Assembly (NCBI GenBank): GCA_004431415.1
Contig: QPMI01000404.1
Coordinates: forward strand, 32,974 to 96,973
Length of the DNA: 64,000 nt
Source: Cyanophora paradoxa CCMP329
Taxonomy: Eukaryota; Plantae; Glaucophyta
Direction of reading: 5' to 3'
Part shown: piece after piece, positions 1 through 64,000 of the stretch
Layout: each line of letters starts with the position of its first letter
Position numbering within the stretch: the first letter of the stretch is position 1
Notes under the pieces: model-generated
What the model saw: the letters and a program-made list of their open reading frames with translations, nothing else
The model's database searches: none
What the model was told of the DNA's origin: nothing
Position numbers and translations under genes: made by a program

Positions 1-2742
1 GATCCTTCAGATACTTGTTGTTCGCCTTTGCATGGCGCTTTGAAATCATGGATATACCGCCTCTTATTCCATTCTCAAACATACGGTATATCGACTCCTG
101 GCCTTCGTGCAACAGGTCGAATTCAACCTTCGTTAGTTTAAGAGCAGTGTTCCAGAAAAACCCAGGCGACGACATGTAATAGGCAGGATCCAGACCGTAA
201 GTATCCATTGATTCAGACCGATAGTTCTCGAAGATGTCGGCGAGCAAAGTGATATCGAGAGCCATATAATGAAGCATATAGTCTCGCAAAGTCATACAAC
301 CAAGCGCAGACCATACCCTCTGTGCATGCAGATAATCATCATCAGATATCCCCTCGTTCTTGAGGCTGCTAAAGAATCGCTCCTTCACTGGCAAGCAAGT
401 ATCTTCAAGCTTTGAGTCGTCATCAACGTACTCATAAGGAAAAACACCTTTACGAGTCATCAGTTCAAACATATGCAGCTCAGGGAAAAGCTTCCTAGTG
501 TAAACGAATTTCGAATAATCGGGAGAACCGTCTTCATTTTTTAAGATCAGGCCTTTAGCCAGTTCTTCGAGGCTGCCCAGCATATGCTTTGAGCTGTCTC
601 TGAATTTGTAGATGCCGTAAGTAAGCTGGGATATCTTCTCGCTGTTCTGGAAAATGGCTCCCCAACTATCAGTCAAGAGTCCTTCCGGTCGCATCGTCCA
701 CATCAGTTCCTTATGTTTTTGCTCGATCAGTTCTTTGATCGCAGCCTCGGACAGTGACGCCTGATTTTCAGCAGTGATTATCGGCTTCAAACGCTCGATC
801 TCGTCCTTGACGCGTTTCTTATAATCCTCAGCCGCAGCCTTTCGACGAACCATTCCTTTGATTAAAGCCATGAGTACCAGATGCGAGTCAAAGCCTGTGA
901 GGTTATGAGCGAATATCGATACCTCAATTGACTTTGCCCTGCGACGGTTGCATCCATGACAAGCAGCGCCTAGATATTCCCGGTATCATGGTTGTGATCA
1001 GCTTTTTTCTCCCCATTGATCTCCTCTTTGCAAAGATAACAGTGCGTTGCAGCTCTGTGGAATTCCTTATCGTCCGCAGTCATTACGATTGGCTTTTTCC
1101 GTTTCAACAGTTTCCAAAGTTTAGGCTCAATTTCATCTAGCCAACCCACGAATTCTTCGGCTAAAGCTGCTTCATCAGGACCCGATTTCTTAAACCAAAG
1201 TGGTTCACGCAATCCCTTCCCGATGATCTGGCATCCGATTGCAGCGAGCTCATTCTTTGACAAGTCTACTGTAGTTTTCTTCTTCTTCTTTTGCGAGTTC
1301 GCTTGCGTGCCGCTATCACTAATCGCTTTAAAACGAGTCTCTGTATCAAAGCTGCCAATCAAACGAGCGCGAATAGTCTTGGCGAAATCCATAAACTTCA
1401 AATTATGTTTTCCCTCCTTCGGAAGCTTATCGGCAACAAGCTCAGTTCTCTCAAGACAGCGGTCGAATTTCATGTGATTATCGTATGCAGACTCACTCGA
1501 GAATGCACGCTGGCAGGCGAGGCATATCTTTTTAGCATGCTCATTGGCCGATCTCAATAACCGACTAACGTTCTTAACCCAGACGTAGTGCCCGACGTGC
1601 TCCGCATTTTCTCGAGGGATATACAGCAAAACGATTGCGTCGTTTGAGCCTGAGAAATAAACAAGCGAGACTTTTCCCTCATCGTCATCAGAAGGCATGT
1701 AAATGCACAACTTTAGATCGTTTGCAGCTTCGAAGCGTCTGAAGATATTCGAGTCTAGCGGCGTCGGCTCAGGGATCATCGTCCAGTCGTATTTGGAAGC
1801 GTGCTCTCGATAGTGCGTTAGGTCTCGCGCATCAGCACCTGTGGGGGGAGGATGCAGAGCGGCCAGCACAGCGTACTTGAAGCATTGACCTTCGGGCGAG
1901 TTCGGATTGATTGCGCATTTCTTGTTCTTTATCCAAGTCGGGATTTCAACGGTATTGCGAGCTCCTCCGATTAATCGCAGATGCATGAGTGTATGAACTC
2001 TCACGTCCAGATAAGTCACCAGCTCCCAGCTGTCATTTGAGTGCTCCACAATGTTATCGATTTCAATCATGTGCCTGAGGAGAACCTCGGACAGATCCTC
2101 GCCAGGCAATATCCGCTTGTAATCTGGCTCAAAGATTCTAGGCCTAGAGAACGTCTCATGGACCTCCCCGTTGATGATCTCGATTTTCTTGAATTGACCC
2201 CAGGCAGAAACCTTCATGATGATTCCCTGGTCTCTCTCGTTTGCATCAGCTACCCGCCGAGTCAGATATTCGACGAAGCCATCTCGAAATTCTGAGTTCG
2301 TACGCACGAGTGCTGCGAGAGATTGGACTGGCTGCAGTTCGATAGGAATACGGTCCGTCACTGTATCGGAAACTCCATTCAAAGCAGTCGTTCTCACATA
2401 GAACTGGTGCGATCCGGCGACAACACGCACCTGCTGACCTTCGGGATCTGGTTCGTAGCCAGGTAGCTCATCGTAGGCCATAGCTCGGTCCGCTGCGATA
2501 CTGATTGGCGCAGCTCTCTCTGAGATACGACGCCTCGGTCTAAAGTTCAGCGTTTTCAGAGCGTCGACGATAATCTTGTACTTTTGAATTGTCGTAAACC
2601 TAGCCCGAGAGCTGGCCGCCGCAATTCTCAGAATTTTATTTTCAAACACACTTGTTATAACTCCCTGCAAGCGCAAAGCAACGGCATCCGCGAACAGTCT
2701 CTGCTTGATTTCATTCAACGCCCGGCGCTGTGACGTCGACAT
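1..2742 (-). CDS. Protein-primed family B DNA polymerase (pPolB), 3'-partial, with one frameshift at about 979-981
   Basis: ORF 970-2742 has IPTWIKNKKCAIN..QCFKYAVL, GHYVWVKN, SFDTET (Exo I) and CYLC..DHNHDTG. Adding one G restores GEYLGAACHGCN..FAHNLTGFDSHL. The same frame reads FENGIRGGISMISKRHAKANNK at the window edge, collinear with the pPolB at 35352-39401. Confidence 0.93.
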
Positions 2743-2901
2743 TTCTTTTTTGAATAGAGCTGATATTATTTTTGAGACATCAACGCGCTTCAGCGCCGAG
2801 ATTGCTGGGCAGAAACCGTTCTACTATTAGAGATCGCGATTCATTTAAGTCATGCAGATCACGCTCGGTGAGCGAAAAAGAAACGGGGGCCGGGCTTCGA
2901 T

Positions 2902-3231
2902 CTACGCCGCCGTCTCCCTTGCTGCTAACTTCGCAAGCCGCTGCTTCTCTCGCCATTGCCGGTTGCATTCCTTTGCACGCTCACGCTTCTCGGGGTCGCT
3001 CAGATATTTCCGACGCCTGGCTCGCTCCTTCTCTCGATACTGCTCGATGTTTTGCAGGCGCTTGATCCTTTGCATTTTCAGAAACTCATCATGAGGCATC
3101 ACTTCTTTCTCGTATACCCTTACGACCAGCACTTTGACCTTCCTTGGCTGAAGGCAGGAGTGCGAAGCACAAGTAGCTTCTTGCCTACGGTCATCTTGTG
3201 CCTTGCACTGCTCCATCTCATAGCCGCTCAT
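2902..3231 (-). CDS. Small basic, helical Arg/Lys/Glu-rich viral protein
   Basis: 109-aa ATG ORF; NIEQYREK..CNRQWREKQR resembles NIDRKREQCRNYRRRQR in 39428-39718 of element B. Confidence 0.6.
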   Translation of the reverse strand: MSGYEMEQCKAQDDRRQEATCASHSCLQPRKVKVLVVRVYEKEVMPHDEFLKMQRIKRLQNIEQYREKERARRRKYLSDPEKRERAKECNRQWREKQRLAKLAARETAA

Positions 3232-3331
3232 TATTATCCGCTGAGATTTATTTTTCGAAATATCACGCAGACTTCAACGCCGCGTCGCTTCGCTTGATAT
3301 TATAAGGGAGTGTTTTCTTTAAGTGCTGTAA

Positions 3332-3736
3332 ATGAGCGGCTCTGACAGCGAATCATCTTGCGAAAACAATCACGAGAACACTACGATCGAGCTTAGATGG
3401 CCCGGCCGCACAATCTTCTCTTCCGCTGATCGGATCACATTTGGCACTTACAAAGGGTGGTTTTACAAAGAGCTCGTTAAGCTAATGCCGGATTATTGCC
3501 TGTGGCTGCTGGATCAGCCTTGGCTTCCTCCCTTCGATCGCTCCGTTTTGACAAAGCTTTTAACCGCCGGAGGCAAGGCTCACGGCTTGGCGGGTGCCGT
3601 TTCCGTCCGACAAAGCGTGCAAATGCCGAAGCCGCCAAAGAAGAAGCCTTGTCGACTGCGTAAACACGCTCAAACCCTGAAGCGTTGTAGACCAATATCT
3701 GGAACGAGTGACCCCATTCCAGGTGCAGACGCTTGA
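3332..3736 (+). CDS. Small FGxYKG-motif protein (DUF3820-like)
   Basis: ITFGTYKG..PDYCLWLLDQPWLPPFDR; counterpart in element B at 41079-41456 (ISFGIYKG..PDYTTWLLRQDWLPAFDR). Confidence 0.7.
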   Translation: MSGSDSESSCENNHENTTIELRWPGRTIFSSADRITFGTYKGWFYKELVKLMPDYCLWLLDQPWLPPFDRSVLTKLLTAGGKAHGLAGAVSVRQSVQMPKPPKKKPCRLRKHAQTLKRCRPISGTSDPIPGADA

Positions 3737-4265
3737 GCTCCTCTCGAGTCATTCCTGCATTATATTCATCGAAGCAGCAGTTGAATTCTTTTATGTTGCT
3801 AAGAATGCTGGAAAAGCAGACGTACTCACAATTGCGCCTGATTGTGGGGCTGATCCCGCACAGCCGCTGCGTGGTTATCAGCAGCGATATTCGGTAGTGC
3901 CTTCCCGATGTAAATAGCTTCTGCAGCAGCCGGTTGTTGTGCACATTGATGCTAAAATCGTCAAGCAGATCATCTAAGATAACCGCTGTTATCGGGGCCG
4001 GCTTGCCTCCGGCGATTAAACTTTTTTGACGATGCAGCAGATTAAATACGATCTCTTCTTCCCAGCCTTCACAAATGTTCTCCTTGCGGGTTACATCGTT
4101 CCATTGACCTGTAAAAGCCGTTGAGCTGAAGATATATATCTCGGACAGCTGATCCGCCGTTTTTGCAAGAAGATGCTTCAAATAAGTAGACTTGCCTGTG
4201 TTCGTCGGTCCCACCAGGAGGAAGCGCTTCGGGTGCTCGATTTTGCTTGCATTAAACAGGTTCAT
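3477..4265 (-). CDS. A32-like (FtsK-HerA superfamily) genome packaging ATPase
   Basis: Walker A GPTNTGKST, Walker B VILDD, and the A32 motif LFTSGRHYRIS followed by TTQ. Confidence 0.95.
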   Translation of the reverse strand: MNLFNASKIEHPKRFLLVGPTNTGKSTYLKHLLAKTADQLSEIYIFSSTAFTGQWNDVTRKENICEGWEEEIVFNLLHRQKSLIAGGKPAPITAVILDDLLDDFSINVHNNRLLQKLFTSGRHYRISLLITTQRLCGISPTIRRNCEYVCFSSILSNIKEFNCCFDEYNAGMTREELKRLHLEWGHSFQILVYNASGFERVYAVDKASSLAASAFARFVGRKRHPPSREPCLRRLKALSKRSDRREEAKADPAATGNNPALA

Positions 4266-5495
4266 CTAGAAGTTGCTTACTTTAAGGGTCGACATTTGAT
4301 ACGAGTTGATTACGAGCACGTTGTGTCTGAGGACAAAGAAATCGACGACAGCTGGGGCAGCATTGGTGCAGCCGGACACGGTGAGAGTACAGTAGCTGCT
4401 GCTGCTATTATAAAAGTCGTGATAACCAAGGACAGCGTTGTGAAGAGAGTCTTTGCCGCTCTTGGAGAGAACGATTCCATAGACGTTGGCCTCCTCGAAT
4501 CCTAGAGCAGCATTTCCGGTCGTCGAGCCTCGGTACTGGCTAGGGATGTGGTAGGCAGCGGAAACAAACCCTGAGATCGGTTTATTGCTGATGTCAATCG
4601 CGCGATTGTTGTGATACAATTCAAAGTCTTCAATCTTAAGGGCACTGCCGTAGCCAGCGAACTCGTTATGCGCACGAGTGTTCAGCTTCGTCGCAGCCCG
4701 AACTGTCATCAGCACCGAGTGTACCAGGCCCGAGACGTTTGCAAGAGAGACTTCGACTGGCTGACCAGCGTCATCGGTTTTAAGCTGACGAGAACGCTTC
4801 GTAATCACTTCGGTGAAGGGGATACGGATACCACCGTCGCTGTTCGCAGACTTCAACATAGCCTCGGCATCTTCGGCAGGGATATTGGCGAATGAGCACA
4901 CGAGCGCGGCATCGGACATCGTGGCCACCGCATTAGTATCGGTTCCGATGACAGCCGATGAGCGAAAATCGACTTCAATGCTGGGCATATCGGCGAGAGC
5001 GAGCAGAGGGAAATGAGCATCATCCCAGAGCGAGCAGGGGATCTTTACGACGTACTCCCGGCTGGCGTTTTCGATCTCAAGGGCTCCGTCCTTACCGAAG
5101 CCGTAGCTTGACGCCATTGCCTGCGACTGAGCCACAGAGTTATCGACAAGCGTGGCCACCGTAAGCCAGTCTCCGGGGAGAATCAGCTTGAAGCTCCCGT
5201 GGACAAAGCGGATGCTTTCGATGAAGGCCGAGGCGCCGCAAGGTAGCACCGAGGCTGCGGAACCGCCGGCAACAGCTACCTTGAAATAGAGGGAGACGCC
5301 ATTGAGCAGTTGCTTCCGGGGAAGATCGAATGTAACTGTCTGCGCAAATCCGAAGCTGTTTCCGCGGGGTCGAATTGACTCCAGGAACGACTTGAATTTC
5401 GGGTTGAGACCAACCGAAAGACCTGGCGACATGTACAATTCCGAGCTGCCCTTCGTCACGAGCAGTTCTTTCAGAGTGGTTCCAGCGAGTGCCAT
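4266..5495 (-). CDS. Double-jelly-roll major capsid protein
   Basis: 409 aa, beta-rich. The N-terminus (LKELLVTKGSSELYMSP..FLESI..FGFAQTVTFDLPRKQLLNGVSLYF) follows the NCLDV/Polinton MCP pattern. It lies between the ATPase and penton and is strongly conserved with 41933-43162. Confidence 0.88.
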   Translation of the reverse strand: MALAGTTLKELLVTKGSSELYMSPGLSVGLNPKFKSFLESIRPRGNSFGFAQTVTFDLPRKQLLNGVSLYFKVAVAGGSAASVLPCGASAFIESIRFVHGSFKLILPGDWLTVATLVDNSVAQSQAMASSYGFGKDGALEIENASREYVVKIPCSLWDDAHFPLLALADMPSIEVDFRSSAVIGTDTNAVATMSDAALVCSFANIPAEDAEAMLKSANSDGGIRIPFTEVITKRSRQLKTDDAGQPVEVSLANVSGLVHSVLMTVRAATKLNTRAHNEFAGYGSALKIEDFELYHNNRAIDISNKPISGFVSAAYHIPSQYRGSTTGNAALGFEEANVYGIVLSKSGKDSLHNAVLGYHDFYNSSSSYCTLTVSGCTNAAPAVVDFFVLRHNVLVINSYQMSTLKVSNF

Positions 5496-5543
5496 TTTTC
5501 TTATGCTATTATCAAACGAAAATAATCTTGACGTAATAACAAG
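5496..5543. promoter_or_regulatory. Putative bidirectional promoter between the divergent MCP and penton genes
   Basis: 48-bp AT-rich gap containing TTGACGTA; the equivalent 44-bp gap in element B (43163-43206) contains TTCACGTA. Confidence 0.55.
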
Positions 5544-6422
5544 ATGAAAGTGCGTGTTAATATCGACTCAAGAGAGAGGAGCGAAGGGACTCAGACTAAT
5601 TTCAAATACGTCCTGCCTGAGCCGTTGACTAACGTTAAGTCGGTGCGAGTCGCATCGCTGGAACTCTTTCATAATCTTTATAATCTGACAAGCGGAGGTG
5701 TCATTACAACGTATACCGATGATCCTGCGAACGCCACGAAATCGCGGGCTAATAATTTCAAGGCGGGCGTCTACACGGCAACATCTCTTGTGAATTACCT
5801 GAACGCCATACTGAAGACACAGCAGTACAGCTATAGCGGAAGCACGTTCCAGCTTAAATATCTAGTCGAATTCGATGAGGTAACGATGAGACTGCGCTTC
5901 CTATGCGAGGCCCCTTTCGAGCTTGAGTTCTCTTCGAAAGAATTTGCCGGTCTTCTTGGCTTTCCTGACTCTTTGACCGCCGCTTCTCTGGCGCTGGATA
6001 CTGCTGAGACTATCGGTGGAATTGAATATACCGACGAGATAGTGAGCGACCGTCCTCTCGACTTCCTTTATCACTCTTACTTGCTGCTGCACATCGCTCA
6101 GATTAAGGGTTCGATAAAGACTAGTAATCCGTTTACGACGGGGGCGATTGCTAAGATTAACATCGATAGCAAGTTCAACGAGCTCATCAAGTACACAGCA
6201 GACGATAGGACTCCTGTTTCCGGAATAGCCGGTACCACCGAATTTTCTGAGCTCGATATCAGCCTTCGTTATTTCGATGGCAGCCTAGCGCTTTCAAACA
6301 CTGATTTCTCTCTCATTCTAGAGTTTGAATTCGAAGACAGTGAGTATAGCAAGGCCTCGCTGAAGGGTAACATCCGTAGCTCTAACCTCGAATATCAGCC
6401 GTTCATGAGGACTTTCGCGTAG
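5544..6422 (+). CDS. Minor capsid protein (penton, single jelly-roll)
   Basis: N-terminal VNIDSRER..NF..LPEPLTNVKSVRVASLE..YNL and C-terminal ELDISLRYFDG..DFSLILEFE, the pattern typical of NCLDV/PLV pentons; homolog at 43207-44082. Confidence 0.85.
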   Translation: MKVRVNIDSRERSEGTQTNFKYVLPEPLTNVKSVRVASLELFHNLYNLTSGGVITTYTDDPANATKSRANNFKAGVYTATSLVNYLNAILKTQQYSYSGSTFQLKYLVEFDEVTMRLRFLCEAPFELEFSSKEFAGLLGFPDSLTAASLALDTAETIGGIEYTDEIVSDRPLDFLYHSYLLLHIAQIKGSIKTSNPFTTGAIAKINIDSKFNELIKYTADDRTPVSGIAGTTEFSELDISLRYFDGSLALSNTDFSLILEFEFEDSEYSKASLKGNIRSSNLEYQPFMRTFA

Positions 6423-6457
6423 AGACTCGCGCATTTATTTCTTATTTAAAATAAAAG

Positions 6458-7126
6458 ATGGAAACCAAGCGTGGACGTGGGAGGCCAAGGAAGATCCCTC
6501 TGGATGCTGTCCCTGAGCGAGCTCCTGCAGATATGAGTGCTCGCCGAGTTCAAACTCTCAGTGGAGACGTTGGTACCTACCCCATCGTTAAGCGAGCTGG
6601 ACGATCGGATGAGATCGATTTCGCTGCTGAAGCTGATCTTAACTCGATCTTCGAGCGGGTGCCAAATTCAAGGACTCGTAAGACAAATACTAAGCTGTTG
6701 AAGAAATTAGCTGATTCTGAGCTGTATGTAAGCGATAATGGGAAAACGAAACGCTTCTTTACCAAGTCGAATGGTAATAAACTCACAACGGTTTCTGCTG
6801 TTACGGCTAAGCGGCTGATGGAGGGTATTGCTTTGGAAACGAAACTGGATAATCGAATATTGGAGGATAAACCTTCGAAGCAGAAGATTGAAAAAAAGGA
6901 AGACCCCGCCGGAGCGGAGATTTCAGTTGTAAAGAAAGAGTCAGGTTCAAGCCTGCTCGAGAGGACCGCTGAGCTCGCTGAGAGCAATGCGACAGAGATG
7001 CCCACCGCTAACAAATCGATCCTGCGGATTGCGAGCAGCTCAGAAGAACCCGTCTCGGTTGTCCCAGTCAAGCCGATGGCTGCTGGATTTCGGCCTCTGG
7101 CTGTGATGCTTCGACGTTGGGAGTAG
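6458..7126 (+). CDS. Conserved basic hypothetical protein with N-terminal AT-hook
   Basis: KRGRGRPRK AT-hook; shares LSGD..YP, PNSRT, GIAxETK, PxANxSILRIASSS and terminal RWE with 44144-44752. Confidence 0.8.
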   Translation: METKRGRGRPRKIPLDAVPERAPADMSARRVQTLSGDVGTYPIVKRAGRSDEIDFAAEADLNSIFERVPNSRTRKTNTKLLKKLADSELYVSDNGKTKRFFTKSNGNKLTTVSAVTAKRLMEGIALETKLDNRILEDKPSKQKIEKKEDPAGAEISVVKKESGSSLLERTAELAESNATEMPTANKSILRIASSSEEPVSVVPVKPMAAGFRPLAVMLRRWE

Positions 7127-7454
7127 GAAAGTTCAGGCGTAGGAAAGGACGGTCTTCCTCAGAGATATGCTGTAGGGCGTAGGCATCGCGAGCTCTGGCA
7201 GCGGCCTCGGCAGTGGGATAGCTTCCAATGATCTTACGTTTTCCATTGATTGTCAACTGTGCTCTCCACTTGTTATCGCGTTTATGCAACGACACTCCAA
7301 TGTAGCCTGATGTATTATTCCGACCAATCATCCCGCTTATCGCACGCGCAGTGTGTGAGACAAGAATCAAGTTCTCATCCGCATTGTTTAGTCGGTTAAT
7401 TATGAGCTGTGGTTCATCTAGGAATTCGTTTTTTAAATCGTTACCCCACGCCAA
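7068..7454 (-). CDS. AP2 DNA-binding domain protein (first ATG at 7331)
   Basis: RNNTSGYIGVSLHKRDNKWRAQLTINGKRKIIGSYPTAEAAARARD is a canonical AP2 domain of the HNH-AP2 endonuclease type; upstream INRLNNADENLILVS resembles an eroded HNH. Confidence 0.85.
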   Translation of the reverse strand: MAWGNDLKNEFLDEPQLIINRLNNADENLILVSHTARAISGMIGRNNTSGYIGVSLHKRDNKWRAQLTINGKRKIIGSYPTAEAAARARDAYALQHISEEDRPFLRLNFPTPNVEASQPEAEIQQPSA

Positions 7455-7539
7455 ATTTCGTTACTACACGCCAAATCTCTTTTCAGACGATTTTGCGACT
7501 AGCTATGACCCTGAATGCTCTATATGAGTCAGGTTGCAA

Positions 7540-10059
7540 TCAGACACCGCTAACGTGATGACGAGGGGATGGGGTGGCGGATGACGGCGAAGAGGCCCAG
7601 TCCCGTAGAGTGGGCACAAAGTGGATTTTTTTCCCATCATTGCAGCTTTTCGCGAGGCGATCGGCCTGGTCGTTGTAGCAGTCGTACGCTGGATTGGGTA
7701 CCAGTTCCGCTCCCGGCGCCCGGCGGGCTCGTGCACGGTTTTTCTTGGTCGGGTCAGGGGCAGGGGCCGGTGGGGGCGGTTTTGAGTTCTCTTCGGCGAG
7801 GGTAGCAACCTCAGCGGCACGGAGTGATGTCGGGCGGGTAAGGTTAGAGAGAATTTCGGCGCGAGGCAGATGCAGCCTCCGTTCTCTTTGTAGTTTTCCT
7901 ACAACCTGGGCGAAGGCAGCTTCGTCTGATTTTGGCGGGGGGTCTGCTGCCGGGTCTGGTAATGTGATGAGCGTTGGCGAGGGAGGGCGGGAGTGAGCCG
8001 CGAGGGAGTCATCTTCGCTGTCGCTCGCCTGCGATTTGCCCTCAGGTGTGAAGCGGGTCTCGCCGTCGTCACCGATTTCAGAGTCAGGTGGCGTCGGCAG
8101 CGTGCCACCGCGGTGCGAGGTTCGCCGGCGCCGACTGCCGAGCGTTGGAACAAAGGCTGTTTCTGGAGTCGCAAACGCGAGCTGATCCGGGGGAAAGGGT
8201 TCGGGGCCTATTTCAGTGGTGCCGAGGTAAAGGGCAAGTACAATGAAATGGGTGTAGGTCCGTAGTCGTTCCGGGAAGTCCCGAATGAGTGTGCTGAGGC
8301 GCTGCGTCGACGGGTCTCCAGAGAGGACGTAGGCTGTCATGAGAAGAAGGATCCCGCAGGAGGAGCGGTCGATCTGAATGGGTCCGTCGCAGGCATCTGT
8401 CGAGAAGGATGTCCATAGAGGCGGGGCGAAGGGTTCGTCATCCCGTCGAAGCCAGATTCGGACAAGGTCAAGGCCTAGGGCAGTCCGGTCGGGTCGGCTC
8501 CGGTTCCCGCCGTCGTAGATTCGGATCGAGCGTTGTCTGGGGGCGATGAGAAGGAGGACCCAGTGGTCGGCTGGGTCGCCTTCCCGGTGCGGGAGGCGGG
8601 ACGGGACCAGAGCGGGGAAGAAAACCATGCGATACGACCGTAGTGGTCGTGGTGGCAGATAGTGCAGTGTTTGTGCTGGGTTAAGAGTATGGGGTTGGGC
8701 GCCGACACCAGCTGTGGAGATTGCAGTGGGGAGGAAGCAGACGTCGCCCCCGCGGCACGCCGGTCGGGCTGCCAGGACGTCGAGGAAGGCATCGACCACC
8801 CGATCCGGGACTCCACGGGGAAGAGCGCTAGCGATAGTCCTATAGCTAGTTCGCCCGCCGCTCGGTGCAGGGGGTAGGTCTGTGTATAGGCAGGCAAGGT
8901 CTGCAACGTAGAGCGCCGGGGCAGGCGAGCGGGATGGTCGGCTCTCCGGCGTAGTGTGAGCTCGCGGGTATCCAATGATGGCGTGTTCCGCTGCGTGGTC
9001 ACCTCGGTTGAGGGCTGGGCCCCAACTGATGCGGATTTGGGGAAGCAGGGCTTTCTCGGCCTGCGAGAGAGCTCGAGGGAGGGGCGGCACACGGGGTGGT
9101 AGCTGAGGGCTCGTCGCCAATGTTTGCACAGATGACACCGGTGGCAGCGTGGGAGGAGGCATTGAGTCCGCTGCGGGCTCTGGTGAGGACGTGTCGGCGA
9201 GCTTGGGTGCCGATGCAGGGCTGGGTGCGGGTGGCGACGGGAGCTCCGGTTGTAACGTCGTCACAGTTGGCGGGTCCACGGCAGAGTGGTGGTCATGAGT
9301 GGGCCCGGACCAGTCAGCGGGAAAGGAGGGCTTCGTTGGCTTGTAGCCTTGTCCAGTGAGGCTGAGATCTGAGAGGTAGAGAGCAGCGGCGTACCGGAGC
9401 CGGATTGCCGGGAGAATTGTGCGCGATAATTTGCCGGGGGCAGTCCCAGTCATGCGTGAGATGTAGCCCGATGCAATGTAGTCCGCGGCCGCCAATACTA
9501 ACAGGGCGTCTTCACCGTGTTCTGCACCGGGCCAGCTCGGCGAGTTGAGGGTGCTAGCATCGCAGAACCAGCGAGGGCATTGCGGGGCTGGGCCCCCGGC
9601 TTGCTCCTGCCATGCATCTGCCCAGGCTTGAAGCTCGGGGAGGACATCGGAGCAGGGCGTGTGGGAGCCGTCAATAACCCTTATAACTCGGGTGCGTGGA
9701 GAGATAAGCGCCAGGCGCCAGTGGCGAAGGAGTGCTCGACCATCAGGCCCAGGGATGGGCGGGAGGGGGAGCAGGAGGTAGTCAACGTCGTTCGGGCGGA
9801 GGGTCGCTTTGTTTCAGCAAATGAACTCTGGAGGGCAGTCGGGGTCCAGGAGGGCCCGTCTGGCTGCACGGGGAGAGACGAAAATGCAGCTGGGGAGGCC
9901 CGGCGTCCGTGCCCGTTCCTGCGCAGCTCGGCGGGCGACAAGGCGGAGGAACGCAATTACGTGCTGCTCGTGAAGGGGCATTTCTTGTAAGAGGAGTGCA
10001 GATGCGGCTTCATGGTCGGAGAGCGTGAGGGGGTTACGCATAGATGCCGCCTGCACTTG
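7540..10059 (-). pseudogene. Retrotransposon polyprotein part 3: two tandem Ulp1/C48-like protease domains and the RNase H C-terminal helix
   Basis: Same frame as part 2 across TAG 10060 and TGA 9814. Contains DRVVDAFLDVL..HWVLLLI..IRIYD..QIDRSSCG, a second copy HVIAFLRLV..HWRLALI..IRVIDG, and YNDQADRLAK near the end. Confidence 0.8.
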
Positions 10060-13000
10060 CTAGCGTAGAGTTGGCGGTAGCGGCGCGGCGCGGAAATTTG
10101 GGTATGCGGCTGAGACCCCCACGGTGGGCGGTGGCGGATGGTATGCACGGATTGCGTCTGCTTCAGTGAATTTGCCATGCGAAGGCCGTTCGGGCAGGAT
10201 TGGGCTAGGAGTGTTGGGCAGAACTGATGGGTGGCATAAAGTGCAGAGGGGGGCTGGGCCCGCTCGCCAATCCTGAAGTACAAAATCAAGGGAAGTGCAC
10301 GGGCGGTCCGGGTCGCAGCGGTGATACGCTGCAGTGGGGTCGTTGGGGGACAGGGGCAGGTCCTCGTCCCAGTGCCAAGCGGGGTGCTCAGCCGGGAATG
10401 AGCCATTTTCAGCCATCTGCCATCGAGACGGCGAGGCGAGCCAGGTAGTCTGGTCGCGCCGGGCCCCAGTCGAGGACGGAGGGCCAGTGAGGGGGTAATC
10501 CCGGCGTGCATTCGCGCGGACTGCGAGTGCATCCCAGTACTCCGTGCGTGACGGGCCCGTTGTTGGGAGAGACACATCGACTTCGGGCCAGAATATTGGG
10601 TTAATGGGGGAAGTGCAGTGGAGACTGATACGAGTGCGATACCGAATCGGAAGGGCGGCAAGCCAGGGTGCGTAGCGGCGTAGGAAGTCAGCTGGAGCTG
10701 TAATCACGAGAGACTTATCAGGCAGCACTCGTGTGTGGGCCCTCGGGATGCGGATAGCAGTTTCCCAGATTATGCATTGCTCGGCAGGGTGTGCTGCCAG
10801 ATCGGGGGCAGCTGCAGCAAGGTCAAGTAGGAGGTGGTGCGGCGTTCCAAATTGCGCAAGTTCTATGATTTCAGGGTTCGCCAAGTATTGTTCGTATTCG
10901 CCAAGCGTTTGGGGGGCAATATAAACGTGGGCACGCCCCTCGTCATCTGGGGGCCCATCATGGAGGTAGGCAATGGGAATATTTAGTCCTCCATAGACAC
11001 TGCGATATTCCCGGGCTGCAGCCTCCGATGGAGAGGGCTGGCTGCGTGGACGCGGGGCGGGGCCAGGGCGCGCGACATAGGGGCGGGTGGCGTCGAAAGG
11101 CATACGTGGCGGGGCAGCTGCAGCCCTTGAGGGCTGGCGGGTTAGTACCGGGTGGGTTAGTCGGGTCTCGAGCTCTGTTATAGGGATGGTTTTCGGCTCG
11201 TGGGCTGGGGTCCAGGTTAGAGTCGGGAGGGGGGCGTAGCCAGCGCGTTCGCGGGCTGCAACAATTGCACGTATTGCAAGAATTGTGTCGCAGTATGGGC
11301 TGCGGAGAATTTTCCGAAGGAGAAGAGGGCATCCCGTGAGGCAAAAGCGCAGCAGAATCGAGATTGTGCCTTTGCTGTCTAGGGTGAGGGTGCCTCCCTC
11401 CTTGCCGAGGTACGTGAGCGCGAGCATGACAGCCTCGAGCTCGCCGAGGCCGATGTTACATTGGACTCCACTGACACGAGCTGAGAAAGTAACTGTGGAG
11501 AGCAGCTGAGGGTTACGGGCTGCAGGGATGACAACTCCAAACGTCGTTCTGACTGTGGATTTCCCTGCGTGTCTAGTGCTCCCGTCTGTCCAGATTGAGG
11601 TTGCGAGGGCATCGGATGCTGGCGCGTGTGTAGCCTCGATCACCCGAGCTAGTGCCGCCGGCGGGTTCGTTGTGTTCCGGTGGGCCGATGGAATAAGACA
11701 TGGATTTAGGTCTTCACGTCGCGCGGAGGGGGGGGGCTTTGCTTCAGCCACGTCGAGCTGCACTGCTTCGTCCTGGAATTCTTCCCACCAGGGGGCCAGC
11801 TCGAGCCAGATGGAGCGGGCGGCCCCCTCGGGTACTTCGTAGTAAATCGAGCGGGGCTGTGCGTGTACCTCGGCGCCCTCTAGATCTGAATCCGAGTCGT
11901 GCACCGGCCGCGGGGGCAGGGATCGGATTCGGCGTGGGCGGGGGCCGGAGGCTAAGCGGAAGTCTTGGCGGTTCGTCGGAAGCCCGACAAAGGCTAGCTT
12001 TTTGTTTAGCCTTGCGAGCCGTTTCTGTGCCGCAGTCGAGAGTCTTTGGGTCAACGTCGGGTTTGCAGGTGGGAGAGCTTCAGAGGCGGGCTTGTTTCGT
12101 TTGTTGAGCGCCCGTGGGGGGACGAACGGCCCGTCGGCTGCACGACGAGAGCGCTTGGAGGGATGCCCCGGCGGTCCTGCATCAGCGATGCGGGCCACTC
12201 GTACATGGGTGGCCCATTCGTGCCATTCGCACACATCAGTAGCCAGGCCGAGGTGCTTGTGCAGGCCAGCGCTGCCGCAGTATGATGGCGCTGGACAGGG
12301 GACAAAGCAGGCCTTTTCGTCATCGGTCCCTGCGATAATTTCATTGCGTTCGCGGAGCTCAGAGTCGTCGAGCCGCCAGTGGCGCAGGTGAACCATGTAG
12401 ACCTTTTCAGTCTCCGCTGTTGCCTCTGGATCAAGGTTCGCAGCCTCCGGGTCTGCTATCAGGGGCGTGGATACGACCTCGGCTAGGTAGCCCGCTGAAG
12501 TCCAGACCAGTGTGCCGGGGGTGAGCTTGGCGATGAGGGGGCTAGCGCGGACTGCTTGGCGAATATCAAGGGGACGGGAGAGGAGGGGCATGCAAAATTC
12601 TGCGCGGATCGGGCGGGGCCAGGTGGGGCCCTCCGCTTCGTCAAAATGTGCGCGTTCAGACAGTTCTTCGCGTAGCCAATCCCACCATTCCGGCTGTTTG
12701 CGTTTTGTGTAGGGGACGCGGCAAAGCTGCCAGAGCTCTGACCAGGTTGGGATGCAGACTTCGCCATGAATCTGAACTGTGATGTGGGCCATCGTGAAGA
12801 GGCCACATTCCATGAGAAAGACGCCAGCCTTGGCTAGAAGGGCGGGAGAAAGTTGGGAAGCCAGGATGAACCGACGGTCAAGTTTAGCTTCTGTCCCTGA
12901 GAGGCCTAGCACCCATCCGTTCGCTGCAAACGTCGTCCAGTTGGCGAAGGCATGATCAGACGCGGCTAGAGCCCGTGTAATGGACAGGCACAAATGTGTG

Positions 13001-15051
13001 TCCTCTTGCCGGGAAGTTGGTGTGAAATTCGAGTATTCGTAGGGGAGCAGGCAGAGCCCGTGTCGGGCTTGGGTATCCAGTATGCGTTGGCGGTGGAGCT
13101 GTCCAATGAGGGAGTCCGGGAGAAAATAAGCTGTCTCGAGCCGGAGCCGCTCGTCGAGTGTCTGAGACTGGAGCAGGAGCGTGGAGACATGGCGCAGCTG
13201 GTAAAGAAGGTAGAGTGCTGGTGTACTGGTTGACTTAGCGTGGCCTGCGGCGTGTCTAAACACTTCGGACCAAACTCGCTCCAGCTGTGCACAGCGGGCT
13301 GCACTGAGCGTCATGATTCGCATCGGGTAGGCCAGTTTAGGATAGATAACGCGGTGTAAAACAGTGCGAAATTCGTCAACGGAGAGATATTTTGGGCCGA
13401 GGAGGTGCATTGCGGTGCGTGCATGTGAGAGGAGGAGGCGAAATTGGGGCCCCCAGTCAAGCGATGCTGTGAAAAATACTCCAAGGATTCGGAAGGCATC
13501 ATTTGGTTGATGGATGGTGCCGATGGGCTCGGCTTGGGGTCCCAAGCCCACTTTGATCGGTGCAAGTGTAATCGGGCGCAATGGCCGCCAGTCCGGTCGC
13601 CAGAAAGCTACCTCGCTCTTCTTTGCATTCAGGCGGATGTTATGAATGTGTAGGAATTCTGAGAGCCACTGAAAGAAGCGCTGGAGGGTGTGTGGGGAGT
13701 CTGCAAACATCGTTGTATCGTCCGCGTAGGCCAGGATTGATAGGAACGAGCGGGGCCCAGCTGGAACTTTATAGGTCTCCCCGGGTCGCGCGGCGCCTGT
13801 GGTGCCTGGGACAAAATCACGGAGCTTCCCGGAGGAAGTACCTGGGAGGGGGCCCATGCGGTACCCAATATTGGCTGTCCGTGCTTCTTCATCGATTGCT
13901 GTGAGCACCGTGTCATAGAAGATGCGCCAGTGGAGGGGGGCTTCAATCCCTCCCTGCGGCAGGCCGCAGCGAACTTGGAACCATTCTGTACGGCCATGGG
14001 GCGTAAGGATGGCGGCCGTGCGGTGTCGAGCTGCGTAGGCGTGGAGTTGGATGTATGCGCGGCCAGCCGGGTGCTCGTGCATGCGTAGCCGGCGGAAGCT
14101 GGCTTCCATGCTTTCCCAGGAGACGCTGTCGTACGCGCTAGCTATGTCACCGAGGCCAATGTATATTGGTTTGCGGTGGTCATGGGCGTCCTCAAGGGCT
14201 GCGCGGACCGCGTACAGGACTGGGTCGGTAGATTCGTGTCGACGGAAGCCGTAGTTGGGTCCTCGCAGGATCTGGTGGTCTTCCAGACGGGAATCGAGCC
14301 TGTCGGTGAGGATGCCCGTGACAAGCTTCCAGAGAACTTCCTGTAGCGTGATTGGGCGGAGGGAGCCTAGATCAGTAGCGTTGTCGCGTTTGGGGATGGT
14401 AAAGACCTGTCCGCGGAGAAGATGGTCGCATATATGGCCTTCAAGCGTGGCTTTGACGATCGCCTTTATGACCTCGCGGGAAGTGGTCCAGAAGTCGGTA
14501 CTGGCCCATGCATCAACTTCGGCGTGGCTGTGCTTAAGGGTGAGAAGCTGACGATCAGCTTTTGAGAGGTGCGGGGGGAAGAATATCATTTTAAGCATGC
14601 CATTAGTGAGACCCGACGGGCCGCCGGCTCCGTCTGATGTGGCTGCAAGGCGGGCTGAGAGTTCGCGATCTTCTGGCATGTCCGTCATGCCGTCGAATGC
14701 AGCAAGCTGAACGTGTGGGAGGGGTGCATATTGGCGGATCCAGTGTTCCGCGCGTTCGGGGTGCAAGGCCAGGCGAGCACGGATGCGCTCTGGTGTGACG
14801 GCGGCATCACGTGGGTACCAGAATCTCTCATCGAAAAATTCTTTATATTCGGTCAGCACCGCTTGCGGCGCCGTTATGACGTGCACGATGCCGTCCACCA
14901 GTTGTGAGGTACGGCTTGACAGTGCTTCTGAATTTGTCGAACAGAATCTGGATCGCTTGCCCCATCGAGGACGAGCGGGAGAGCATGTGACGTCGGGCAT
15001 CGATGTCGCGGGATAGTTTGTCGGTCTGGAAGCCCCGGCGGTGTGCATCAA
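10060..15051 (-). pseudogene. Retrotransposon polyprotein part 2: non-LTR reverse transcriptase plus N-terminal part of RNase H
   Basis: RT motifs IPK, LRPITL, YGFR, DIASAYDSV, GLPQGG, LAYADD, LNAKKS, ILGV; RNase H motifs IWTDGS, GELEAV, LDSK, WTPAH. Confidence 0.95.
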
Positions 15052-18000
15052 GAGCTGCCATATTTCGGTTTGTCCAGGAGGTTAAAGCTGCGAAGTAGCG
15101 CGACCAGCATTCTTCAGGAGTCGCACGGTCGGAGGCGCCTGGGAAAATTGGGGCAGCTTCTAGGGGGACGGGATAGTAATGGAATTCCGTCTCTGGGCGC
15201 TGAGCTACTTCAAAATTATGGAATTCAACCGTCTGTTCGAGCTGTGTAAGGTAGTGTAGTGGGGAGGATCTGGAGCCGTCGGCACTGTCAGGAGCTAGTG
15301 CCGGTGGGGGGCCAGACGTGTCGGCGTGGCGTGCCCAAGCTGAGAGGCATCCCTGGACCTGAAGCAGGATGCCGGAGTCCTGGTCCTTCGCTCCTGGGGT
15401 GAATATGCTGGGGGTCCGGTCGCGGCGCTGGCGGTATTGGAGGAGCTGGGCCTCACTGAGGTCGGGCGACTCGGCCGCGTATTTAACCGCTTCCACGAGG
15501 GCGTGCATGAGCGTGCGGACTGCCCGCTTGACCCGCCTAGGGTAATTTGGATGCGTCCGCTGTTGTTCCGTGGGGCGGAGGATGAGGTTGACTTGGTGCG
15601 AGGATCGGGCCAGCCAGGTCTGGACGTGCATCTTTGCCCTGACGCGCGTCTCTGCCGGTTGCGCCAGGTAGGTGAAAGCTGGGGGAAGGGGCTGGGTTTG
15701 AGGGCGTACGCTGGGGCGGACCGCGTTCCCTTCGTTATCTAGCGAGGGGAGAAGGCCCTCGATGTTGAACGAGGTGATCACGGGGAAGTGGTCAGAGCGG
15801 ATTGCAGTCAGGACTCGGGCAGTGTAGAGTGTGCGAGTAGCCTGCATGCGCGCTGCCAGAGCTTCGGATGCAAGAATCCCGTCCAGTCGCGCAGCCGTGT
15901 GGAGGCGCTGCGGGGCTGGGGTGTCTGGGCCTTCGTTCTGGGGCCGAGCAGCTTTAACCCAGGTTATATCGCCTGGAGTACCGAGGTCGATCAGCCGCCA
16001 GTCGTGGAGCAGCGTTGTCCAGAAATCCCGCTCAGGGGCTGATTTGCGGGCTCGGGCCGTGGAGATGCGGTCGCGGCGAGGGTCATGGACCGCATTGAAG
16101 TCACCCATTAGCACCAGTTCGGTGTGTTTGAAATCCTTGTGTCGCCAGTCATTCAGGACAGTTGTCGTTAAATATTCCATGACGTCGTCTAGTTCGCTCT
16201 GGGGAAGTGAGCGATGAGGCATGTACACGTTCAAGACAAGGAGCCGCTCGGCTGGAGATTTCTGATAGAGAACGCCAATTAGACGGCCGGGGACCGCATA
16301 CGTTTTGACAATGTCGTGTTTGAATCGGTTGTGCACCCAAAGGGCCACGCCTTTGCCTCGTCCGGCCTCGTCGGCGTTGGTGGGGCCTGAAACGTAGAGA
16401 GTGCCCTCGGGGCGGATGCGGTGTATGGTGCGTACAAGTCCTTGCATTCGTGCGCCTGGCAGGCTGAGTTCTTGGAAAGCTACGAAGTCCGCGGCCCAGG
16501 TCCCCACGGTTTCGTTGAGGGCCGCTAGAAGGCGGTCTGCCGGGTCACGTAAGGTCTCGAGCAGTCCCTGGACATTCCAAGTGACGCAGCGAATCTCAGA
16601 GTTGAGCCGTGGGCAGGCCGCAGAGGGGCTGCTCGAGGTCCGGCCCCGGAGGACGAAGCGGCGCTCATCGGTCGAGCGAGGGTATATGGCGGTGTTCTGA
16701 TAGAAATTAGGCGGGTACAGGTCCGCAAGCGAGAGGGGGGCTTGAGGCGGCGGCTGGTCGCTCGCAGGGGCGGGGTCGGTGCTGTCGTCGTTTATAATTA
16801 GGTCTCCGGATTCCGGGGGGTCCGCTTCGAGGTCCCCCCACGGCGCTGGTAAGGGGCCGGCGGGGGCGTCGCTGTCAGATGAGTGAAGCGTGGCCATGTC
16901 CGAGTGCCAATCGTCGGCTGAGAGGCCTTGTTCTCCGCTTGCAGAATTGAGGAAACCGGGACGCAGCCCTGCAAAGGGGCGGCGCGCCGTTTTAGTCGGG
17001 GGCGGGTATGAGGGGCCGGCGTCGTCGGCGTCGGCCGCATTGTCTACGTCCGTGTCCGTGTCCTCGTCTTGGTCTGGCCATGGAGAGATCGAGATCTCGG
17101 GGGGTGCGCAGTCGTCGGGGTCCGAGTCGTAGGGCTCGAGATCTGCGGATCCAGACGCCCGCGGTCGGGTGTCGACTAGGTCAGGGAGTTCAGCTTCGAA
17201 ATCGGCAGTGTCACGTGCGGCGAGTGCGGTGGCCATCGATGCTGCTGCCGGTACAAGCAGGGCCGCGGTCGCCGACGACGGGCCCGCACGCGTCGATTCA
17301 GGGCAAGATGCTGGGGCTGCGAGAGATGTCTCAAACAGGAGGAAGAGTATAAGCAAGGATAAGAGGCGCCTGCGAAGTGCGCTGTGCGTCAAGCATGCGC
17401 GGCCGACAGCGTGTGTCCGGTTTGGAGTACTACAGTGGGGCGTGATTCGGGCGGCGCTCATCGTGAAGGCTGCGGCGAGCGTTGTCGCAGCATTCTGGGC
17501 ATCACCAGCAATTGCTCTTGCCAGGGAGAGGCTAATGCGGAGGGGGTCCCGCAGCGGGGCCCAAGCCAGCACCGTTATCACGTCTCCTGCTGTAAGGGGT
17601 CTCAGGGGGGGAGGGCGGCAAGGGCGTGGCGCCCGCAAGGCGGGACAGGGGCGCCGCGGGCTCCTAGGGTAGAGCAGCCTTGTGACCGCACGGGCGGCCA
17701 AGCGACGTGCGAGGAGCACGAGCGTAACGCAGGCGTAGAGGAGAAGCAAAATTGTCCAGGTTATCAGTGCACTGAGGGCGTAGGCGGGGAGCGTGAATGC
17801 TAGGAGCGGCCCGATGGCGACTGGGACGAGCAAATTCTGCGCCCTTGGCGCAAGGAGGCGTAAGCTCATCGCTGCCTGTGCAGAGGCCAGGGCGGTCGCG
17901 GACACTGCAAGGATGGCTGTGAGGCCGGCAAGAGGCAAGAGTCCGTAGAGGACTCGCGACGGGAGGCCAGCGTCCAGCTTGGAAACCGCTGAGCGTGTGC

Positions 18001-18889
18001 ACGCGCTGGCGTGTACGGCGCCTTTCTGGAATCCGAGCGCAATGTGTCGTCGGGCAGCCGCTGCGGACAGGGAGGCGAGCTCGAGGAGAGAAGTGGCTCG
18101 GTTTAGGCGTCGGCTGAGGGCCACGGCCGCCGCATCAGTGAGTCGCCAGCGGCGGCGCCATATCTTGGTCAGAGACCAGAGTAGGCGGTCCCAGGGTGAG
18201 GGGCACCAGTCTGCTTTGGCTTCGCGGGGCCGGGGGCCGAACCAGAGGGCGCTGCGAGGGGGGTTGAGAGTGGCTCTAATCGTGGAGCGGATAGAGCTGC
18301 CGAGGCGCCGCAGCCTTTCAGCTCCCTCGTCGATGCCTGCCAGCGGGGCGAGGGCTACTAGACGAAGGAGGAGACCCCCCAGGGAGAGTCCGGTCCGAAG
18401 ATGGGAGGCCGCGGGCTTGCGAGGCAGGTCTCTGGGCGGGGAGAGGAGTAGCTGCGCGCGGCGAGGGGACAGCACTTGCAGGCGGAGGGTCGATCCGTGC
18501 CCGTCCTGTGCCTGCAATTGTGCATGTGAAGTCATCAAATTCATCGATATAGGTGCGTCCGCGTTGAGTAGCCCGAGCAGCCGGCTAGAGAAGGAGAGCA
18601 GGAGCTCATTTTCGAGGTTGTCCCCTACACGGGCTTGAGAGGAGAGGTACAGCAGAAGACCGTATAGGCGGAGCATCGCGGGCAAGATCTCGAGGGCGAC
18701 TAGATATAGAGGCGTCGAGTAAAGAGGCCAGGCAGTATCCCGGGGGCTACGGGCTTCAGGGCGGGGATGGTTGCTGTAGCTACATTCGTGAGCCGAGCAG
18801 TGAAAGTCTGGCCGAGGCCTCCGACTGGTGGTGTACTCATGCATGCGCACGTGTTTGTGCCCGCTTCGAGTTCCGGTGCCAGCGCGCAC
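14843..18889 (-). pseudogene. Retrotransposon polyprotein part 1: hydrophobic N-terminal extension, acidic linker, apurinic-like endonuclease (APE)
   Basis: RCVTWNVQGL, ADFVAFQEL, LNVYMP, LMGDFNAV, ARLDGIL and RSDHFPV are the EEP/APE motifs. The start codon is uncertain (18889 is GTG). Confidence 0.9.
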
Positions 18890-18943
18890 GCCATCATCCC
18901 AAAGGCCTGGCGTCGACGCCCAGGCCGGTTCTGTGAGCGTGCG

Positions 18944-19259
18944 TCGGGATTTGCGCTCTCAATGCGTAAATCGAGTTTTGCGCCGACGGAATGCGAACAA
19001 AGAAGACCGTAGCCGAGCGCCAGGCACGAAAGAGCTGGGCGACTCGCTAGCCGCGGAGCGGCGCGAGGCGAGCACGGGATAAGCAGCAGGCTGCAGCAAG
19101 CGTCCCGCAAGGGACTAGGTGAGCTAGCCGTTGGGCCGAGCCGGCGGGCTTGAAGCCGCCGAGCTCCGGGGGGTACGCTGATTCGGGGTTTCCCTGCACG
19201 CCCAGCTTCGCTCGCGGCCGCCCCAGGCCACGAAGCGACCAGCGGCGAAGCGAAATCGC
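18944..19259. repeat. 316-bp dispersed repeat, copy 1 (upstream of the retrotransposon ORF)
   Basis: Near-identical to 59662-59977 in the same orientation. Confidence 0.95.
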
Positions 19260-19886
19260 CACAGCCAGCACAGCAATCACTCCTAAGCAGCCCTGGCGGA
19301 CCGGCGGCCGCACATCTCGGCCGTCCCTCCCATTGCACGGAGCCGACCCAACTCTGCAGCACCATGGCTAGCTGCAGTGGAGCGCGCTCCCGCGGCAGCA
19401 ACTGTGAAGCATGCGCAGTTCTGCCTCGTTGGCTGGCCGGAGCAAACCCTGTTCCCAGCGATCCTCCCGGAATCGGCCCCGGGCCCCGGTTCACGCTTGA
19501 ATCTGGTCCCTTACTGCCGTGCCGGTACGTGGATTCACGTCCGGGCCCGCCCGCCACGCTCGCATCCAGCGCGCGCTGGCTATCCCGGGGGCCCACCGTC
19601 AGTCCGCGGCCGCCGGCTTGCCTATACACTATATAAGCGTGTATTGAGACCCGCCGCGCGATTCCTCCGGATCCCTGACCATTCCCTGCGCGCATGATCC
19701 GGGAGCTCCTCGGTGCTCGAGCCGGACGCCGCCGCCGCGCCACGCCGGCGGAGCTCGCGCAGGACCGCCCCGACCTGCTGGCGCTCGCGCTGCAGGTCCA
19801 CCGCGCCGTCGGGGCTTGGATCGTGCCTTACGCGTGATCCACCGACGGACGGTGCCCGGCCGCCCGCGCGGCTCGGGGTGGCAACA

Positions 19887-20667
19887 GGAGTACGGCCTCG
19901 CTGGCGGAACCGCTGCGAGATGGCCCGCTGGCGCGTCGCGCTGCGGGCCCCGTGCTCGGAGTTCCGGGGACCGCTGGCGCGGCGCGCCGCGGTCCCGGCC
20001 TGCCCCGCAGGCCCCGGCCGCGCCCGCGGCCGGCGAGCTCCACCCCGGAGTACGGCCTCGCTGGCGGAACCGCTGCGAGCCTCGGAGATGGCCCGCTGGC
20101 GCGTCGCGCTGCGGGCCCCGTGCTCGGAGTTCCGGGGACCGCTGGCGCGGCGCGCCGCGGTCCCGGCCTGCCCCGCAGGCCCCGGCCGCGCCCGCGGCCG
20201 GCGAGCTCCACCCCGGAGTACGGCCTCGCTGGCGGAACCGCTGCGAGATGGCCCGCTGGCGCGTCGCGCTGCGGGCCCCGTGCTCGGAGTTCCGGGGACC
20301 GCTGGCGCGGCGCGCCGCGGTCCCGGCCTGCCCCGCAGGCCCCGGCCGCGCCCGCGGCCGGCGAGCTCCACCCCGGAGTACGGCCTCGCTGGCGGAACCG
20401 CTGCGAGATGGCCCGCTGGCGCGTCGCGCTGCGGGCCCCGTGCTCGGAGTTCCGGGGACCGCTGGCGCGGCGCGCCGCGGTCCCGGCCTGCCCCGCAGGC
20501 CCCGGCCGCGCCCGCGGCCGGCGAGCTCCACCCCGGAGTACGGCCTTGCTGGCGGAACCGCTGCGAGATGGCCCGCTGGCGCGTCGCGCTGCGGGCCCCG
20601 TGCTCGGAGTTCCGGGGACCGCTGGCGCGGCGCGCCGCGGTCCCGGCCTGCCCCGCAGGCCCCGGCC
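19887..20667. repeat. 160-bp GC-rich tandem satellite, segment 1
   Basis: CGGCCT(C/T)GCTGGCGGAACC recurs at 19893, 20053, 20221 (the preceding unit has an 8-bp insertion), 20381 and 20541. Confidence 0.97.
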
Positions 20668-20699
20668 TATATCTGCACTTTTGGAGTATTGCAATACCT

Positions 20700-21050
20700 T
20701 CGACAGAATCTGCGACAGAATCAGTCGATAAAATTCGACAGAATCGGTCGACCGATTCTGTCGCAGAATCAGTCGATCGACTGATTCTGTCGATCGACTG
20801 ATTTTGTCGACCGATTCTGTCGCAGAATCAGTCGATAAAATTCGACTGATTCGGTCGACCGATTCTGGCGCAGAATCAGTCGATCGACAGAGTTGGTCGA
20901 TCGACTGATTTTGTCGACCGATTCTGTCGCAGAGTGAGTCGATAAAATTCGACAGAATCGGTCGACCGATTCTGTCGCAGAATCAGTCGATCGACTGATT
21001 CTGTCGATCGACTGATTTTGTCGACCGATTCTGTCGCTGAGTCTGTCGAT
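20700..21050. repeat. Left subterminal array (107-bp period, palindrome-rich)
   Basis: GTCGATAAAATTCGAC at 20724, 20831 and 20938; built from GATTCTGnnnCAGAATC, GTCGATCGAC and GTCGAC. Confidence 0.92.
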
Positions 21051-21481
21051 CTGTTGTGTTTTTATTTTATTATACTTTCAACCTAATCTGCCGATCCATA
21101 TCTTAATTATAATAAGCCAGTTTTATATATATTCTTAATAATTTGTGGCCTGGCCCTAGGCCTAGGCCTCGCCTGCTGCATGCGCCTGCTGTCTACGCGT
21201 ACGTATACTGGGGTCCTGAATCCTGATCGATATATATATAATATATACTCTCTCGGGCCCAGGCCAGGCGCCTGCCCGGCTCCAGCAATCCAGCAGGCCC
21301 CGGGCGCGCCTTGTGCCCACCTGCCTCTGGTTGCTCTGCAGTCTAGAACTAGAGACCGGCGGACTGTAAATTTAGCTATAGGCAGCACATCAACACTGAA
21401 TCATGCAGCGTGGGGCCTAGCACGAGCAGGCTGAAGGGAGAGGTACTAGGGATTCACATGTAGTACTAGTAATTAACTAGT

Positions 21482-24400
21482 AAGGGCGAGTCATAAGCCG
21501 GAGGATAACGGGTGAAGCGATGCGGCCCGCACCAGGTCGTTCTGCACCTCGCCGCGCTCGCTGCGCCATGCATCGCGGTGAGCGAGAGCTCGAATCGAAT
21601 GGAAAGAGGCAACGCCGGCACGCAGGCGGATATGCATGCGCACCTCGGCGAGGAGAGGAGAGGGAGAGGAGAGCACGAAAGCGGCTCTCCTAGGGCGCCC
21701 GGCAGCCCACGACCGCGACCGCTGATGGCAAGGGCGACGCGCTCGCTGCGCTTGGAGAGTCAATCGAAAGAAAAGAAGCGTCCGCGCCGGCGAACGACCG
21801 CACCTCGGCCCGAGAGGCCGAAAGCATGATCTCCGAGGCGCCCGGCAGCCCGCGACCGCGACCGCGAGGGCGAGGGCGAGGGCGAAGAGCTCGCTGCGCT
21901 CGGATCGAAAGAGAAGAAATATGCGCGACAGCAAACGACCGCACCTGCGCCCGAGCGGCCGCAAGCATGAACTCCGAGGCCGATCCCAGCAGCCACCGGG
22001 CCACACGTCCGGAAAGCGGCACGCGCTGCGCTGCGCACGCCGCCGGCGTTACAACAAGATCAAAGGGCGAGCAGTGGAGACAAGAGCGAGCACCTGGCCT
22101 GCGGAAGAAGGCGCCGGGCGAACTGGGCGGTGGTGTTCTGCTCGCGGGGACCAGTCACGCCCGCTCCCTGGCCCGCCAGCGAAATGAGGGATTGAATCAA
22201 AGGAGAGGAAACGAAAAGCACCTTGCTTCGCCTCCGCAGCCGCCGCCTACGTTCCGCGCGTGCCTGTCAGCGGCAGAACGCCCACTGGCGACAGCCGCGG
22301 GAGGAATGGACAAAAAAGGCAACAAGGAGGTCGACAGCGATGCGTTCGCGAGCGTTCGCGGCCGCAACCGGGCGCCAGCCACCCTGAAGCAGCGCTCTGC
22401 GTTTGAAATCAGGCGGGCGACAGGCGGCGAGAGGCGCCAGAGGATGCAAGAGAGGACCTTCGAGCATCGTTCGCGCTGGAAGCCGACGAAGTTCGCCGCG
22501 GCGGCAGCAAGTCCGTTCGACCTGGTTTGAAAAGCGGAATCAGAGACGCGGGCAGCGCTGCGAGACCCCGGAGGAGCCAACGAACCGAGCCGCTGTGAGA
22601 GTGAAGCGCGTCCGCGCGGCAGCCTTCAGTCGAGGCTGCAGCTGCTGGCAGCAAGGCACATGAAGGCGCTTCAAGGCAGCAAGTTTGGGGTACACGACTG
22701 TTGGGAAAAGCCTTGTGAGGCCCACAGCGGCAGGGCCGCCGCGGCAGCCGCGCCGTAGTATAGCTTTCCGAAGCCGCCTGAAGCGATTGCCAACGGCTCG
22801 ACCTGGCCCTCGGTCCGGAGCGCCTCCCGCTGCGGCACCTTCGCGCGTGCTCGCAGCACGCAGCGCGAGGCAGCTACAAGCACGTGAGCTTGTAATCATG
22901 GGTCCAGCTCCCCCGTAGCGTCGTCCCTGCGCCGCGCCGATCCACAGCTAGATCGACGTCGACCAGCTGCAGGCCCGCAACCCCGCGCTGGGTGACTTCG
23001 CCGTGCTGGCCGGGCTCTTAAGCTTTGCGTGGCTTTCAGCTCACTTACATCCGCAGTATCTCTACCAGACAGCCCCGCGGTCGATTTGGAGGGTTGAGGT
23101 GCACGCCGGCCGGCGGAGCTCTCTCACATGTTTCGGTTCATAGCGCGTCCCTCTAAGATGCTCACGCAGTGCCTCTGACTCTGGACTGGCCGGGCGCTGC
23201 GTGAGCGCGCGGACCGACGCAACCTCCCGATCGGCGGTCGCCTCGGGTGCGCCTACCAAGCACAGCATTTGGCCAGCGACGCGCGAGCGCGTAGCTGACG
23301 AGGCCCAGATCGCCAGGATGGGTGAGCCGCCTCGGATCGTCGCAGTTTGGGAGACATTCTTCTACACTGCCTAGGTGAGCCGGCTGGGCCCGTGCGCGTC
23401 GCTGACAGGACGCGTACGCGTCGCTGACGGGGCGCGCCGGTAACACAGGATACCGGAAAACGCCGCGTGAAGCGCAGGGGCTGGGGTGCGGCGGGTGGCG
23501 ACGCCGCTCGCGGGGCGGGGCGGATCCGGAGGCGCGGCAGGCGGCCGCGTGAATTCCAGGATAGGGCGGAGGCGCTTCCTGCGGCGCTGCAGCTCGCGGA
23601 GGCGGGCGGGCGGCCGGAGGCGCGGCGCGTGGCGGCGCGGCTCGCCGGGCGGGGCAGAGGCGCGGCGGGCGGCCGCACGGCTCGCCAGGCGGGCCGGAGG
23701 CGCGGCGGGTGGCGTCAGCGGCTCGCCGGGCGGGGCGGAGGCGCGGCAGGCGGCGGAGGCAGCTTGCCGGGCCGGGCGGAGGCGCGGCGGGCGGCCGCGA
23801 GGCTCCGCTGGGCGGGGCGGAGGCGCGGCGGGCGGCGGCGAGGCTCGCCAGGTGGGCCGGGGGCGCGGCGGGCGGCGGCGCGGCTCGCAGAGCGGGATGG
23901 ATCCTCGCGGGCGGCGGCGAGGCTCGCCGGGCGGGGCAGACGCTCGGCGGGCGGCCGCGCGCCTCGCGGGCCGGGGCGGAGGCGCGGCGGGCGGCGGCGC
24001 GCCTCGCTGGGCGGGGCGGAGGCGTGGCGGGCGGCGGCGGCGGCTCGCGGGGCGGGATGGAGGCGCAGCAAGCGGCGTCGGCGGCTCGCCGGGCGGGGCG
24101 GAGGCGCGGCAGGCGGCGGAGGCAGCTTGCCGGGCCGGGCGGAGGCGCAGCGGGCGGCCGCGAGGCTCCGCTGGGCGGGGCGGAGGCGCGGCGGGCGGCG
24201 GAGGCGGCTCGCGGGGCGGGACGGAGGCGCGGCGGGCGGCGGCGGCGGCTCGCGGACCGGGGCAGACGCTCGGCGGGCGGCCGCGCGGCTCGCCAGGCGG
24301 GCCGGGGCGCGGCGGGCGGCGGCGCGGCTCGCCGGGCGGGCCGGGGGCGCGGCGGGCGGCGGCGCGGCTCGCCGGGCCGGGCGGAGGCGCAGCGGGCGGC

Positions 24401-24670
24401 CGCGAGGCTCCGCTGGGCGGGGCGGAGGCGCGGCGGGCGGCGTCGGCGGCTCGCCGGGCGGGGCCGAGGCGCGGCAGGCGGCGGAGGCAGCTCGCCGGGC
24501 CGGGCGGAGGCGGGCGGGCGGCGCGCGGCTCGCTGGGCGGCCGGAGGCGCGGCGCGCTGCGGCGCGACTCGCCGGGCGGGGCAGAGGGGCGGCGGGCGGC
24601 GGTGCGCAGGCGCGGCGGCCGGCTGCGCGGCTCGCGGGGCAGGGCGGAGGAGTGGCGCGGCGGAGGCTCG
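21482..24670. repeat. Left arm of long internal inverted repeat
   Basis: Reverse complement of about 29603-33157; mirror-image ORFs (e.g. 22197-22580 minus vs 32011-32475 plus). The inner part is a GGCGCGGCGGGCGGC-type minisatellite. Confidence 0.93.
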
Positions 24671-24729
24671 TGGGGAAGCCTGCAGATGCTCGCTCTGTAC
24701 CGTAGTACTCTTGCGTAGATCATCGGATA

Positions 24730-27700
24730 TGCACCCCGCCCATTTCGAGGGTGGGAAATCCGAATCTGAAGTTCTCGTCAGCTCGTCCGTTCTCATATGC
24801 TCAGCGCGGCGACTTCGCACTTCTTTGCACATGATCATGATCATGAGTCTCTAGCTGCCATTAAAAGAATACTGGGTTCCTGGCACATGTCTCACAGTGT
24901 AAGCACCCGGAGATGATATCAGCGCCCCACTGTGTATCTGTAGAGTATTTGACGAGAAGCTCAGGGCTCCCGGGCATTGCGGCGGGGAAGAACGACTCCC
25001 TTATAGGGTTTCTCCCGAGATCAATTTTGAGAGCCGATTCAATGATTCCCAGTCCGCCCGTGCCTTTCCAGCTCAGATGCCAACGGATACGAGTCATTTG
25101 ATAGCGTGTTAGATAGGGCCTCAACGTGATTACCGGCTGCCGGGCTTCTATTCGCATTTCCTGGCGCGCGGGAAGGCCTCAAAATGCCCGCCAAAAATAA
25201 TGGCGACTTGCCCTGCAAAATAATGCACGGCACGCTACGAGCTAGCTTGCGGCCTGCGCCGACCTCAAAATCAAATCCAGCACTGTCAAGAACCCCCGAA
25301 AGCGTCTCATCGCCCGGATGTAACTTGTCAGATAAGATGCTATGCTTGGTGATTTCTGTCCTCGAGGCCTCTTCGGGGCAAGTTGCAAGTTGACAGTCTC
25401 GGCCGCGGAGAGCTCGCTTGACCTGACGCCGCTCCGTCATCTTGGTCCGCGACTGACTCCACATTTGCACCCCGCCCATTTCGAGGGTGGGGAATCCGAA
25501 TCTGAAGTTCTCGTCAGCTCGTCCGTTCTCATATGCTCAGCGCGGCGACTTCGCACTTCTTTGCACATGATCATGATCATGAGTCTCTAGCTGCCATTAA
25601 AAGAATACTGGGTTCCTGGCACATGTAAGCACCCGGAGATGATATCAGCGCCCCACTGTGTATCTGTAGAGTATTTGACGAGAAGCTCAGGGCTCCCGGG
25701 CATTGCGGCGGGGAAGAACGACTCCCTTATAGGGTTTCTCCCGAGATCAATTTTGAGAGCCGATTCCCAGTCCGCCCGTGCCTTTCCAGCTCAGATGCCA
25801 ACGGATACGAGTCATTTGATAGCGTGTTAGATAGGGCCTCAACGTGATTACCGGCTGCCGGGCTTCTATTCGCATTTCCTGGCGCGCGGGAAGGCCTCAA
25901 AATGCCCGCCAAAAATAATGGCGACTTGCCCTGCAAAATAATGCACGGCACGCTACGAGCTAGCTTGCGGCCTGCGCCGACCTCAAAATCAAATCCAGCA
26001 CTGTCAAGAACCCCCGAAAGCGTCTCATCGCCCGGATGTAACTTGTCAGATAAGATGCTATCCTTGGTGATTTCTGTCCTCGAGGCCTCTTCGGGCAAGT
26101 TGCAAGTTGACAGTCTCGGCCGCGGAGAGCTCGCTTGACCTGACGCCGCTCCGTCATCTTGGTCCGCGACTGACTCCACATTTGCACCCCGCCCATTTCG
26201 AGGGTGGGGAATCCGAATCTGAAGTTCTCGTCAGCTCGTCCGTTCTCATATGCTCAGCGCGGCGACTTCGCACTTCTTTGCACATGATCATGATCATGAG
26301 TCTCTAGCTGCCATTAAAAGAATACTGGGTTCCTGGCACATGTAAGCACCCGGAGATGATATCAGCGCCCCACTGTGTATCTGTAGAGTATTTGACGAGA
26401 AGCTCAGGGCTCCCGGGCATTGCGGCGGGGAAGAACGACTCCCTTATAGGGTTTCTCCCGAGATCAATTTTGAGAGCCGATTCCCAGTCCGCCCGTGCCT
26501 TTCCAGCTCAGATGCCAACGAATACGAGTCATTTGATAGCGTGTTAGATAGGGCCTCAACGTGATTACCGGCTGCCGGGCTTCTATTCGCATTTCCTGGC
26601 GCGCGGGAAGGCCTCAAAATGCCCGCCAAAAATAATGGCGACTTGCCCTGCAAAATAATGCACGGCACGCTACGAGCTAGCTTGCGGCCTGCGCCGACCT
26701 CAAAATCAAATCCAGCACTGTCAAGAACCCCCGAAAGCGTCTCATCGCCCGGATGTAACTTGTCAGATAAGATGCTATCCTTGGTGATTTCTGTCCTCGA
26801 GGCCTCTTCGGGGCAAGTTGCAAGTTGACAGTCTCGGCCGCGGAGAGCTCGCTTGACCTGACGCCGCTCCGTCATCTTGGTCCGCGACTGACTCCACATT
26901 TGCACCCCGCCCATTTCGAGGGTGGGAAATCCGAATCTGAAGTTCTCGTCAGCTCGTCCGTTCTCATATGCTCAGCGCGGCGACTTCGCACTTCTTTGCA
27001 CATGATCATGATCATGAGTCTCTAGCTGCCATTAAAAGAATACTGGGTTCCTGGCACATGTCTCACAGTGTAAGCACCCGGAGATGATATCAGCGCCCCA
27101 CTGTGTATCTGTAGAGTATTTGACGAGAAGCTCAGGGCTCCCGGGCATTGCGGCGGGGAAGAACGACTCCCTTATAGGGTTTCTCCCGAGATCAATTTTG
27201 AGAGCCGATTCCCAGTCCGCCCGTGCCTTTCCAGCTCAGATGCCAACGGATACGAGTCATTTGATAGCGTGTTAGATAGGGCCTCAACGTGATTACCGGC
27301 TGCCGGGCTTCTATTCGCATTTCCTGGCGCGCGGGAAGGCCTCAAAATGCCCGCCAAAAATAATGGCGACTTGCCCTGCAAAATAATGCACGGCACGCTA
27401 CGAGCTAGCTTGCGGCCTGCGCCGACCTCAAAATCAAATCCAGCACTGTCAAGAACCCCCGAAAGCGTCTCATCGCCCGGATGTAACTTGTCAGATAAGA
27501 TGCTATGCTTGGTGATTTCTGTCCTCGAGGCCTCTTCGGGGCAAGTTGCAAGTTGACAGTCTCGGCCGCGGAGAGCTCGCTTGACCTGACGCCGCTCCGT
27601 CATCTTGGTCCGCGACTGACTCCACATTTGCACCCCGCCCATTTCGAGGGTGGGGAATCCGAATCTGAAGTTCTCGTCAGCTCGTCCGTTCTCATATGCT

Positions 27701-29594
27701 CAGCGCGGCGACTTCGCACTTCTTTGCACATGATCATGATCATGAGTCTCTAGCTGCCATTAAAAGAATACTGGGTTCCTGGCACATGTAAGCACCCGGA
27801 GATGATATCAGCGCCCCACTGTGTATCTGTAGAGTATTTGACGAGAAGCTCAGGGCTCCCGGGCATTGCGGCGGGGAAGAACGACTCCCTTATAGGGTTT
27901 CTCCGAGATCAATTTTGAGAGCCGATTCCCAGTCCGCCCGTGCCTTTCCAGCTCAGATGCCAACGGATACGAGTCATTTGATAGCGTGTTAGATAGGGCC
28001 TCAACGTGATTACCGGCTGCCGGGCTTCTATTCGCATTTCCTGGCGCGCGGAAGGCCTCAAAATGCCCGCCAAAAATAATGGCGACTTGCCCTGCAAAAT
28101 AATGCACGGCACGCTACGAGCTAGCTTGCGGCCTGCGCCGACCTCAAAATCAAATCCAGCACTGTCAAGAACCCCCGAAAGCGTCTCATCGCCCGGATGT
28201 AACTTGTCAGATAAGATGCTATCCTTGGTGATTTCTGTCCTCGAGGCCTCTTCGGGGCAAGTTGCAAGTTGACAGTCTCGGCCGCGGAGAGCTCGCTTGA
28301 CCTGACGCCGCTCCGTCATCTTGGTCCGCGACTGACTCCACATTTGCACCCCGCCCATTTCGAGGGTGGGGAATCCGAATCTGAAGTTCTCGTCAGCTCG
28401 TCCGTTCTCATATGCTCAGCGCGGCGACTTCGCACTTCTTTGCACATGATCATGATCATGAGTCTCTAGCTGCCATTAAAAGAATACTGGGTTCCTGGCA
28501 CATGTAAGCACCCGGAGATGATATCAGCGCCCCACTGTGTATCTGTAGAGTATTTGACGAGAAGCTCAGGGCTCCCGGGCATTGCGGCGGGGAAGAACGA
28601 CTCCCTTATAGGGTTTCTCCCGAGATCAATTTTGAGAGCCGATTCCCAGTCCGCCCGTGCCTTTCCAGCTCAGATGCCAACGAATACGAGTCATTTGATA
28701 GCGTGTTAGATAGGGCCTCAACGTGATTACCGGCTGCCGGGCTTCTATTCGCATTTCCTGGCGCGCGGGAAGGCCTCAAAATGCCCGCCAAAAATAATGG
28801 CGACTTGCCCTGCAAAATAATGCACGGCACGCTACGAGCTAGCTTGCGGCCTGCGCCGACCTCAAAATCAAATCCAGCACTGTCAAGAACCCCCGAAAGC
28901 GTCTCATCGCCCGGATGTAACTTGTCAGATAAGATGCTATCCTTGGTGATTTCCAAGTTCTGTCCTCGAGGCCTCTTTGGGGCAAGTTGACAGTCTCGGA
29001 GAGCTCGCTTGACCTGACGCCGCTCCGTCATCTTGGTCCGCGACTGACTCCACATTTGCACCCCGCCCATTTCGAGGGTGGGGAATCCGAATCTGAAGTT
29101 CTCGTCAGCTCGTCCGTTCTCATATGCTCAGCGCGGCGACTTCGCACTTCTTTGCACATGATCATGATCATGAGTCTCTAGCTGCCATTAAAAGAATACT
29201 GGGTTCCTGGCACATGTAAGCACCCGGAGATGATATCAGCGCCCCACTGTGTATCTGTAGAGTATTTGACGAGAAGCTCAGGGCTCCCGGGCATTGCGGC
29301 GGGGAAGAACGACTCCCTTATAGGGTTTCTCCCGAGATCAATTTTGAGAGCCGATTCCCAGTCCGCCCGTGCCTTTCCAGCTCAGATGCCAACGGATACG
29401 AGTCATTTGATAGCGTGTTAGATAGGGCCTCAACGTGATTACCGGCTGCCGGGCTTCTATTCGCATTTCCTGGCGCGCGGGAAGGCCTCAAAATGCCCGC
29501 CAAAAATAATGGCGACTTGCCCTGCAAAATAATGCACGGCACGCTACGAGCTAGCTTGCGGCCTGCGCCGACCTCAAAATCAAATCCAGCACTG
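24730..29594. repeat. Tandem array of a ~718-bp unit, about 6.75 copies
   Basis: TGCACCCCGCCCATTTCGAGG starts at 24730, 25466, 26183, 26901, 27629, 28345 and 29057. Confidence 0.97.
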
Positions 29595-29602
29595 AGAGCC
29601 TA

Positions 29603-32600
29603 GTGCCCGCCCGCCGCACCTCTGCCCCGCCCGGAGAGCCGCGCCTCCGCCCCGCCCGGCGAGCCGCCGACGCCGCTTGCTGCGCCCCCGGCCCGCCTTG
29701 CGAGCCGTGCGGCCGCCCGCCGCGCCTCTGCCCCGCCCGGCGAACCGCGCCGCCGCCCGCCGCGCCCCGGCCCGCCTGGCGAGCCGCGCGGCCGCCCGCC
29801 GAGCGTCTGCCCCGGTCCGCGAGCCGCCGCCGCCGCCCGGCCGCGCCTCCGTCCCACCCCACGAGCCGCGCCATAGCCCGCCGCGCCTTCGCCCCGCCCG
29901 GCGAGCTGCCTCCGCCGCCCTCCGCGCCTCCGCCCGCACGGCGGAGCCCCGCCGCCGCCCGCCGCGCCCCCGGCCCGCCCGGCGAGCCGCGCCGCCGCCA
30001 GCCGCGCCCCCGGCCCGCCTGGCGAGCCGCACGGCCGCCCGCCGCGCCTCCGTCCCGCCCCGCGAGCCGCCGCCGCCGCCCGCCGCGCCTCCGCCCCGCC
30101 CAGCCGAGCCTTGCGGCCGCCCGCCGCGCCTCCGCCCCGCCCAGCGGAGCCTCGCGGCCGCCCGCCGCGCCTCCGCCTGGCCCGGCGAGCTGCCTCCGCC
30201 TCCTGCCGCGCCTCCGTCACGCCTCGCGAGCCGCGCCGCCGCCCGCCGCGCCCCCGGCCCACCTGGCGAGCCTCGCCGCTGCCCGCCGCGCCACAGTCTC
30301 GCCCGGCGAGCCGCGCCGCCGCCCGCCGCGCCCCCGGCCCGCCCGGCGAGCCGCGCCGCCGCCCGCCGCGCCCCCGGCCCGCCTGGCGAGCCGCGCGGCC
30401 GCCCGCCGAGCGTCTGCCCCGGTCCGCGAGCCGCCGCCGCCGCCCGCCGCGCCTCCGTCCCGCCCCGCGAGCCGCCTCCGCCGCCCGCCGCGCCTCCGCC
30501 CCGCCCAGCGGAGCCTCGCGGCCGCCCGCTGCGCCTCCGCCCGGCCCGGCGAGCTGCCTCCGCCGCCTGCCGCGCCTCCGCCCCGCCCGGCGAGCCGCCG
30601 ACGCCGCTTGCTGCGCCTCCATCCCGCCCCGCGAGCCGCCGCCGCCGCCCGCCGCGCCTCCGCCCCGCCCAGCGAGGCGCGCCGCCGCCCGCCGCGCCTC
30701 CGCCCCGGCCCGCGAGGCGCGCGGCCGCCCGCCGAGCGTCTGCCCCGCCACTCGCCGCCGCCCGCGAGGATCCATCCCGCTCCGCGAGCCGCGCCGCCGC
30801 CCGCCGCGCCCCCGGCCCACCTGGCGAGCCTCGCCGCCGCCCGCCGCGCCTCCGCCCCGCCCAGCGGAGCCTCGCGGCCGCCCGCCGCGCCTCCGCCCGG
30901 CCCGGCAAGCTGCCTCCGCCGCCTGCCGCGCCTCCGCCCCGCCCAGCGAGCCGCCGACGCCACCCGCCGCGCCCCCGGCCCGCCTGGCGAGCCGTGCGGC
31001 CGCCCGCCGCGCCTCTGCCCCGCCCGGCGAGCCGCGCCGCCACGCGCCGCGCCTCCGGCCGCCCGCCCGCCTCCGCGAGCTGCAGCGCCGCAGGAAGCGC
31101 CTCCGCCCTATCCTGGAATTCACGCGGCCGCCTGCCGCGCCTCCGGATCCGCCCCGCCCCGCGAGCGGCGTCGCCAACCACCGCACCCCAGCCCATGGGC
31201 TTCACGCGGCGTTTTCCGGTATCCTGTGTTACCGGCGCGCCCCGTCAGCGACGCGTACGCGTCCCGTCAGCGACGCGAACGGGCCCAGCCGGCTCACCCA
31301 GGCAGTGTAGAAGAATGTCTCCCAAACTGCGACGATCCGAGGCGGCTCACCCATCCTGGCGATCTGGGCCTCGTCAGCTACGCGCTCGCGCGTCGCTGGC
31401 CAAATGCTGTGCTTGGCAGGCGCACCCGAGGCGACCGCCGATCGGGAGGTTGCGTCGGTCCGCGCGCTCACGCAGCGCCCGGCCAGTCCAGAGTCAGAGG
31501 CACTGCGTGAGCATCTTAGAGGGACGCGCTATGAACCGAAACATGTGAGAGAGCTCCGCCGGCCGGCGTGCACCTCAACCCTCCAAATCGACCGCGGGCT
31601 GTCTGGTAGAGATACTGCGGATGTAAGTGAGCTGAAAGCCACGCAAAGCTTAAGAGCCCGGCCAGCACGGCGAAGTCACCCAGCGCGGGGTTGCGGGCCT
31701 GCAGCTGGTCGACGTCGATCTAGCTGTGGATCGGCGCGGCGCAGGGACGACGCTACGGGGGGAGCTGGACCCATGGTTACAAGCTCACGTGCTTGTAGCT
31801 GCCTCGCGCTGCGTGCTGCGAGCACGCGCGAAGGTGCCGCAGCGGGAGGCGCTCCGGACCGAGGGCCAGGTCGAGCCGTTGGCAATCGCTTCAGGCGGCT
31901 TCGGAAAGCTATACTACGGCGCGGCTGCCGCGGCGGCCCTGCCGCTGTGGGCCTCATAAGGCTTTTCCCAACAGTCGTGTACCCCAAACTTGCTGCCTTG
32001 AAGCGCCTTCATGTGCCTTGCTGCCAGCAGCTGCAGCCTCGACTGTAGGCTGCCGCGCGAACGCGCTTCACTCTCACAGCGGCTCGGTTCGTTGGCTCCT
32101 CCGGGGTCTCGCAGCGCTGCCCGCGTCTCTGATTCCGCTTTTCAAACCAGGTCGAACGGACTTGCTGCCGCCGCAGCGAACTTCGTCGGCTTCCAGCGCG
32201 AACGATGCTCGAAGGTCCTCTCTTGCATCCTCTGGCGCCTCTCGCCGCCTGTCGCCCGCCTGATTTCAAACGCAGAGCGCTGCTTCAGGGTGGCTGGCGC
32301 CCGGTTGCGGCCGCGAACGCTCGCGAACGCATCGCTGTCGACCTCCTTGTTGCCTTTTTTGTCCATTCCTCCCGCGGCTGTCGCCAGTGGGCGTTCTGCC
32401 GCTGACAGGCACGCGCGGAACGTAGGCGGCGGCTGCGGAGGCGAAGCAAGGTGCTTTTCGTTTCCTCTCCTTTGATTCAATCCCTCATTTCGCTGGCGGG
32501 CCAGGGAGCGGGCGTGACTGGTCCCCGCGAGCAGAACACCACCGCCCAGTTCGCCCGGCGCCTTCTTCCGCAGGCCAGGTGCTCGCTCTTGTCTCCACTG

Positions 32601-33157
32601 CTCGCCCTTTGATCTTGTTGTAACGCCGGCGGCGTGCGCAGCGCAGTGCGTGCCGCTTTCCGGACGTGTGGCCCGTGGCTGCTGGGATCGGCCTCGGAGT
32701 TCATGCTTGCGGCCGCTCGGGCGCAGGTGCGGTCGTTTGCTGTCGCGCATATTTCTTCTCTTTCGATCCGAGCGCAGCGAGCTCTTCGCCCTCGCCCTCG
32801 CCCTCGCGGTCGCGGTCGCGGGCTGCCGGGCGCCTCGGAGATCATGCTTTCGGCCGCTCGGGCCGAGGTGCGGTCGTTCGCCGGCGCGGACGCTTCTTTT
32901 CTTTCGATTGACTCTCCAAGCGCAGCGAGCGCGTCGCTCTCGCCATCAGCGGACGCGGAGCGATCGCAAGCTGATCTTCTGCCTCCTCTCCTCGCCGAGG
33001 TGCATAGCCGCCTGCGTGCCGGCGTTGCCTCTTTCCATTCGATTTAAGCTCTCGCTCACCGCGATGCGCATGGCGCAGCGAGGGCGGCGAGGTGCAGAAC
33101 GACCTGGTGCGGGCCGCATCGCTTCACCCGTTATCCTCCAGCTTCTGACTCGCCCTT
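29603..33157. repeat. Right arm of long internal inverted repeat
   Basis: Reverse complement of 21482-24670 with scattered substitutions and indels and a longer minisatellite part. Confidence 0.93.
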
Positions 33158-33685
33158 TGTTGCCTAGCAACTAGGGACGAACGACTAATTGAAGCCGCGC
33201 GCGAGCGGACGGCGTCGGGCTGGAGTGCGTGCGGCTGCATCCGGGGCCAGGGTAGGGTTTATATTTGCAGGACTAGGCAGGGCTAGGCCAGAGTAGGGAT
33301 CATATTTGCGATGTGACAGCATGTATGCATAGGTGTGTGCATGCAGATCATGAATTAGGCGGCCCGCACGATATGTGAAAATAGGTGGCCTGCAGATCAA
33401 CTAATTTATATAGATGCAAAAAGCCAATGCCAGATGTACATGTGTTCTGGCCCGCCTATAGCTAGTCATGGGCCGTCAGGGCCTATATATAGCTATATAG
33501 GCTATAGTGTAGCTGACCTATGCCTGTGCATGCGACCTGCAGCTGGATCCCCCGGAGATCCTCCACTAGTACTGGCTCAATATTTATACAAGATAATATA
33601 CAAATCAATAATCTTAATATGAAGAATATTAATCAATTTATCGACAAACCTGGCGATATATCAATATATATTAATATATCAAGTA

Positions 33686-34025
33686 TCGACAGATTTTGTC
33701 GACCGATTCTGTCGCAGAGTCTGTCGATAAAATTCGACAGATTCGGTCGACCGATTCTGGCGCAGAATCAGTCGATCGACAGAGTTGGTCGATCGACTGA
33801 TTTTGTCGACCGATTCTGTCGCAGAGTCAGTCGATAAAATTCGACTGATTCGGTCGACCGATTCTGGCGCAGAATCAGTCGATCGACAGAGTTGGTCGAT
33901 CGACTGATTTTGTCGACCGATTCTGTCGCAGAGTCAGTCGATAAAATTCGACAGAATCGGTCGACCGATTCTGGCGCAGAATCAGTCGATCGACTGATTC
34001 TGTCGATCGACTGATTCTGTCGACC
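33686..34025. repeat. Right subterminal array (107-bp period)
   Basis: GTCGATAAAATTCGAC at 33723, 33830 and 33937. Confidence 0.92.
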
Positions 34026-34057
34026 AAGTATTGCAATACTCCAAAAGTGCAGATATA

Positions 34058-34710
34058 CGGCCGCGCCCGCGGCCGGCGAGCTCCACCCCGGAGTACGGCC
34101 TTGCTGGCGGAACCGCTGCGAGATGGCCCGCTGGCGCGTCGCGCTGCGGGCCCCGTGCTCGGAGTTCCGGGGACCGCTGGCGCGGCGCGCCGCGGTCCCG
34201 GCCTGCCCCGCAGGCCCGGCCGCGCCCACGGCCGGCGAGCTCCACCCCGGAGTACGGCCTTGCTGGCGGAACCGCTGCGAGATGGCCCGCTGGCGCGTCG
34301 CGCTGCGGGCCCCGTGCTCGGAGTTCCGGGGACCGCTGGCGCGGCGCGCCGCGGTCCCGGCCTGCCCCGCAGGCCCCGGCCGCGCCCGCGGCCGGCGAGC
34401 TCCACCCCGGAGTACGGCCTCGCTGGCGGAACCGCTGCGAGATGGCCCGCTGGCGCGTCGCGCTGCGGGCCCCGTACTCGGAGTTCCGGGGACCGCTGGC
34501 GCGGCGCGCCGCGGTCCCGGCCTGCCCCGCAGGCCCCGGCCGCGCCCGCGGCCGGCGAGCTCCACCCCGGAGTACGGCCTTGCTGGCGGAACCGCTGCGA
34601 GATGGCCCGCTGGCGCGTCGAGCTGCGGGCCCCGTACTCGGAGTTCCGGGGACCGCTGGCGCGGCGCGCCGCGGTCCCGGCCTGCCCCGCAGGCCCCGGC
34701 CGCGCCCGCG
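34058..34710. repeat. 160-bp satellite, segment 2
   Basis: Same unit and orientation as 19887-20667; about 4 copies. Confidence 0.97.
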
Positions 34711-35250
34711 AAAAAAAGGAGATCGTGGGGGTGCTGCGCCAACCCCCTCTTCAACACCCCCACTCCTCCAATACCACCAAAACCACCCACTCCAACGCCT
34801 TCCAACAATCATTCTCTCCCAACCCTTCGTTACGTCTACCAACCCCACCTCTCCAAGCCAACCAAACAGCATCCGCTAGGTAGTATCTAACGTCTAGTCC
34901 GATCGATCTTGCAAAAGATATAGCAGTGCTTTTAGGCGGACCCCCAAAGTGCCGGTCTCAGAATAATCTTCAGATACAGCTAGACGTTAATTGTGTGTAC
35001 TTTGAATCTAACAGAGAAAACACGTTTAGCTCAATTCTAGACGATATTAATGAGTACAATGAAGCTAACAGAGGAAACACGTTTAGCTCAATTCTAGACG
35101 TTACTTGTGTGTACTTTGAATCTAAAAAACAAGAGGTTTCAAGGTTTAAGCTACACGTAATTACTATATCATCGAAAGCTAATTACATACTCGAGTTCAG
35201 GTTCTAGCTAGACGCTAATTATTCCCACCGATGACGTAGTCCAAGTTTAG
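34711..35250. repeat. Left terminal inverted repeat of element B (540 bp)
   Basis: AAAAAAAGGAGATCGTGGGG...CCAAGTTTAG is the reverse complement of 44721-45260. Confidence 0.97.
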
Positions 35251-35351
35251 GTTCAGGTTATATCTGTGCCTTAGAGGTTTTAGCAACAATATAAAATGAT
35301 ATAAGAGATCGCGCTGATCAACCAAAATTTATTTCTAGCGACACTCTCACA

Positions 35352-38300
35352 ATGGATCAAATTGCTCGCCGTCGTAAGATAGCGTTACTTAAACAACAGA
35401 TTGTAGGTCTAGCACAAACTTTGTATGAACGTAGACGTATTCATGGACTATATCGTAACAAACTACTCCGAATCTCATCACCAGGGTCACGAACTCGACT
35501 TGTGACGCTGCAACGAACGGCTGAGTTGCTTTCATTGCTCACCGCTGTAGTTGGTCAAACACGTCGTGCCTCAGAGCGAACTGTGCAGATAATCATCGCT
35601 GAGAACCAAGCAGAACTGGTAGAACTTTTCAATGAACTCCCTGGACAGCCAAATGAGGAACTTGCTGGAGATGGTTCACGCGAGACGGCACTAGATGGTA
35701 TATACGCACTCGAAAGCGCAGCAATCATCAGGCCGAACGGACTAAGAGTAACATCATTAGCATCGTACCTGTCGAACACCCCAGAATTCAAAGCAAAATT
35801 CGAGCGATTCATAACCGAACGTTTGAATTCAGCGAATGAATCTCGAATGGGACTATCAATAAAGGTATATGCAAAAGGTATTTTTAAGCATCGGCAGAAT
35901 GGCACAGAAGGTTTTACTAACCGCTTCAAAACAGATGAGATCAGTGAAGATCAATTCTACCGTATCCTCCCCGGTGCAAACATTGAAGTTGAGCTGCGTG
36001 ACAGATGTGTTGAAATCGATGGAAGAGCTGAACAGGAAAATGACAGCTGGGAGTTAGAAACGTGGACGTATTTTTACATACAAAGTCTTGAACATGTCCG
36101 CGCCGTTGGTGGAGCATCATTTGAACTTCCATCTTGGATTGTAAACAAGAAGGCCGTTGTAAATGTTGAAGCACCAAACAACATGTGTTTTGCGTATGCT
36201 ATACTATCTGCAAAATATCCTGTTGACCGACATGCTCACCCACAGCGAGCATCTAGCTATTCGCAACATCTGGGATTGATCGACACAACAATGCTCAGTT
36301 ATCCTGTCCCGCTTGATTCAAAGATATTCCGTCGGTTTGAAGAGGCAAACAATTTGAAGCTATGCGTGTATGTGGCTGATAATGAAAAGCTAGATATAAC
36401 TCCATATTATATTTCAGCTGCACGCGATGCTATTCCACTTTTATACATTCCGGCTGAAAATAACTATGGCCATTTCGTTTGGATCAAGAACGTGAGCCGA
36501 TTGTTTGCACGTCCTGGAATTGACAAGAACGCACGCAGCTATTGTCTCGCTTGTCAAAAAGGATTTCGCGGTGATGATTCTCTTCAGAAACACATCGACG
36601 AAGACAGATGCCTCGAACGGGATGAGCATGGCCGAGATGTGTTACCAAAACCCGACCGTGCAACATTGAAATTTCTGAATCATGCGAATACGATAACGGC
36701 ACGATATGTTGGAGCCTATGATTTTGAAACACTTGCAATGTCTACGAACTCTGTGAAAAATGGAAAGACTAAGGAGATTGCTTGTCAAATACCAGCTGCT
36801 GTTGGATGTTTGATCACAGGCAATGATGACACAAAATACTGGCATGTAAATAGCGGTCGAAGATGCGAGGAGAGGTTTGTTGAATGGCTAGATTCAATGG
36901 AACCAACTTTAAAGAAAGGGCTAAATGCATCGGTACCAGCGATAAAAACAGATGATGCAAAACAAACGTTTGATTCAGCTACTAGTTGCTATATCTGTAA
37001 CGTTGAATTCAGCGAGAAGATCAAAAAGGTCTGGGACCACGATCACGATAATGGTGAATTCAAAGGTGCTGCTTGCTGTGGTTGCAACCGGAGGAGATGT
37101 AAATCAAAACGCGTTTTCTTGCTAGCACACAATGCTCGTGGGTTTGATTCGCATTTGCTGATCCGCGCAATTGCAAAGGGAAGTGTCAGAAGACATGCCG
37201 CACATATTGAATTTAAGAAGAGATTGAATGAAAAACTTGAATCAGTCCGAGCACGACTTGAGAAGACATATCAAACTCAAAGCGTGAGGGAATGGACAAT
37301 GAACAAACTCAAAATATCTCTTGCTGAATATGAAAAACGAGTCCCAGGATTTATCAAAAGCCAACTCGTAAAAGAACAAATAAATTTCGAGAAATCTGAG
37401 ACACCGCTTTCAAATCGTTTCGAAGTGATGTTCCAAAACTCCGAGAAAATGAGTCAAATTGAGTACGGCATTTATGTATTCCGCGACAGCATGCAACATC
37501 TATCAGCAACGCTCGAAAAGCTAGCGTCATCGCTTCCAGATGAGCTGAAAAAGCAAACTCGCGAGTTATGTCCCGATGCGGAAACGTTTAATTTGATGAC
37601 AAGAAAGGGTATATATCCATACAGCTACGTAAATTCTTGGAAGCGGCTTGCAGACCGTAAGCTACCTCCGATAGAGGCGTTTCACAATGACTTGAAAAAT
37701 GAAAAGTGCAAGCTTGAAGATTATGAGCACGCACAGAAGGTTTGGAAAAAGCTGAAATGTAAGACAATGTTAGATTACACGATTGCTTATATGAAACTTG
37801 ATATAACGTTACTATCAGATGTGTTTCAAGCGTATCGGGAAACATCTCGCGCTACAGATGGCATAGATCCTGCATATTACATGTCACTACCAGGCTTTAG
37901 TTGGGATGCGGCGCTAAAATATACAGGTGGACAATTACAGCTGATGCATGAGGGTCAAGAGGATATGTTCAGATTCTTCGAGACAGGTATTCGTGGTGGT
38001 ATCTCAATGGTGTCAAATCGATATGCAAAAGCGAACAATAAGGACATGGATGATTATGATCCATCCAAACCATCAGTATATCTGTACTATATAGATGCAA
38101 ATTCGTTGTACGGATATGCGATGTTAGAGAAACATCCGATTGGAGATTTTAAATGGGTTGATCCAGAAACCTTTGTCCTTGATGGTTTCGATTATGACGG
38201 TGATATAGGAGCAACACTTGAAATTGATGCTTACATTCCAGATGAGCTTCACGAGAAATTTAGTGATTACCCCATCGCCCCAGTTTCAATGAGTGTTGAG

Positions 38301-39401
38301 CCATCGATGTTATCGACATCACAACAGGATATGATTAAGAAGGATTGTGTTCAAATGAAGACGCGAAAGCTTATTCCAAGTCTGCTTCCATTGAAGAAAT
38401 ATGTAGTTGACGGTCGACTGCTAAAATTTTACAGAAGTCAAGGTCTTGTGGTGAGCAAAATCCATCGGATTATTACGTACAAGCAGAGTGCTTGGATGAA
38501 ACCGTATGTGGAAAAAAATGCCGAAATGCGTCAAGCTGCAACCTTCGATCATGTGCGAGATTTATTCAAGTTGAAGACCAACGCGTTATACGGTAAAAAC
38601 ATGGAAAACGTCAGAAAGCATTGTGATGCAGAGCTTGTGACAGATGGTGTCAGACTGACAAAAATCGCCGCACAGCCAAATTTGTTGAAGCAAATTGTCA
38701 AATATGATGAGGATCTAGTATTCATCTCTAAACGTAAATCGCAAGTTAAGTTAAACAAACCGATATACAGCGGATTCAGCGTTTTGGAAATGTCAAAACT
38801 ACACATGTTCAAATTTTACTACGAGCAACTGATACCGCTCTGGGGTCCGCGGGTTAAATTGCTTGCAACGGATACAGACTCGCTGATCCTTAGAATTGAG
38901 ACAGATGATTTGTACGCTGATCTGAAAAAGATAAGTCATATTCTAGACGTTAGCAAATATCCGGAATCACATCGATTCTTTGCTGGAATGTCGGAGGAAC
39001 AAATTGCCGCCATTAAGAAAAAATCGACAGCCCTTGGCAATTTCAAAGATGAATGCAATGGTAATCAAATGGTAGAATTCATCGCAAACCGTCCAAAGAG
39101 TTACTGGTATCAAATTGAAAGTGGAAAACAAGAGAGACGTTGCAAAGGAATTTCTAAAAGCTTTGCTGGCCAACTTACTCGTGAAAGATATATTGATTGT
39201 GTACTTGGTAAAGATGTAGACGGACAGAAACAATTCATAGCCTGCGAAGTGAGTGGAATTCGTGGGATGCGCTCAAAGAAACATCGGGTTTACGTGCAAG
39301 AAACTTCAAAGCAGGCACTACATCCGTTAGACACAAAACGATGGCTATGTGATGATGGCGTTGAAACTTTGGCTCTGGGTCACTGGCGCACACGTATTTG
39401 A
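35352..39401 (+). CDS. Protein-primed family B DNA polymerase with N-terminal TP-like region, OTU-like protease, Zn finger and EndoVII-like insert
   Basis: Exo I YDFET, Exo II AHNARGFD, RKGIYPY, YIDANSLYG, KLKTNALYGK, ATDTDSL; NMCFAYAIL..GHFVWIKN; CYIC..DHDHDNG..CCGCN. Confidence 0.97.
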   Translation: MDQIARRRKIALLKQQIVGLAQTLYERRRIHGLYRNKLLRISSPGSRTRLVTLQRTAELLSLLTAVVGQTRRASERTVQIIIAENQAELVELFNELPGQPNEELAGDGSRETALDGIYALESAAIIRPNGLRVTSLASYLSNTPEFKAKFERFITERLNSANESRMGLSIKVYAKGIFKHRQNGTEGFTNRFKTDEISEDQFYRILPGANIEVELRDRCVEIDGRAEQENDSWELETWTYFYIQSLEHVRAVGGASFELPSWIVNKKAVVNVEAPNNMCFAYAILSAKYPVDRHAHPQRASSYSQHLGLIDTTMLSYPVPLDSKIFRRFEEANNLKLCVYVADNEKLDITPYYISAARDAIPLLYIPAENNYGHFVWIKNVSRLFARPGIDKNARSYCLACQKGFRGDDSLQKHIDEDRCLERDEHGRDVLPKPDRATLKFLNHANTITARYVGAYDFETLAMSTNSVKNGKTKEIACQIPAAVGCLITGNDDTKYWHVNSGRRCEERFVEWLDSMEPTLKKGLNASVPAIKTDDAKQTFDSATSCYICNVEFSEKIKKVWDHDHDNGEFKGAACCGCNRRRCKSKRVFLLAHNARGFDSHLLIRAIAKGSVRRHAAHIEFKKRLNEKLESVRARLEKTYQTQSVREWTMNKLKISLAEYEKRVPGFIKSQLVKEQINFEKSETPLSNRFEVMFQNSEKMSQIEYGIYVFRDSMQHLSATLEKLASSLPDELKKQTRELCPDAETFNLMTRKGIYPYSYVNSWKRLADRKLPPIEAFHNDLKNEKCKLEDYEHAQKVWKKLKCKTMLDYTIAYMKLDITLLSDVFQAYRETSRATDGIDPAYYMSLPGFSWDAALKYTGGQLQLMHEGQEDMFRFFETGIRGGISMVSNRYAKANNKDMDDYDPSKPSVYLYYIDANSLYGYAMLEKHPIGDFKWVDPETFVLDGFDYDGDIGATLEIDAYIPDELHEKFSDYPIAPVSMSVEPSMLSTSQQDMIKKDCVQMKTRKLIPSLLPLKKYVVDGRLLKFYRSQGLVVSKIHRIITYKQSAWMKPYVEKNAEMRQAATFDHVRDLFKLKTNALYGKNMENVRKHCDAELVTDGVRLTKIAAQPNLLKQIVKYDEDLVFISKRKSQVKLNKPIYSGFSVLEMSKLHMFKFYYEQLIPLWGPRVKLLATDTDSLILRIETDDLYADLKKISHILDVSKYPESHRFFAGMSEEQIAAIKKKSTALGNFKDECNGNQMVEFIANRPKSYWYQIESGKQERRCKGISKSFAGQLTRERYIDCVLGKDVDGQKQFIACEVSGIRGMRSKKHRVYVQETSKQALHPLDTKRWLCDDGVETLALGHWRTRI

Positions 39402-39427
39402 AAAAAGAAGCTGCGACCCTCCAACCA

Positions 39428-39718
39428 CTAGGCCGCTGAAACTACCTCAACCGATTGAGCACCAAACTTATCCATTAGAGTTAGAAGCAACTGTCTTTGC
39501 CGACGTCGATAGTTACGGCACTGCTCCCGTTTGCGGTCAATATTTCTTTCCTGATACTCATACGTCGCTTGGAGCTTGCGCTTACGAAATTCCTCATCTG
39601 AATGATAACGAGCTTTTACCGCTGCTGATCGTTTCTTCTTCATCTCTTCTATTACTTCCGGAGACTTAGACTTTGGAGGACGTCCACGCTTGCGCGCCAA
39701 ACAGTTTTCAACCTCCAT
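39428..39718 (-). CDS. Small basic protein with AT-hook-like motif
   Basis: RKRGRPPK followed by a charged helix; likely counterpart of 2902-3231. Confidence 0.65.
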   Translation of the reverse strand: MEVENCLARKRGRPPKSKSPEVIEEMKKKRSAAVKARYHSDEEFRKRKLQATYEYQERNIDRKREQCRNYRRRQRQLLLTLMDKFGAQSVEVVSAA

Positions 39719-39795
39719 TACAATATCACTTTATTATTAATCACAATCACAATCTTTTTAAGGCATATTCACGCGATATCCACCAAAAAACTTTT

Positions 39796-40743
39796 ATGTG
39801 TGTGACAATTAGAAGAATGTACACGATAACAGCGCCACCTGGTGCATGGCAAATTGATGTATTATTTATTGGGAGATATCGCCTGTTTGCGGCGGTTGAG
39901 ATTGCGACCCGTTTCGCTATCGTTCGAAAAATAGAAACCTTCAAACAAATTCCAAAAATGATTGCGGAGCTACCAGGAATATGGGGATTTTCAGGTGACA
40001 ACGGTTTTAACACAGCAGCAATTCGGGAAATGGCTGAAGAGAACTCGTTGAAAATGCACACTGATGTTGCCAAAGATGACCACATTTCTAAAGGTAACAA
40101 ACTTGGAATTATCGACAGGTTCGCTAGGACATTGCGAGCATTGATCCAGGCCGACACAGAGGCACGCGGCTCCCCGCATTTCCTCTCACGCTTGCCTGCG
40201 ATTTTGAAGGCGTACAATGAAACAGCACACAATGCATTTGGTGGAGATCGATCACCAACGTGGATGCGTGAAAATACACAGGTTGCCGAACAGCTACATC
40301 AAGTTCGTCAGCGACAGAACGATATTGAACGAGAGAACACAAATATGCCTAAACCTGGTACGGAGGTGCAGATCCTTGAACCTAAGCCAAGCGTGTTCGC
40401 AAAGGGTCTGGCGAAACCAAGCAAAGAGACCTACGTTGTTGCTGGCGTTGATAAGAACCGTGTTAGGTTAATTACAAAGCAAGGTGTGGAAATTTCTAGA
40501 CGTGTGAAACCATCCGAGATTCGTGCGCCACAAGAACTACCTGACCAGTCTAAGATTGAAAGAGCGACTGCTAGATCGAAGCAAGATCGTCAGCTTCGGA
40601 GAGAGGGTCTCGTTGAAACGAAAACGTATGCGGGTCAAAACCGGAAGGATCGTGAGCTAAAAAAACTCGAAATTGCTGCTGAACCATTGCTCAGAGCAGG
40701 CGCCAAACCCGCTGGATATTACGCAAAGAGAATTCGAAGGTAG
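39796..40743 (+). CDS. Retroviral-like (rve) integrase
   Basis: GAWQIDVLF (D1), AVEIATRFA, FSGDNG (D2), GIIDRFARTLR (D at the usual E position), YNETAH. First ATG at 39796 (alternative 39817). Consistent with the 6-bp TSD. Confidence 0.9.
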   Translation: MCVTIRRMYTITAPPGAWQIDVLFIGRYRLFAAVEIATRFAIVRKIETFKQIPKMIAELPGIWGFSGDNGFNTAAIREMAEENSLKMHTDVAKDDHISKGNKLGIIDRFARTLRALIQADTEARGSPHFLSRLPAILKAYNETAHNAFGGDRSPTWMRENTQVAEQLHQVRQRQNDIERENTNMPKPGTEVQILEPKPSVFAKGLAKPSKETYVVAGVDKNRVRLITKQGVEISRRVKPSEIRAPQELPDQSKIERATARSKQDRQLRREGLVETKTYAGQNRKDRELKKLEIAAEPLLRAGAKPAGYYAKRIRR

Positions 40744-40804
40744 AAGCGCGTGAATATGCCTTAAATATATTGCAATCTGTAGATGTAACGAAAAAGTCAC
40801 AGAG

Positions 40805-41053
40805 ATGACCGATATCAACCTTCCGATATACGTTGCCTTTGCAATCCAGCAACACATTGAGTATCTTCTACTGAAACATTGCCGGAGGAGAATCCACCGA
40901 CCCACCAACCACTATGTCCGTGTTTCCCTTGACAAACGAACCGATAAATGGAAAGCAGAAACCAAAATCAATGGTTGCAAGAAGATAATCGGTTATTATG
41001 ATTCATTCGAAGATGCTTATAAAGATCAAACATCGAAATCACGGTTTAATTGA
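40805..41053 (+). CDS. Small AP2-like domain protein
   Basis: YVRVSLDKRTDKWKAETKINGCKKIIGYYDSFEDA aligns with the AP2 domain at 7068-7331. Confidence 0.75.
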   Translation: MTDINLPIYVAFAIQQHIEYLLLKHCRRRIHRPTNHYVRVSLDKRTDKWKAETKINGCKKIIGYYDSFEDAYKDQTSKSRFN

Positions 41054-41078
41054 AGGGAATAACACCCTTTATTTTTTG

Positions 41079-41456
41079 ATGGATATTGAAGAAGATTAGA
41101 ATCTAGAAGACTATTGGCCAGGCAGGAGTCAACTCACCCCAAGTCACTGCATTAGCTTCGGCATTTACAAAGGATCCTCATATTTGTGGATTGCCTCAGC
41201 TAAACCAGATTATACTACCTGGTTGCTGCGACAAGATTGGTTGCCGGCTTTTGATCGCGCTTCTTTCTTGCGTGTAAAAACTTTGATAGAGCCGAAAAAT
41301 CTCCAGAAGATTTATCAACATAGTAGACGCGGTCCGAGGTCACGGCTTCAAATATCAAAACCTGATACGAATGACCCCATTCAACAAAAAGACGCATTAA
41401 ATCTGCTCGATTCACTCCGGCGTTGTATTCGGAGAAGACGCAATCGAACTCTTTAA
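41079..41456 (+). pseudogene. FGxYKG-motif protein with an in-frame TAG at codon 7
   Basis: ATG 41079 reads MDIEED*NLEDYWPGR..ISFGIYKG in frame with the listed ORF 41184-41456; homologous to 3332-3736. Confidence 0.68.
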
Positions 41457-41931
41457 TATTCGATAGAATCGACGAAAAGCATACATATTCGCAGTTTCTA
41501 CGAATTGTTGGACTGATTCCACATAGACGTTGCGTCGTTATAAAAAGGCTCATGTTATAATGACGGCCCGAAGTGAAGAGCTTTTGCATTAATCGGTCAC
41601 TGTGGACGTTTACAAGATCATTATCGAGCAAGTCATCTAAAACAATTGCTATTTTTCGATCATCTTTCTTGCGTCGTCTTTCTTTTTGACGTTCTAAAAG
41701 TTCTTCAACCAAAACTGTATCCCATTCTTCATAAATATTGCTCTTGCGTGCTGTATCATTCCACTGTTCTGTAAATGCTGTTGTACTAAAGACGTAAATA
41801 TCGTCTAGCTGATTTGCTACAGCATTTAATACGTGTTTTACGTAGGTGCTTTTTCCAGAATTCGTGGGTCCAACAAACAAGAACCGTTTAGGCAGTTTTA
41901 TTTCCGTCGGATCAAACAATTTGATATCCAT
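41215..41931 (-). CDS. A32-like genome packaging ATPase
   Basis: GPTNSGKST, IVLDD, LFTSGRHYNMS. Confidence 0.95.
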   Translation of the reverse strand: MDIKLFDPTEIKLPKRFLFVGPTNSGKSTYVKHVLNAVANQLDDIYVFSTTAFTEQWNDTARKSNIYEEWDTVLVEELLERQKERRRKKDDRKIAIVLDDLLDNDLVNVHSDRLMQKLFTSGRHYNMSLFITTQRLCGISPTIRRNCEYVCFSSILSNIKEFDCVFSEYNAGVNRADLMRLFVEWGHSYQVLIFEAVTSDRVYYVDKSSGDFSALSKFLHARKKRDQKPATNLVAATR

Positions 41932-41932
41932 T

Positions 41933-43162
41933 TTAGAAGCTACTTACCTTAAGAGTAGACATTTGATATGAATTTATGACTAGAACATTGTGTCGAAGAA
42001 CGTGGAAGTCAACAACAGCTGGTGCGGTGTTTGTACAGCCGGTCACAGTGAGGGAGCAATAGCTGCTGCTGGAATTGAAGAAATCGGTATAACCAAGAAC
42101 AGCGTTGTGGAGTGAATCCTTTCCAGATTTCGAAAGCACAATACCATAGACATTTCCGTCTTCAAAACCAAGGGCTGAATTACCAGTTGTTGCTCCGCGA
42201 TATTGAGTCGGAATGTGATAGCATGACGATACAAAACCAGAGATGGGCTTGTTGCTAATGTCGAGAGTTCGGTTGTTGTGCATAATCTCAAACGAATCAA
42301 TCTTCAAAGCGTTTCCGTTGCCAGCAAATGAATTGTGGTTGTGTGTTCCCAGGTGAATCGCATTTCGCACTGTCATCAAAATTGCGTGCACAAGACCACT
42401 AACGTTAGCAAGTGATATTTCGACAGCGTTTCCTGCGTCGTCCGTCTTAAGCTGGCGTGAGCGCTTCGAAATGATCTCCGTGAAGGGAATTCGAATACCA
42501 CCACTCTCGTTTGCGGATTTTAGCATCGCCTCGGCCTCCTCGCTAGGGATGTTCACGAACTGACAAACCAGGGCGCAATCCGTTAGAGTCGCAATAGCAT
42601 CAGCAACAGTTCCAATCACACCAGCCGAACGGAAGTCAATCTCGACGGTTGGCATATCCGCAAGTGCTAGCAGAGGGAAATATGAATTGTCCCAAAGCTG
42701 GGATGGGATCTTCAGCACGTACTCTCGGCTTGCATCGAGAATCTCTAGAGCTGCGTCTTTTCCAAATCCGTAGCTGCTAGCAAACGCTTGGGCGGATGCA
42801 ACGCTATTATCAATTAGCGCGTTCACAGTAAGCCAGTCTCCGGGTATCACCATCTTGAATGAACCATGAACAAAGCGGACGTTTTCGATAAATGCACCAG
42901 CACCATTAGGCAGCACCGAAGCGGCAGCTCCACCAGCGACTGTGACCTTAAAATATAGGGAAACACCGTTTAGAAGTTGCTTGCGCGGAAGGTCGAAAGC
43001 GGCAGTTTGTGCGAATCCGTATGAGTTACCTCGCGGACGGATCGTCTCAAGGAAAGGCTTAAACTTTGGGCTAACACCGACAGTTAGACCTGGTGATAGA
43101 TAAAGCTCGTTCGATCCTTTGGTTGTTAGGAGCTCTTTCAGAGTAGTTCCTGCTTGCGCCAT
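41933..43162 (-). CDS. Double-jelly-roll major capsid protein
   Basis: 409 aa, same length as and collinear with 4266-5495. Confidence 0.88.
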   Translation of the reverse strand: MAQAGTTLKELLTTKGSNELYLSPGLTVGVSPKFKPFLETIRPRGNSYGFAQTAAFDLPRKQLLNGVSLYFKVTVAGGAAASVLPNGAGAFIENVRFVHGSFKMVIPGDWLTVNALIDNSVASAQAFASSYGFGKDAALEILDASREYVLKIPSQLWDNSYFPLLALADMPTVEIDFRSAGVIGTVADAIATLTDCALVCQFVNIPSEEAEAMLKSANESGGIRIPFTEIISKRSRQLKTDDAGNAVEISLANVSGLVHAILMTVRNAIHLGTHNHNSFAGNGNALKIDSFEIMHNNRTLDISNKPISGFVSSCYHIPTQYRGATTGNSALGFEDGNVYGIVLSKSGKDSLHNAVLGYTDFFNSSSSYCSLTVTGCTNTAPAVVDFHVLRHNVLVINSYQMSTLKVSSF

Positions 43163-43206
43163 TTGATATTATATTACAGAATATTTTCACGTATATTGTT
43201 GTAAAG

Positions 43207-44082
43207 ATGAAACTCCGCGTAAATGTTGATTCTAGAGATCGGTTCGAAGGCACGTCCTCGAATTTCAAAATTAATCTGCCTCGGGCGTTAGCAAACGTGA
43301 AGTCGGCTAGAATTGAATCGCTAGAACTTTTTCATAATATGTATAATCTAGCTGCTGATGCTTCAATAACAACCATTACGCTCGATCCTAGCAACGTCAT
43401 TAAAACCAGAACGAACCTATTTCGAGCTGGATCATATACTCCAACATCTCTTACGAATTATATGAATGTTCTTTTGAAAACACAACAATATAGTTATTTA
43501 GGTTCTACTTACCAACGCAAGTTCTTAACGGTTTTTGATGATGTTTCAATGAAAATCACAATCTTGTGTGAATCGGAGTTTACTCTAACGTTTTCCACTC
43601 TTGAACTCGCAAATCTGCTCGGCTTCACAAAGGCTGTTACAGAATCTGCAGAACAGCTAGATACTCCAATCACAGTTGATGCTGTTGATTATGCGTTTGC
43701 TATCGTTGGCGATATACCTGTTGATCTTCTTTATCATACTTATCTCTTCCTACATATCGATCAGATTCGTGGTTCGATTCACACAATAAATAAGTGGACA
43801 AACACATCGTTGGCAAAGATTCATATCGATGCGAAATTTGGAGAGCTAATCAAATATACATCTGATGAACGTGTTCCTGTTTCCGTCGATCATAATTCTG
43901 AGTTAGAACAACTTGATGTGTCAATACGTTATTTTAATGGATTTACTGCAGCTATTAACACTGAATTCTCATTCGTTATCGAGTTCGAAATTGAAGATTC
44001 TTCATACACAAAGGCATCACTTCGCTCGTCAATCAGAAACACAGATAGTGAGTTTCATCCGTTTGATCGCAGTTTTGCTTAA
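43207..44082 (+). CDS. Minor capsid protein (penton)
   Basis: VNVDSRDR..NVKSARIESLE..YNL; QLDVSIRYFNG..FSFVIEFE; homolog of 5544-6422. Confidence 0.85.
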   Translation: MKLRVNVDSRDRFEGTSSNFKINLPRALANVKSARIESLELFHNMYNLAADASITTITLDPSNVIKTRTNLFRAGSYTPTSLTNYMNVLLKTQQYSYLGSTYQRKFLTVFDDVSMKITILCESEFTLTFSTLELANLLGFTKAVTESAEQLDTPITVDAVDYAFAIVGDIPVDLLYHTYLFLHIDQIRGSIHTINKWTNTSLAKIHIDAKFGELIKYTSDERVPVSVDHNSELEQLDVSIRYFNGFTAAINTEFSFVIEFEIEDSSYTKASLRSSIRNTDSEFHPFDRSFA

Positions 44083-44143
44083 TTTCACTTCGCGAATGCG
44101 CTTGGCTTGTCTGTCGACTTTTTCTGTTCCTTATTTAAAACAA

Positions 44144-44752
44144 ATGCCTTCGGCTTCTAGAAAACTTACAAACTCACCCAATAAAAAGAATAATATTGAA
44201 TTTTTGAGCGGTGATACTGAATCTTATCCTTTAGTTCGTCGGACTGCTGGTGGTGAGGGAGCATCTATCGATTTTGCTCTTACTGCTGACGAAAACGCTA
44301 TTCTAGATAAGATCCCAAATTCGCGGACAAAGAAAAGCAAAACTAGTAAACTGAAGGATACTGACGATGGTCCGCTGTATGTATCAGAGACTGGTAATCG
44401 TAGCAGATATTTCATAAAAACAGTGACTGGGTTGAAAACAATTTCAAAGAAGCATGCTGGTGATCTTATTGCTGGTATAGCGGTTGAGACTAAAATGGAA
44501 AACAAGATTTTAAACGAACCGATTGTTAAGACCAAAATTTATAAAAAGCTTTCTCCTCCATCATCTGCTGTTCCTGCTAAGACGATCGTCGCAATCCCCG
44601 AGGTGGATGAGAATGCTAGCGAATTACCTGTAGCAAACACATCGATCTTGCGCATCGCCTCTAGCAGCGCTGATCCTGTCGGGCCGTCGATCGAATACAA
44701 ACCAATGTTAAGTGGTTTCACTAAACTTGGACTACGTCATCGGTGGGAATAA
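44144..44752 (+). CDS. Conserved basic hypothetical protein (3' end lies inside the right TIR)
   Basis: ATG 44144 is preceded by CTTATTTAAAA, as is the homolog 6458-7126. Confidence 0.8.
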   Translation: MPSASRKLTNSPNKKNNIEFLSGDTESYPLVRRTAGGEGASIDFALTADENAILDKIPNSRTKKSKTSKLKDTDDGPLYVSETGNRSRYFIKTVTGLKTISKKHAGDLIAGIAVETKMENKILNEPIVKTKIYKKLSPPSSAVPAKTIVAIPEVDENASELPVANTSILRIASSSADPVGPSIEYKPMLSGFTKLGLRHRWE

Positions 44753-45260
44753 TTAGCGTCTAGCTAGAACCTGAACTCGAGTATGTAATTAGCTTTCGAT
44801 GATATAGTAATTACGTGTAGCTTAAACCTTGAAACCTCTTGTTTTTTAGATTCAAAGTACACACAAGTAACGTCTAGAATTGAGCTAAACGTGTTTCCTC
44901 TGTTAGCTTCATTGTACTCATTAATATCGTCTAGAATTGAGCTAAACGTGTTTTCTCTGTTAGATTCAAAGTACACACAATTAACGTCTAGCTGTATCTG
45001 AAGATTATTCTGAGACCGGCACTTTGGGGGTCCGCCTAAAAGCACTGCTATATCTTTTGCAAGATCGATCGGACTAGACGTTAGATACTACCTAGCGGAT
45101 GCTGTTTGGTTGGCTTGGAGAGGTGGGGTTGGTAGACGTAACGAAGGGTTGGGAGAGAATGATTGTTGGAAGGCGTTGGAGTGGGTGGTTTTGGTGGTAT
45201 TGGAGGAGTGGGGGTGTTGAAGAGGGGGTTGGCGCAGCACCCCCACGATCTCCTTTTTTT
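44721..45260. repeat. Right terminal inverted repeat of element B (540 bp)
   Basis: CTAAACTTGG...GATCTCCTTTTTTT; reverse complement of 34711-35250. Confidence 0.97.
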
Positions 45261-45880
45261 CCCGCGGCCGGCGAGCTCCACCCCGGAGTACGGCCTCGCT
45301 GGCGGAACCGCTGCGAGATGGCCCGCTGGCGCGTCGCGCTGCGGGCCCCGTGCTCGGAGTTCCGGGGACCGCTGGCGCGGCGCGCCGCGGTCCCGGCCTG
45401 CCCCGCAGGCCCCGGCCGCGCCCGCGGCCGGCGAGCTCCACCCCGGAGTACGGCCTCGCTGGCGGAACCGCTGCGAGCCTCGGAGATGGCCCGCTGGCGC
45501 GTCGCGCTGCGGGCCCCGTGCTCGGAGTTCCGGGGACCGCTGGCGCGGCGCGCCGCGGTCCCGGCCTGCCCCGCAGGCCCGGCCGCGCCCGCGGCCGGCG
45601 AGCTCCACCCCGGAGTACGGCCTCGCTGGCGGAACCGCTGCGAGATGGCCCGCTGGCGCGTCGCGCTGCGGCCCCGGGCTCGGAGTTCCGGGGACCGCTG
45701 GCGCGGCGCGCCGCGGTCCCGGCCTGCCCGCAGGCCCCGGCCGCGCCCGCGGCCGGCGAGCTCCACCCCGGAGTACGGCCTCGCTGGCGGAACCGCTGCG
45801 AGATGGCCTGCTGGCGCGTCGCGCTGCGGGCCCCGTGCTCGGAGTTCCGGGGACCGCTGGCGCGTCGCGCTGCGGGCCCC
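45261..45880. repeat. 160-bp satellite, segment 3
   Basis: Resumes in register after the TSD; about 4 copies. Confidence 0.96.
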
Positions 45881-46559
45881 GCCGGGCCGCGGCCGCACTC
45901 CGTCGCGATCGGAGCGCCCGCTGCGCAAGGCGCATGCCGCCTCGCGATCGATCGCGATCGCAGAGTTTTTGTTTTGTTTGTTTTCGGTCGATTTTAGTCA
46001 ATTCAATTGTTGACTCGACCTAAAAACAAAACAAAAAACAAAAAGCGCGAATTAACGTACCCGGCCGCGCGCCGGCTGGACCGGCGGACCCGTGAACCCG
46101 CGGTGGCCCGCGGCGCGGCGCGCCGAGCGCGCGCGCGCGGTCTCGCTGCCAGCTCGCGGCTGCACCGTGGCACGCTGGCGCTTAAGTTTCCGGGCGCTTC
46201 CGCTCAGAATCCGCCGCCGCAGTGCGCATGCGCGTCAGGCTGCCATCAGGCTGCGGCATCAGCAGCGCATCGCCACATGCCCGGCCGGCCGGGCGGCCGC
46301 ACCGCGGCACGAAAGCTAGTCCCCATGGCCAGTACTACTAGTAGTACTGCAGCTGCAGCCGCCGTGCGCGTGCGAGTCAACCCGGACTCAGCCGACGCCG
46401 CGGCGCCCGACACCGCAGCTGTAACTGTAGCTGCCAGCTTGGCGCTTCCGCTGCCGCAATGCTGTCGCCGGCGCGTTATGCTGCGGACTACGGTCGACGT
46501 CCTCGCTGGCGCTCTAGATCTCGCGGCGAGTCGGCCCGCTGGCTACCTTCCGCGCATCC

Positions 46560-49500
46560 GCACCGCGCCCTCGCGCACCCCCGCACCGCCGCTCGACCCG
46601 TCGCCGCCGCTTAACCTGCTTGCGCAGGGCGGGCCGGCCGCTGGCTCGCCTGCGGCGCCCCCCGGCTGGAGCCCAGGGCCCCACCTCCGCCCCGAGGTCC
46701 GTCACGGCCTCGCGCGACCCCGCACCGCCGCTCGACCCGCCACCGCCGCTTAACCTGCTTGCGTAGGGCGGGCCGGCAACTGGCTCGCCTGCGTCGCTCT
46801 CCGGCTGGAGCCCAGGGCTCCCCCTCCGCCCCGAGGTCCGTCACGGCCTCGCGCGGCCCCGCGCTGCCGCTCGACCCGCCGCCGCCGCTTATCCTGCTTG
46901 CGCAGGGCGGACCGGCCGCTGGCCCACCCGCCGCGCTCCCCTGCTGGAACCCAGGGCTCCACCTCCGCCCCGAGGTCCGTCGCGGCCTCGCGCGGGCCCG
47001 CGCTGCCGCTCGACCCGCCGCCGCCGCATAACCTGCTTGCGCAGGGCGGGCCGGCCGCGGGCTCGCATGCAGCGCTCCCCGGCTGGACCCCAGGGCTCCG
47101 CCTCCGCCCCGAGGTCCGTCACGACTTCGCGCAGCCCCGCGCTGCCGCTCGACCCGCCGCCGCCGCATAACCTGCTTGCGCAGGGCGGGCCGGCCGCTGG
47201 CTCGCATGCAGCGCTCCCCGGCTGGAGCCCAGGGCTCCCCCTTCAACCCGAGGCCTGTCAAGGCCTCGCGCGGCCCCGCGCCGCCACTCGACCCGCCGCC
47301 GCCGCATAACCTGCTTGCGCAGGGCGGGCCGGCCGCTGGCTCGCATACAGCGCTCCCCGGCTGGAGCCCAAGGCTCCACCTCCGCCCCGGGGTCCGTCGC
47401 GGCCTCGCGCGGGCCCGCGCTGCCGCTCGACCCGCCGCCGCCGCTTATCCTGCTTGCGCAGGGCGGGCCGGCCGCGGGCTCGCATGCAGCGCTCCCCGGC
47501 TGGACCCCAGGGCTCCGCCTCCGCCCCGAGGTCCGTCACGGCCTCGCGCAGCCTCGCGCTGCCGCTCGACCCGCCGCCGCCGCATAACCTGCTTGCGCAG
47601 GGCGGGCCGGCCGCTGGCTCGCATGCAGCGCTCCCCGGCTGGAGCCCAAGGCTCCACCTCCACCCCGAGGCCGTCACGGCCTCGTGCGGCCCCGCGCTGC
47701 CGCTCGACCCGTCGCCGCCGCATAACCTGCTGGCGCGGGGCGGGCCGGCCGCTGGCTCGCAGGCAGCACCCCCCGCTCGAGCCCAGGGCGCCACCGCTGC
47801 CCCGAGGTCCGCCACGGCCTCGCGCGGCCCCGCGCTGCCGCTCGACCCGCCGCCGCCGCATAACCTGCTTGCGCAGGGCGGGCCGGCCGCTGGCTCGCAT
47901 GCAGCGCTCCCCGGCTGGAGCCCAAGGCTCCACCTCCGCCCCGAGGTCGGTCACGGCCTCGCGCGGCCCCGCGCTGCCGCTCGACTCGCCGCCGCCGCAT
48001 ACCCTGCTTGCGCAGGGCGGGCCGGCCGCTGGCTCGCATGCAGCGCTCCCCAGCGGGAGCCCAGGGCTCCACCTTCGCCCCGAGGTCCGTCGCGGCCTCG
48101 CGCGGGCCCGCGCTGCCGCTCGACCCGCCGCCGCCGCATACCCTGCTTGCGCAGGGCGGGCCGGCCGCTGGCTCGCATGCAGCGCTCCCCGGCTGGAGCC
48201 CAAGGCTCCACCTCCACCCCGAGGCCGTCACGGCCTCGTGCGGCCCCGCGCTGCCGCTCGACCCGTCGCCGCCGCATAACCTGCTGGCGCGGGGCGGGCC
48301 GGCCGCTGGCTCGCAGCCAGCACCCCCCCGCTCGAGCCCAGGGCGCCACCGCTGCCCCGAGGTCCGCCACGGCCTCGCGCGGCCCGCGCCGCCGCTTGAC
48401 CCGCCGCAGCCGCCTGACCTGCTTGCGCAGGGCGGGCCGGCCGCTTCCTCGCCTGCGGCACTCTCCGGCTGGACACCAGGGCTCCACCGCTGCCCCGAGG
48501 TCCGTCACGGCCTCGTGCGGCCCGGCGCTGCCGCTTAGCTCGGCACAGCCGCCTGACTCAGTTATCACTGACGCAGGGCGGGCCAGCCGCTGAAGCATCC
48601 GCCGCATTCCCCTGCTGGAGCTCAAGGCTCCACCGCCTCCCCGAGGTCTGCAGCGACCTCGCGCGGCCCCGCGCCGCCGCTCGCCCCGCCGCCCGTGGCC
48701 GCCGCATAACCTGCTGGCGCAGGGCGGGCCGGCCGCGGGCTCGCATGCAGCGCTCCCCGGCTGGACCCCAGGGCTCCACCTCCGCCCCGAGATCCGTCAC
48801 GGCTTCGCGCGGACCCCCGCCGCCGCTCGACCCGCCGCCGCCGCATAACCTGCTTGCGCAGGGCGGGCCGGCCGCGGGCTCGCATGCAGCGCTCCCGGCT
48901 GGAGCCCAGGGCCCCACCTCCGCCCCGAGGCCCGTCACGGCCTCGCGCGGACCCCCGCCGCTGCTCGACCCGCCGCCGCCGCATGACCTGCTTGCGCAGG
49001 GCGGGCCGGCCGCGGGCTCGTCCGCCGCGCTCTCCGGCTGGAGCTCAAGGCCCACCGCCGCCCGAGGTCCGTCGCGGCCTCGCGCGGCCCGCGCTACCAC
49101 CCGACCGCCGCCGCCGCATACCCTGCTTGCGCAGGGCGGGCCGGCCGCGGGCTCGCATACCGCGATCCCCGCTGGAGCCCAAGGCTCCACCTCCGCCCCG
49201 GGTCCGTCACGGCCTCGCGCGGCCCCGCGCTGCCGCTCGACCCGCAGCCACCGCCTGACCTGCTTGCGCAGGCGGGCCGGCCACTGGCTCGCATACCGCG
49301 CTCTCCGGCTGGAGCTCAAGGCTCCACCTCCGCCCCGGGGTCCGTCACGACCTCGCGCGGCCCCACGCCGCCGCTTGACCCGCCGCCGCCGCATAACCTG
49401 CTGACGCGGGGCGGGCCGGCCGCTGGCTCGCAGGCAGCGCTCCCCGGCTCGAGCCCAGGGCTCCACCTCCGCCCCCAGGTCTGCAGCGACCTCGCGCGGC

Positions 49501-52500
49501 CCGCGCTGCGCTCGACCCGCCGCCGCCGCATAACCTGCTTGCGCAGGGCGGGCCGGCCGCTGGCTCGCATACGGCGCTCCCGGCTGGACCCCAGGGCTCC
49601 GCCTCCGCCCCGAGGTCCGTCACGGCCTCGTGCGGCCCCGCGCTGCCGCTCGACCCGCCGCCGCCGCATTACCTGCTTGCGCAGGGCGGGCCGGCCACTG
49701 GCTCGCATACCGCGCTCCCCGGCTGGAGCCCAAGGCTCCACCTCCGCCTCGAGGTCGGTCACGGCCTCGCGCGGCCCCGCGGTGCCGCTCGACTCGCCGC
49801 CGCCGCATACCCTGCTTGCGCAGGGCGGGCCGGCCGCTGGCTCGCATGCAGCGCTCCCCAGCGGGAGCCCAGGGCTCCACCTTCGCCCCGAGGTCCGTCG
49901 CGGCCTCGCGCGGGCCCGCGCTGCCGCTCGACCCGCCGCCGCCGCATACCCTGCTTGCGCAGGGCGGGCCGGCCGCTGGCTCGCATGCAGCGCTCCCCGG
50001 CTGGAGCCCAAGGCTCCACCTCCACCCCGAGGCCGTCACGGCCTCGTGCGGCCCCGCGCTGCCGCTCGACCCGCCGCCGCCGCTTATCCTGCTTGCGCAG
50101 GGCGGGCCGGCCGCGGGCTCGCATGCAGCGCTCCCCGGCTGGACCCCAGGGCTCCGCCTCCGCCCCGAGGTCCGTCACGGCCTCGCGCAGCCTCGCGCTG
50201 CCGCTCGACCCGCCGCCGCCGCATAACCTGCTTGCGCAGGGCGGGCCGGCCGCTGGCTCGCATGCAGCGCTCCCCGGCTGGAGCCCAAGGCTCCACCTCC
50301 ACCCCGAGGCCGTCACGGCCTCGTGCGGCCCCGCGCTGCCGCTCGACCCGTCGCCGCCGCATAACCTGCTGGCGCGGGGCGGGCCGGCCGCTGGCTCGCA
50401 GCCAGCACCCCCCCGCTCGAGCCCAGGGCGCCACCGCTGCCCCGAGGTCCGCCACGGCCTCGCGCGGCCCCGCGCCGCCGCTTGACCCGCCGCAGCCGCC
50501 TGACCTGCTTGCGCAGGGCGGGCCGGCCGCTTCCTCGCCTGCGGCACTCTCCGGCTGGACACCAGGGCTCCACCGCTGCCCCGAGGTCCGTCACGGCCTC
50601 GTGCGGCCCGGCGCTGCCGCTTAGCTCGGCACAGCCGCCTGACTCAGTTATCACTGACGCAGGGCGGGCCAGCCGCTGAAGCATCCGCCGCATTCCCCTG
50701 CTGGAGCTCAAGGCTCCACCGCCTCCCCGAGGTCTGCAGCGACCTCGCGCGGCCCCGCGCCGCCGCTCGCCCCGCCGCCGTGGCCGCCGCATAACCTGCT
50801 GGCGCAGGGCGGGCCGGCCGCGGGCTCGCATGCAGCGCTCCCCGGCTGGACCCCAGGGCTCCACCTCCGCCCCGAGATCCGTCACGGCTTCGCGCGGACC
50901 CCCGCCGCCGCTCGACCCGCCGCCGCCGCATAACCTGCTTGCGCAGGGCGGGCCGGCCGCGGGCTCGCATGCAGCGCTCCCCGGCTGGAGCCCAGGGCCC
51001 CACCTCCGCCCCGAGGCCCGTCACGGCCTCGCGCGGACCCCCGCCGCTGCTCGACCCGCCGCCGCCGCATGACCTGCTTGCGCAGGGCGGGCCGGCCGCG
51101 GGCTCGTCCGCCGCGCTCTCCGGCTGGAGCTCAAGGCCCCACCGCCGCCCCGAGGTCCGTCGCGGCCTCGCGCGGCCCCGCGCTACCACCCGACCCGCCG
51201 CCGCCGCATACCCTGCTTGCGCAGGGCGGGCCGGCCGCGGGCTCGCATACCGCGATCCCCGGCTGGAGCCCAAGGCTCCACCTCCGCCCCGGGGTCCGTC
51301 ACGGCCTCGCGCGGCCCCGCGCTGCCGCTCGACCCGCAGCCACCGCCTGACCTGCTTGCGCAGGGCGGGCCGGCCACTGGCTCGCATACCGCGCTCTCCG
51401 GCTGGAGCTCAAGGCTCCACCTCCGCCCCGGGGTCCGTCACGACCTCGCGCGGCCCCACGCCGCCGCTTGACCCGCCGCCGCCGCATAACCTGCTGACGC
51501 GGGGCGGGCCGGCCGCTGGCTCGCAGGCAGCGCTCCCCGGCTCGAGCCCAGGGCTCCACCTCCGCCCCCAGGTCTGCAGCGACCTCGCGCGGCCCCGCGC
51601 TGCCGCTCGACCCGCCGCCGCCGCATAACCTGCTTGCGCAGGGCGGGCCGGCCGCTGGCTCGCATACGGCGCTCCCCGGCTGGACCCCAGGGCTCCGCCT
51701 CCGCCCCGAGGTCCGTCACGGCCTCGTGCGGCCCCGCGCTGCCGCTCGACCCGCCGCCGCCGCATTACCTGCTTGCGCAGGGCGGGCCGGCCACTGGCTC
51801 GCATACCGCGCTCCCCGGCTGGAGCCCAAGGCTCCACCTCCGCCTCGAGGTCGGTCACGGCCTCGCGCGGCCCCGCGGTGCCGCTCGACTCGCCGCCGCC
51901 GCATACCCTGCTTGCGCAGGGCGGGCCGGCCGCTGGCTCGCATGCAGCGCTCCCCAGCGGGAGCCCAGGGCTCCACCTTCGCCCCGAGGTCCGTCGCGGC
52001 CTCGCGCGGGCCCGCGCTGCCGCTCGACCCGCCGCCGCCGCATACCCTGCTTGCGCAGGGCGGGCCGGCCGCTGGCTCGCATGCAGCGCTCCCCGGCTGG
52101 AGCCCAAGGCTCCACCTCCACCCCGAGGCCGTCACGGCCTCGTGCGGCCCGCGCTGCCGCTCGACCCGTCGCCGCCGCATAACCTGCTGGCGCGGGGCGG
52201 GCCGGCCGCTGGCTCGCAGCCAGCACCCCCCGCTCGAGCCAGGGCGCCACCGCTGCCCCGAGGTCCGCCACGGCCTCGCGCGGCCCCGCGCCGCCGCTTG
52301 ACCCGCCGCAGCCGCCTGACCTGCTTGCGCAGGGCGGGCCGGCCGCTTCCTCGCCTGCGGCACTCTCCGGCTGGACACCAGGGCTCCACCGCTGCCCCGA
52401 GGTCCGTCACGGCCTCGTGCGGCCCGGCGCTGCCGCTTAGCTCGGCACAGCCGCCTGACTCAGTTATCACTGACGCAGGGCGGGCCAGCCGCTGAAGCAT

Positions 52501-55500
52501 CCGCCGCATTCCCCTGCTGGAGCTCAAGGCTCCACCGCCTCCCCGAGGTCTGCAGCGACCTCGCGCGGCCCCGCGCCGCCGCTCGCCCCGCCGCCCGTGG
52601 CCGCCGCATAACCTGCTGGCGCAGGGCGGGCCGGCCGCGGGCTCGCATGCAGCGCTCCCCGGCTGGACCCCAGGGCTCCGCCTCCGCCCCGAGATCCGTC
52701 ACGGCTTCGCGCGGACCCCCGCCGCCGCTCGACCCGCCGCCGCCGCATAACCTGCTTGCGCAGGGCGGGCCGGCCGCGGGCTCGCATGCAGCGCTCCCCG
52801 GCTGGAGCCCAGGGCCCCACCTCCGCCCCGAGGCCGTCACGGCCTCGCGCGGACCCCCGCCGCTGCTCGACCCGCCGCCGCCGCATGACCTGCTTGCGCA
52901 GGGCGGGCCGGCCGCGGGCTCGTCCGCCGCGCTCTCCGGCTGGAGCTCAAGGCCCCACCGCCGCCCCGAGGTCCGTCGCGGCCTCGCGCGGCCCGCGCTA
53001 CCACCCGACCCGCCGCCGCCGCATACCCTGCTTGCGCAGGGCGGGCCGGCCGCGGGCTCGCATACCGCGATCCCCGGCTGGAGCCCAAGGCTCCACCTCC
53101 GCCCGGGGTCCGTCACGGCCTCGCGCGGCCCCGCGCTGCGCTCGACCCGCAGCCACCGCCTGACCTGCTTGCGCAGGGCGGGCCGGCCACTGGCTCGCAT
53201 ACCGCGCTCTCCGGCTGGAGCTCAAGGCTCCACCTCCGCCCCGGGGTCCGTCACGACCTCGCGCGGCCCCACGCCGCCGCTTGACCCGCCGCCGCCGCAT
53301 AACCTGCTGACGCGGGGCGGGCCGGCCGCTGGCTCGCAGGCAGCGCTCCCCGGCTCGAGCCCAGGGCTCCACCTCCGCCCCCAGGTCTGCAGCGACCTCG
53401 CGCGGCCCCGCGCTGCCGCTCGACCCGCCGCCGCCGCATAACCTGCTTGCGCAGGGCGGGCCGGCCGCTGGCTCGCATACGGCGCTCCCCGGCTGGACCC
53501 CAGGGCTCCGCCTCCGCCCGAGGTCCGTCACGGCCTCGTGCGGCCCGCGCTGCCGCTCGACCCGCCGCCGCCGCATTACCTGCTTGCGCAGGGCGGGCCG
53601 GCCACTGGCTCGCATACCGCGCTCCCCGGCTGGAGCCCAAGGCTCCACCTCCGCCTCGAGGTCGGTCACGGCCTCGCGCGGCCCCGCGCTGCCGCTCGAC
53701 TCGCCGCCGCCGCATACCCTGCTTGCGCAGGGCGGGCCGGCCGCTGGCTCGCATGCAGCGCTCCCCAGCGGGAGCCCAGAGCTCCACCTTCGCCCCGAGG
53801 TCCGTCGCGGCCTCGCGCGGGCCCGCGCTGCCGCTCGACCCGCCGCCGCCGCATACCCTGCTTGCGCAGGGCGGGCCGGCCGCGGGCTCGCATACCGCGA
53901 TCCCCGGCTGGAGCCCAAGGCTCCCCTCCGCCCCGGGGTCCGTCACGGCCTCGCGCGGCCCCGCGCTGCCGCTCGACCCGCCGCCGCCGCAGAACCTGCT
54001 GGCGCGGGGCGGTCCGGCCGCTGGCTCGCAAGCAGCGCTCCCTGGCTCGAGCCCAGGCCCCACCTCCGCCCGAGGTCAGTCACGGCCTCGAGCGGCCCGC
54101 GCTTCTGCTCGATCCGCCGCCGCCGCATACCCTGCTTGCGCAGGGCGGGCCGGCCGCTGGCCCGCATGCAGCGCTCCCCAGCTGGAGCCCAAGGCTCCAC
54201 CTTCGCCCCGAGGTCAGTCACGACCTCGAGCGGCCCCGCGCTGCTGCTCGACCTGCCGCCGCCGCAGAACCTGCTTGCGCAGGGCGGGCGGCCGCTGGCT
54301 CGCATGCAGCGCTCCCCGGCTGGAGTTTAGGGCGCCACCTCCGCCCCGAGGTCCGTCACGGCCTCGCGCAGCCCCGCGCTGCCGCTCGACCCGCCGCCGC
54401 CGCATAACCTGCTTGCACAGGGCAGGCCGGCCGTGGCTCGCATGCAGCGCCCCCGGCTGGAGCCCAGGGCCCCACCGCTGCCCCGAGGTCCTTCAAGCCT
54501 CGCGCGGCCCCGCGCTGCTGCAGCTCGGCGTACCGCCACTGCCATGACCTGCTGGCGCAGGGCGGGCCGGCCGTTGGCTCGTCCGCAGCGCTCTCCGGCT
54601 GGAGCTCAAGGCTCCACCGCCGCCCCGAGGTCCGTCACGGCCTCGCGCGGCCCCGCGCTGCCGCTCGACCCGCCGCCGCCGCATAACCTGCTTGCGCAGG
54701 GCGGGCCGGCCGCTGGCTCGCATTCAGCGCTCCCCGGCTGGAGCCCAAGGCTCCACCTCCGCCCCGGGGTCCGTCACGGCCTCGCGCGGCCCCGCGCTGC
54801 CGCTCGACCCGCAGCCACCGCCTGACCTGCTTGCGCAGGGCGGGCCGGCCACTGGCTCGCATACCGCGCTCTCCGGCTGGAGCTCAAGGCTCCACCTCCG
54901 CCCCGGGGTCCGTCACGACCTCGCGCGGCCCCACGCCGCCGCTTGACCCGCCGCCGCCGCATAACCTGCTGACGCGGGGCGGGCCGGCCGCTGGCTCGCA
55001 GGCAGCGCTCCCCGGCTCGAGCCCAGGGCTCCACCTCCGCCCCCAGGTCTGAAGCGACCTCGCGCGGCCCCGCGCTGCCGCTCGACCCGCCGCCGCCGCA
55101 TAACCTGCTTGCGCAGGGCGGGCCGGCCGCTGGCTCGCATACGGCGCTCCCCGGCTGGACCCCAGGGCTCCGCCTCCGCCCCGAGGTCCGTCACGGCCTC
55201 GTGCGGCCCCGCGCTGCCGCTCGACCCGCCGCCGCCGCATTACCTGCTTGCGCAGGGCGGGCCGGCCACTGGCTCGCATACCGCGCTCCCCGGCTGGAGC
55301 CCAAGGCTCCACCTCCGCCTCGAGGTCGGTCACGGCCTCGCGCGGCCCCGCGGTGCCGCTCGACTCGCCGCCGCCGCATACCCTGCTTGCGCAGGGCGGG
55401 CCGGCCGCTGGCTCGCATGCAGCGCTCCCCAGCGGGAGCCCAGAGCTCCACCTTCGCCCCGAGGTCCGTCGCGGCCTCGCGCGGGCCCGCGCTGCCGCTC

Positions 55501-58500
55501 GACCCGCCGCCGCCGCATACCCTGCTTGCGCAGGGCGGGCCGGCCGCGGGCTCGCATACCGCGATCCCCGGCTGGAGCCCAAGGCTCCCCCTCCGCCCCG
55601 GGGTCCGTCACGGCCTCGCGCGGCCCCGCGCTGCCGCTCGACCCGCCGCCGCCGCAGAACCTGCTGGCGCGGGGCGGTCCGGCCGCTGGCTCGCAAGCAG
55701 CGCTCCCTGGCTCGAGCCCAGGGCCCCACCTCCGCCCCGAGGTCAGTCACGGCCTCGAGCGGCCCCGCGCTTCTGCTCGATCCGCCGCCGCCGCATACCC
55801 TGCTTGCGCAGGGCGGGCCGGCCGCTGGCCCGCATGCAGCGCTCCCCAGCTGGAGCCCAAGGCTCCACCTTCGCCCCGAGGTCAGTCACGACCTCGAGCG
55901 GCCCCGCGCTGCTGCTCGACCTGCCGCCGCCGCAGAACCTGCTTGCGCAGGGCGGGCCGGCCGCTGGCTCGCATGCAGCGCTCCCCGGCTGGAGTTTAGG
56001 GCGCCACCTCCGCCCAGAGGTCCGTCACGGCCTCGCGCAGCCCCGCGCTGCCGCTCGACCCGCCGCCGCCGCATAACCTGCTTGCACAGGGCAGGCCGGC
56101 CGTGGGCTCGCATGCAGCGCCCCCCGGCTGGAGCCCAGGGCCCCACCGCTGCCCCGAGGTCCTTCAAGCCTCGCGCGGCCCCGCGCTGCTGCAGCTCGGC
56201 GTACCGCCACTGCCATGACCTGCTGGCGCAGGGCGGGCCGGCCGTTGGCTCGTCCGCCGCGCTCTCCGGCTGGAGCTCAAGGCTCCACCGCCGCCCCGAG
56301 GTCCGTCACGGCCTCGCGCGGCCCCGCGCTGCCGCTCGACCCGCCGCCGCCGCATAACCTGCTTGCGCAGGGCGGGCCGGCCGCTGGCTCGCATGCAGCG
56401 CCCCCCGGCCGGAGTCCAGGGCTCCACCTCCGCCCCGAGGTCCGTCACGGCCTCGCGCAGCCCCGGACTGCCGCTCGACCCGCCGCCGCCGCATGACCTG
56501 CTTGCGCAGGGCGGGCCGGCCGCTGGCTCGCATGCAGCGCTCCCCGGCTGGACCCCAGGGCTCCGCCTCCGCCCCGAGGTCCGTCACGGCCTCGCGCGGC
56601 CCCGCGCTGCCGCTCGACCCGCCGCCGCCGCATAACCTGCTTGCGCAGGGCTGGCCGGCCGCTGGCTCGCATGCAGCGCCCCCCGGCCGGAGTCCAGGGC
56701 TCCACCTCCGCCCCGAGGTCCGTCACGGCCTCGCGCAGCCCCGGACTGCCGCTCGGCCCGCCGCCGCCGCATGACCTGCTTGCGCAGGGCGGGCTGGCCG
56801 CTGGCTCGCATGCAGCGCTCCCCGGCTGGAGCCCAGGGCTCCACCTCCACCCCGGGGTCCGTCACGGCCTCGCGCGGCCCCGCGCTGCCGCTCAACCCGC
56901 CGCCGCCGCATAACCTGCTTGCGCAGGGCGGGCCGGCCGCTGGCTCGCATGCAGCGCTCCCCGGCTGGAGCCCAGGGCTCCACCGCTGCCCCGAGGTCCG
57001 TCACGGCCTCGCGCGGCCCCGCGCTGCAGCTCGGCGTACCGCCACTGCCTGACCTACTTGCGCAGGGCGGGCCGGCCGCTGGCTCATCCGCCGCGCTCTC
57101 CGGCTGGAGCCCAGGGCTCCACCTCCACCCCGAGGTCCGTTCACGGCCTCGCACGGCCCCGCGCCACCACCCGGCTTGCCGCCGCCGCCTGACCTGCGGG
57201 TGCAGGGCGGGCCGGCCGCTGGCCCGCCCACCGCGCTCTCGTGCTGGAGCTCAAGGCTCCACCACCTCCCGAGGTCTGCAGCGACCTCGCGCGGCCCGGC
57301 GCCGCCGCCCGGCTCGCTGCCTCCGCCTGACCGGCTGGCACAGGGCGGGCCGGCCCTTAGCCTGTCCGCGGCCGTCGGACGCTTCCTGGCTGGAGCTCAA
57401 GGCTCCGCCACCGCCCCAAGGTCTGCAGCGACCTCGCGCGATCCCGCGCCGCCGCTGAACCCGCCGCCACCACCTGACCTGCGTGCGCAGGGCGGGCCGG
57501 CCGGGGACCGCGCGCAGCGCCTCCTGCGGTAGCTAACAGCTCCGCCGCCGCCCGAAGGTCCGTAGCGGCCTCGCGCGGTCCCGCGCTGCCGCTCGACCGG
57601 CTGCCGCCGTCAGACCTACTCGCGAAAGGCAGGCCGGTCGCTGGCTCGCCAGCAGCGCTCTCCTGCTGGAGCTCAAGCCTCCACCACCGCTCCGAGGTCT
57701 GCAGCGACCTCGCACGGCCCCGCGCCGCCGCGCGGCTCTCCGCCGCCGCCTCGCCTGCTTGCGCAGGGCGGGCCGGCCTCTGGCTCGCCCGCGTCGCCCC
57801 CCTGCTGGAGCTCAAGGCTCCTTTGCGACCCCGAGGTCCGTCACGGCCTCGCGCGACCCCCCGCCACCGCTCGACCCGCCGCCTCCGCCCGACCTGCCTG
57901 CGCAGGGCGGGCCGGCCCCTGGCTCGCCCGCAAGGCCCCCTGGCTGAAGCTTCGGGCCCCGCCACTACACCGAGGTCTACTACGACCTCGCGTGGCCCCG
58001 CGCCGCCGCTCGGCTCGCCGCCGCTGCCTGACCTGCGTACGCAAGGCGGGCCGGCCTCTGGCATACCCGCGGCGCTCCCCGGCTGGAGCTCGAGGCTCCA
58101 CCGCCTCCCCGAGGTCTGAAGCGACCTCGCGCGGCCCACACTACCGCTCGACCCGCTGCCATTGCTCCCCCAGCGTGCGTAGGGCGGGCCGGCCTCTAGC
58201 TCGCCCGCGACGCTTCCTGGCTGGAACTCAAGGCTCCACCCCCGCCCCGAGGTCTGCAGCGACCTCGCGCGTCCCCGCGCCGCCACTGAACTCGCCGCCG
58301 CCGCATAACCTGCTTGCGCAGGGCGGGCCGGCCTCTGGCTCGCCAGCCGCGCTCTCCTGCTGGAGCTCATGGCCCCACCACCGCCCCGAGGTCCGCAACG
58401 ACCTCGCGCGGCCCCAAGCCGCCGCCGCCTCGCCTGCTGGCGCAGGGTGGGCTGACCGCTGGCTCGCCCGCGGTGCTGTTCCACGGGCGCTCCAGGCCCT

Positions 58501-58680
58501 GAGGCCCCGCGACCGCTTCCGCGGTCTTATGCGGCCCACACGCCTCCGCGCGGCGCGCTTCCGCCGCCTAACCTGCTTGCACAGGGCAGGACGGTGGTGG
58601 GCTCGCTTTCGGTGCCCACCGGCTGGGATGGTTGTAGATTCCGCCGCGGCCCCGAGGTCCGTAACGGCCTCGCGCAACTT
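46560..58680. repeat. About 12-kb GC-rich satellite, 139-bp unit, with higher-order repeats and divergent edges
   Basis: Equivalent positions at 46759, 46898, 47037, 47176, 47315 and 47454 (139-bp steps); core CCTGCTTGCGCAGGGCGGGCCGGCC. Confidence 0.97.
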
Positions 58681-59106
58681 CACGCCGACGCGCAGTGCGA
58701 CCGCCTTGCCCGCCCTCCACCCGTAGCGCGCCCCTGGCCCGCACCGCCCAGCATGACTTGTCGGCGGCGGAGATCTGGCGGCGCCATTATCCAGCACCGC
58801 CCCGGTTCGTCGACTGCCCCATAGGGGTACGGCGAGACCTCCCCCCAGCCTTCTGGGCCGGCTCGTTACCTCGGGCTTCGTGGCCCGCCCCGGCCCTATG
58901 TTTGTTTGTCCGAATTCACGCTCTCTGCCCGTTCCTCCTACAGCGCAGTGCGCTGGGAGAGGGAGGCCTAGCGTCTGGGACACGTGGGGTGGCAGGGGAA
59001 GGAGGAAGGAGAGGGGGGGAAGGGGGGAGGGCGAAACAACCTTCGCCCTCTTGCTCACTTTGTTCCTATGTATGCTATTCTGGCTGGCTGTGACCTGACT
59101 CTTGTT

Positions 59107-61177
59107 TGGTAGGGGGTACTGCATTCGTGCTGCGTTCGCTACGCTCACCCCCGCGGCCTCCGGCGGCGGTACCCGGCTTCGGATCCCCGAACCCGGAAGA
59201 AACCGCGTACCCCTCCCCGGGGTACGCCGTTCGCCCCAACCGGCCCCACAAGGCGCGGCCCGAGGCCGAACGCGTACCCCGGAGAGGGGTACGGCGTCAG
59301 AGCGGCCCCGATCAAGTGTACCCGAGCGGGTACCCGATCGTCCGCGACGGCCCCGAGCGGAGTACCCCCGAGCGGGGTACACCGTCTCGGCCCGCAACGG
59401 CCCTCACCGGGGTACAGGCGCCTAGCGCGCTTACCCCGGAGAGTTCTTGTTCCGGAACTCGCAAGGGCGAGGCCGGAATGGCATACGGCGATCCGCCCTG
59501 GTCGGTCGCCAACGTATTATGATACGTGGTTCCCGGGAAAGCAGCCATATAGAGCTGCCGTACCTCAGGGCCCAACCGATGCGCTATCCCGTGCATCTAG
59601 CTAAGTAGTGCCAGGCGTAAGATAGCTAGGTCTTCTGCATTCGAATGAAGCGAGGCGTAAATCGGGATTTGCGCTCTCAATGCGTAAATCGAGTTTTGCG
59701 CCGACGGAATGCGAACAAAGAAGACCGTAGCCGAGCGCCAGGCACGAAAGAGCTGAGCGACTCGCTAGCCGCGGAGCGGCGCGAGGCGAGCACGGGATAA
59801 GCAGCAGGCTGCAGCAAGCGTCCCGCAAGGGACTAGCTGAGCTAGCCGTTGGGCCGAGCCGGCGGGCTTGAAGCCGCCGAGCTCCGGGGGGTACGCTGAT
59901 TCGGGGTTTCCCTGCACGCCCAGCTTCGCTCGTGGCCGCCCCAGGCCACGAAGCGACCAGCGGCGAAGCGAAATCGCTCCCGCCCACCTCCCCGCGATTT
60001 TCCCTCTGGGGCGCCGAACCTCGCTACCCAGCGAGCCCCGACGCCGCGAAAAGTTCGCGCAAAGAGGCAATGCATACGGCGACCAGCGCCAGCGTTCGCC
60101 GAGGGTTTTATAATACGTGGTTCCTTGTCGTCTCCTGCGCACGCGGTTCCGGATGTTACTCCCGCTCGGTGCCGGCCACCAGCACGGACATGATCGTGCA
60201 CAGCTGATTCGTGGTGATTTCCGATGGTTCCGTCGAAGATTCGGGCACGAACCGCGCCGACCCGGTGTACCGGTCGTCAGTCGTGTTTTTCACGCGCGCC
60301 GCTGGACCCACTGGTGCCGGGCCGGGTCCAGCACGCCCCAAGAAACAGTCGCGCGGCTTCGTGGAGAATCTCGAGTTTTTCCCCGCCTGGTTTACCCTGC
60401 TATTCCTCTGGACCCGCGGGCGCCGAGCCGCGGTCCAGCGTGCATTACCGTTACGCGGTTTTTCCCGCGGTAACTTGCCGGTTTTTCGAGTCTGCCGCCC
60501 GGCGCGGGGGGAGACTTCGCGCATGAATTCGGAATCCTATTGGTCTTGATGAGCCTCGGTTGTCGTACGTGTACGACCCTTGGTCTCATGGTCGTCCGCG
60601 GACGACGGGCACGCTACGCGTGTGGTAGGGGTACTGCATTCGTGCTGCGTTCGCTACGCTCACCCCCGCGGCTCCGGCGGCGGTACCCGGCTTCGGATCC
60701 CGAACCCGGAAGAACCGCGTACCCCTCCCCGGGTACGCCGTTCGCCCCAACCGGCCCACAAGGCGCGGCCCGAGGCCGAACGCGTACCCGGAGAGGGGTA
60801 CGGCGTCAGAGCGGCCCCGATCAAGTGTACCCCCGAGCGGGGTACCCCGATCGGTCCCGCGACGGCCCCGAGCGGAGTACCCCCGAGCGGGGTACACCGT
60901 CTCGGCCCGCAACGGCCCTCACCGGGGTACAGGCGCCTAGCGCGCTTACCCCGGAGAGTTCTTGTTCCGGAACTCGCAAGGGCGAGGCCGGAATGGCATA
61001 CGGCGATCCGCCCTGGTCGGTCGCCAACGTATTATGATACGTGGTTCCCGGGAAAGCAGCCATATAGAGCTGCCGTACCTCAGGGCCCAACCGATGCGCT
61101 ATCCCGTGCATCTAGCTAAGTAGTGCCAGGCGTAAGATAGCTAGGTCTTCTGCATTCGAATGAAGCGAGGCGTAAAT
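59107..61177. mobile_element. Non-coding LTR-like unit: ~555-bp direct repeats (59107-59662, 60623-61177) around ~960 bp
   Basis: Both copies run TGGTAGGGG..GCATTCGAATGAAGCGAGGCGTAAAT. No CA end, PBS or TSD was seen, so the class is uncertain. Confidence 0.6.
59662..59977. repeat. 316-bp dispersed repeat, copy 2
   Basis: Near-identical to 18944-19259. Confidence 0.95.
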
Positions 61178-61534
61178 TCTAGTAAACAGGCTGTACCTAG
61201 CCCTGGCGCACTAGAGCCAGTCTGCCTGGCATCTGGCATGTTAATGTACCGGGCTGACTGTGATTGGGGTTTGGCGAGCCAATCATGTGCGAGGGCGGAC
61301 TCGGCTGGAAATGAGTTTTTTTCTCGTCTGACCGATGCCTCCCGGTACACCCGGAACGCCGGCGAGGAGAGGGGGGGAAGAGGCGCACCCGGCTCCGCAT
61401 GATAGGCGGTACTATTGTTGTTCATCAAGTAGGGCCACTGCTGGTGCCCTAACAGGGGGCGTTCCGGCCTGATATCTACGCCGCAGATGGCGCAGTCACT
61501 ATATGCAGTAGGCGGGCGGCGGAGTCGAGGCCTG

Positions 61535-64000
61535 CTCGCAGTCTGCAGCGGCCGGGGCCGCTGCCTTAAAGAGAGGGGAGCGCCGCGTCGGCGGCTGCCG
61601 CGGTGCGGGGGGTACGACACCGCGAGGCCGGGGTACCGAGAGCGATGCGGGGCGCGGGGCGGGTGCCTCAGGCGGCGGGGTCACGTCTGCAGCGGCCGGG
61701 GTCGCTGGCCTTGAGGGGGAGGGGGACGTCGCGGCGGCCGCTGCCGCGGCAGGGGGTACGACACCGCGAGAGAGGGGCCCGTGGCGGGCTCCCGGTAGGA
61801 GTGCCGCCGGGGGGGTACGCGGGGCGGGGGCGGCGAGCGGAGGGAGGGCTTCGGGCGCCGCTGACGGCGATAGGGCGCGTCCCCGTTCGCCGATCGACGC
61901 CGAGTCCTGCTGTGGGGGTACAGCTTCCGGGGCGGGCGAGGGCTGGGGGGTACCCGAGAGCGCGACGGGGCTCGGAGCAGAAGCTTCGGGCGGCGGGGTC
62001 ACGTCTGCAGCGGCCGGGGTCGCTGGCCTTGAAGGGGAGGGGGACGTCGCGGCGGCCGCTGCCGCGGCGGGGGGTATGACACCGCGAGAGGGGGGCCCGT
62101 GGCCGGCTCCCGGTAGGAGTGCCGCCGGGGGGGTACGCGGGGCGGGGGCGGCGAGCGGAGGGAGGGCGTCGGGCGCCGCTGACGGCGATAAGGCGCGTCC
62201 CCGTTCGCCGATCGACGCCGAGTCCTGCGGTGGGGGTACAGCTTCCGGGGCGGGCGAGGGCTGGAGGTACCCGAGAGCGCGACGGGCTCGGAGCAGAAGC
62301 CTCGGGCGGCGGAGTCGCGTCTGCAGCGGCCGGGGCCACTGGCCTAGAAGGAGAGGGGGCGCCGCGGCGGCCGCCGCCGCGGCGGCCGCCGTCGCGGCGG
62401 GGGTACGACACCGCAAGAGGGACGTCGTGGCGGGCTCCGGCAGGAGTGCCACCGGGGGGTACGCAGGGCGGGGCGGCGAGCGGAGGGAAACAAGAGCGGC
62501 GACGGGCGCCGTTGGCAGCGCCAGAGCACGTCTCACATCGCCGATCACCGCCGAGTGCTGCGGCGGCGTGTAGCTTCCGGGGCGAGCGAGGGCCGGGGGT
62601 ACCCGAGAGCGATGCGGGGCGCGGGCGGGTGCTCAGGCGGCGGGTCACGTCTGCAGCGGCCGGGGTCGCTGGCTTGAAGGGGAGGGGACTTCGCGGCGGC
62701 CGCTGCCGCGGGGGGGGTGCGACACCGCGAGAGGGGGCCCCGTGGCGGGCTCCGGAAGGAGCGCCGCGGGGGTACGCAGGGCGGGGGCGGCGAGCGGGGG
62801 GCGGGCGTCGGGCGCCGCTGGCGGCGATAGGGCGCGTCTCCGTTCGCCGATCGACGCCGAGTCCTGCTGTGGGAGTACAGCTTCCGGGCGGGCGAGAGCT
62901 GGGGGTACCCGAGAGCGCGACGAGGCTCAGAGCAGAAGCCTCGGGCGGCGGAGTCGCGTCTGCAGCGGCCGGGGTCGCTGGCCTTGAAGGGGAGGGGGAC
63001 GTCGCGGCGGCCGCTGCCGCGGCGGGGGGTATGACACCGCGAGAGGGGGGCCCGTGGCGGGCTCCCGGTAGGAGTGCCGCCGGGGGGGTACGCGGGGCGG
63101 GGGCGGCGAGCGGAGGAGGGCTTCGGGCGCGCTGACGGCGATAGGGCGCGTCCCCGTTCGCCGATCGACGCCGAGTCCTGCGGTGGGGGTACAGCTTCCG
63201 GGGCGGGCGAGGGCTGGGAGGTACCCGAGAGCGCGACGGGGCTCGGAGCAGAAGCCTCGGGCGGCGGAGTCGCGTCTGCAGCGGCCGGGGCCACTGGCCT
63301 AGAAGGAGAGGGGGCGCCGCGGCGGCCGCCGCCGCGGCGGCCACCGTCGCCGCGGGGGTATGACACCGCGAGAGGGACGTCGTGGCGGGCTCCCGGCAGG
63401 AGTGCCACCGGGGGGTACGCAGGGCGGGGCGGCGAGCGGAGGGAAAACAAGAGCGGCGACGGGCGCCGTTGGCAGCGCCAGAGCACGTCTCACATCGCCG
63501 ATCACCGCCGAGTGCTGCGGCGGGCGTGTAGCTTCCGGGGCGAGCGAGGGCCGGGGGTACCCAAGAGCGATGCGGGCGCAGGGCGGGTGCCTCAGGCGGC
63601 GGGGTCACGTCTGCAGCGGCCGGGGTCGCTGGCCTTGAAGGGAGGGGACTTCGCGGCGGCCGCTGCCGCGGCGGGGGTGCGACACCGCGAGAGGGGCCCG
63701 TGGCGGGCTCCAGGAAGGAGCGCCGCCGGGGGGTACGCAGGGCGGGGGCGGCGAGCGGGGGCGGGCGTCGGGCGCGCTGGCGGCGATAGGGCGCGTCTCC
63801 GTTCGCCGATCGACGCCGAGTCCTGCTGTGGGAGTACAGCTTCCGGGGCGGGCGAGAGCTGGGGGTACCCGAGAGCGCGACGAGGCTCAGAGCAGAAGCC
63901 TCGGGCGGCGGAGTCGCGTCTGCAGCGGCCGGGCCACTGGCCTAGAAGGAGAGGGGGGCGCCGCGGCGGCCGCCGCCGCGGCGCGCCGTCGCGGCGGGGG
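61535..64000. repeat. GC-rich tandem repeat, ~318-bp subunit with a ~955-bp three-unit higher-order repeat; runs off the right edge
   Basis: GTCTGCAGCGGCCGGG recurs about every 310-330 bp; ATGACACCGCGAGAGGGGG at about 62076 and 63031. Confidence 0.9.

Follow-up and report, generated by a model that had tools for sequence, protein, structure and literature searches.

The usual picture of a LINE protein is a row of domains like beads on a string, and the retrotransposon discussed here raises the question of whether one of those beads can be opened to hold others. The earlier note on this DNA, made from the letters alone, proposed that the RNase H of the element had taken up a very large multi-domain insert in the loop between its catalytic His and its last helix, so that the two parts of one enzyme lie about 3.5 kb apart. 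We evaluated this proposal in the Cyanophora paradoxa window (the whole 64,000-nucleotide stretch of DNA that was analysed), in a distant relative and in public assemblies of the same organism.

Pfam domains and motif reading identify the element as an APE-RT LINE on the minus strand. Its APE-type endonuclease domain lies at 15788..16585 (Pfam Exo_endo_phos, E 1.3e-11, residues 769-1034 of window:14846-18889:-) and its reverse transcriptase (RT) domain at 13552..14397 (Pfam RVT_1, E 5e-21, residues 219-500 of window:10063-15051:-), for which the sequence search returned one match (E 8e-6). The family comparison consists of two sequences, the window copy and P0001, a metagenome element that is 38% identical and is encoded by one unbroken 3,720-aa ORF on an 11.9-kb contig. 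In P0001 the endonuclease and then the RT lie in this single ORF, and its residues 6-566 match window positions 16606-14903 in the endonuclease region (tblastn). In four public assemblies, the contigs over positions 7556-11800 add up to 5-13 times the depth summed over the flank, and this repeat-level depth identifies the element as multicopy. A search for RNA evidence of the element found none.

The first part of the RNase H, from strand 1 to the His loop, occupies 11179..11610 on the minus strand. Translation of window:7540-15051:- places IWTDGS at residue 1153 (nt 11580-11595), GELEAV at 1203, TLDSKG at 1223 and WTPAH at 1280 (nt 11200-11214), which bears out the order and spacing claimed for these four motifs. 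The distances from Asp to Glu, Glu to Asp and Asp to His are 48, 21 and 59 residues, compared with 38, 22 and 54 in E. coli RNase HI (spacing reference read from L002). All four catalytic residues are invariant between the window and P0001 at 41% overall identity. The first carboxylate, on strand 1, sits in WTDGS in the window and WHDAS in P0001, with the Asp aligned to the TDGS column; the helix A Glu (GELEA and GEVAA) and the strand 4 Asp (LDSK) are in profile register; and the His after strand 5 is found in WTPAH and WVASH, respectively. The P0001 motifs (WHDAS, GEV, LDSK, WVASH) fall at residues 1625-1757.

When the first part was compared by hhalign with an RNase HI profile built from diverse sequences, 125 collinear columns aligned (template columns 18-155, P 0.0038) with the D, E, D and H catalytic columns all in register, and 0 of 120 column shuffles reached this score. 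A narrow enterobacterial profile aligned the first motif alone. The ESM Atlas feature neighbours of the first part were all RNase H (best score 0.93). Overall similarity to RNase HI is too low for Pfam detection: the first part had no match up to E 10 in Pfam, NCBIfam or PHROGs, and none in the PDB by sequence or by profile.

The sequence after the His departs from the expected pattern. We looked for an NxxAD helix directly after WTPAH, the result that the earlier note had named as telling against its reading, and NxxAD is absent there in both the window and P0001. The chain instead runs through PKTIPI into a Pro-rich linker, an arrangement kept in P0001, with no conserved acidic helix. Both sequences have an acidic residue 8-9 residues past the His (Glu in the window, Asp in P0001) that is unaligned and non-helical; it could conceivably be a local substitute. 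The motif expected of the last helix appears far downstream, as had been claimed, in the candidate second part of the RNase H at 7642..7698 on the minus strand (PNPAY..YNDQADRLAKSC), which would be the last helix with the fourth carboxylate. Its closing motif, YNDQADRLAK at 7648-7677, is in the frame of the first part, with a TAG and a TGA stop between it and WTPAH. An NExAD helix is expected within about 10 residues of the His; the motif lies about 1,175 codons past it in the window and 1,170 residues past it in P0001 (YNDQVDKLAK at residue 2928). If it is the missing helix, the RNase H domain is therefore discontinuous.

Because the motif is short and the ORF long and compositionally biased, we evaluated whether it resembles an RNase H helix by chance alone. 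Among all 127,996 codons in the six frames of the window there is a single match to the pattern N[DE]..D.LA[KR], and P0001 likewise has one, at the homologous place; a looser form of the pattern gives the same result. The closing piece is also an island of identity (14 of 21 aligned pairs in a 30-column block) amid a poorly conserved, otherwise unalignable linker. In the hhalign comparison with the RNase HI profile it falls on the gNExaDxLA columns (P 0.019-0.008), a score reached by 0 of 120 column shuffles, and it agrees in register with the RNase HI consensus at the Asn, the acidic residue, the Asp, the Leu, the Ala and the basic residue. Since the pattern is unique and at a homologous place, a chance match is very unlikely.

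Another reading is that an unrelated element is nested at positions 7680-11190, or that this region is chimeric between two elements or was wrongly assembled, and the condition of the window copy gives it some grounds. The copy of this multicopy APE-type LINE in the window is dead: its coding sequence has a frameshift and two in-frame stops, and its 3' part is cut off 15 bases past the closing motif. The frameshift separates the endonuclease frame from the RT frame at 14900..14915 (minus strand), where the tblastn match to P0001 changes frame at about 14905 and three-frame translation agrees. Codon reading confirms the two points at which the earlier note had suggested reading through, 10060 and 9814, as an in-frame TAG (10060..10062, minus strand) and an in-frame TGA (9814-9816, minus strand, inside the first C48/Ulp1-like domain). 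The TAG is private to the window copy, as every contig from four runs has G instead of A at position 10062, giving the codon CAG. At 7632..7633 the element ends in the window copy and other copies continue: contigs of the four runs diverge from the window here, their continuation translates like the P0001 sequence after its closing motif, and summed contig depth falls from about 855 to about 96. GC content drops below position 7650, the DNA past the break is foreign and lower in GC, and the ORF tail at 7540-7632 is non-element sequence, so the 3' end of the element is absent from the window copy. The L001 contig has no clear 3' tail and ends within or just past the 3' UTR. A copy that is damaged and cut by foreign, lower-GC DNA indicates that rearrangement has happened at this locus.

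However, the insert itself (about 1,160 codons, 7699..11178 on the minus strand) is collinear with P0001 residues 1766-2917, and P0001 reads through the same layout in its one 3,720-aa ORF, with 1,170 aa between the His and the closing motif compared with 1,175 in the window. The C-over-G strand bias is equally strong in the insert and in the rest of the element. In the four independent assemblies the insert has the same repeat depth as the RNase H part, and no contig or joint skips it; the check for copies or relatives without the insert that the earlier note had advised, made on these assemblies and P0001, found none. The idea of a nested element, chimera or artefact is thus already contradicted, and we consider it highly improbable. 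Because the layout is conserved in so distant a relative, we regard it as real.

The insert contains the Cys-rich segment and the Pro-rich linkers that had been described for it. A conserved domain with no assigned function lies at 10582..10929 (minus strand). Both P0001 and P0002, the latter a Cyanophora paradoxa protein of 225 aa (E 4.9e-08; 40% identity by tblastn), share this domain, which had no Pfam match and no usable Atlas match. It is followed at 10222..10389 (minus strand) by a Cys/His-rich motif, PAWxWDEDL ... YHRC ... CxLCHP, in which the window and P0001 agree at every Cys and His and which is possibly zinc-binding. Both of the Ulp1-like domains reported earlier are indeed C48-like, but the catalytic Cys is kept in one only. 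The first, at 9364..10002 (minus strand), is catalytically dead, with Asp in the catalytic Cys column in the window and in P0001, which also lacks the His and Asp. Judged by their profile alignment (hhalign probability 78%, E 1.8e-05), the two domains are paralogous. In the second, at 8194..8823 (minus strand), the His-Asp-Cys triad and the oxyanion Gln are in place in the family order, an arrangement that the first domain fails to keep. It matches Pfam Peptidase_C48 (E 0.00097) at 19.5 bits in the window and 12.6 bits in P0001, below the gathering cut-off of 20.7. A PDB search with its profile gives SENP1 (E 0.006) and SENP8 (E 0.01); HW, YD, Q and CG line up in these matches and are conserved in P0001. 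An intein or protein-splicing insert was also considered and rejected: no piece matches a Hint/intein family in Pfam, and the junctions are Pro-rich linkers.

Support for the two pieces making one RNase H comes from the profile alignments with their controls, the language-model neighbours and a weak docking pass, and we grade it as moderate, not strong. The two halves map to adjoining, correctly ordered parts of one RNase HI profile. Among 11 real ORF segments the first part scores highest (24.1), with an RT palm control close to it (21.9). Two-chain folding with ESMFold2 gave the docking of the closing piece on the first part a score of 0.57 (runs 0.56, 0.57 and 0.59; best of three controls 0.01), which the tool grades as weak support; at least 57% of contacts are shared between runs, and partner pLDDT is at least 50. 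First-part pLDDT was 71 with its true partner and 62-63 with unrelated partners. In the calibration of the tool, 51 of 78 solved complexes passed, as did 2 of 108 mismatched pairs. Passes at scores of 0.60 or below came from 5 of the 78 solved complexes and from all 4 passing mismatches (of 180), and our value falls in this band, where passes are more often wrong than right unless the pairing was likely beforehand. AlphaFold2, run twice from two-sequence alignments, gave pLDDT values of 34.5 and 34.8 and no fold.

These results bear on a third reading, which denies that the two pieces form one domain and takes the first part for an RNase H-like relic, degenerate and non-catalytic, or for an alpha/beta module of other origin. 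YNDQxDxLAK would then be conserved for another purpose, for example as the first helix of a downstream Cys/His region or as a nucleic-acid contact. The absence of a curated profile match, the failed AlphaFold2 fold, the weak docking support and the nearby score of the unrelated RT palm are all consistent with it, as is the P0001 sequence, which continues directly after the motif for about 790 residues, with CxxC...HxxxxC among them. On the other hand, a relic is not expected to keep all four catalytic positions at this overall identity, and the order in which the pieces map to one profile, the in-register consensus of the closing motif and the neighbours that are all RNase H argue for a single enzyme. 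We consider the relic unlikely. The loop insert proposed in the earlier note thus stands as far as the missing NxxAD helix and the retention of the insert in P0001 and the other copies are concerned, and its single fold has moderate support.

The best explanation is that the RNase H of this LINE family is probably discontinuous, with a core after the RT, an excursion of about 1,170 residues from one loop, and a returning helix with the fourth carboxylate. This model builds on demonstrated features, namely the motifs with their order and frame, the conserved layout, the multicopy status, the C48 paralogy and the copy defects. In it, a beta-sheet core directly after the RT region would hold the His and all but the last of the four carboxylate positions. 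The surface loop past the His would leave the domain and run through a Pro-rich linker, the conserved domain of unassigned function, the Cys/His motif and the dead C48 domain, and then through a second Pro-rich linker, the C48 (Ulp1/SENP-like) domain with the complete triad and a long, charged Pro-rich linker. The chain would return as the short helix YNDQxDxLAK, supplying the fourth carboxylate. The two pieces would fold as one RNase H that removes template RNA in target-primed reverse transcription, and the linkers, being long and flexible, may leave the insert dangling from the enzyme. The live C48 could be a deSUMOylase acting against host silencing or restriction, or a polyprotein-processing protease.

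It is more speculative, and we think rather improbable, that the discontinuity is itself functional and the insert a built-in switch or cargo. As a switch, the live C48 would cut the linkers, leaving an RNase H that is a two-chain enzyme or is active only after processing. As cargo, a tethered deSUMOylase would be brought by the RNase H/RT complex to the integration site, where it would counter SUMO-dependent silencing. If true, the element would be a LINE whose catalytic domain encloses machinery for self-processing or anti-silencing.

A single RNase H of this kind would place four modules and about 1,170 residues inside a catalytic domain, in a layout kept in at least two lineages sharing 38% identity, one of which (P0001) retains an open 11-kb ORF. 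It would suggest that a nested insert of very large size is tolerated in the RNase H loop that follows the His. Few non-LTR elements are known with a Ulp1-like protease; the element adds to them an APE-type lineage that bears RNase H, and it offers a natural system for asking what a SUMO-type protease does in a retrotransposon. Because neither half reaches a curated threshold, domain scans will label such elements as lacking RNase H.

RNase H-bearing APE-type non-LTR retrotransposons include the I, Tad, LOA and Ingi clades and plant L1, all with an uninterrupted RNase H domain of about 130-150 residues. The window element shares with them the order of APE, RT and type 1 RNase H with D-E-D-H-D positions, as well as, in P0001, a Cys/His motif near the C-terminus. 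Unlike in them, about 1,170 residues separate its His loop from the last helix.

The Ulp1/C48-like cysteine protease is held in common with the nematode non-LTR elements NeSL-1 and Utopia-1_TSP (PMC4640811). Those groups have a restriction-like endonuclease, one N-terminal protease and, outside oomycete Utopia, no RNase H (PMC4640811). The element described here has instead an N-terminal APE endonuclease and an internal, tandem dead-plus-live C48 pair inside its RNase H, and P0001 has no Pfam match to a restriction-like endonuclease. A closer combination is found in the Dualen/RandI LINEs of Chlamydomonas, another algal group with a long ORF encoding APE, RT, RNase H and a cysteine protease (PMC9977147, PMC8557442). 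The Dualen protease is Josephin-related and accompanied by an extra restriction-like endonuclease, and neither paper describes a split RNase H (PMC9977147, PMC8557442); the protease of the window element is a C48. Finally, the catalytic motifs are in register with cellular and phage RNase HI, in which the loop after the His is variable. In our alignment, natural phage RNase HI sequences lengthen this loop by about 10 residues at most, compared with about 1,170 residues and four folded modules here.

The minus strand from about 16606 to 7633 translates as one long retrotransposon reading frame that encodes an APE-type endonuclease (Pfam Exo_endo_phos, E = 1.3e-11), a reverse transcriptase (RT; Pfam RVT_1, E = 5e-21) and, far downstream of the RT, a weak Peptidase_C48 match (Pfam E = 0.00097, slightly below the gathering score). 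Every RNase H motif listed in the earlier note was recovered at its position in a single frame. WTDGS, GELEA, LDSK and WTPAH occupy residues 1153-1284 of window:10063-15051:- and form what we call the first part (11179-11610, minus strand), while YNDQADRLAK (7648-7677), within the closing piece (7642-7698, minus strand), lies about 1,175 codons past the His with the frame unchanged. The insert between them spans 7699-11178. Two stop codons, a TAG (10060) and a TGA (9814), interrupt the frame at the positions the note had proposed to read through, and a frameshift near 14905 divides the endonuclease from the RT. Upstream, the endonuclease frame continues without a stop for about 756 codons beyond the start of the metagenome relative described below (16622-18889, minus strand). 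This low-complexity stretch, which has hydrophobic, membrane-like segments, may extend the protein at its N-terminus or represent a fused ORF1, or, in DNA this rich in GC, its frame may be open by chance. None of the RNA runs checked for the RNase H and insert stretch contains it, and an Rfam search of the window gave no match.

We searched for relatives exhaustively with HMMER, running the first part plus the insert start against 1.84 billion representative proteins. Only two were found, a 3,720-residue metagenome protein (P0001) and a 225-residue Cyanophora paradoxa protein (P0002). Homologous-protein searches returned one weak match for the RT region (P0003) and none for ORF residues 1000-1663, and scans of metagenome contigs (two) and viral contigs (one) found no relatives. 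P0001 comes from an ENA metagenome assembly, where one uninterrupted frame on an 11.9-kb contig (L001) encodes it; no stop falls anywhere in its insert. Its identity to the window element is 31-38%, and the two align collinearly starting at the endonuclease. The P0001 motifs WHDAS, GEV, LDSK and WVASH lie at residues 1625-1757 and YNDQVDKLAK at 2928, so that the gap from the His to the closing motif is 1,170 residues in P0001 and 1,175 in the window. The window element and P0001 have the same residue at each of the four catalytic positions in the first part. In a 30-column scan of their alignment, the closing motif PNPAY..YNDQxDxLAKxC stood out as an island of identity (14 of 21 aligned residue pairs) within a Pro-rich, charged linker that is scarcely alignable. 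The pattern N[DE]..D.LA[KR], also in a looser form, occurs once in the 127,996 six-frame codons of the window; because it is unique there and kept at the matching place in P0001, we rejected a chance origin for the distal motif. P0001 extends about 790 residues beyond this motif (residues ~2940-3720), a segment absent from the window copy that carries a CxxC...HxxxxC motif (~3082-3142) together with an extended tail rich in Pro and Ser; Pfam assigned no family to residues 2900-3300 or to the rest of it.

The earlier note had also allowed that 7680-11190 could be an unrelated nested insertion or a chimera of two elements. To evaluate this stretch, contigs from four publicly available assemblies for this organism were aligned to 6900-11800. 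Summed contig depth rose from about 96 on the flank (6900-7391, run X1) to 500-1,280 across 7556-11800; these are contig word depths rather than copy numbers, but they still indicate a repeat. The insert was covered at least as deeply as the first part in the four assemblies, by paralogous contigs at about 85% and about 99% identity, and no contig had a joint skipping from about 11190 to about 7680. Given the repeat depth, the lack of a skipping joint and the single frame of P0001, we rejected a nested or chimeric insert of one copy, and very little probability remains for either nesting or chance. Intron-like excision of the insert was likewise rejected, as no skipping joint was found in the four assemblies and both junctions are open-frame in P0001, as was an intein, since the insert is without a Hint domain. 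No SUMO-like Gly-Gly cleavage site is conserved between the window and P0001 at either border.

The same contigs revealed the state of the window copy. All of those aligned read G at 10062, and the TAG stop is thus private to this copy. The window parts with contigs of all four assemblies at 7632/7633, where their continuation, translated in frame, resembles the post-motif sequence of P0001. The copy is therefore cut 15 nt past the closing motif, and the last 31 codons of the ORF as first read (7540-7632) are foreign rather than element sequence. The window holds a dead, truncated example of this LINE family.

The DNA below 7633 is lower in GC and encodes a Pox_A32-type packaging ATPase with other compact ORFs, and for this reason resembles an integrated polinton-like virus. 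Two such lower-GC units (42-51%; 1-7632 and ~35350-44800) carry compact intron-less ORFs, including the packaging ATPase (3480-4265 and 41218-41931, both minus strand) with a 409-residue ORF next to each. An AP2-like motif lies at ~7170-7310 (minus strand) and an Endonuclease_7 motif within a 1,349-residue ORF (35352-39398). The units are about 66% identical to each other across 2 kb and resemble a related pair of integrated viruses, polinton-like or virophage-like. The first unit adjoins the LINE precisely where other LINE copies run on, and we infer that it integrated into the LINE, with the other side of the junction lying beyond the window. A 236-bp stretch (7397-7632) separates the unique flank from the LINE break; it has about 2.5 times the flank depth, and contigs exit it at both ends, leaving loose ends at 7396/7397 and 7632/7633. 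The intermediate depth and these exits indicate that the stretch is repeated elsewhere, and it may represent a terminal repeat belonging to the virus-like unit. Tandem arrays within 19887-34710 and 45261-45883 are mirrored about ~27 kb in a large inverted arrangement, with units of 160 bp (19887-20667, 34058-34710, 45261-45883), 107 bp (20700-21050, 33685-34025) and 40 bp (23607-24606 and 29638-31065, in opposite orientations). A 12-kb satellite follows at 46569-58415 (139-bp unit, 85 copies, ~79% GC), and a 318-bp-unit array ends the window (61630-63983).

The insert begins with a Pro-rich linker and ends with a long charged one, both visible in the window/P0001 alignment, as is a Cys/His motif within it. 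It also holds a conserved domain of about 115 residues, for which there was no Pfam family and no usable match in an ESM Atlas search; apart from P0001, its one relative is P0002, and this Cyanophora relative makes a glaucophyte the probable host of the element. Of the two Ulp1-like domains proposed earlier, both are present, but only the second keeps the triad residues, its His, Asp, Gln and Cys aligning with SENP1 (E = 0.006) and SENP8 (E = 0.01). The two domains are paralogues (hhalign E = 1.8e-05), but the first has Asp at the catalytic Cys position, and in P0001 it is missing the catalytic His and Asp too.

Whether the two pieces form one RNase H was evaluated with the halves as separate sequences. 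The first part matched no family in Pfam, NCBIfam, PHROGs or PDB by sequence or two-sequence profile, even at E = 10. AlphaFold2 on two-sequence alignments, the only depth obtainable, gave pLDDT of 34.5 and 34.8, and Foldseek on the first of these models (pLDDT ~34) returned noise-level matches only. In the ESM Atlas feature search, the ten clusters nearest to the first part were all RNase H (PF00075 or RVT_3; best 0.93). A narrow profile of near-identical enterobacterial RNase HI sequences aligned the first motif alone in hhalign, and gave way to a diverse profile that combined E. coli rnhA with eleven annotated phage genes (24-49% identity). On the diverse profile, the alignment of the first part began in strand 1, reached the His and spanned 125 collinear columns (P = 0.0038), with the Asp, Glu, Asp and His of this part each on a catalytic column. 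The closing piece fell on the last-helix columns, gNExaDxLA (P = 0.019, or 0.008 with a trimmed profile). Neither score was equaled in 120 column shuffles (24.1 against 12.3 ± 2.5, maximum 20.8, for the first part; 18.8 against 10.6 ± 2.0, maximum 16.9, for the closing piece). Ten other real 149-column ORF segments scored 10.5-13.0 except for one RT segment at 21.9, which makes the profile test suggestive rather than decisive. It seems to us unlikely that the first part is a relic devoid of catalysis and that the distal motif has another role.

A two-chain ESMFold2 prediction, pairing the first part with a 45-residue version of the closing piece, scored 0.57 (runs of 0.56, 0.57 and 0.59; best of three controls 0.01), with at least 57% contact agreement among runs and partner pLDDT of at least 50. 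In calibration, 51 of 78 solved complexes attained the mark, against 2 of 108 mismatched pairs, yet scores at or below 0.60 included only 5 of those 78 complexes and all four passing mismatches (of 180). The pLDDT of the first part was 71 with its true partner and 62-63 with unrelated ones; these scores are silent on the position of the Asp. By the tool's own rating, the prediction lends weak support to docking of the closing piece on the first part. The note had raised the prospect of an NxxAD helix directly after WTPAH; we found instead that the window and P0001 both continue with PKTIPI and a Pro-rich linker, and a local substitute helix was rejected because it shows no conservation and P0001 is Pro-rich there. 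In the alignment, the same post-His loop takes small inserts in some phage RNase HI sequences, marking it as a tolerant site.

The language model, profile alignment, two-chain fold and absence of a local replacement are four weaker but mutually agreeing lines. They favor the main proposal of the note, an RNase H loop holding a large multi-domain insert with both halves kept, and the RNase H of this LINE family is probably a discontinuous domain of two pieces. The distal helix would fold back on the core, completing an RNase H of type 1 that could degrade the RNA template in target-primed reverse transcription while the insert hangs off long flexible linkers. The live C48 domain may either trim the polyprotein or take SUMO or a related modifier off silencing or restricting host factors.

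Full-text searching of a literature library that lacks most subscription journals turned up no report of an RNase H with such an interruption. Proteases are known from other elements of this kind. NeSL-1 and Utopia-1_TSP carry an Ulp1-like protease at the N-terminus together with a restriction-like endonuclease (PMC4640811), whereas the window element has an APE-type endonuclease and its C48 domains far downstream of the RT. In the Dualen LINEs of Chlamydomonas, APE, RT and RNase H occur together with a protease and a second endonuclease (PMC9977147, PMC8557442), but that protease is Josephin-related, while that of the window element is C48-like.

Follow-up and report, generated by a model that had tools for sequence, protein, structure and literature searches.

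Analysis of the window, the whole 64,000-nucleotide stretch of DNA under study, located a reverse transcriptase, the first part of a putative RNase H and two Ulp1-like domains in a single minus-strand frame running from 14907 to 7543. An APE-type endonuclease lies further upstream on the same strand. The features are given below in the direction in which the element is read.

15788..16585, minus strand: APE-type endonuclease domain (Pfam Exo_endo_phos, 45.2 bits, E 1.3e-11), here in a frame different from that of the reverse transcriptase
14903..14907, minus strand: frameshift between the APE frame and the reverse transcriptase frame, at a point where the relative P0001 has a continuous ORF
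13552..14397, minus strand: reverse transcriptase domain (Pfam RVT_1, 75.8 bits, E 5e-21)
11161..11631, minus strand: putative RNase H, N-terminal four-fifths, with DGS, E, DS and H motifs, conserved in P0001
10100..10900, minus strand: region with Cys/His motifs and no recognised fold, between the RNase H part and the first Ulp1-like domain
10060..10062, minus strand: in-frame TAG ending the reverse transcriptase ORF, with the same frame on both sides
about 9364..10035, minus strand: upstream Ulp1-like pseudo-protease domain, with no Gln and with Asp in place of the catalytic Cys
9814..9816, minus strand: in-frame TGA in a variable loop inside the upstream domain
8827..9363, minus strand: Pro/Ser-rich linker separating the two Ulp1-like domains, read from the translation
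8134..8826, minus strand: downstream Ulp1/SENP-like (C48) domain in which the catalytic set is complete, assigned from Pfam, alignment with SENP1 and language-model neighbours
7648..7680, minus strand: putative last RNase H helix with a YNDQ-D-LAK motif, about 1,175 codons past the RNase H His motif
7632..7633: end of the family similarity, abutting a virus-like element

The presence of an APE endonuclease and a reverse transcriptase on the same strand of one element identifies it as an APE-type non-LTR (LINE) retrotransposon. The solved reverse transcriptases closest to that of the element are R2 proteins (E 1e-11), with L1 ORF2p at about 1e-4. Among 1.84 billion protein clusters searched there was a sole relative, P0001, an uninterrupted ORF of 3720 residues on a metagenome contig, in which APE and reverse transcriptase share one ORF. 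P0001 is colinear with the window element and keeps both C48-type domains in the same order. Identity is about 34% overall, 62-72% in the reverse transcriptase core and 32-46% between the 10100..10900 region and P0001 residues 1861-2110; family searches with that region gave no match. No further relatives were found in scans of JGI metagenomes or of IMG/VR. An exact-product look-up with the window ORF gave no match, nor did a word-index protein search, a weak, length-limited method, with the window piece, the downstream-domain alignment and P0001 residues 2150-2790. Conservation in the family is judged throughout from a single comparison, that of the window copy with P0001, these being the two sequences available. 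In all searches the pieces on either side of the stop codons were used separately, and stops were read as X in pairwise alignment only.

In its intact form the family has one giant ORF, which starts with the APE endonuclease and continues through the reverse transcriptase, the putative first part of RNase H and the Cys/His region. It then runs through the dead C48 domain, the linker, the competent-looking C48 domain and the putative last RNase H helix to a Cys/His (CxxC...HxxxC) C-terminal region.

The initial annotation had proposed a tandem of related C48-type domains past the reverse transcriptase, one with a full catalytic set and one dead, and this arrangement was confirmed. In the downstream domain the catalytic His is at 8563-8565, within HW, and the Asp at 8512-8514, within YDG; Gln (8374-8376) and Cys (8356-8358) form Q-x5-C. 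All four residues, in canonical C48 order and spacing, are unchanged in P0001. A profile built from the domain and its P0001 counterpart matched SENP1 in the PDB (E 0.004) and paired H, D, Q and C with their SENP1 counterparts, which bears out the full catalytic set that had been claimed. The Pfam check that had been suggested also came out positive, at a borderline level: the excised domain scored 22.1 bits against Peptidase_C48 (cut-off 20.7). Inside longer ORFs it scored 19.5-19.6 bits, under that cut-off, and P0001 scored 16.7 bits. C48 clusters made up 27 of its 30 language-model neighbours. An AF2 model made from the two-row alignment reached a pLDDT of 43.7, too low to use; NEDP1 and SENP1 were its best Foldseek matches, at E 0.07 or worse, and these were not counted as support. 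Overall, the downstream domain is a catalytically competent-looking C48 domain with predicted activity.

Translation of the minus strand reproduced the upstream segment as it had been quoted. Its His is at 9721-9723 and its Asp at 9670-9672; as claimed, it has no Gln and no Cys, and the Cys position is occupied by Asp (9508-9510). This Asp and the lack of Gln are common to the window copy and P0001. The earlier statement that the domain keeps His and Asp holds in the window copy but does not extend to the family, as P0001 has Arg and Ala at these positions. The upstream domain is related to the downstream one by BLASTP (E 1e-5, around the His motif) and by hhalign (84.6% probability, E 6.8e-6 over 113 columns), so that the profile similarity on which its assignment had been made to depend is present. 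Pfam gave no match for it, and PDB profiles gave weak ones (E 0.05-0.9), all of them to C48 proteins.

The window copy of this domain is broken by the TGA, and its structure was modelled on the intact P0001 orthologue, 25 of whose 30 language-model neighbours are in C48. The model has moderate confidence (pLDDT 52.5, about 70 in the core). It matched SENP5 at Z 11.1 (VIA) and SENP1/2 with Z near 10; of the 34 chains that reached Z 8, every one belongs to the CE clan. The Foldseek E value was 5e-4 and atlas TM scores were 0.52-0.53, the top matches being CE-clan only; viral CE-clan proteases came lower down, at Z 4.7-6.4. The proposed structure prediction thus succeeded for the upstream domain, through its orthologue, but not for the downstream one. 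The upstream domain is a C48 homologue with a predicted CE-clan fold and is a putative pseudo-enzyme member of that group; having neither catalytic Cys nor Gln, it does not qualify as an active C48 enzyme on its predicted residues. Its C-terminal helices are kept between the window copy and P0001.

Judged from sequence, the C48 pair goes back to an old tandem duplication and has persisted in both known lineages. Their retention at only about 34% identity argues for function, not accident. Since the pair is kept in the only known distant relative, the dead and the intact-looking C48 domain together are probably a working module of the family.

The window copy itself is dead, carrying a TAG, a TGA, a frameshift and a 3′ truncation. 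The frameshift was placed by tblastn, which mapped P0001 residues 6-566 onto 16606-14903; the pieces abut at residue 566 and lie in frames -1 and -2. At the TAG, position 10062 is G in all other contigs from three runs of the organism, which gives a CAG codon, and this stop is private to the window copy. At 9814-9816, unlike at 10062, no difference common to all contigs is among those listed, and the TGA may also be present in other copies. The upstream domain had been described as hidden between stop codons. This description did not survive: the frame and the homology both carry on through the two stops, P0001 is open there, and the TAG is CAG elsewhere. The domain seemed hidden mostly because of the decay of the copy. 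The stop codons in the window would represent decay of a single copy and would have no part in any mechanism. At the 3′ end, loose ends occur at 7632/7633 in three runs, depth falls below about position 7594, and several different flanks converge at 7632/7633. Other copies run on in frame past 7633 into a peptide that resembles P0001 after the LAK motif. Roughly 780 residues at the C-terminal end of P0001 have no counterpart in the window copy.

The family has multiple copies in the genome of its host. In three runs the stretch is covered by no fewer than two contig forms, alike at about 85% and about 99%. Among the subfamily differences listed, 20 of 29 are in third codon positions (p 9e-5), and most of the listed indels and replacements keep the frame; in one subfamily contig, for example, the linker has 174 nt in place of 180 nt. 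The third-position bias together with frame-keeping indels across the module speaks for selection on the reading frame. The putative RNA run X21 gave no contigs over the stretch, and words sampled from the stretch occurred in none of the four putative RNA runs listed.

The C48 pair appears, as far as motifs can tell, to lie within an insert of roughly 1,170 residues between the RNase H His motif and the last Asp helix. A D-E-D-H-D motif series is present in order in both lineages, and the YNDQ-D-LAK motif is kept in P0001 amid a poorly conserved tail. The 'W..H' motif aligned with residues 117-125 of E. coli RnhA, and YNDQ-D-LAK with residues 130-139, including N130 and D134; both alignments are non-significant (E about 0.2). 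RNase H searches in Pfam, NCBIfam and PDB profiles gave no match. A complex prediction for the N-terminal RNase H part and the putative last helix scored 0.00 and counts neither way.

Proteases of the Ulp1, OTU and Josephin types have turned up repeatedly in transposons (PMC2836005, PMC4640811, PMC8557442). Ulp1 has been recruited by NeSL, Utopia, MULEs and Ginger, OTU by Helitrons and Josephin by Dualen; no function of such transposon-borne proteases is demonstrated in the literature covered (PMC2836005, PMC4640811, PMC8557442, PMC9977147, PMC8978399). Like the window element, NeSL and Utopia (PMC4640811) are non-LTR retrotransposons whose ORF includes a C48/Ulp1-like cysteine protease. Theirs is single, N-terminal and upstream of the reverse transcriptase, and is combined with a restriction-like endonuclease. 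The window element has an APE endonuclease, and its protease is downstream of the reverse transcriptase, duplicated, dead in one copy and apparently inside RNase H. The APE domain and the downstream protease exclude membership of NeSL/Utopia.

Dualen/RandI elements come closer in layout: they are APE-RT-RNase H LINEs with a deubiquitinase-type cysteine protease downstream of the reverse transcriptase in one giant ORF, and the greater proximity of the window reverse transcriptase to R2 than to L1 among solved structures was counted as a further likeness. The position downstream of the reverse transcriptase, which the initial annotation had called unusual, is in itself already found in Dualen; what stands is that the Dualen protease is of the Josephin type, not C48 (PMC9977147, PMC8557442). 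For Dualen/RandI, Kojima and Fujiwara 2005 is cited there. We had considered that the element might be the same as Dualen, with an Ulp1-type Dualen protease, and this was dropped because of the Josephin assignment (PMC9977147, PMC8557442). Dualen elements also have a restriction-like endonuclease. None was recognised in the C-terminal 900 residues of P0001, a domain for which profiles have low sensitivity; the C-terminus of P0001 has a CxxC...HxxxC motif only, and the window copy is without that region. With a C48 protease and no recognised restriction-like endonuclease, the element does not match the Dualen/RandI type.

Mutator-like (KI-MULE), Ginger1 and CACTA elements (PMC2836005, PMC8978399) have likewise recruited C48 domains, for which a part in transposition or in host interaction is suspected. 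Unlike the window element they are class II, their one domain is either fused to the transposase or lies beside it, and no tandem of dead and live C48 domains is described for them in these sources (PMC2836005, PMC8978399). Both in sequence and in fold the closest matches are the cellular SENP, Ulp1 and NEDP1 proteases, with which the downstream domain shares H-D-Q-C order and spacing; however, identity is only 10-20%, and the window domain is embedded in a retrotransposon polyprotein. Neither the window element nor P0001 has Trp at the position that we take to correspond to the opening Trp of the SENP 'WLND' motif. Adenain, ASFV pS273R and poxvirus I7L are similar in having a CE-clan fold in or beside polyproteins of selfish elements, but their fold match is much weaker (Z 4.7-6.4) and without sequence signal.

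The explanation that we prefer, and hold as a whole with slightly better than even confidence, is that the locus is a recently decayed, 3′-truncated copy of a multi-copy LINE family whose module combines a SUMO-type isopeptidase with a non-catalytic partner. The downstream domain would be a thiol isopeptidase acting in trans on host or element proteins; its target modifier would be ubiquitin-like, most likely of the SUMO type, and its action would aid retrotransposition, for example by stripping SUMO marks behind silencing or behind the control of insertion-site repair. The upstream domain would have lost catalysis, because its Cys is replaced by Asp, it has no Gln and its His and Asp are not conserved, and would serve as a binding or scaffolding partner. 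SUMO-directed counter-silencing would be a plausible role for the C48 pair.

Alternatively, the live C48 domain might be a processing protease acting in cis, which would cut the polyprotein of roughly 3,700 residues after Gly-Gly and set functional pieces free. Adenovirus, African swine fever virus and poxviruses have CE-clan proteases that cleave after Gly-Gly type sites. For a LINE, the length of the ORF is exceptional. About 45 residues past the live domain, a GSRR...GG-T(L/I) motif is common to both lineages, within a linker that is otherwise little conserved. However, the GG motifs fall in different columns of the global alignment, a second conserved GG site outside the folded domains was looked for and not found, and a cut within the insert would put the RNase H pieces on separate chains. 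Viral CE-clan proteases do occur among the fold matches, but with Z 4.7-6.4, and it is SENP/Ulp1/NEDP1, not the viral families, that match best in sequence and in fold. We consider processing in cis unlikely. It is quite improbable that the pair is a functionless passenger from a captured host Ulp1 gene, with the upstream copy further decayed. Capture of host gene fragments is frequent in transposons, many Ulp1 captures are known (PMC2836005), and the upstream domain has lost catalytic residues, different ones in each lineage. Yet the lineages, at about 34% overall identity, share the module and its order as well as the live catalytic set and the C-terminal helices of the dead domain, the dead domain is still predicted to have a C48 fold, and the third-position bias and frame-keeping indels speak for selection on the frame.

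The remaining readings concern the upstream domain. Stop-codon read-through regulates output in some retroelements, and the TGA at 9814 might be regulatory, with read-through or termination setting the dose of the protease module. This TGA is absent from the listed, best-supported differences common to all contigs and may therefore occur in one or more other contig forms, but such absence is weak evidence. P0001 has sense codons throughout, the TGA sits in a variable loop within the domain and not between domains, and the same copy has other clear damage, all of which makes a regulatory stop very unlikely. It is barely credible that the upstream segment is unrelated to C48 and resembles it by chance in GC-rich, low-complexity sequence. 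The lack of a Pfam match and the weakness of the PDB profile matches (E 0.05-0.9) would fit chance; against it, those matches are all C48 proteins, hhalign ties the segment to the downstream domain at E 6.8e-6, and the P0001 orthologue has 25 of 30 neighbours in C48 and a model whose 34 matching chains with Z of at least 8 all come from the CE clan.

Within the isopeptidase explanation, a bolder version, which we put forward tentatively and think unlikely as it stands, is a two-part SUMO tool inside RNase H. The dead C48 domain would bind SUMO or SUMOylated repair or chromatin factors, the live one beside it would remove the mark, and RNase H would assemble around the insert of roughly 1,170 residues. 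If this were true, the element would escape SUMO-dependent silencing or steer insertion-site repair.

The window copy matters solely as a record of its family. What the family adds is an APE-type LINE with a C48 protease, a conserved pairing of pseudo-protease and protease, and an apparent giant insertion inside RNase H. The dead/live pairing offers a built-in experimental contrast between binding and cleavage. In public data the family is exceedingly scarce, and 1.84 billion protein clusters yielded one relative, so the genome of the host protist is the main source of copies for evolutionary tests.

The stretch from about 8 to 18 kb differs from its left flank: its G+C content is 59-64% and its plus strand has a strong G excess, which is why the minus strand was taken as the coding strand of the LINE copy. 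Within the element a single frame of 2,504 codons runs from 15051 to 7543, interrupted by two stops only, so the ORFs of 80 and 651 codons continue the reverse transcriptase (RT) frame. HMMER, run exhaustively against 1.84 billion cluster representatives with 8134-9813 as the query, found one protein, P0001 (E 2.2e-31, 34% identity over its residues 2242-2754 of 3,720). This metagenomic relative forms a cluster by itself and is encoded on a single 11.9-kb contig in an ENA metagenome assembly. P0001 is a single uninterrupted ORF, with which the window is colinear from 16606 to about 7640, through a frame change and both stops. The RNase H-like motifs listed here are conserved between the two lineages.

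Features of the window element:
14843-18889, minus: ORF with APE-type endonuclease (Pfam Exo_endo_phos, 45.2 bits)
10060-15051, minus: ORF with reverse transcriptase (Pfam RVT_1, 75.8 bits)
11584-11586, minus: RNase H-like DGS motif
within 11428-11448, minus: RNase H-like E
within 11365-11385, minus: RNase H-like DS
11197-11217, minus: RNase H-like W..H
10060-10062, minus: in-frame TAG, from frame reading
about 10035-9364, minus: upstream Ulp1-like domain, from similarity to the downstream domain and the modelled fold of the P0001 orthologue
9814-9816, minus: in-frame TGA, from frame reading
8826-8134, minus: downstream Ulp1/SENP-like domain, from its catalytic set and Pfam Peptidase_C48
8563-8565, minus: its His (HW motif)
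8512-8514, minus: its Asp (YDG motif)
8374-8376, minus: its Gln, by motif
8356-8358, minus: its Cys, by motif
7648-7680, minus: RNase H-like YNDQ-D-LAK

Features of P0001 (residues):
13-292: APE
733-1037: RT
1629-1757: RNase H-like D, E, D, H motifs
about 1860-2130: conserved Cys/His region
about 2170-2390: upstream C48-like domain
between the two C48 domains: linker
about 2540-2760: downstream C48 domain
about 2926: YNDQ-D-LAK motif
last 780 or so: C-terminal remainder with a CxxC...HxxxC motif

The initial annotation had assigned a full C48 catalytic set to the downstream copy, and this holds: all four residues were located, they are invariant between the two available sequences (window and P0001), and in a PDB search with a profile of both the HW, YD and Q...CG motifs line up with the catalytic residues of SENP1 (E 0.004; SENP8 next at E 0.02). 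The match to Peptidase_C48 is borderline, as the excised domain scores 22.1 bits where the cut-off is 20.7, and falls below it (19.5-19.6 bits) within the long ORF. In a language-model search 27 of the 30 nearest clusters were C48 (score 0.95, 184-187 shared features). The AlphaFold alignments of both domains held only two or three rows and the models are weak; that of the downstream domain (pLDDT 43.7) gave NEDP1 and SENP1 as its best Foldseek rows (E 0.07-0.14) but is given no weight as evidence.

The upstream domain is related to the downstream one. The two share 12 of 21 residues around the His motif (E 1e-5), match colinearly in the N-terminal helix and align over 113 columns in profile-profile comparison (probability 84.6%, E 6.8e-6). 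In this alignment the catalytic Cys corresponds to an Asp (9508-9510) and the Gln is absent, and the same is true of P0001. The upstream copy had been described as lacking Gln and Cys while keeping His and Asp; the reading and the losses stand, and the retained pair is not conserved, being replaced by Arg and Ala in P0001. Because of these substitutions we regard the domain as a predicted pseudo-protease in both lineages. Since the window copy is broken, the P0001 orthologue was modelled (pLDDT 52.5, core about 70). All of its top 50 Foldseek matches were CE-clan proteases (SENP2 E 5e-4). VIA-align gave Z 11.1 with SENP5 (113 residues, 3.6 Å) and about 10 with SENP1 and SENP2, and all 34 chains at Z of at least 8 belonged to the CE clan. 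C48 clusters were also recovered by an ESM Atlas shape search (TM 0.52-0.53) and made up 25 of 30 language-model neighbours; PDB profile matches were weak (NopD, E 0.05, and a fungal Ulp1-like protease). A CE-clan fold in the model of the upstream domain and profile similarity between the segments, whose absence would have spoken against the earlier proposal of a tandem, were both found, and the tandem C48 feature is confirmed as real.

The first four RNase H-like motifs are contiguous, and YNDQ-D-LAK comes about 1,175 codons later. The W..H and YNDQ-D-LAK motifs match residues 117-125 and 130-139 of E. coli RNase HI, segments four residues apart. As these matches reach only E ~0.2 each and Pfam, NCBIfam and PDB profiles gave no RNase H match in the element, an insertion of the C48 pair within RNase H is rated as likely only. 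Between the RNase H motifs and the first C48-like domain, about 270 residues (10100-10900, minus) are conserved, with lineages 32-46% identical and Cys/His motifs (HRC...C-LCHP) present; a family search with this region returned no match. Among solved RTs, R2 proteins outscore L1 ORF2p against the element RT (47 versus 24 bits). The APE ORF reaches about 760 codons upstream of the P0001 start point. This stretch (16606-18889, minus) is Leu/Ala-rich with hydrophobic, membrane-helix-like runs, and the strand bias persists to about 18 kb; it could belong to the element as an N-terminal part, or be a frame that happens to stay open in GC-rich DNA.

The window copy is itself decayed. APE and RT lie in different frames that meet at 14903-14907, where P0001 is continuous, which reads as a frameshift in this copy. 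Over 7300-11700, where Logan contigs from three DNA sequencing runs of this organism were compared with the window, all contigs carry G at 10062, giving CAG instead of TAG. Both stops lie in the RT frame of the window copy; the TAG is absent from every contig compared, and P0001 is uninterrupted. Nine of the differences listed are private to the window copy (all contigs differ from it), six of them synonymous, and by this comparison it belongs to a subfamily of nearly identical copies and has mutated slightly. Three of the nine (within 7825-11459) are codon-final G to A changes beside C (TCG, GCG and CCG in other copies, TCA, GCA and CCA in the window), the pattern expected from methylated-CpG deamination. 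Family similarity stops at 7632/7633, where several different continuations were found across the three runs; one of these, translated in frame, resembles the P0001 peptide after the LAK motif. The window copy therefore has no equivalent of the last 780 or so P0001 residues and the 3′ end.

The copy ends at 7633 against a left flank (1-7632) of lower G+C with virus-like genes, which resembles a Polinton-like virus or a comparable integrated element. Its AP2 gene alone comes from a profile search, the others from motif reading:
970-2742, minus: 590-aa ORF with DNA-polymerase-like exonuclease motif
3477-4265, minus: Walker-A packaging-ATPase-like ORF
4266-5495, minus: capsid-like ORF, 409 aa
7068-7454, minus: AP2-domain ORF (Pfam AP2, 36 bits)

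Elsewhere in the window there are a 139-bp satellite (46569-58415, about 85 copies, G+C about 79%) and a 318-bp array (61630-63983). A 160-bp array adjoins a 107-bp array with many short palindromes at 19887-21050 and again, in opposite order, at 33685-34710, the two pairs enclosing a 12-kb stretch; the 160-bp array occurs a third time at 45261-45883. Of two 41/40-bp GC-rich arrays, the one at 23607-24606 is the reverse complement of the one at 29638-31065. The 160-bp/107-bp and 41/40-bp arrays may be ends of a large element or palindromic structure.

A second contig form with about 85% identity spans much of 7300-11700. Third codon positions hold 20 of the 29 subfamily differences listed (binomial p 9e-5) and the frame is preserved by most of the length differences listed (+9, -6 and +6 nt, a compensating set of -2, +1, +2 and -1, and two replacements that alter length by 6); one 22-nt skip (8463-8486) is also listed. 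For the tail, linker and start of the downstream domain, which these data cover, we take this as pointing to coding constraint within the family. We show here a dead-plus-live C48 pair kept in frame within the family's single ORF; that the pair is a functionless passenger is less likely. The same grade is given to a regulatory role of the TGA at 9814, which sits in a loop of the upstream domain that is variable and modelled with low confidence, and which is not among the best-supported all-contig differences listed.

By analogy with C48 enzymes and transposon-carried proteases (PMC2836005, PMC4640811, PMC8557442), it is plausible that the live domain would be a Ubl isopeptidase, most likely of SUMO type, acting in trans for the element, and that the dead domain would bind or scaffold. 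The main rival is that the live domain cuts the giant polyprotein in cis. A thin indication for this is a GSRR...GG-T(L/I) motif that both lineages carry about 45 residues past the live domain; it would fit Gly-Gly cleavage and is a possible candidate site. The motif (about 8080-8130, minus; P0001 about 2775-2800) stands in an otherwise poorly conserved Pro-rich linker.

In NeSL and Utopia elements a single, N-terminal Ulp1 domain accompanies a restriction-like endonuclease (PMC4640811), whereas the window element is APE-type with tandem C48 domains downstream of RT. Dualen LINEs, which also have a restriction-like endonuclease, carry a cysteine protease past RT as here, but of Josephin type instead of C48 (PMC9977147, PMC8557442). 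In the full-text literature, covered incompletely and without Repbase, no paper was found that describes an APE-type LINE with a C48 domain, a tandem C48 pair of one dead and one live member, or such an insert in RNase H. A protease in a transposon is a known theme, of which this element, present here as a dead copy, is a variation.
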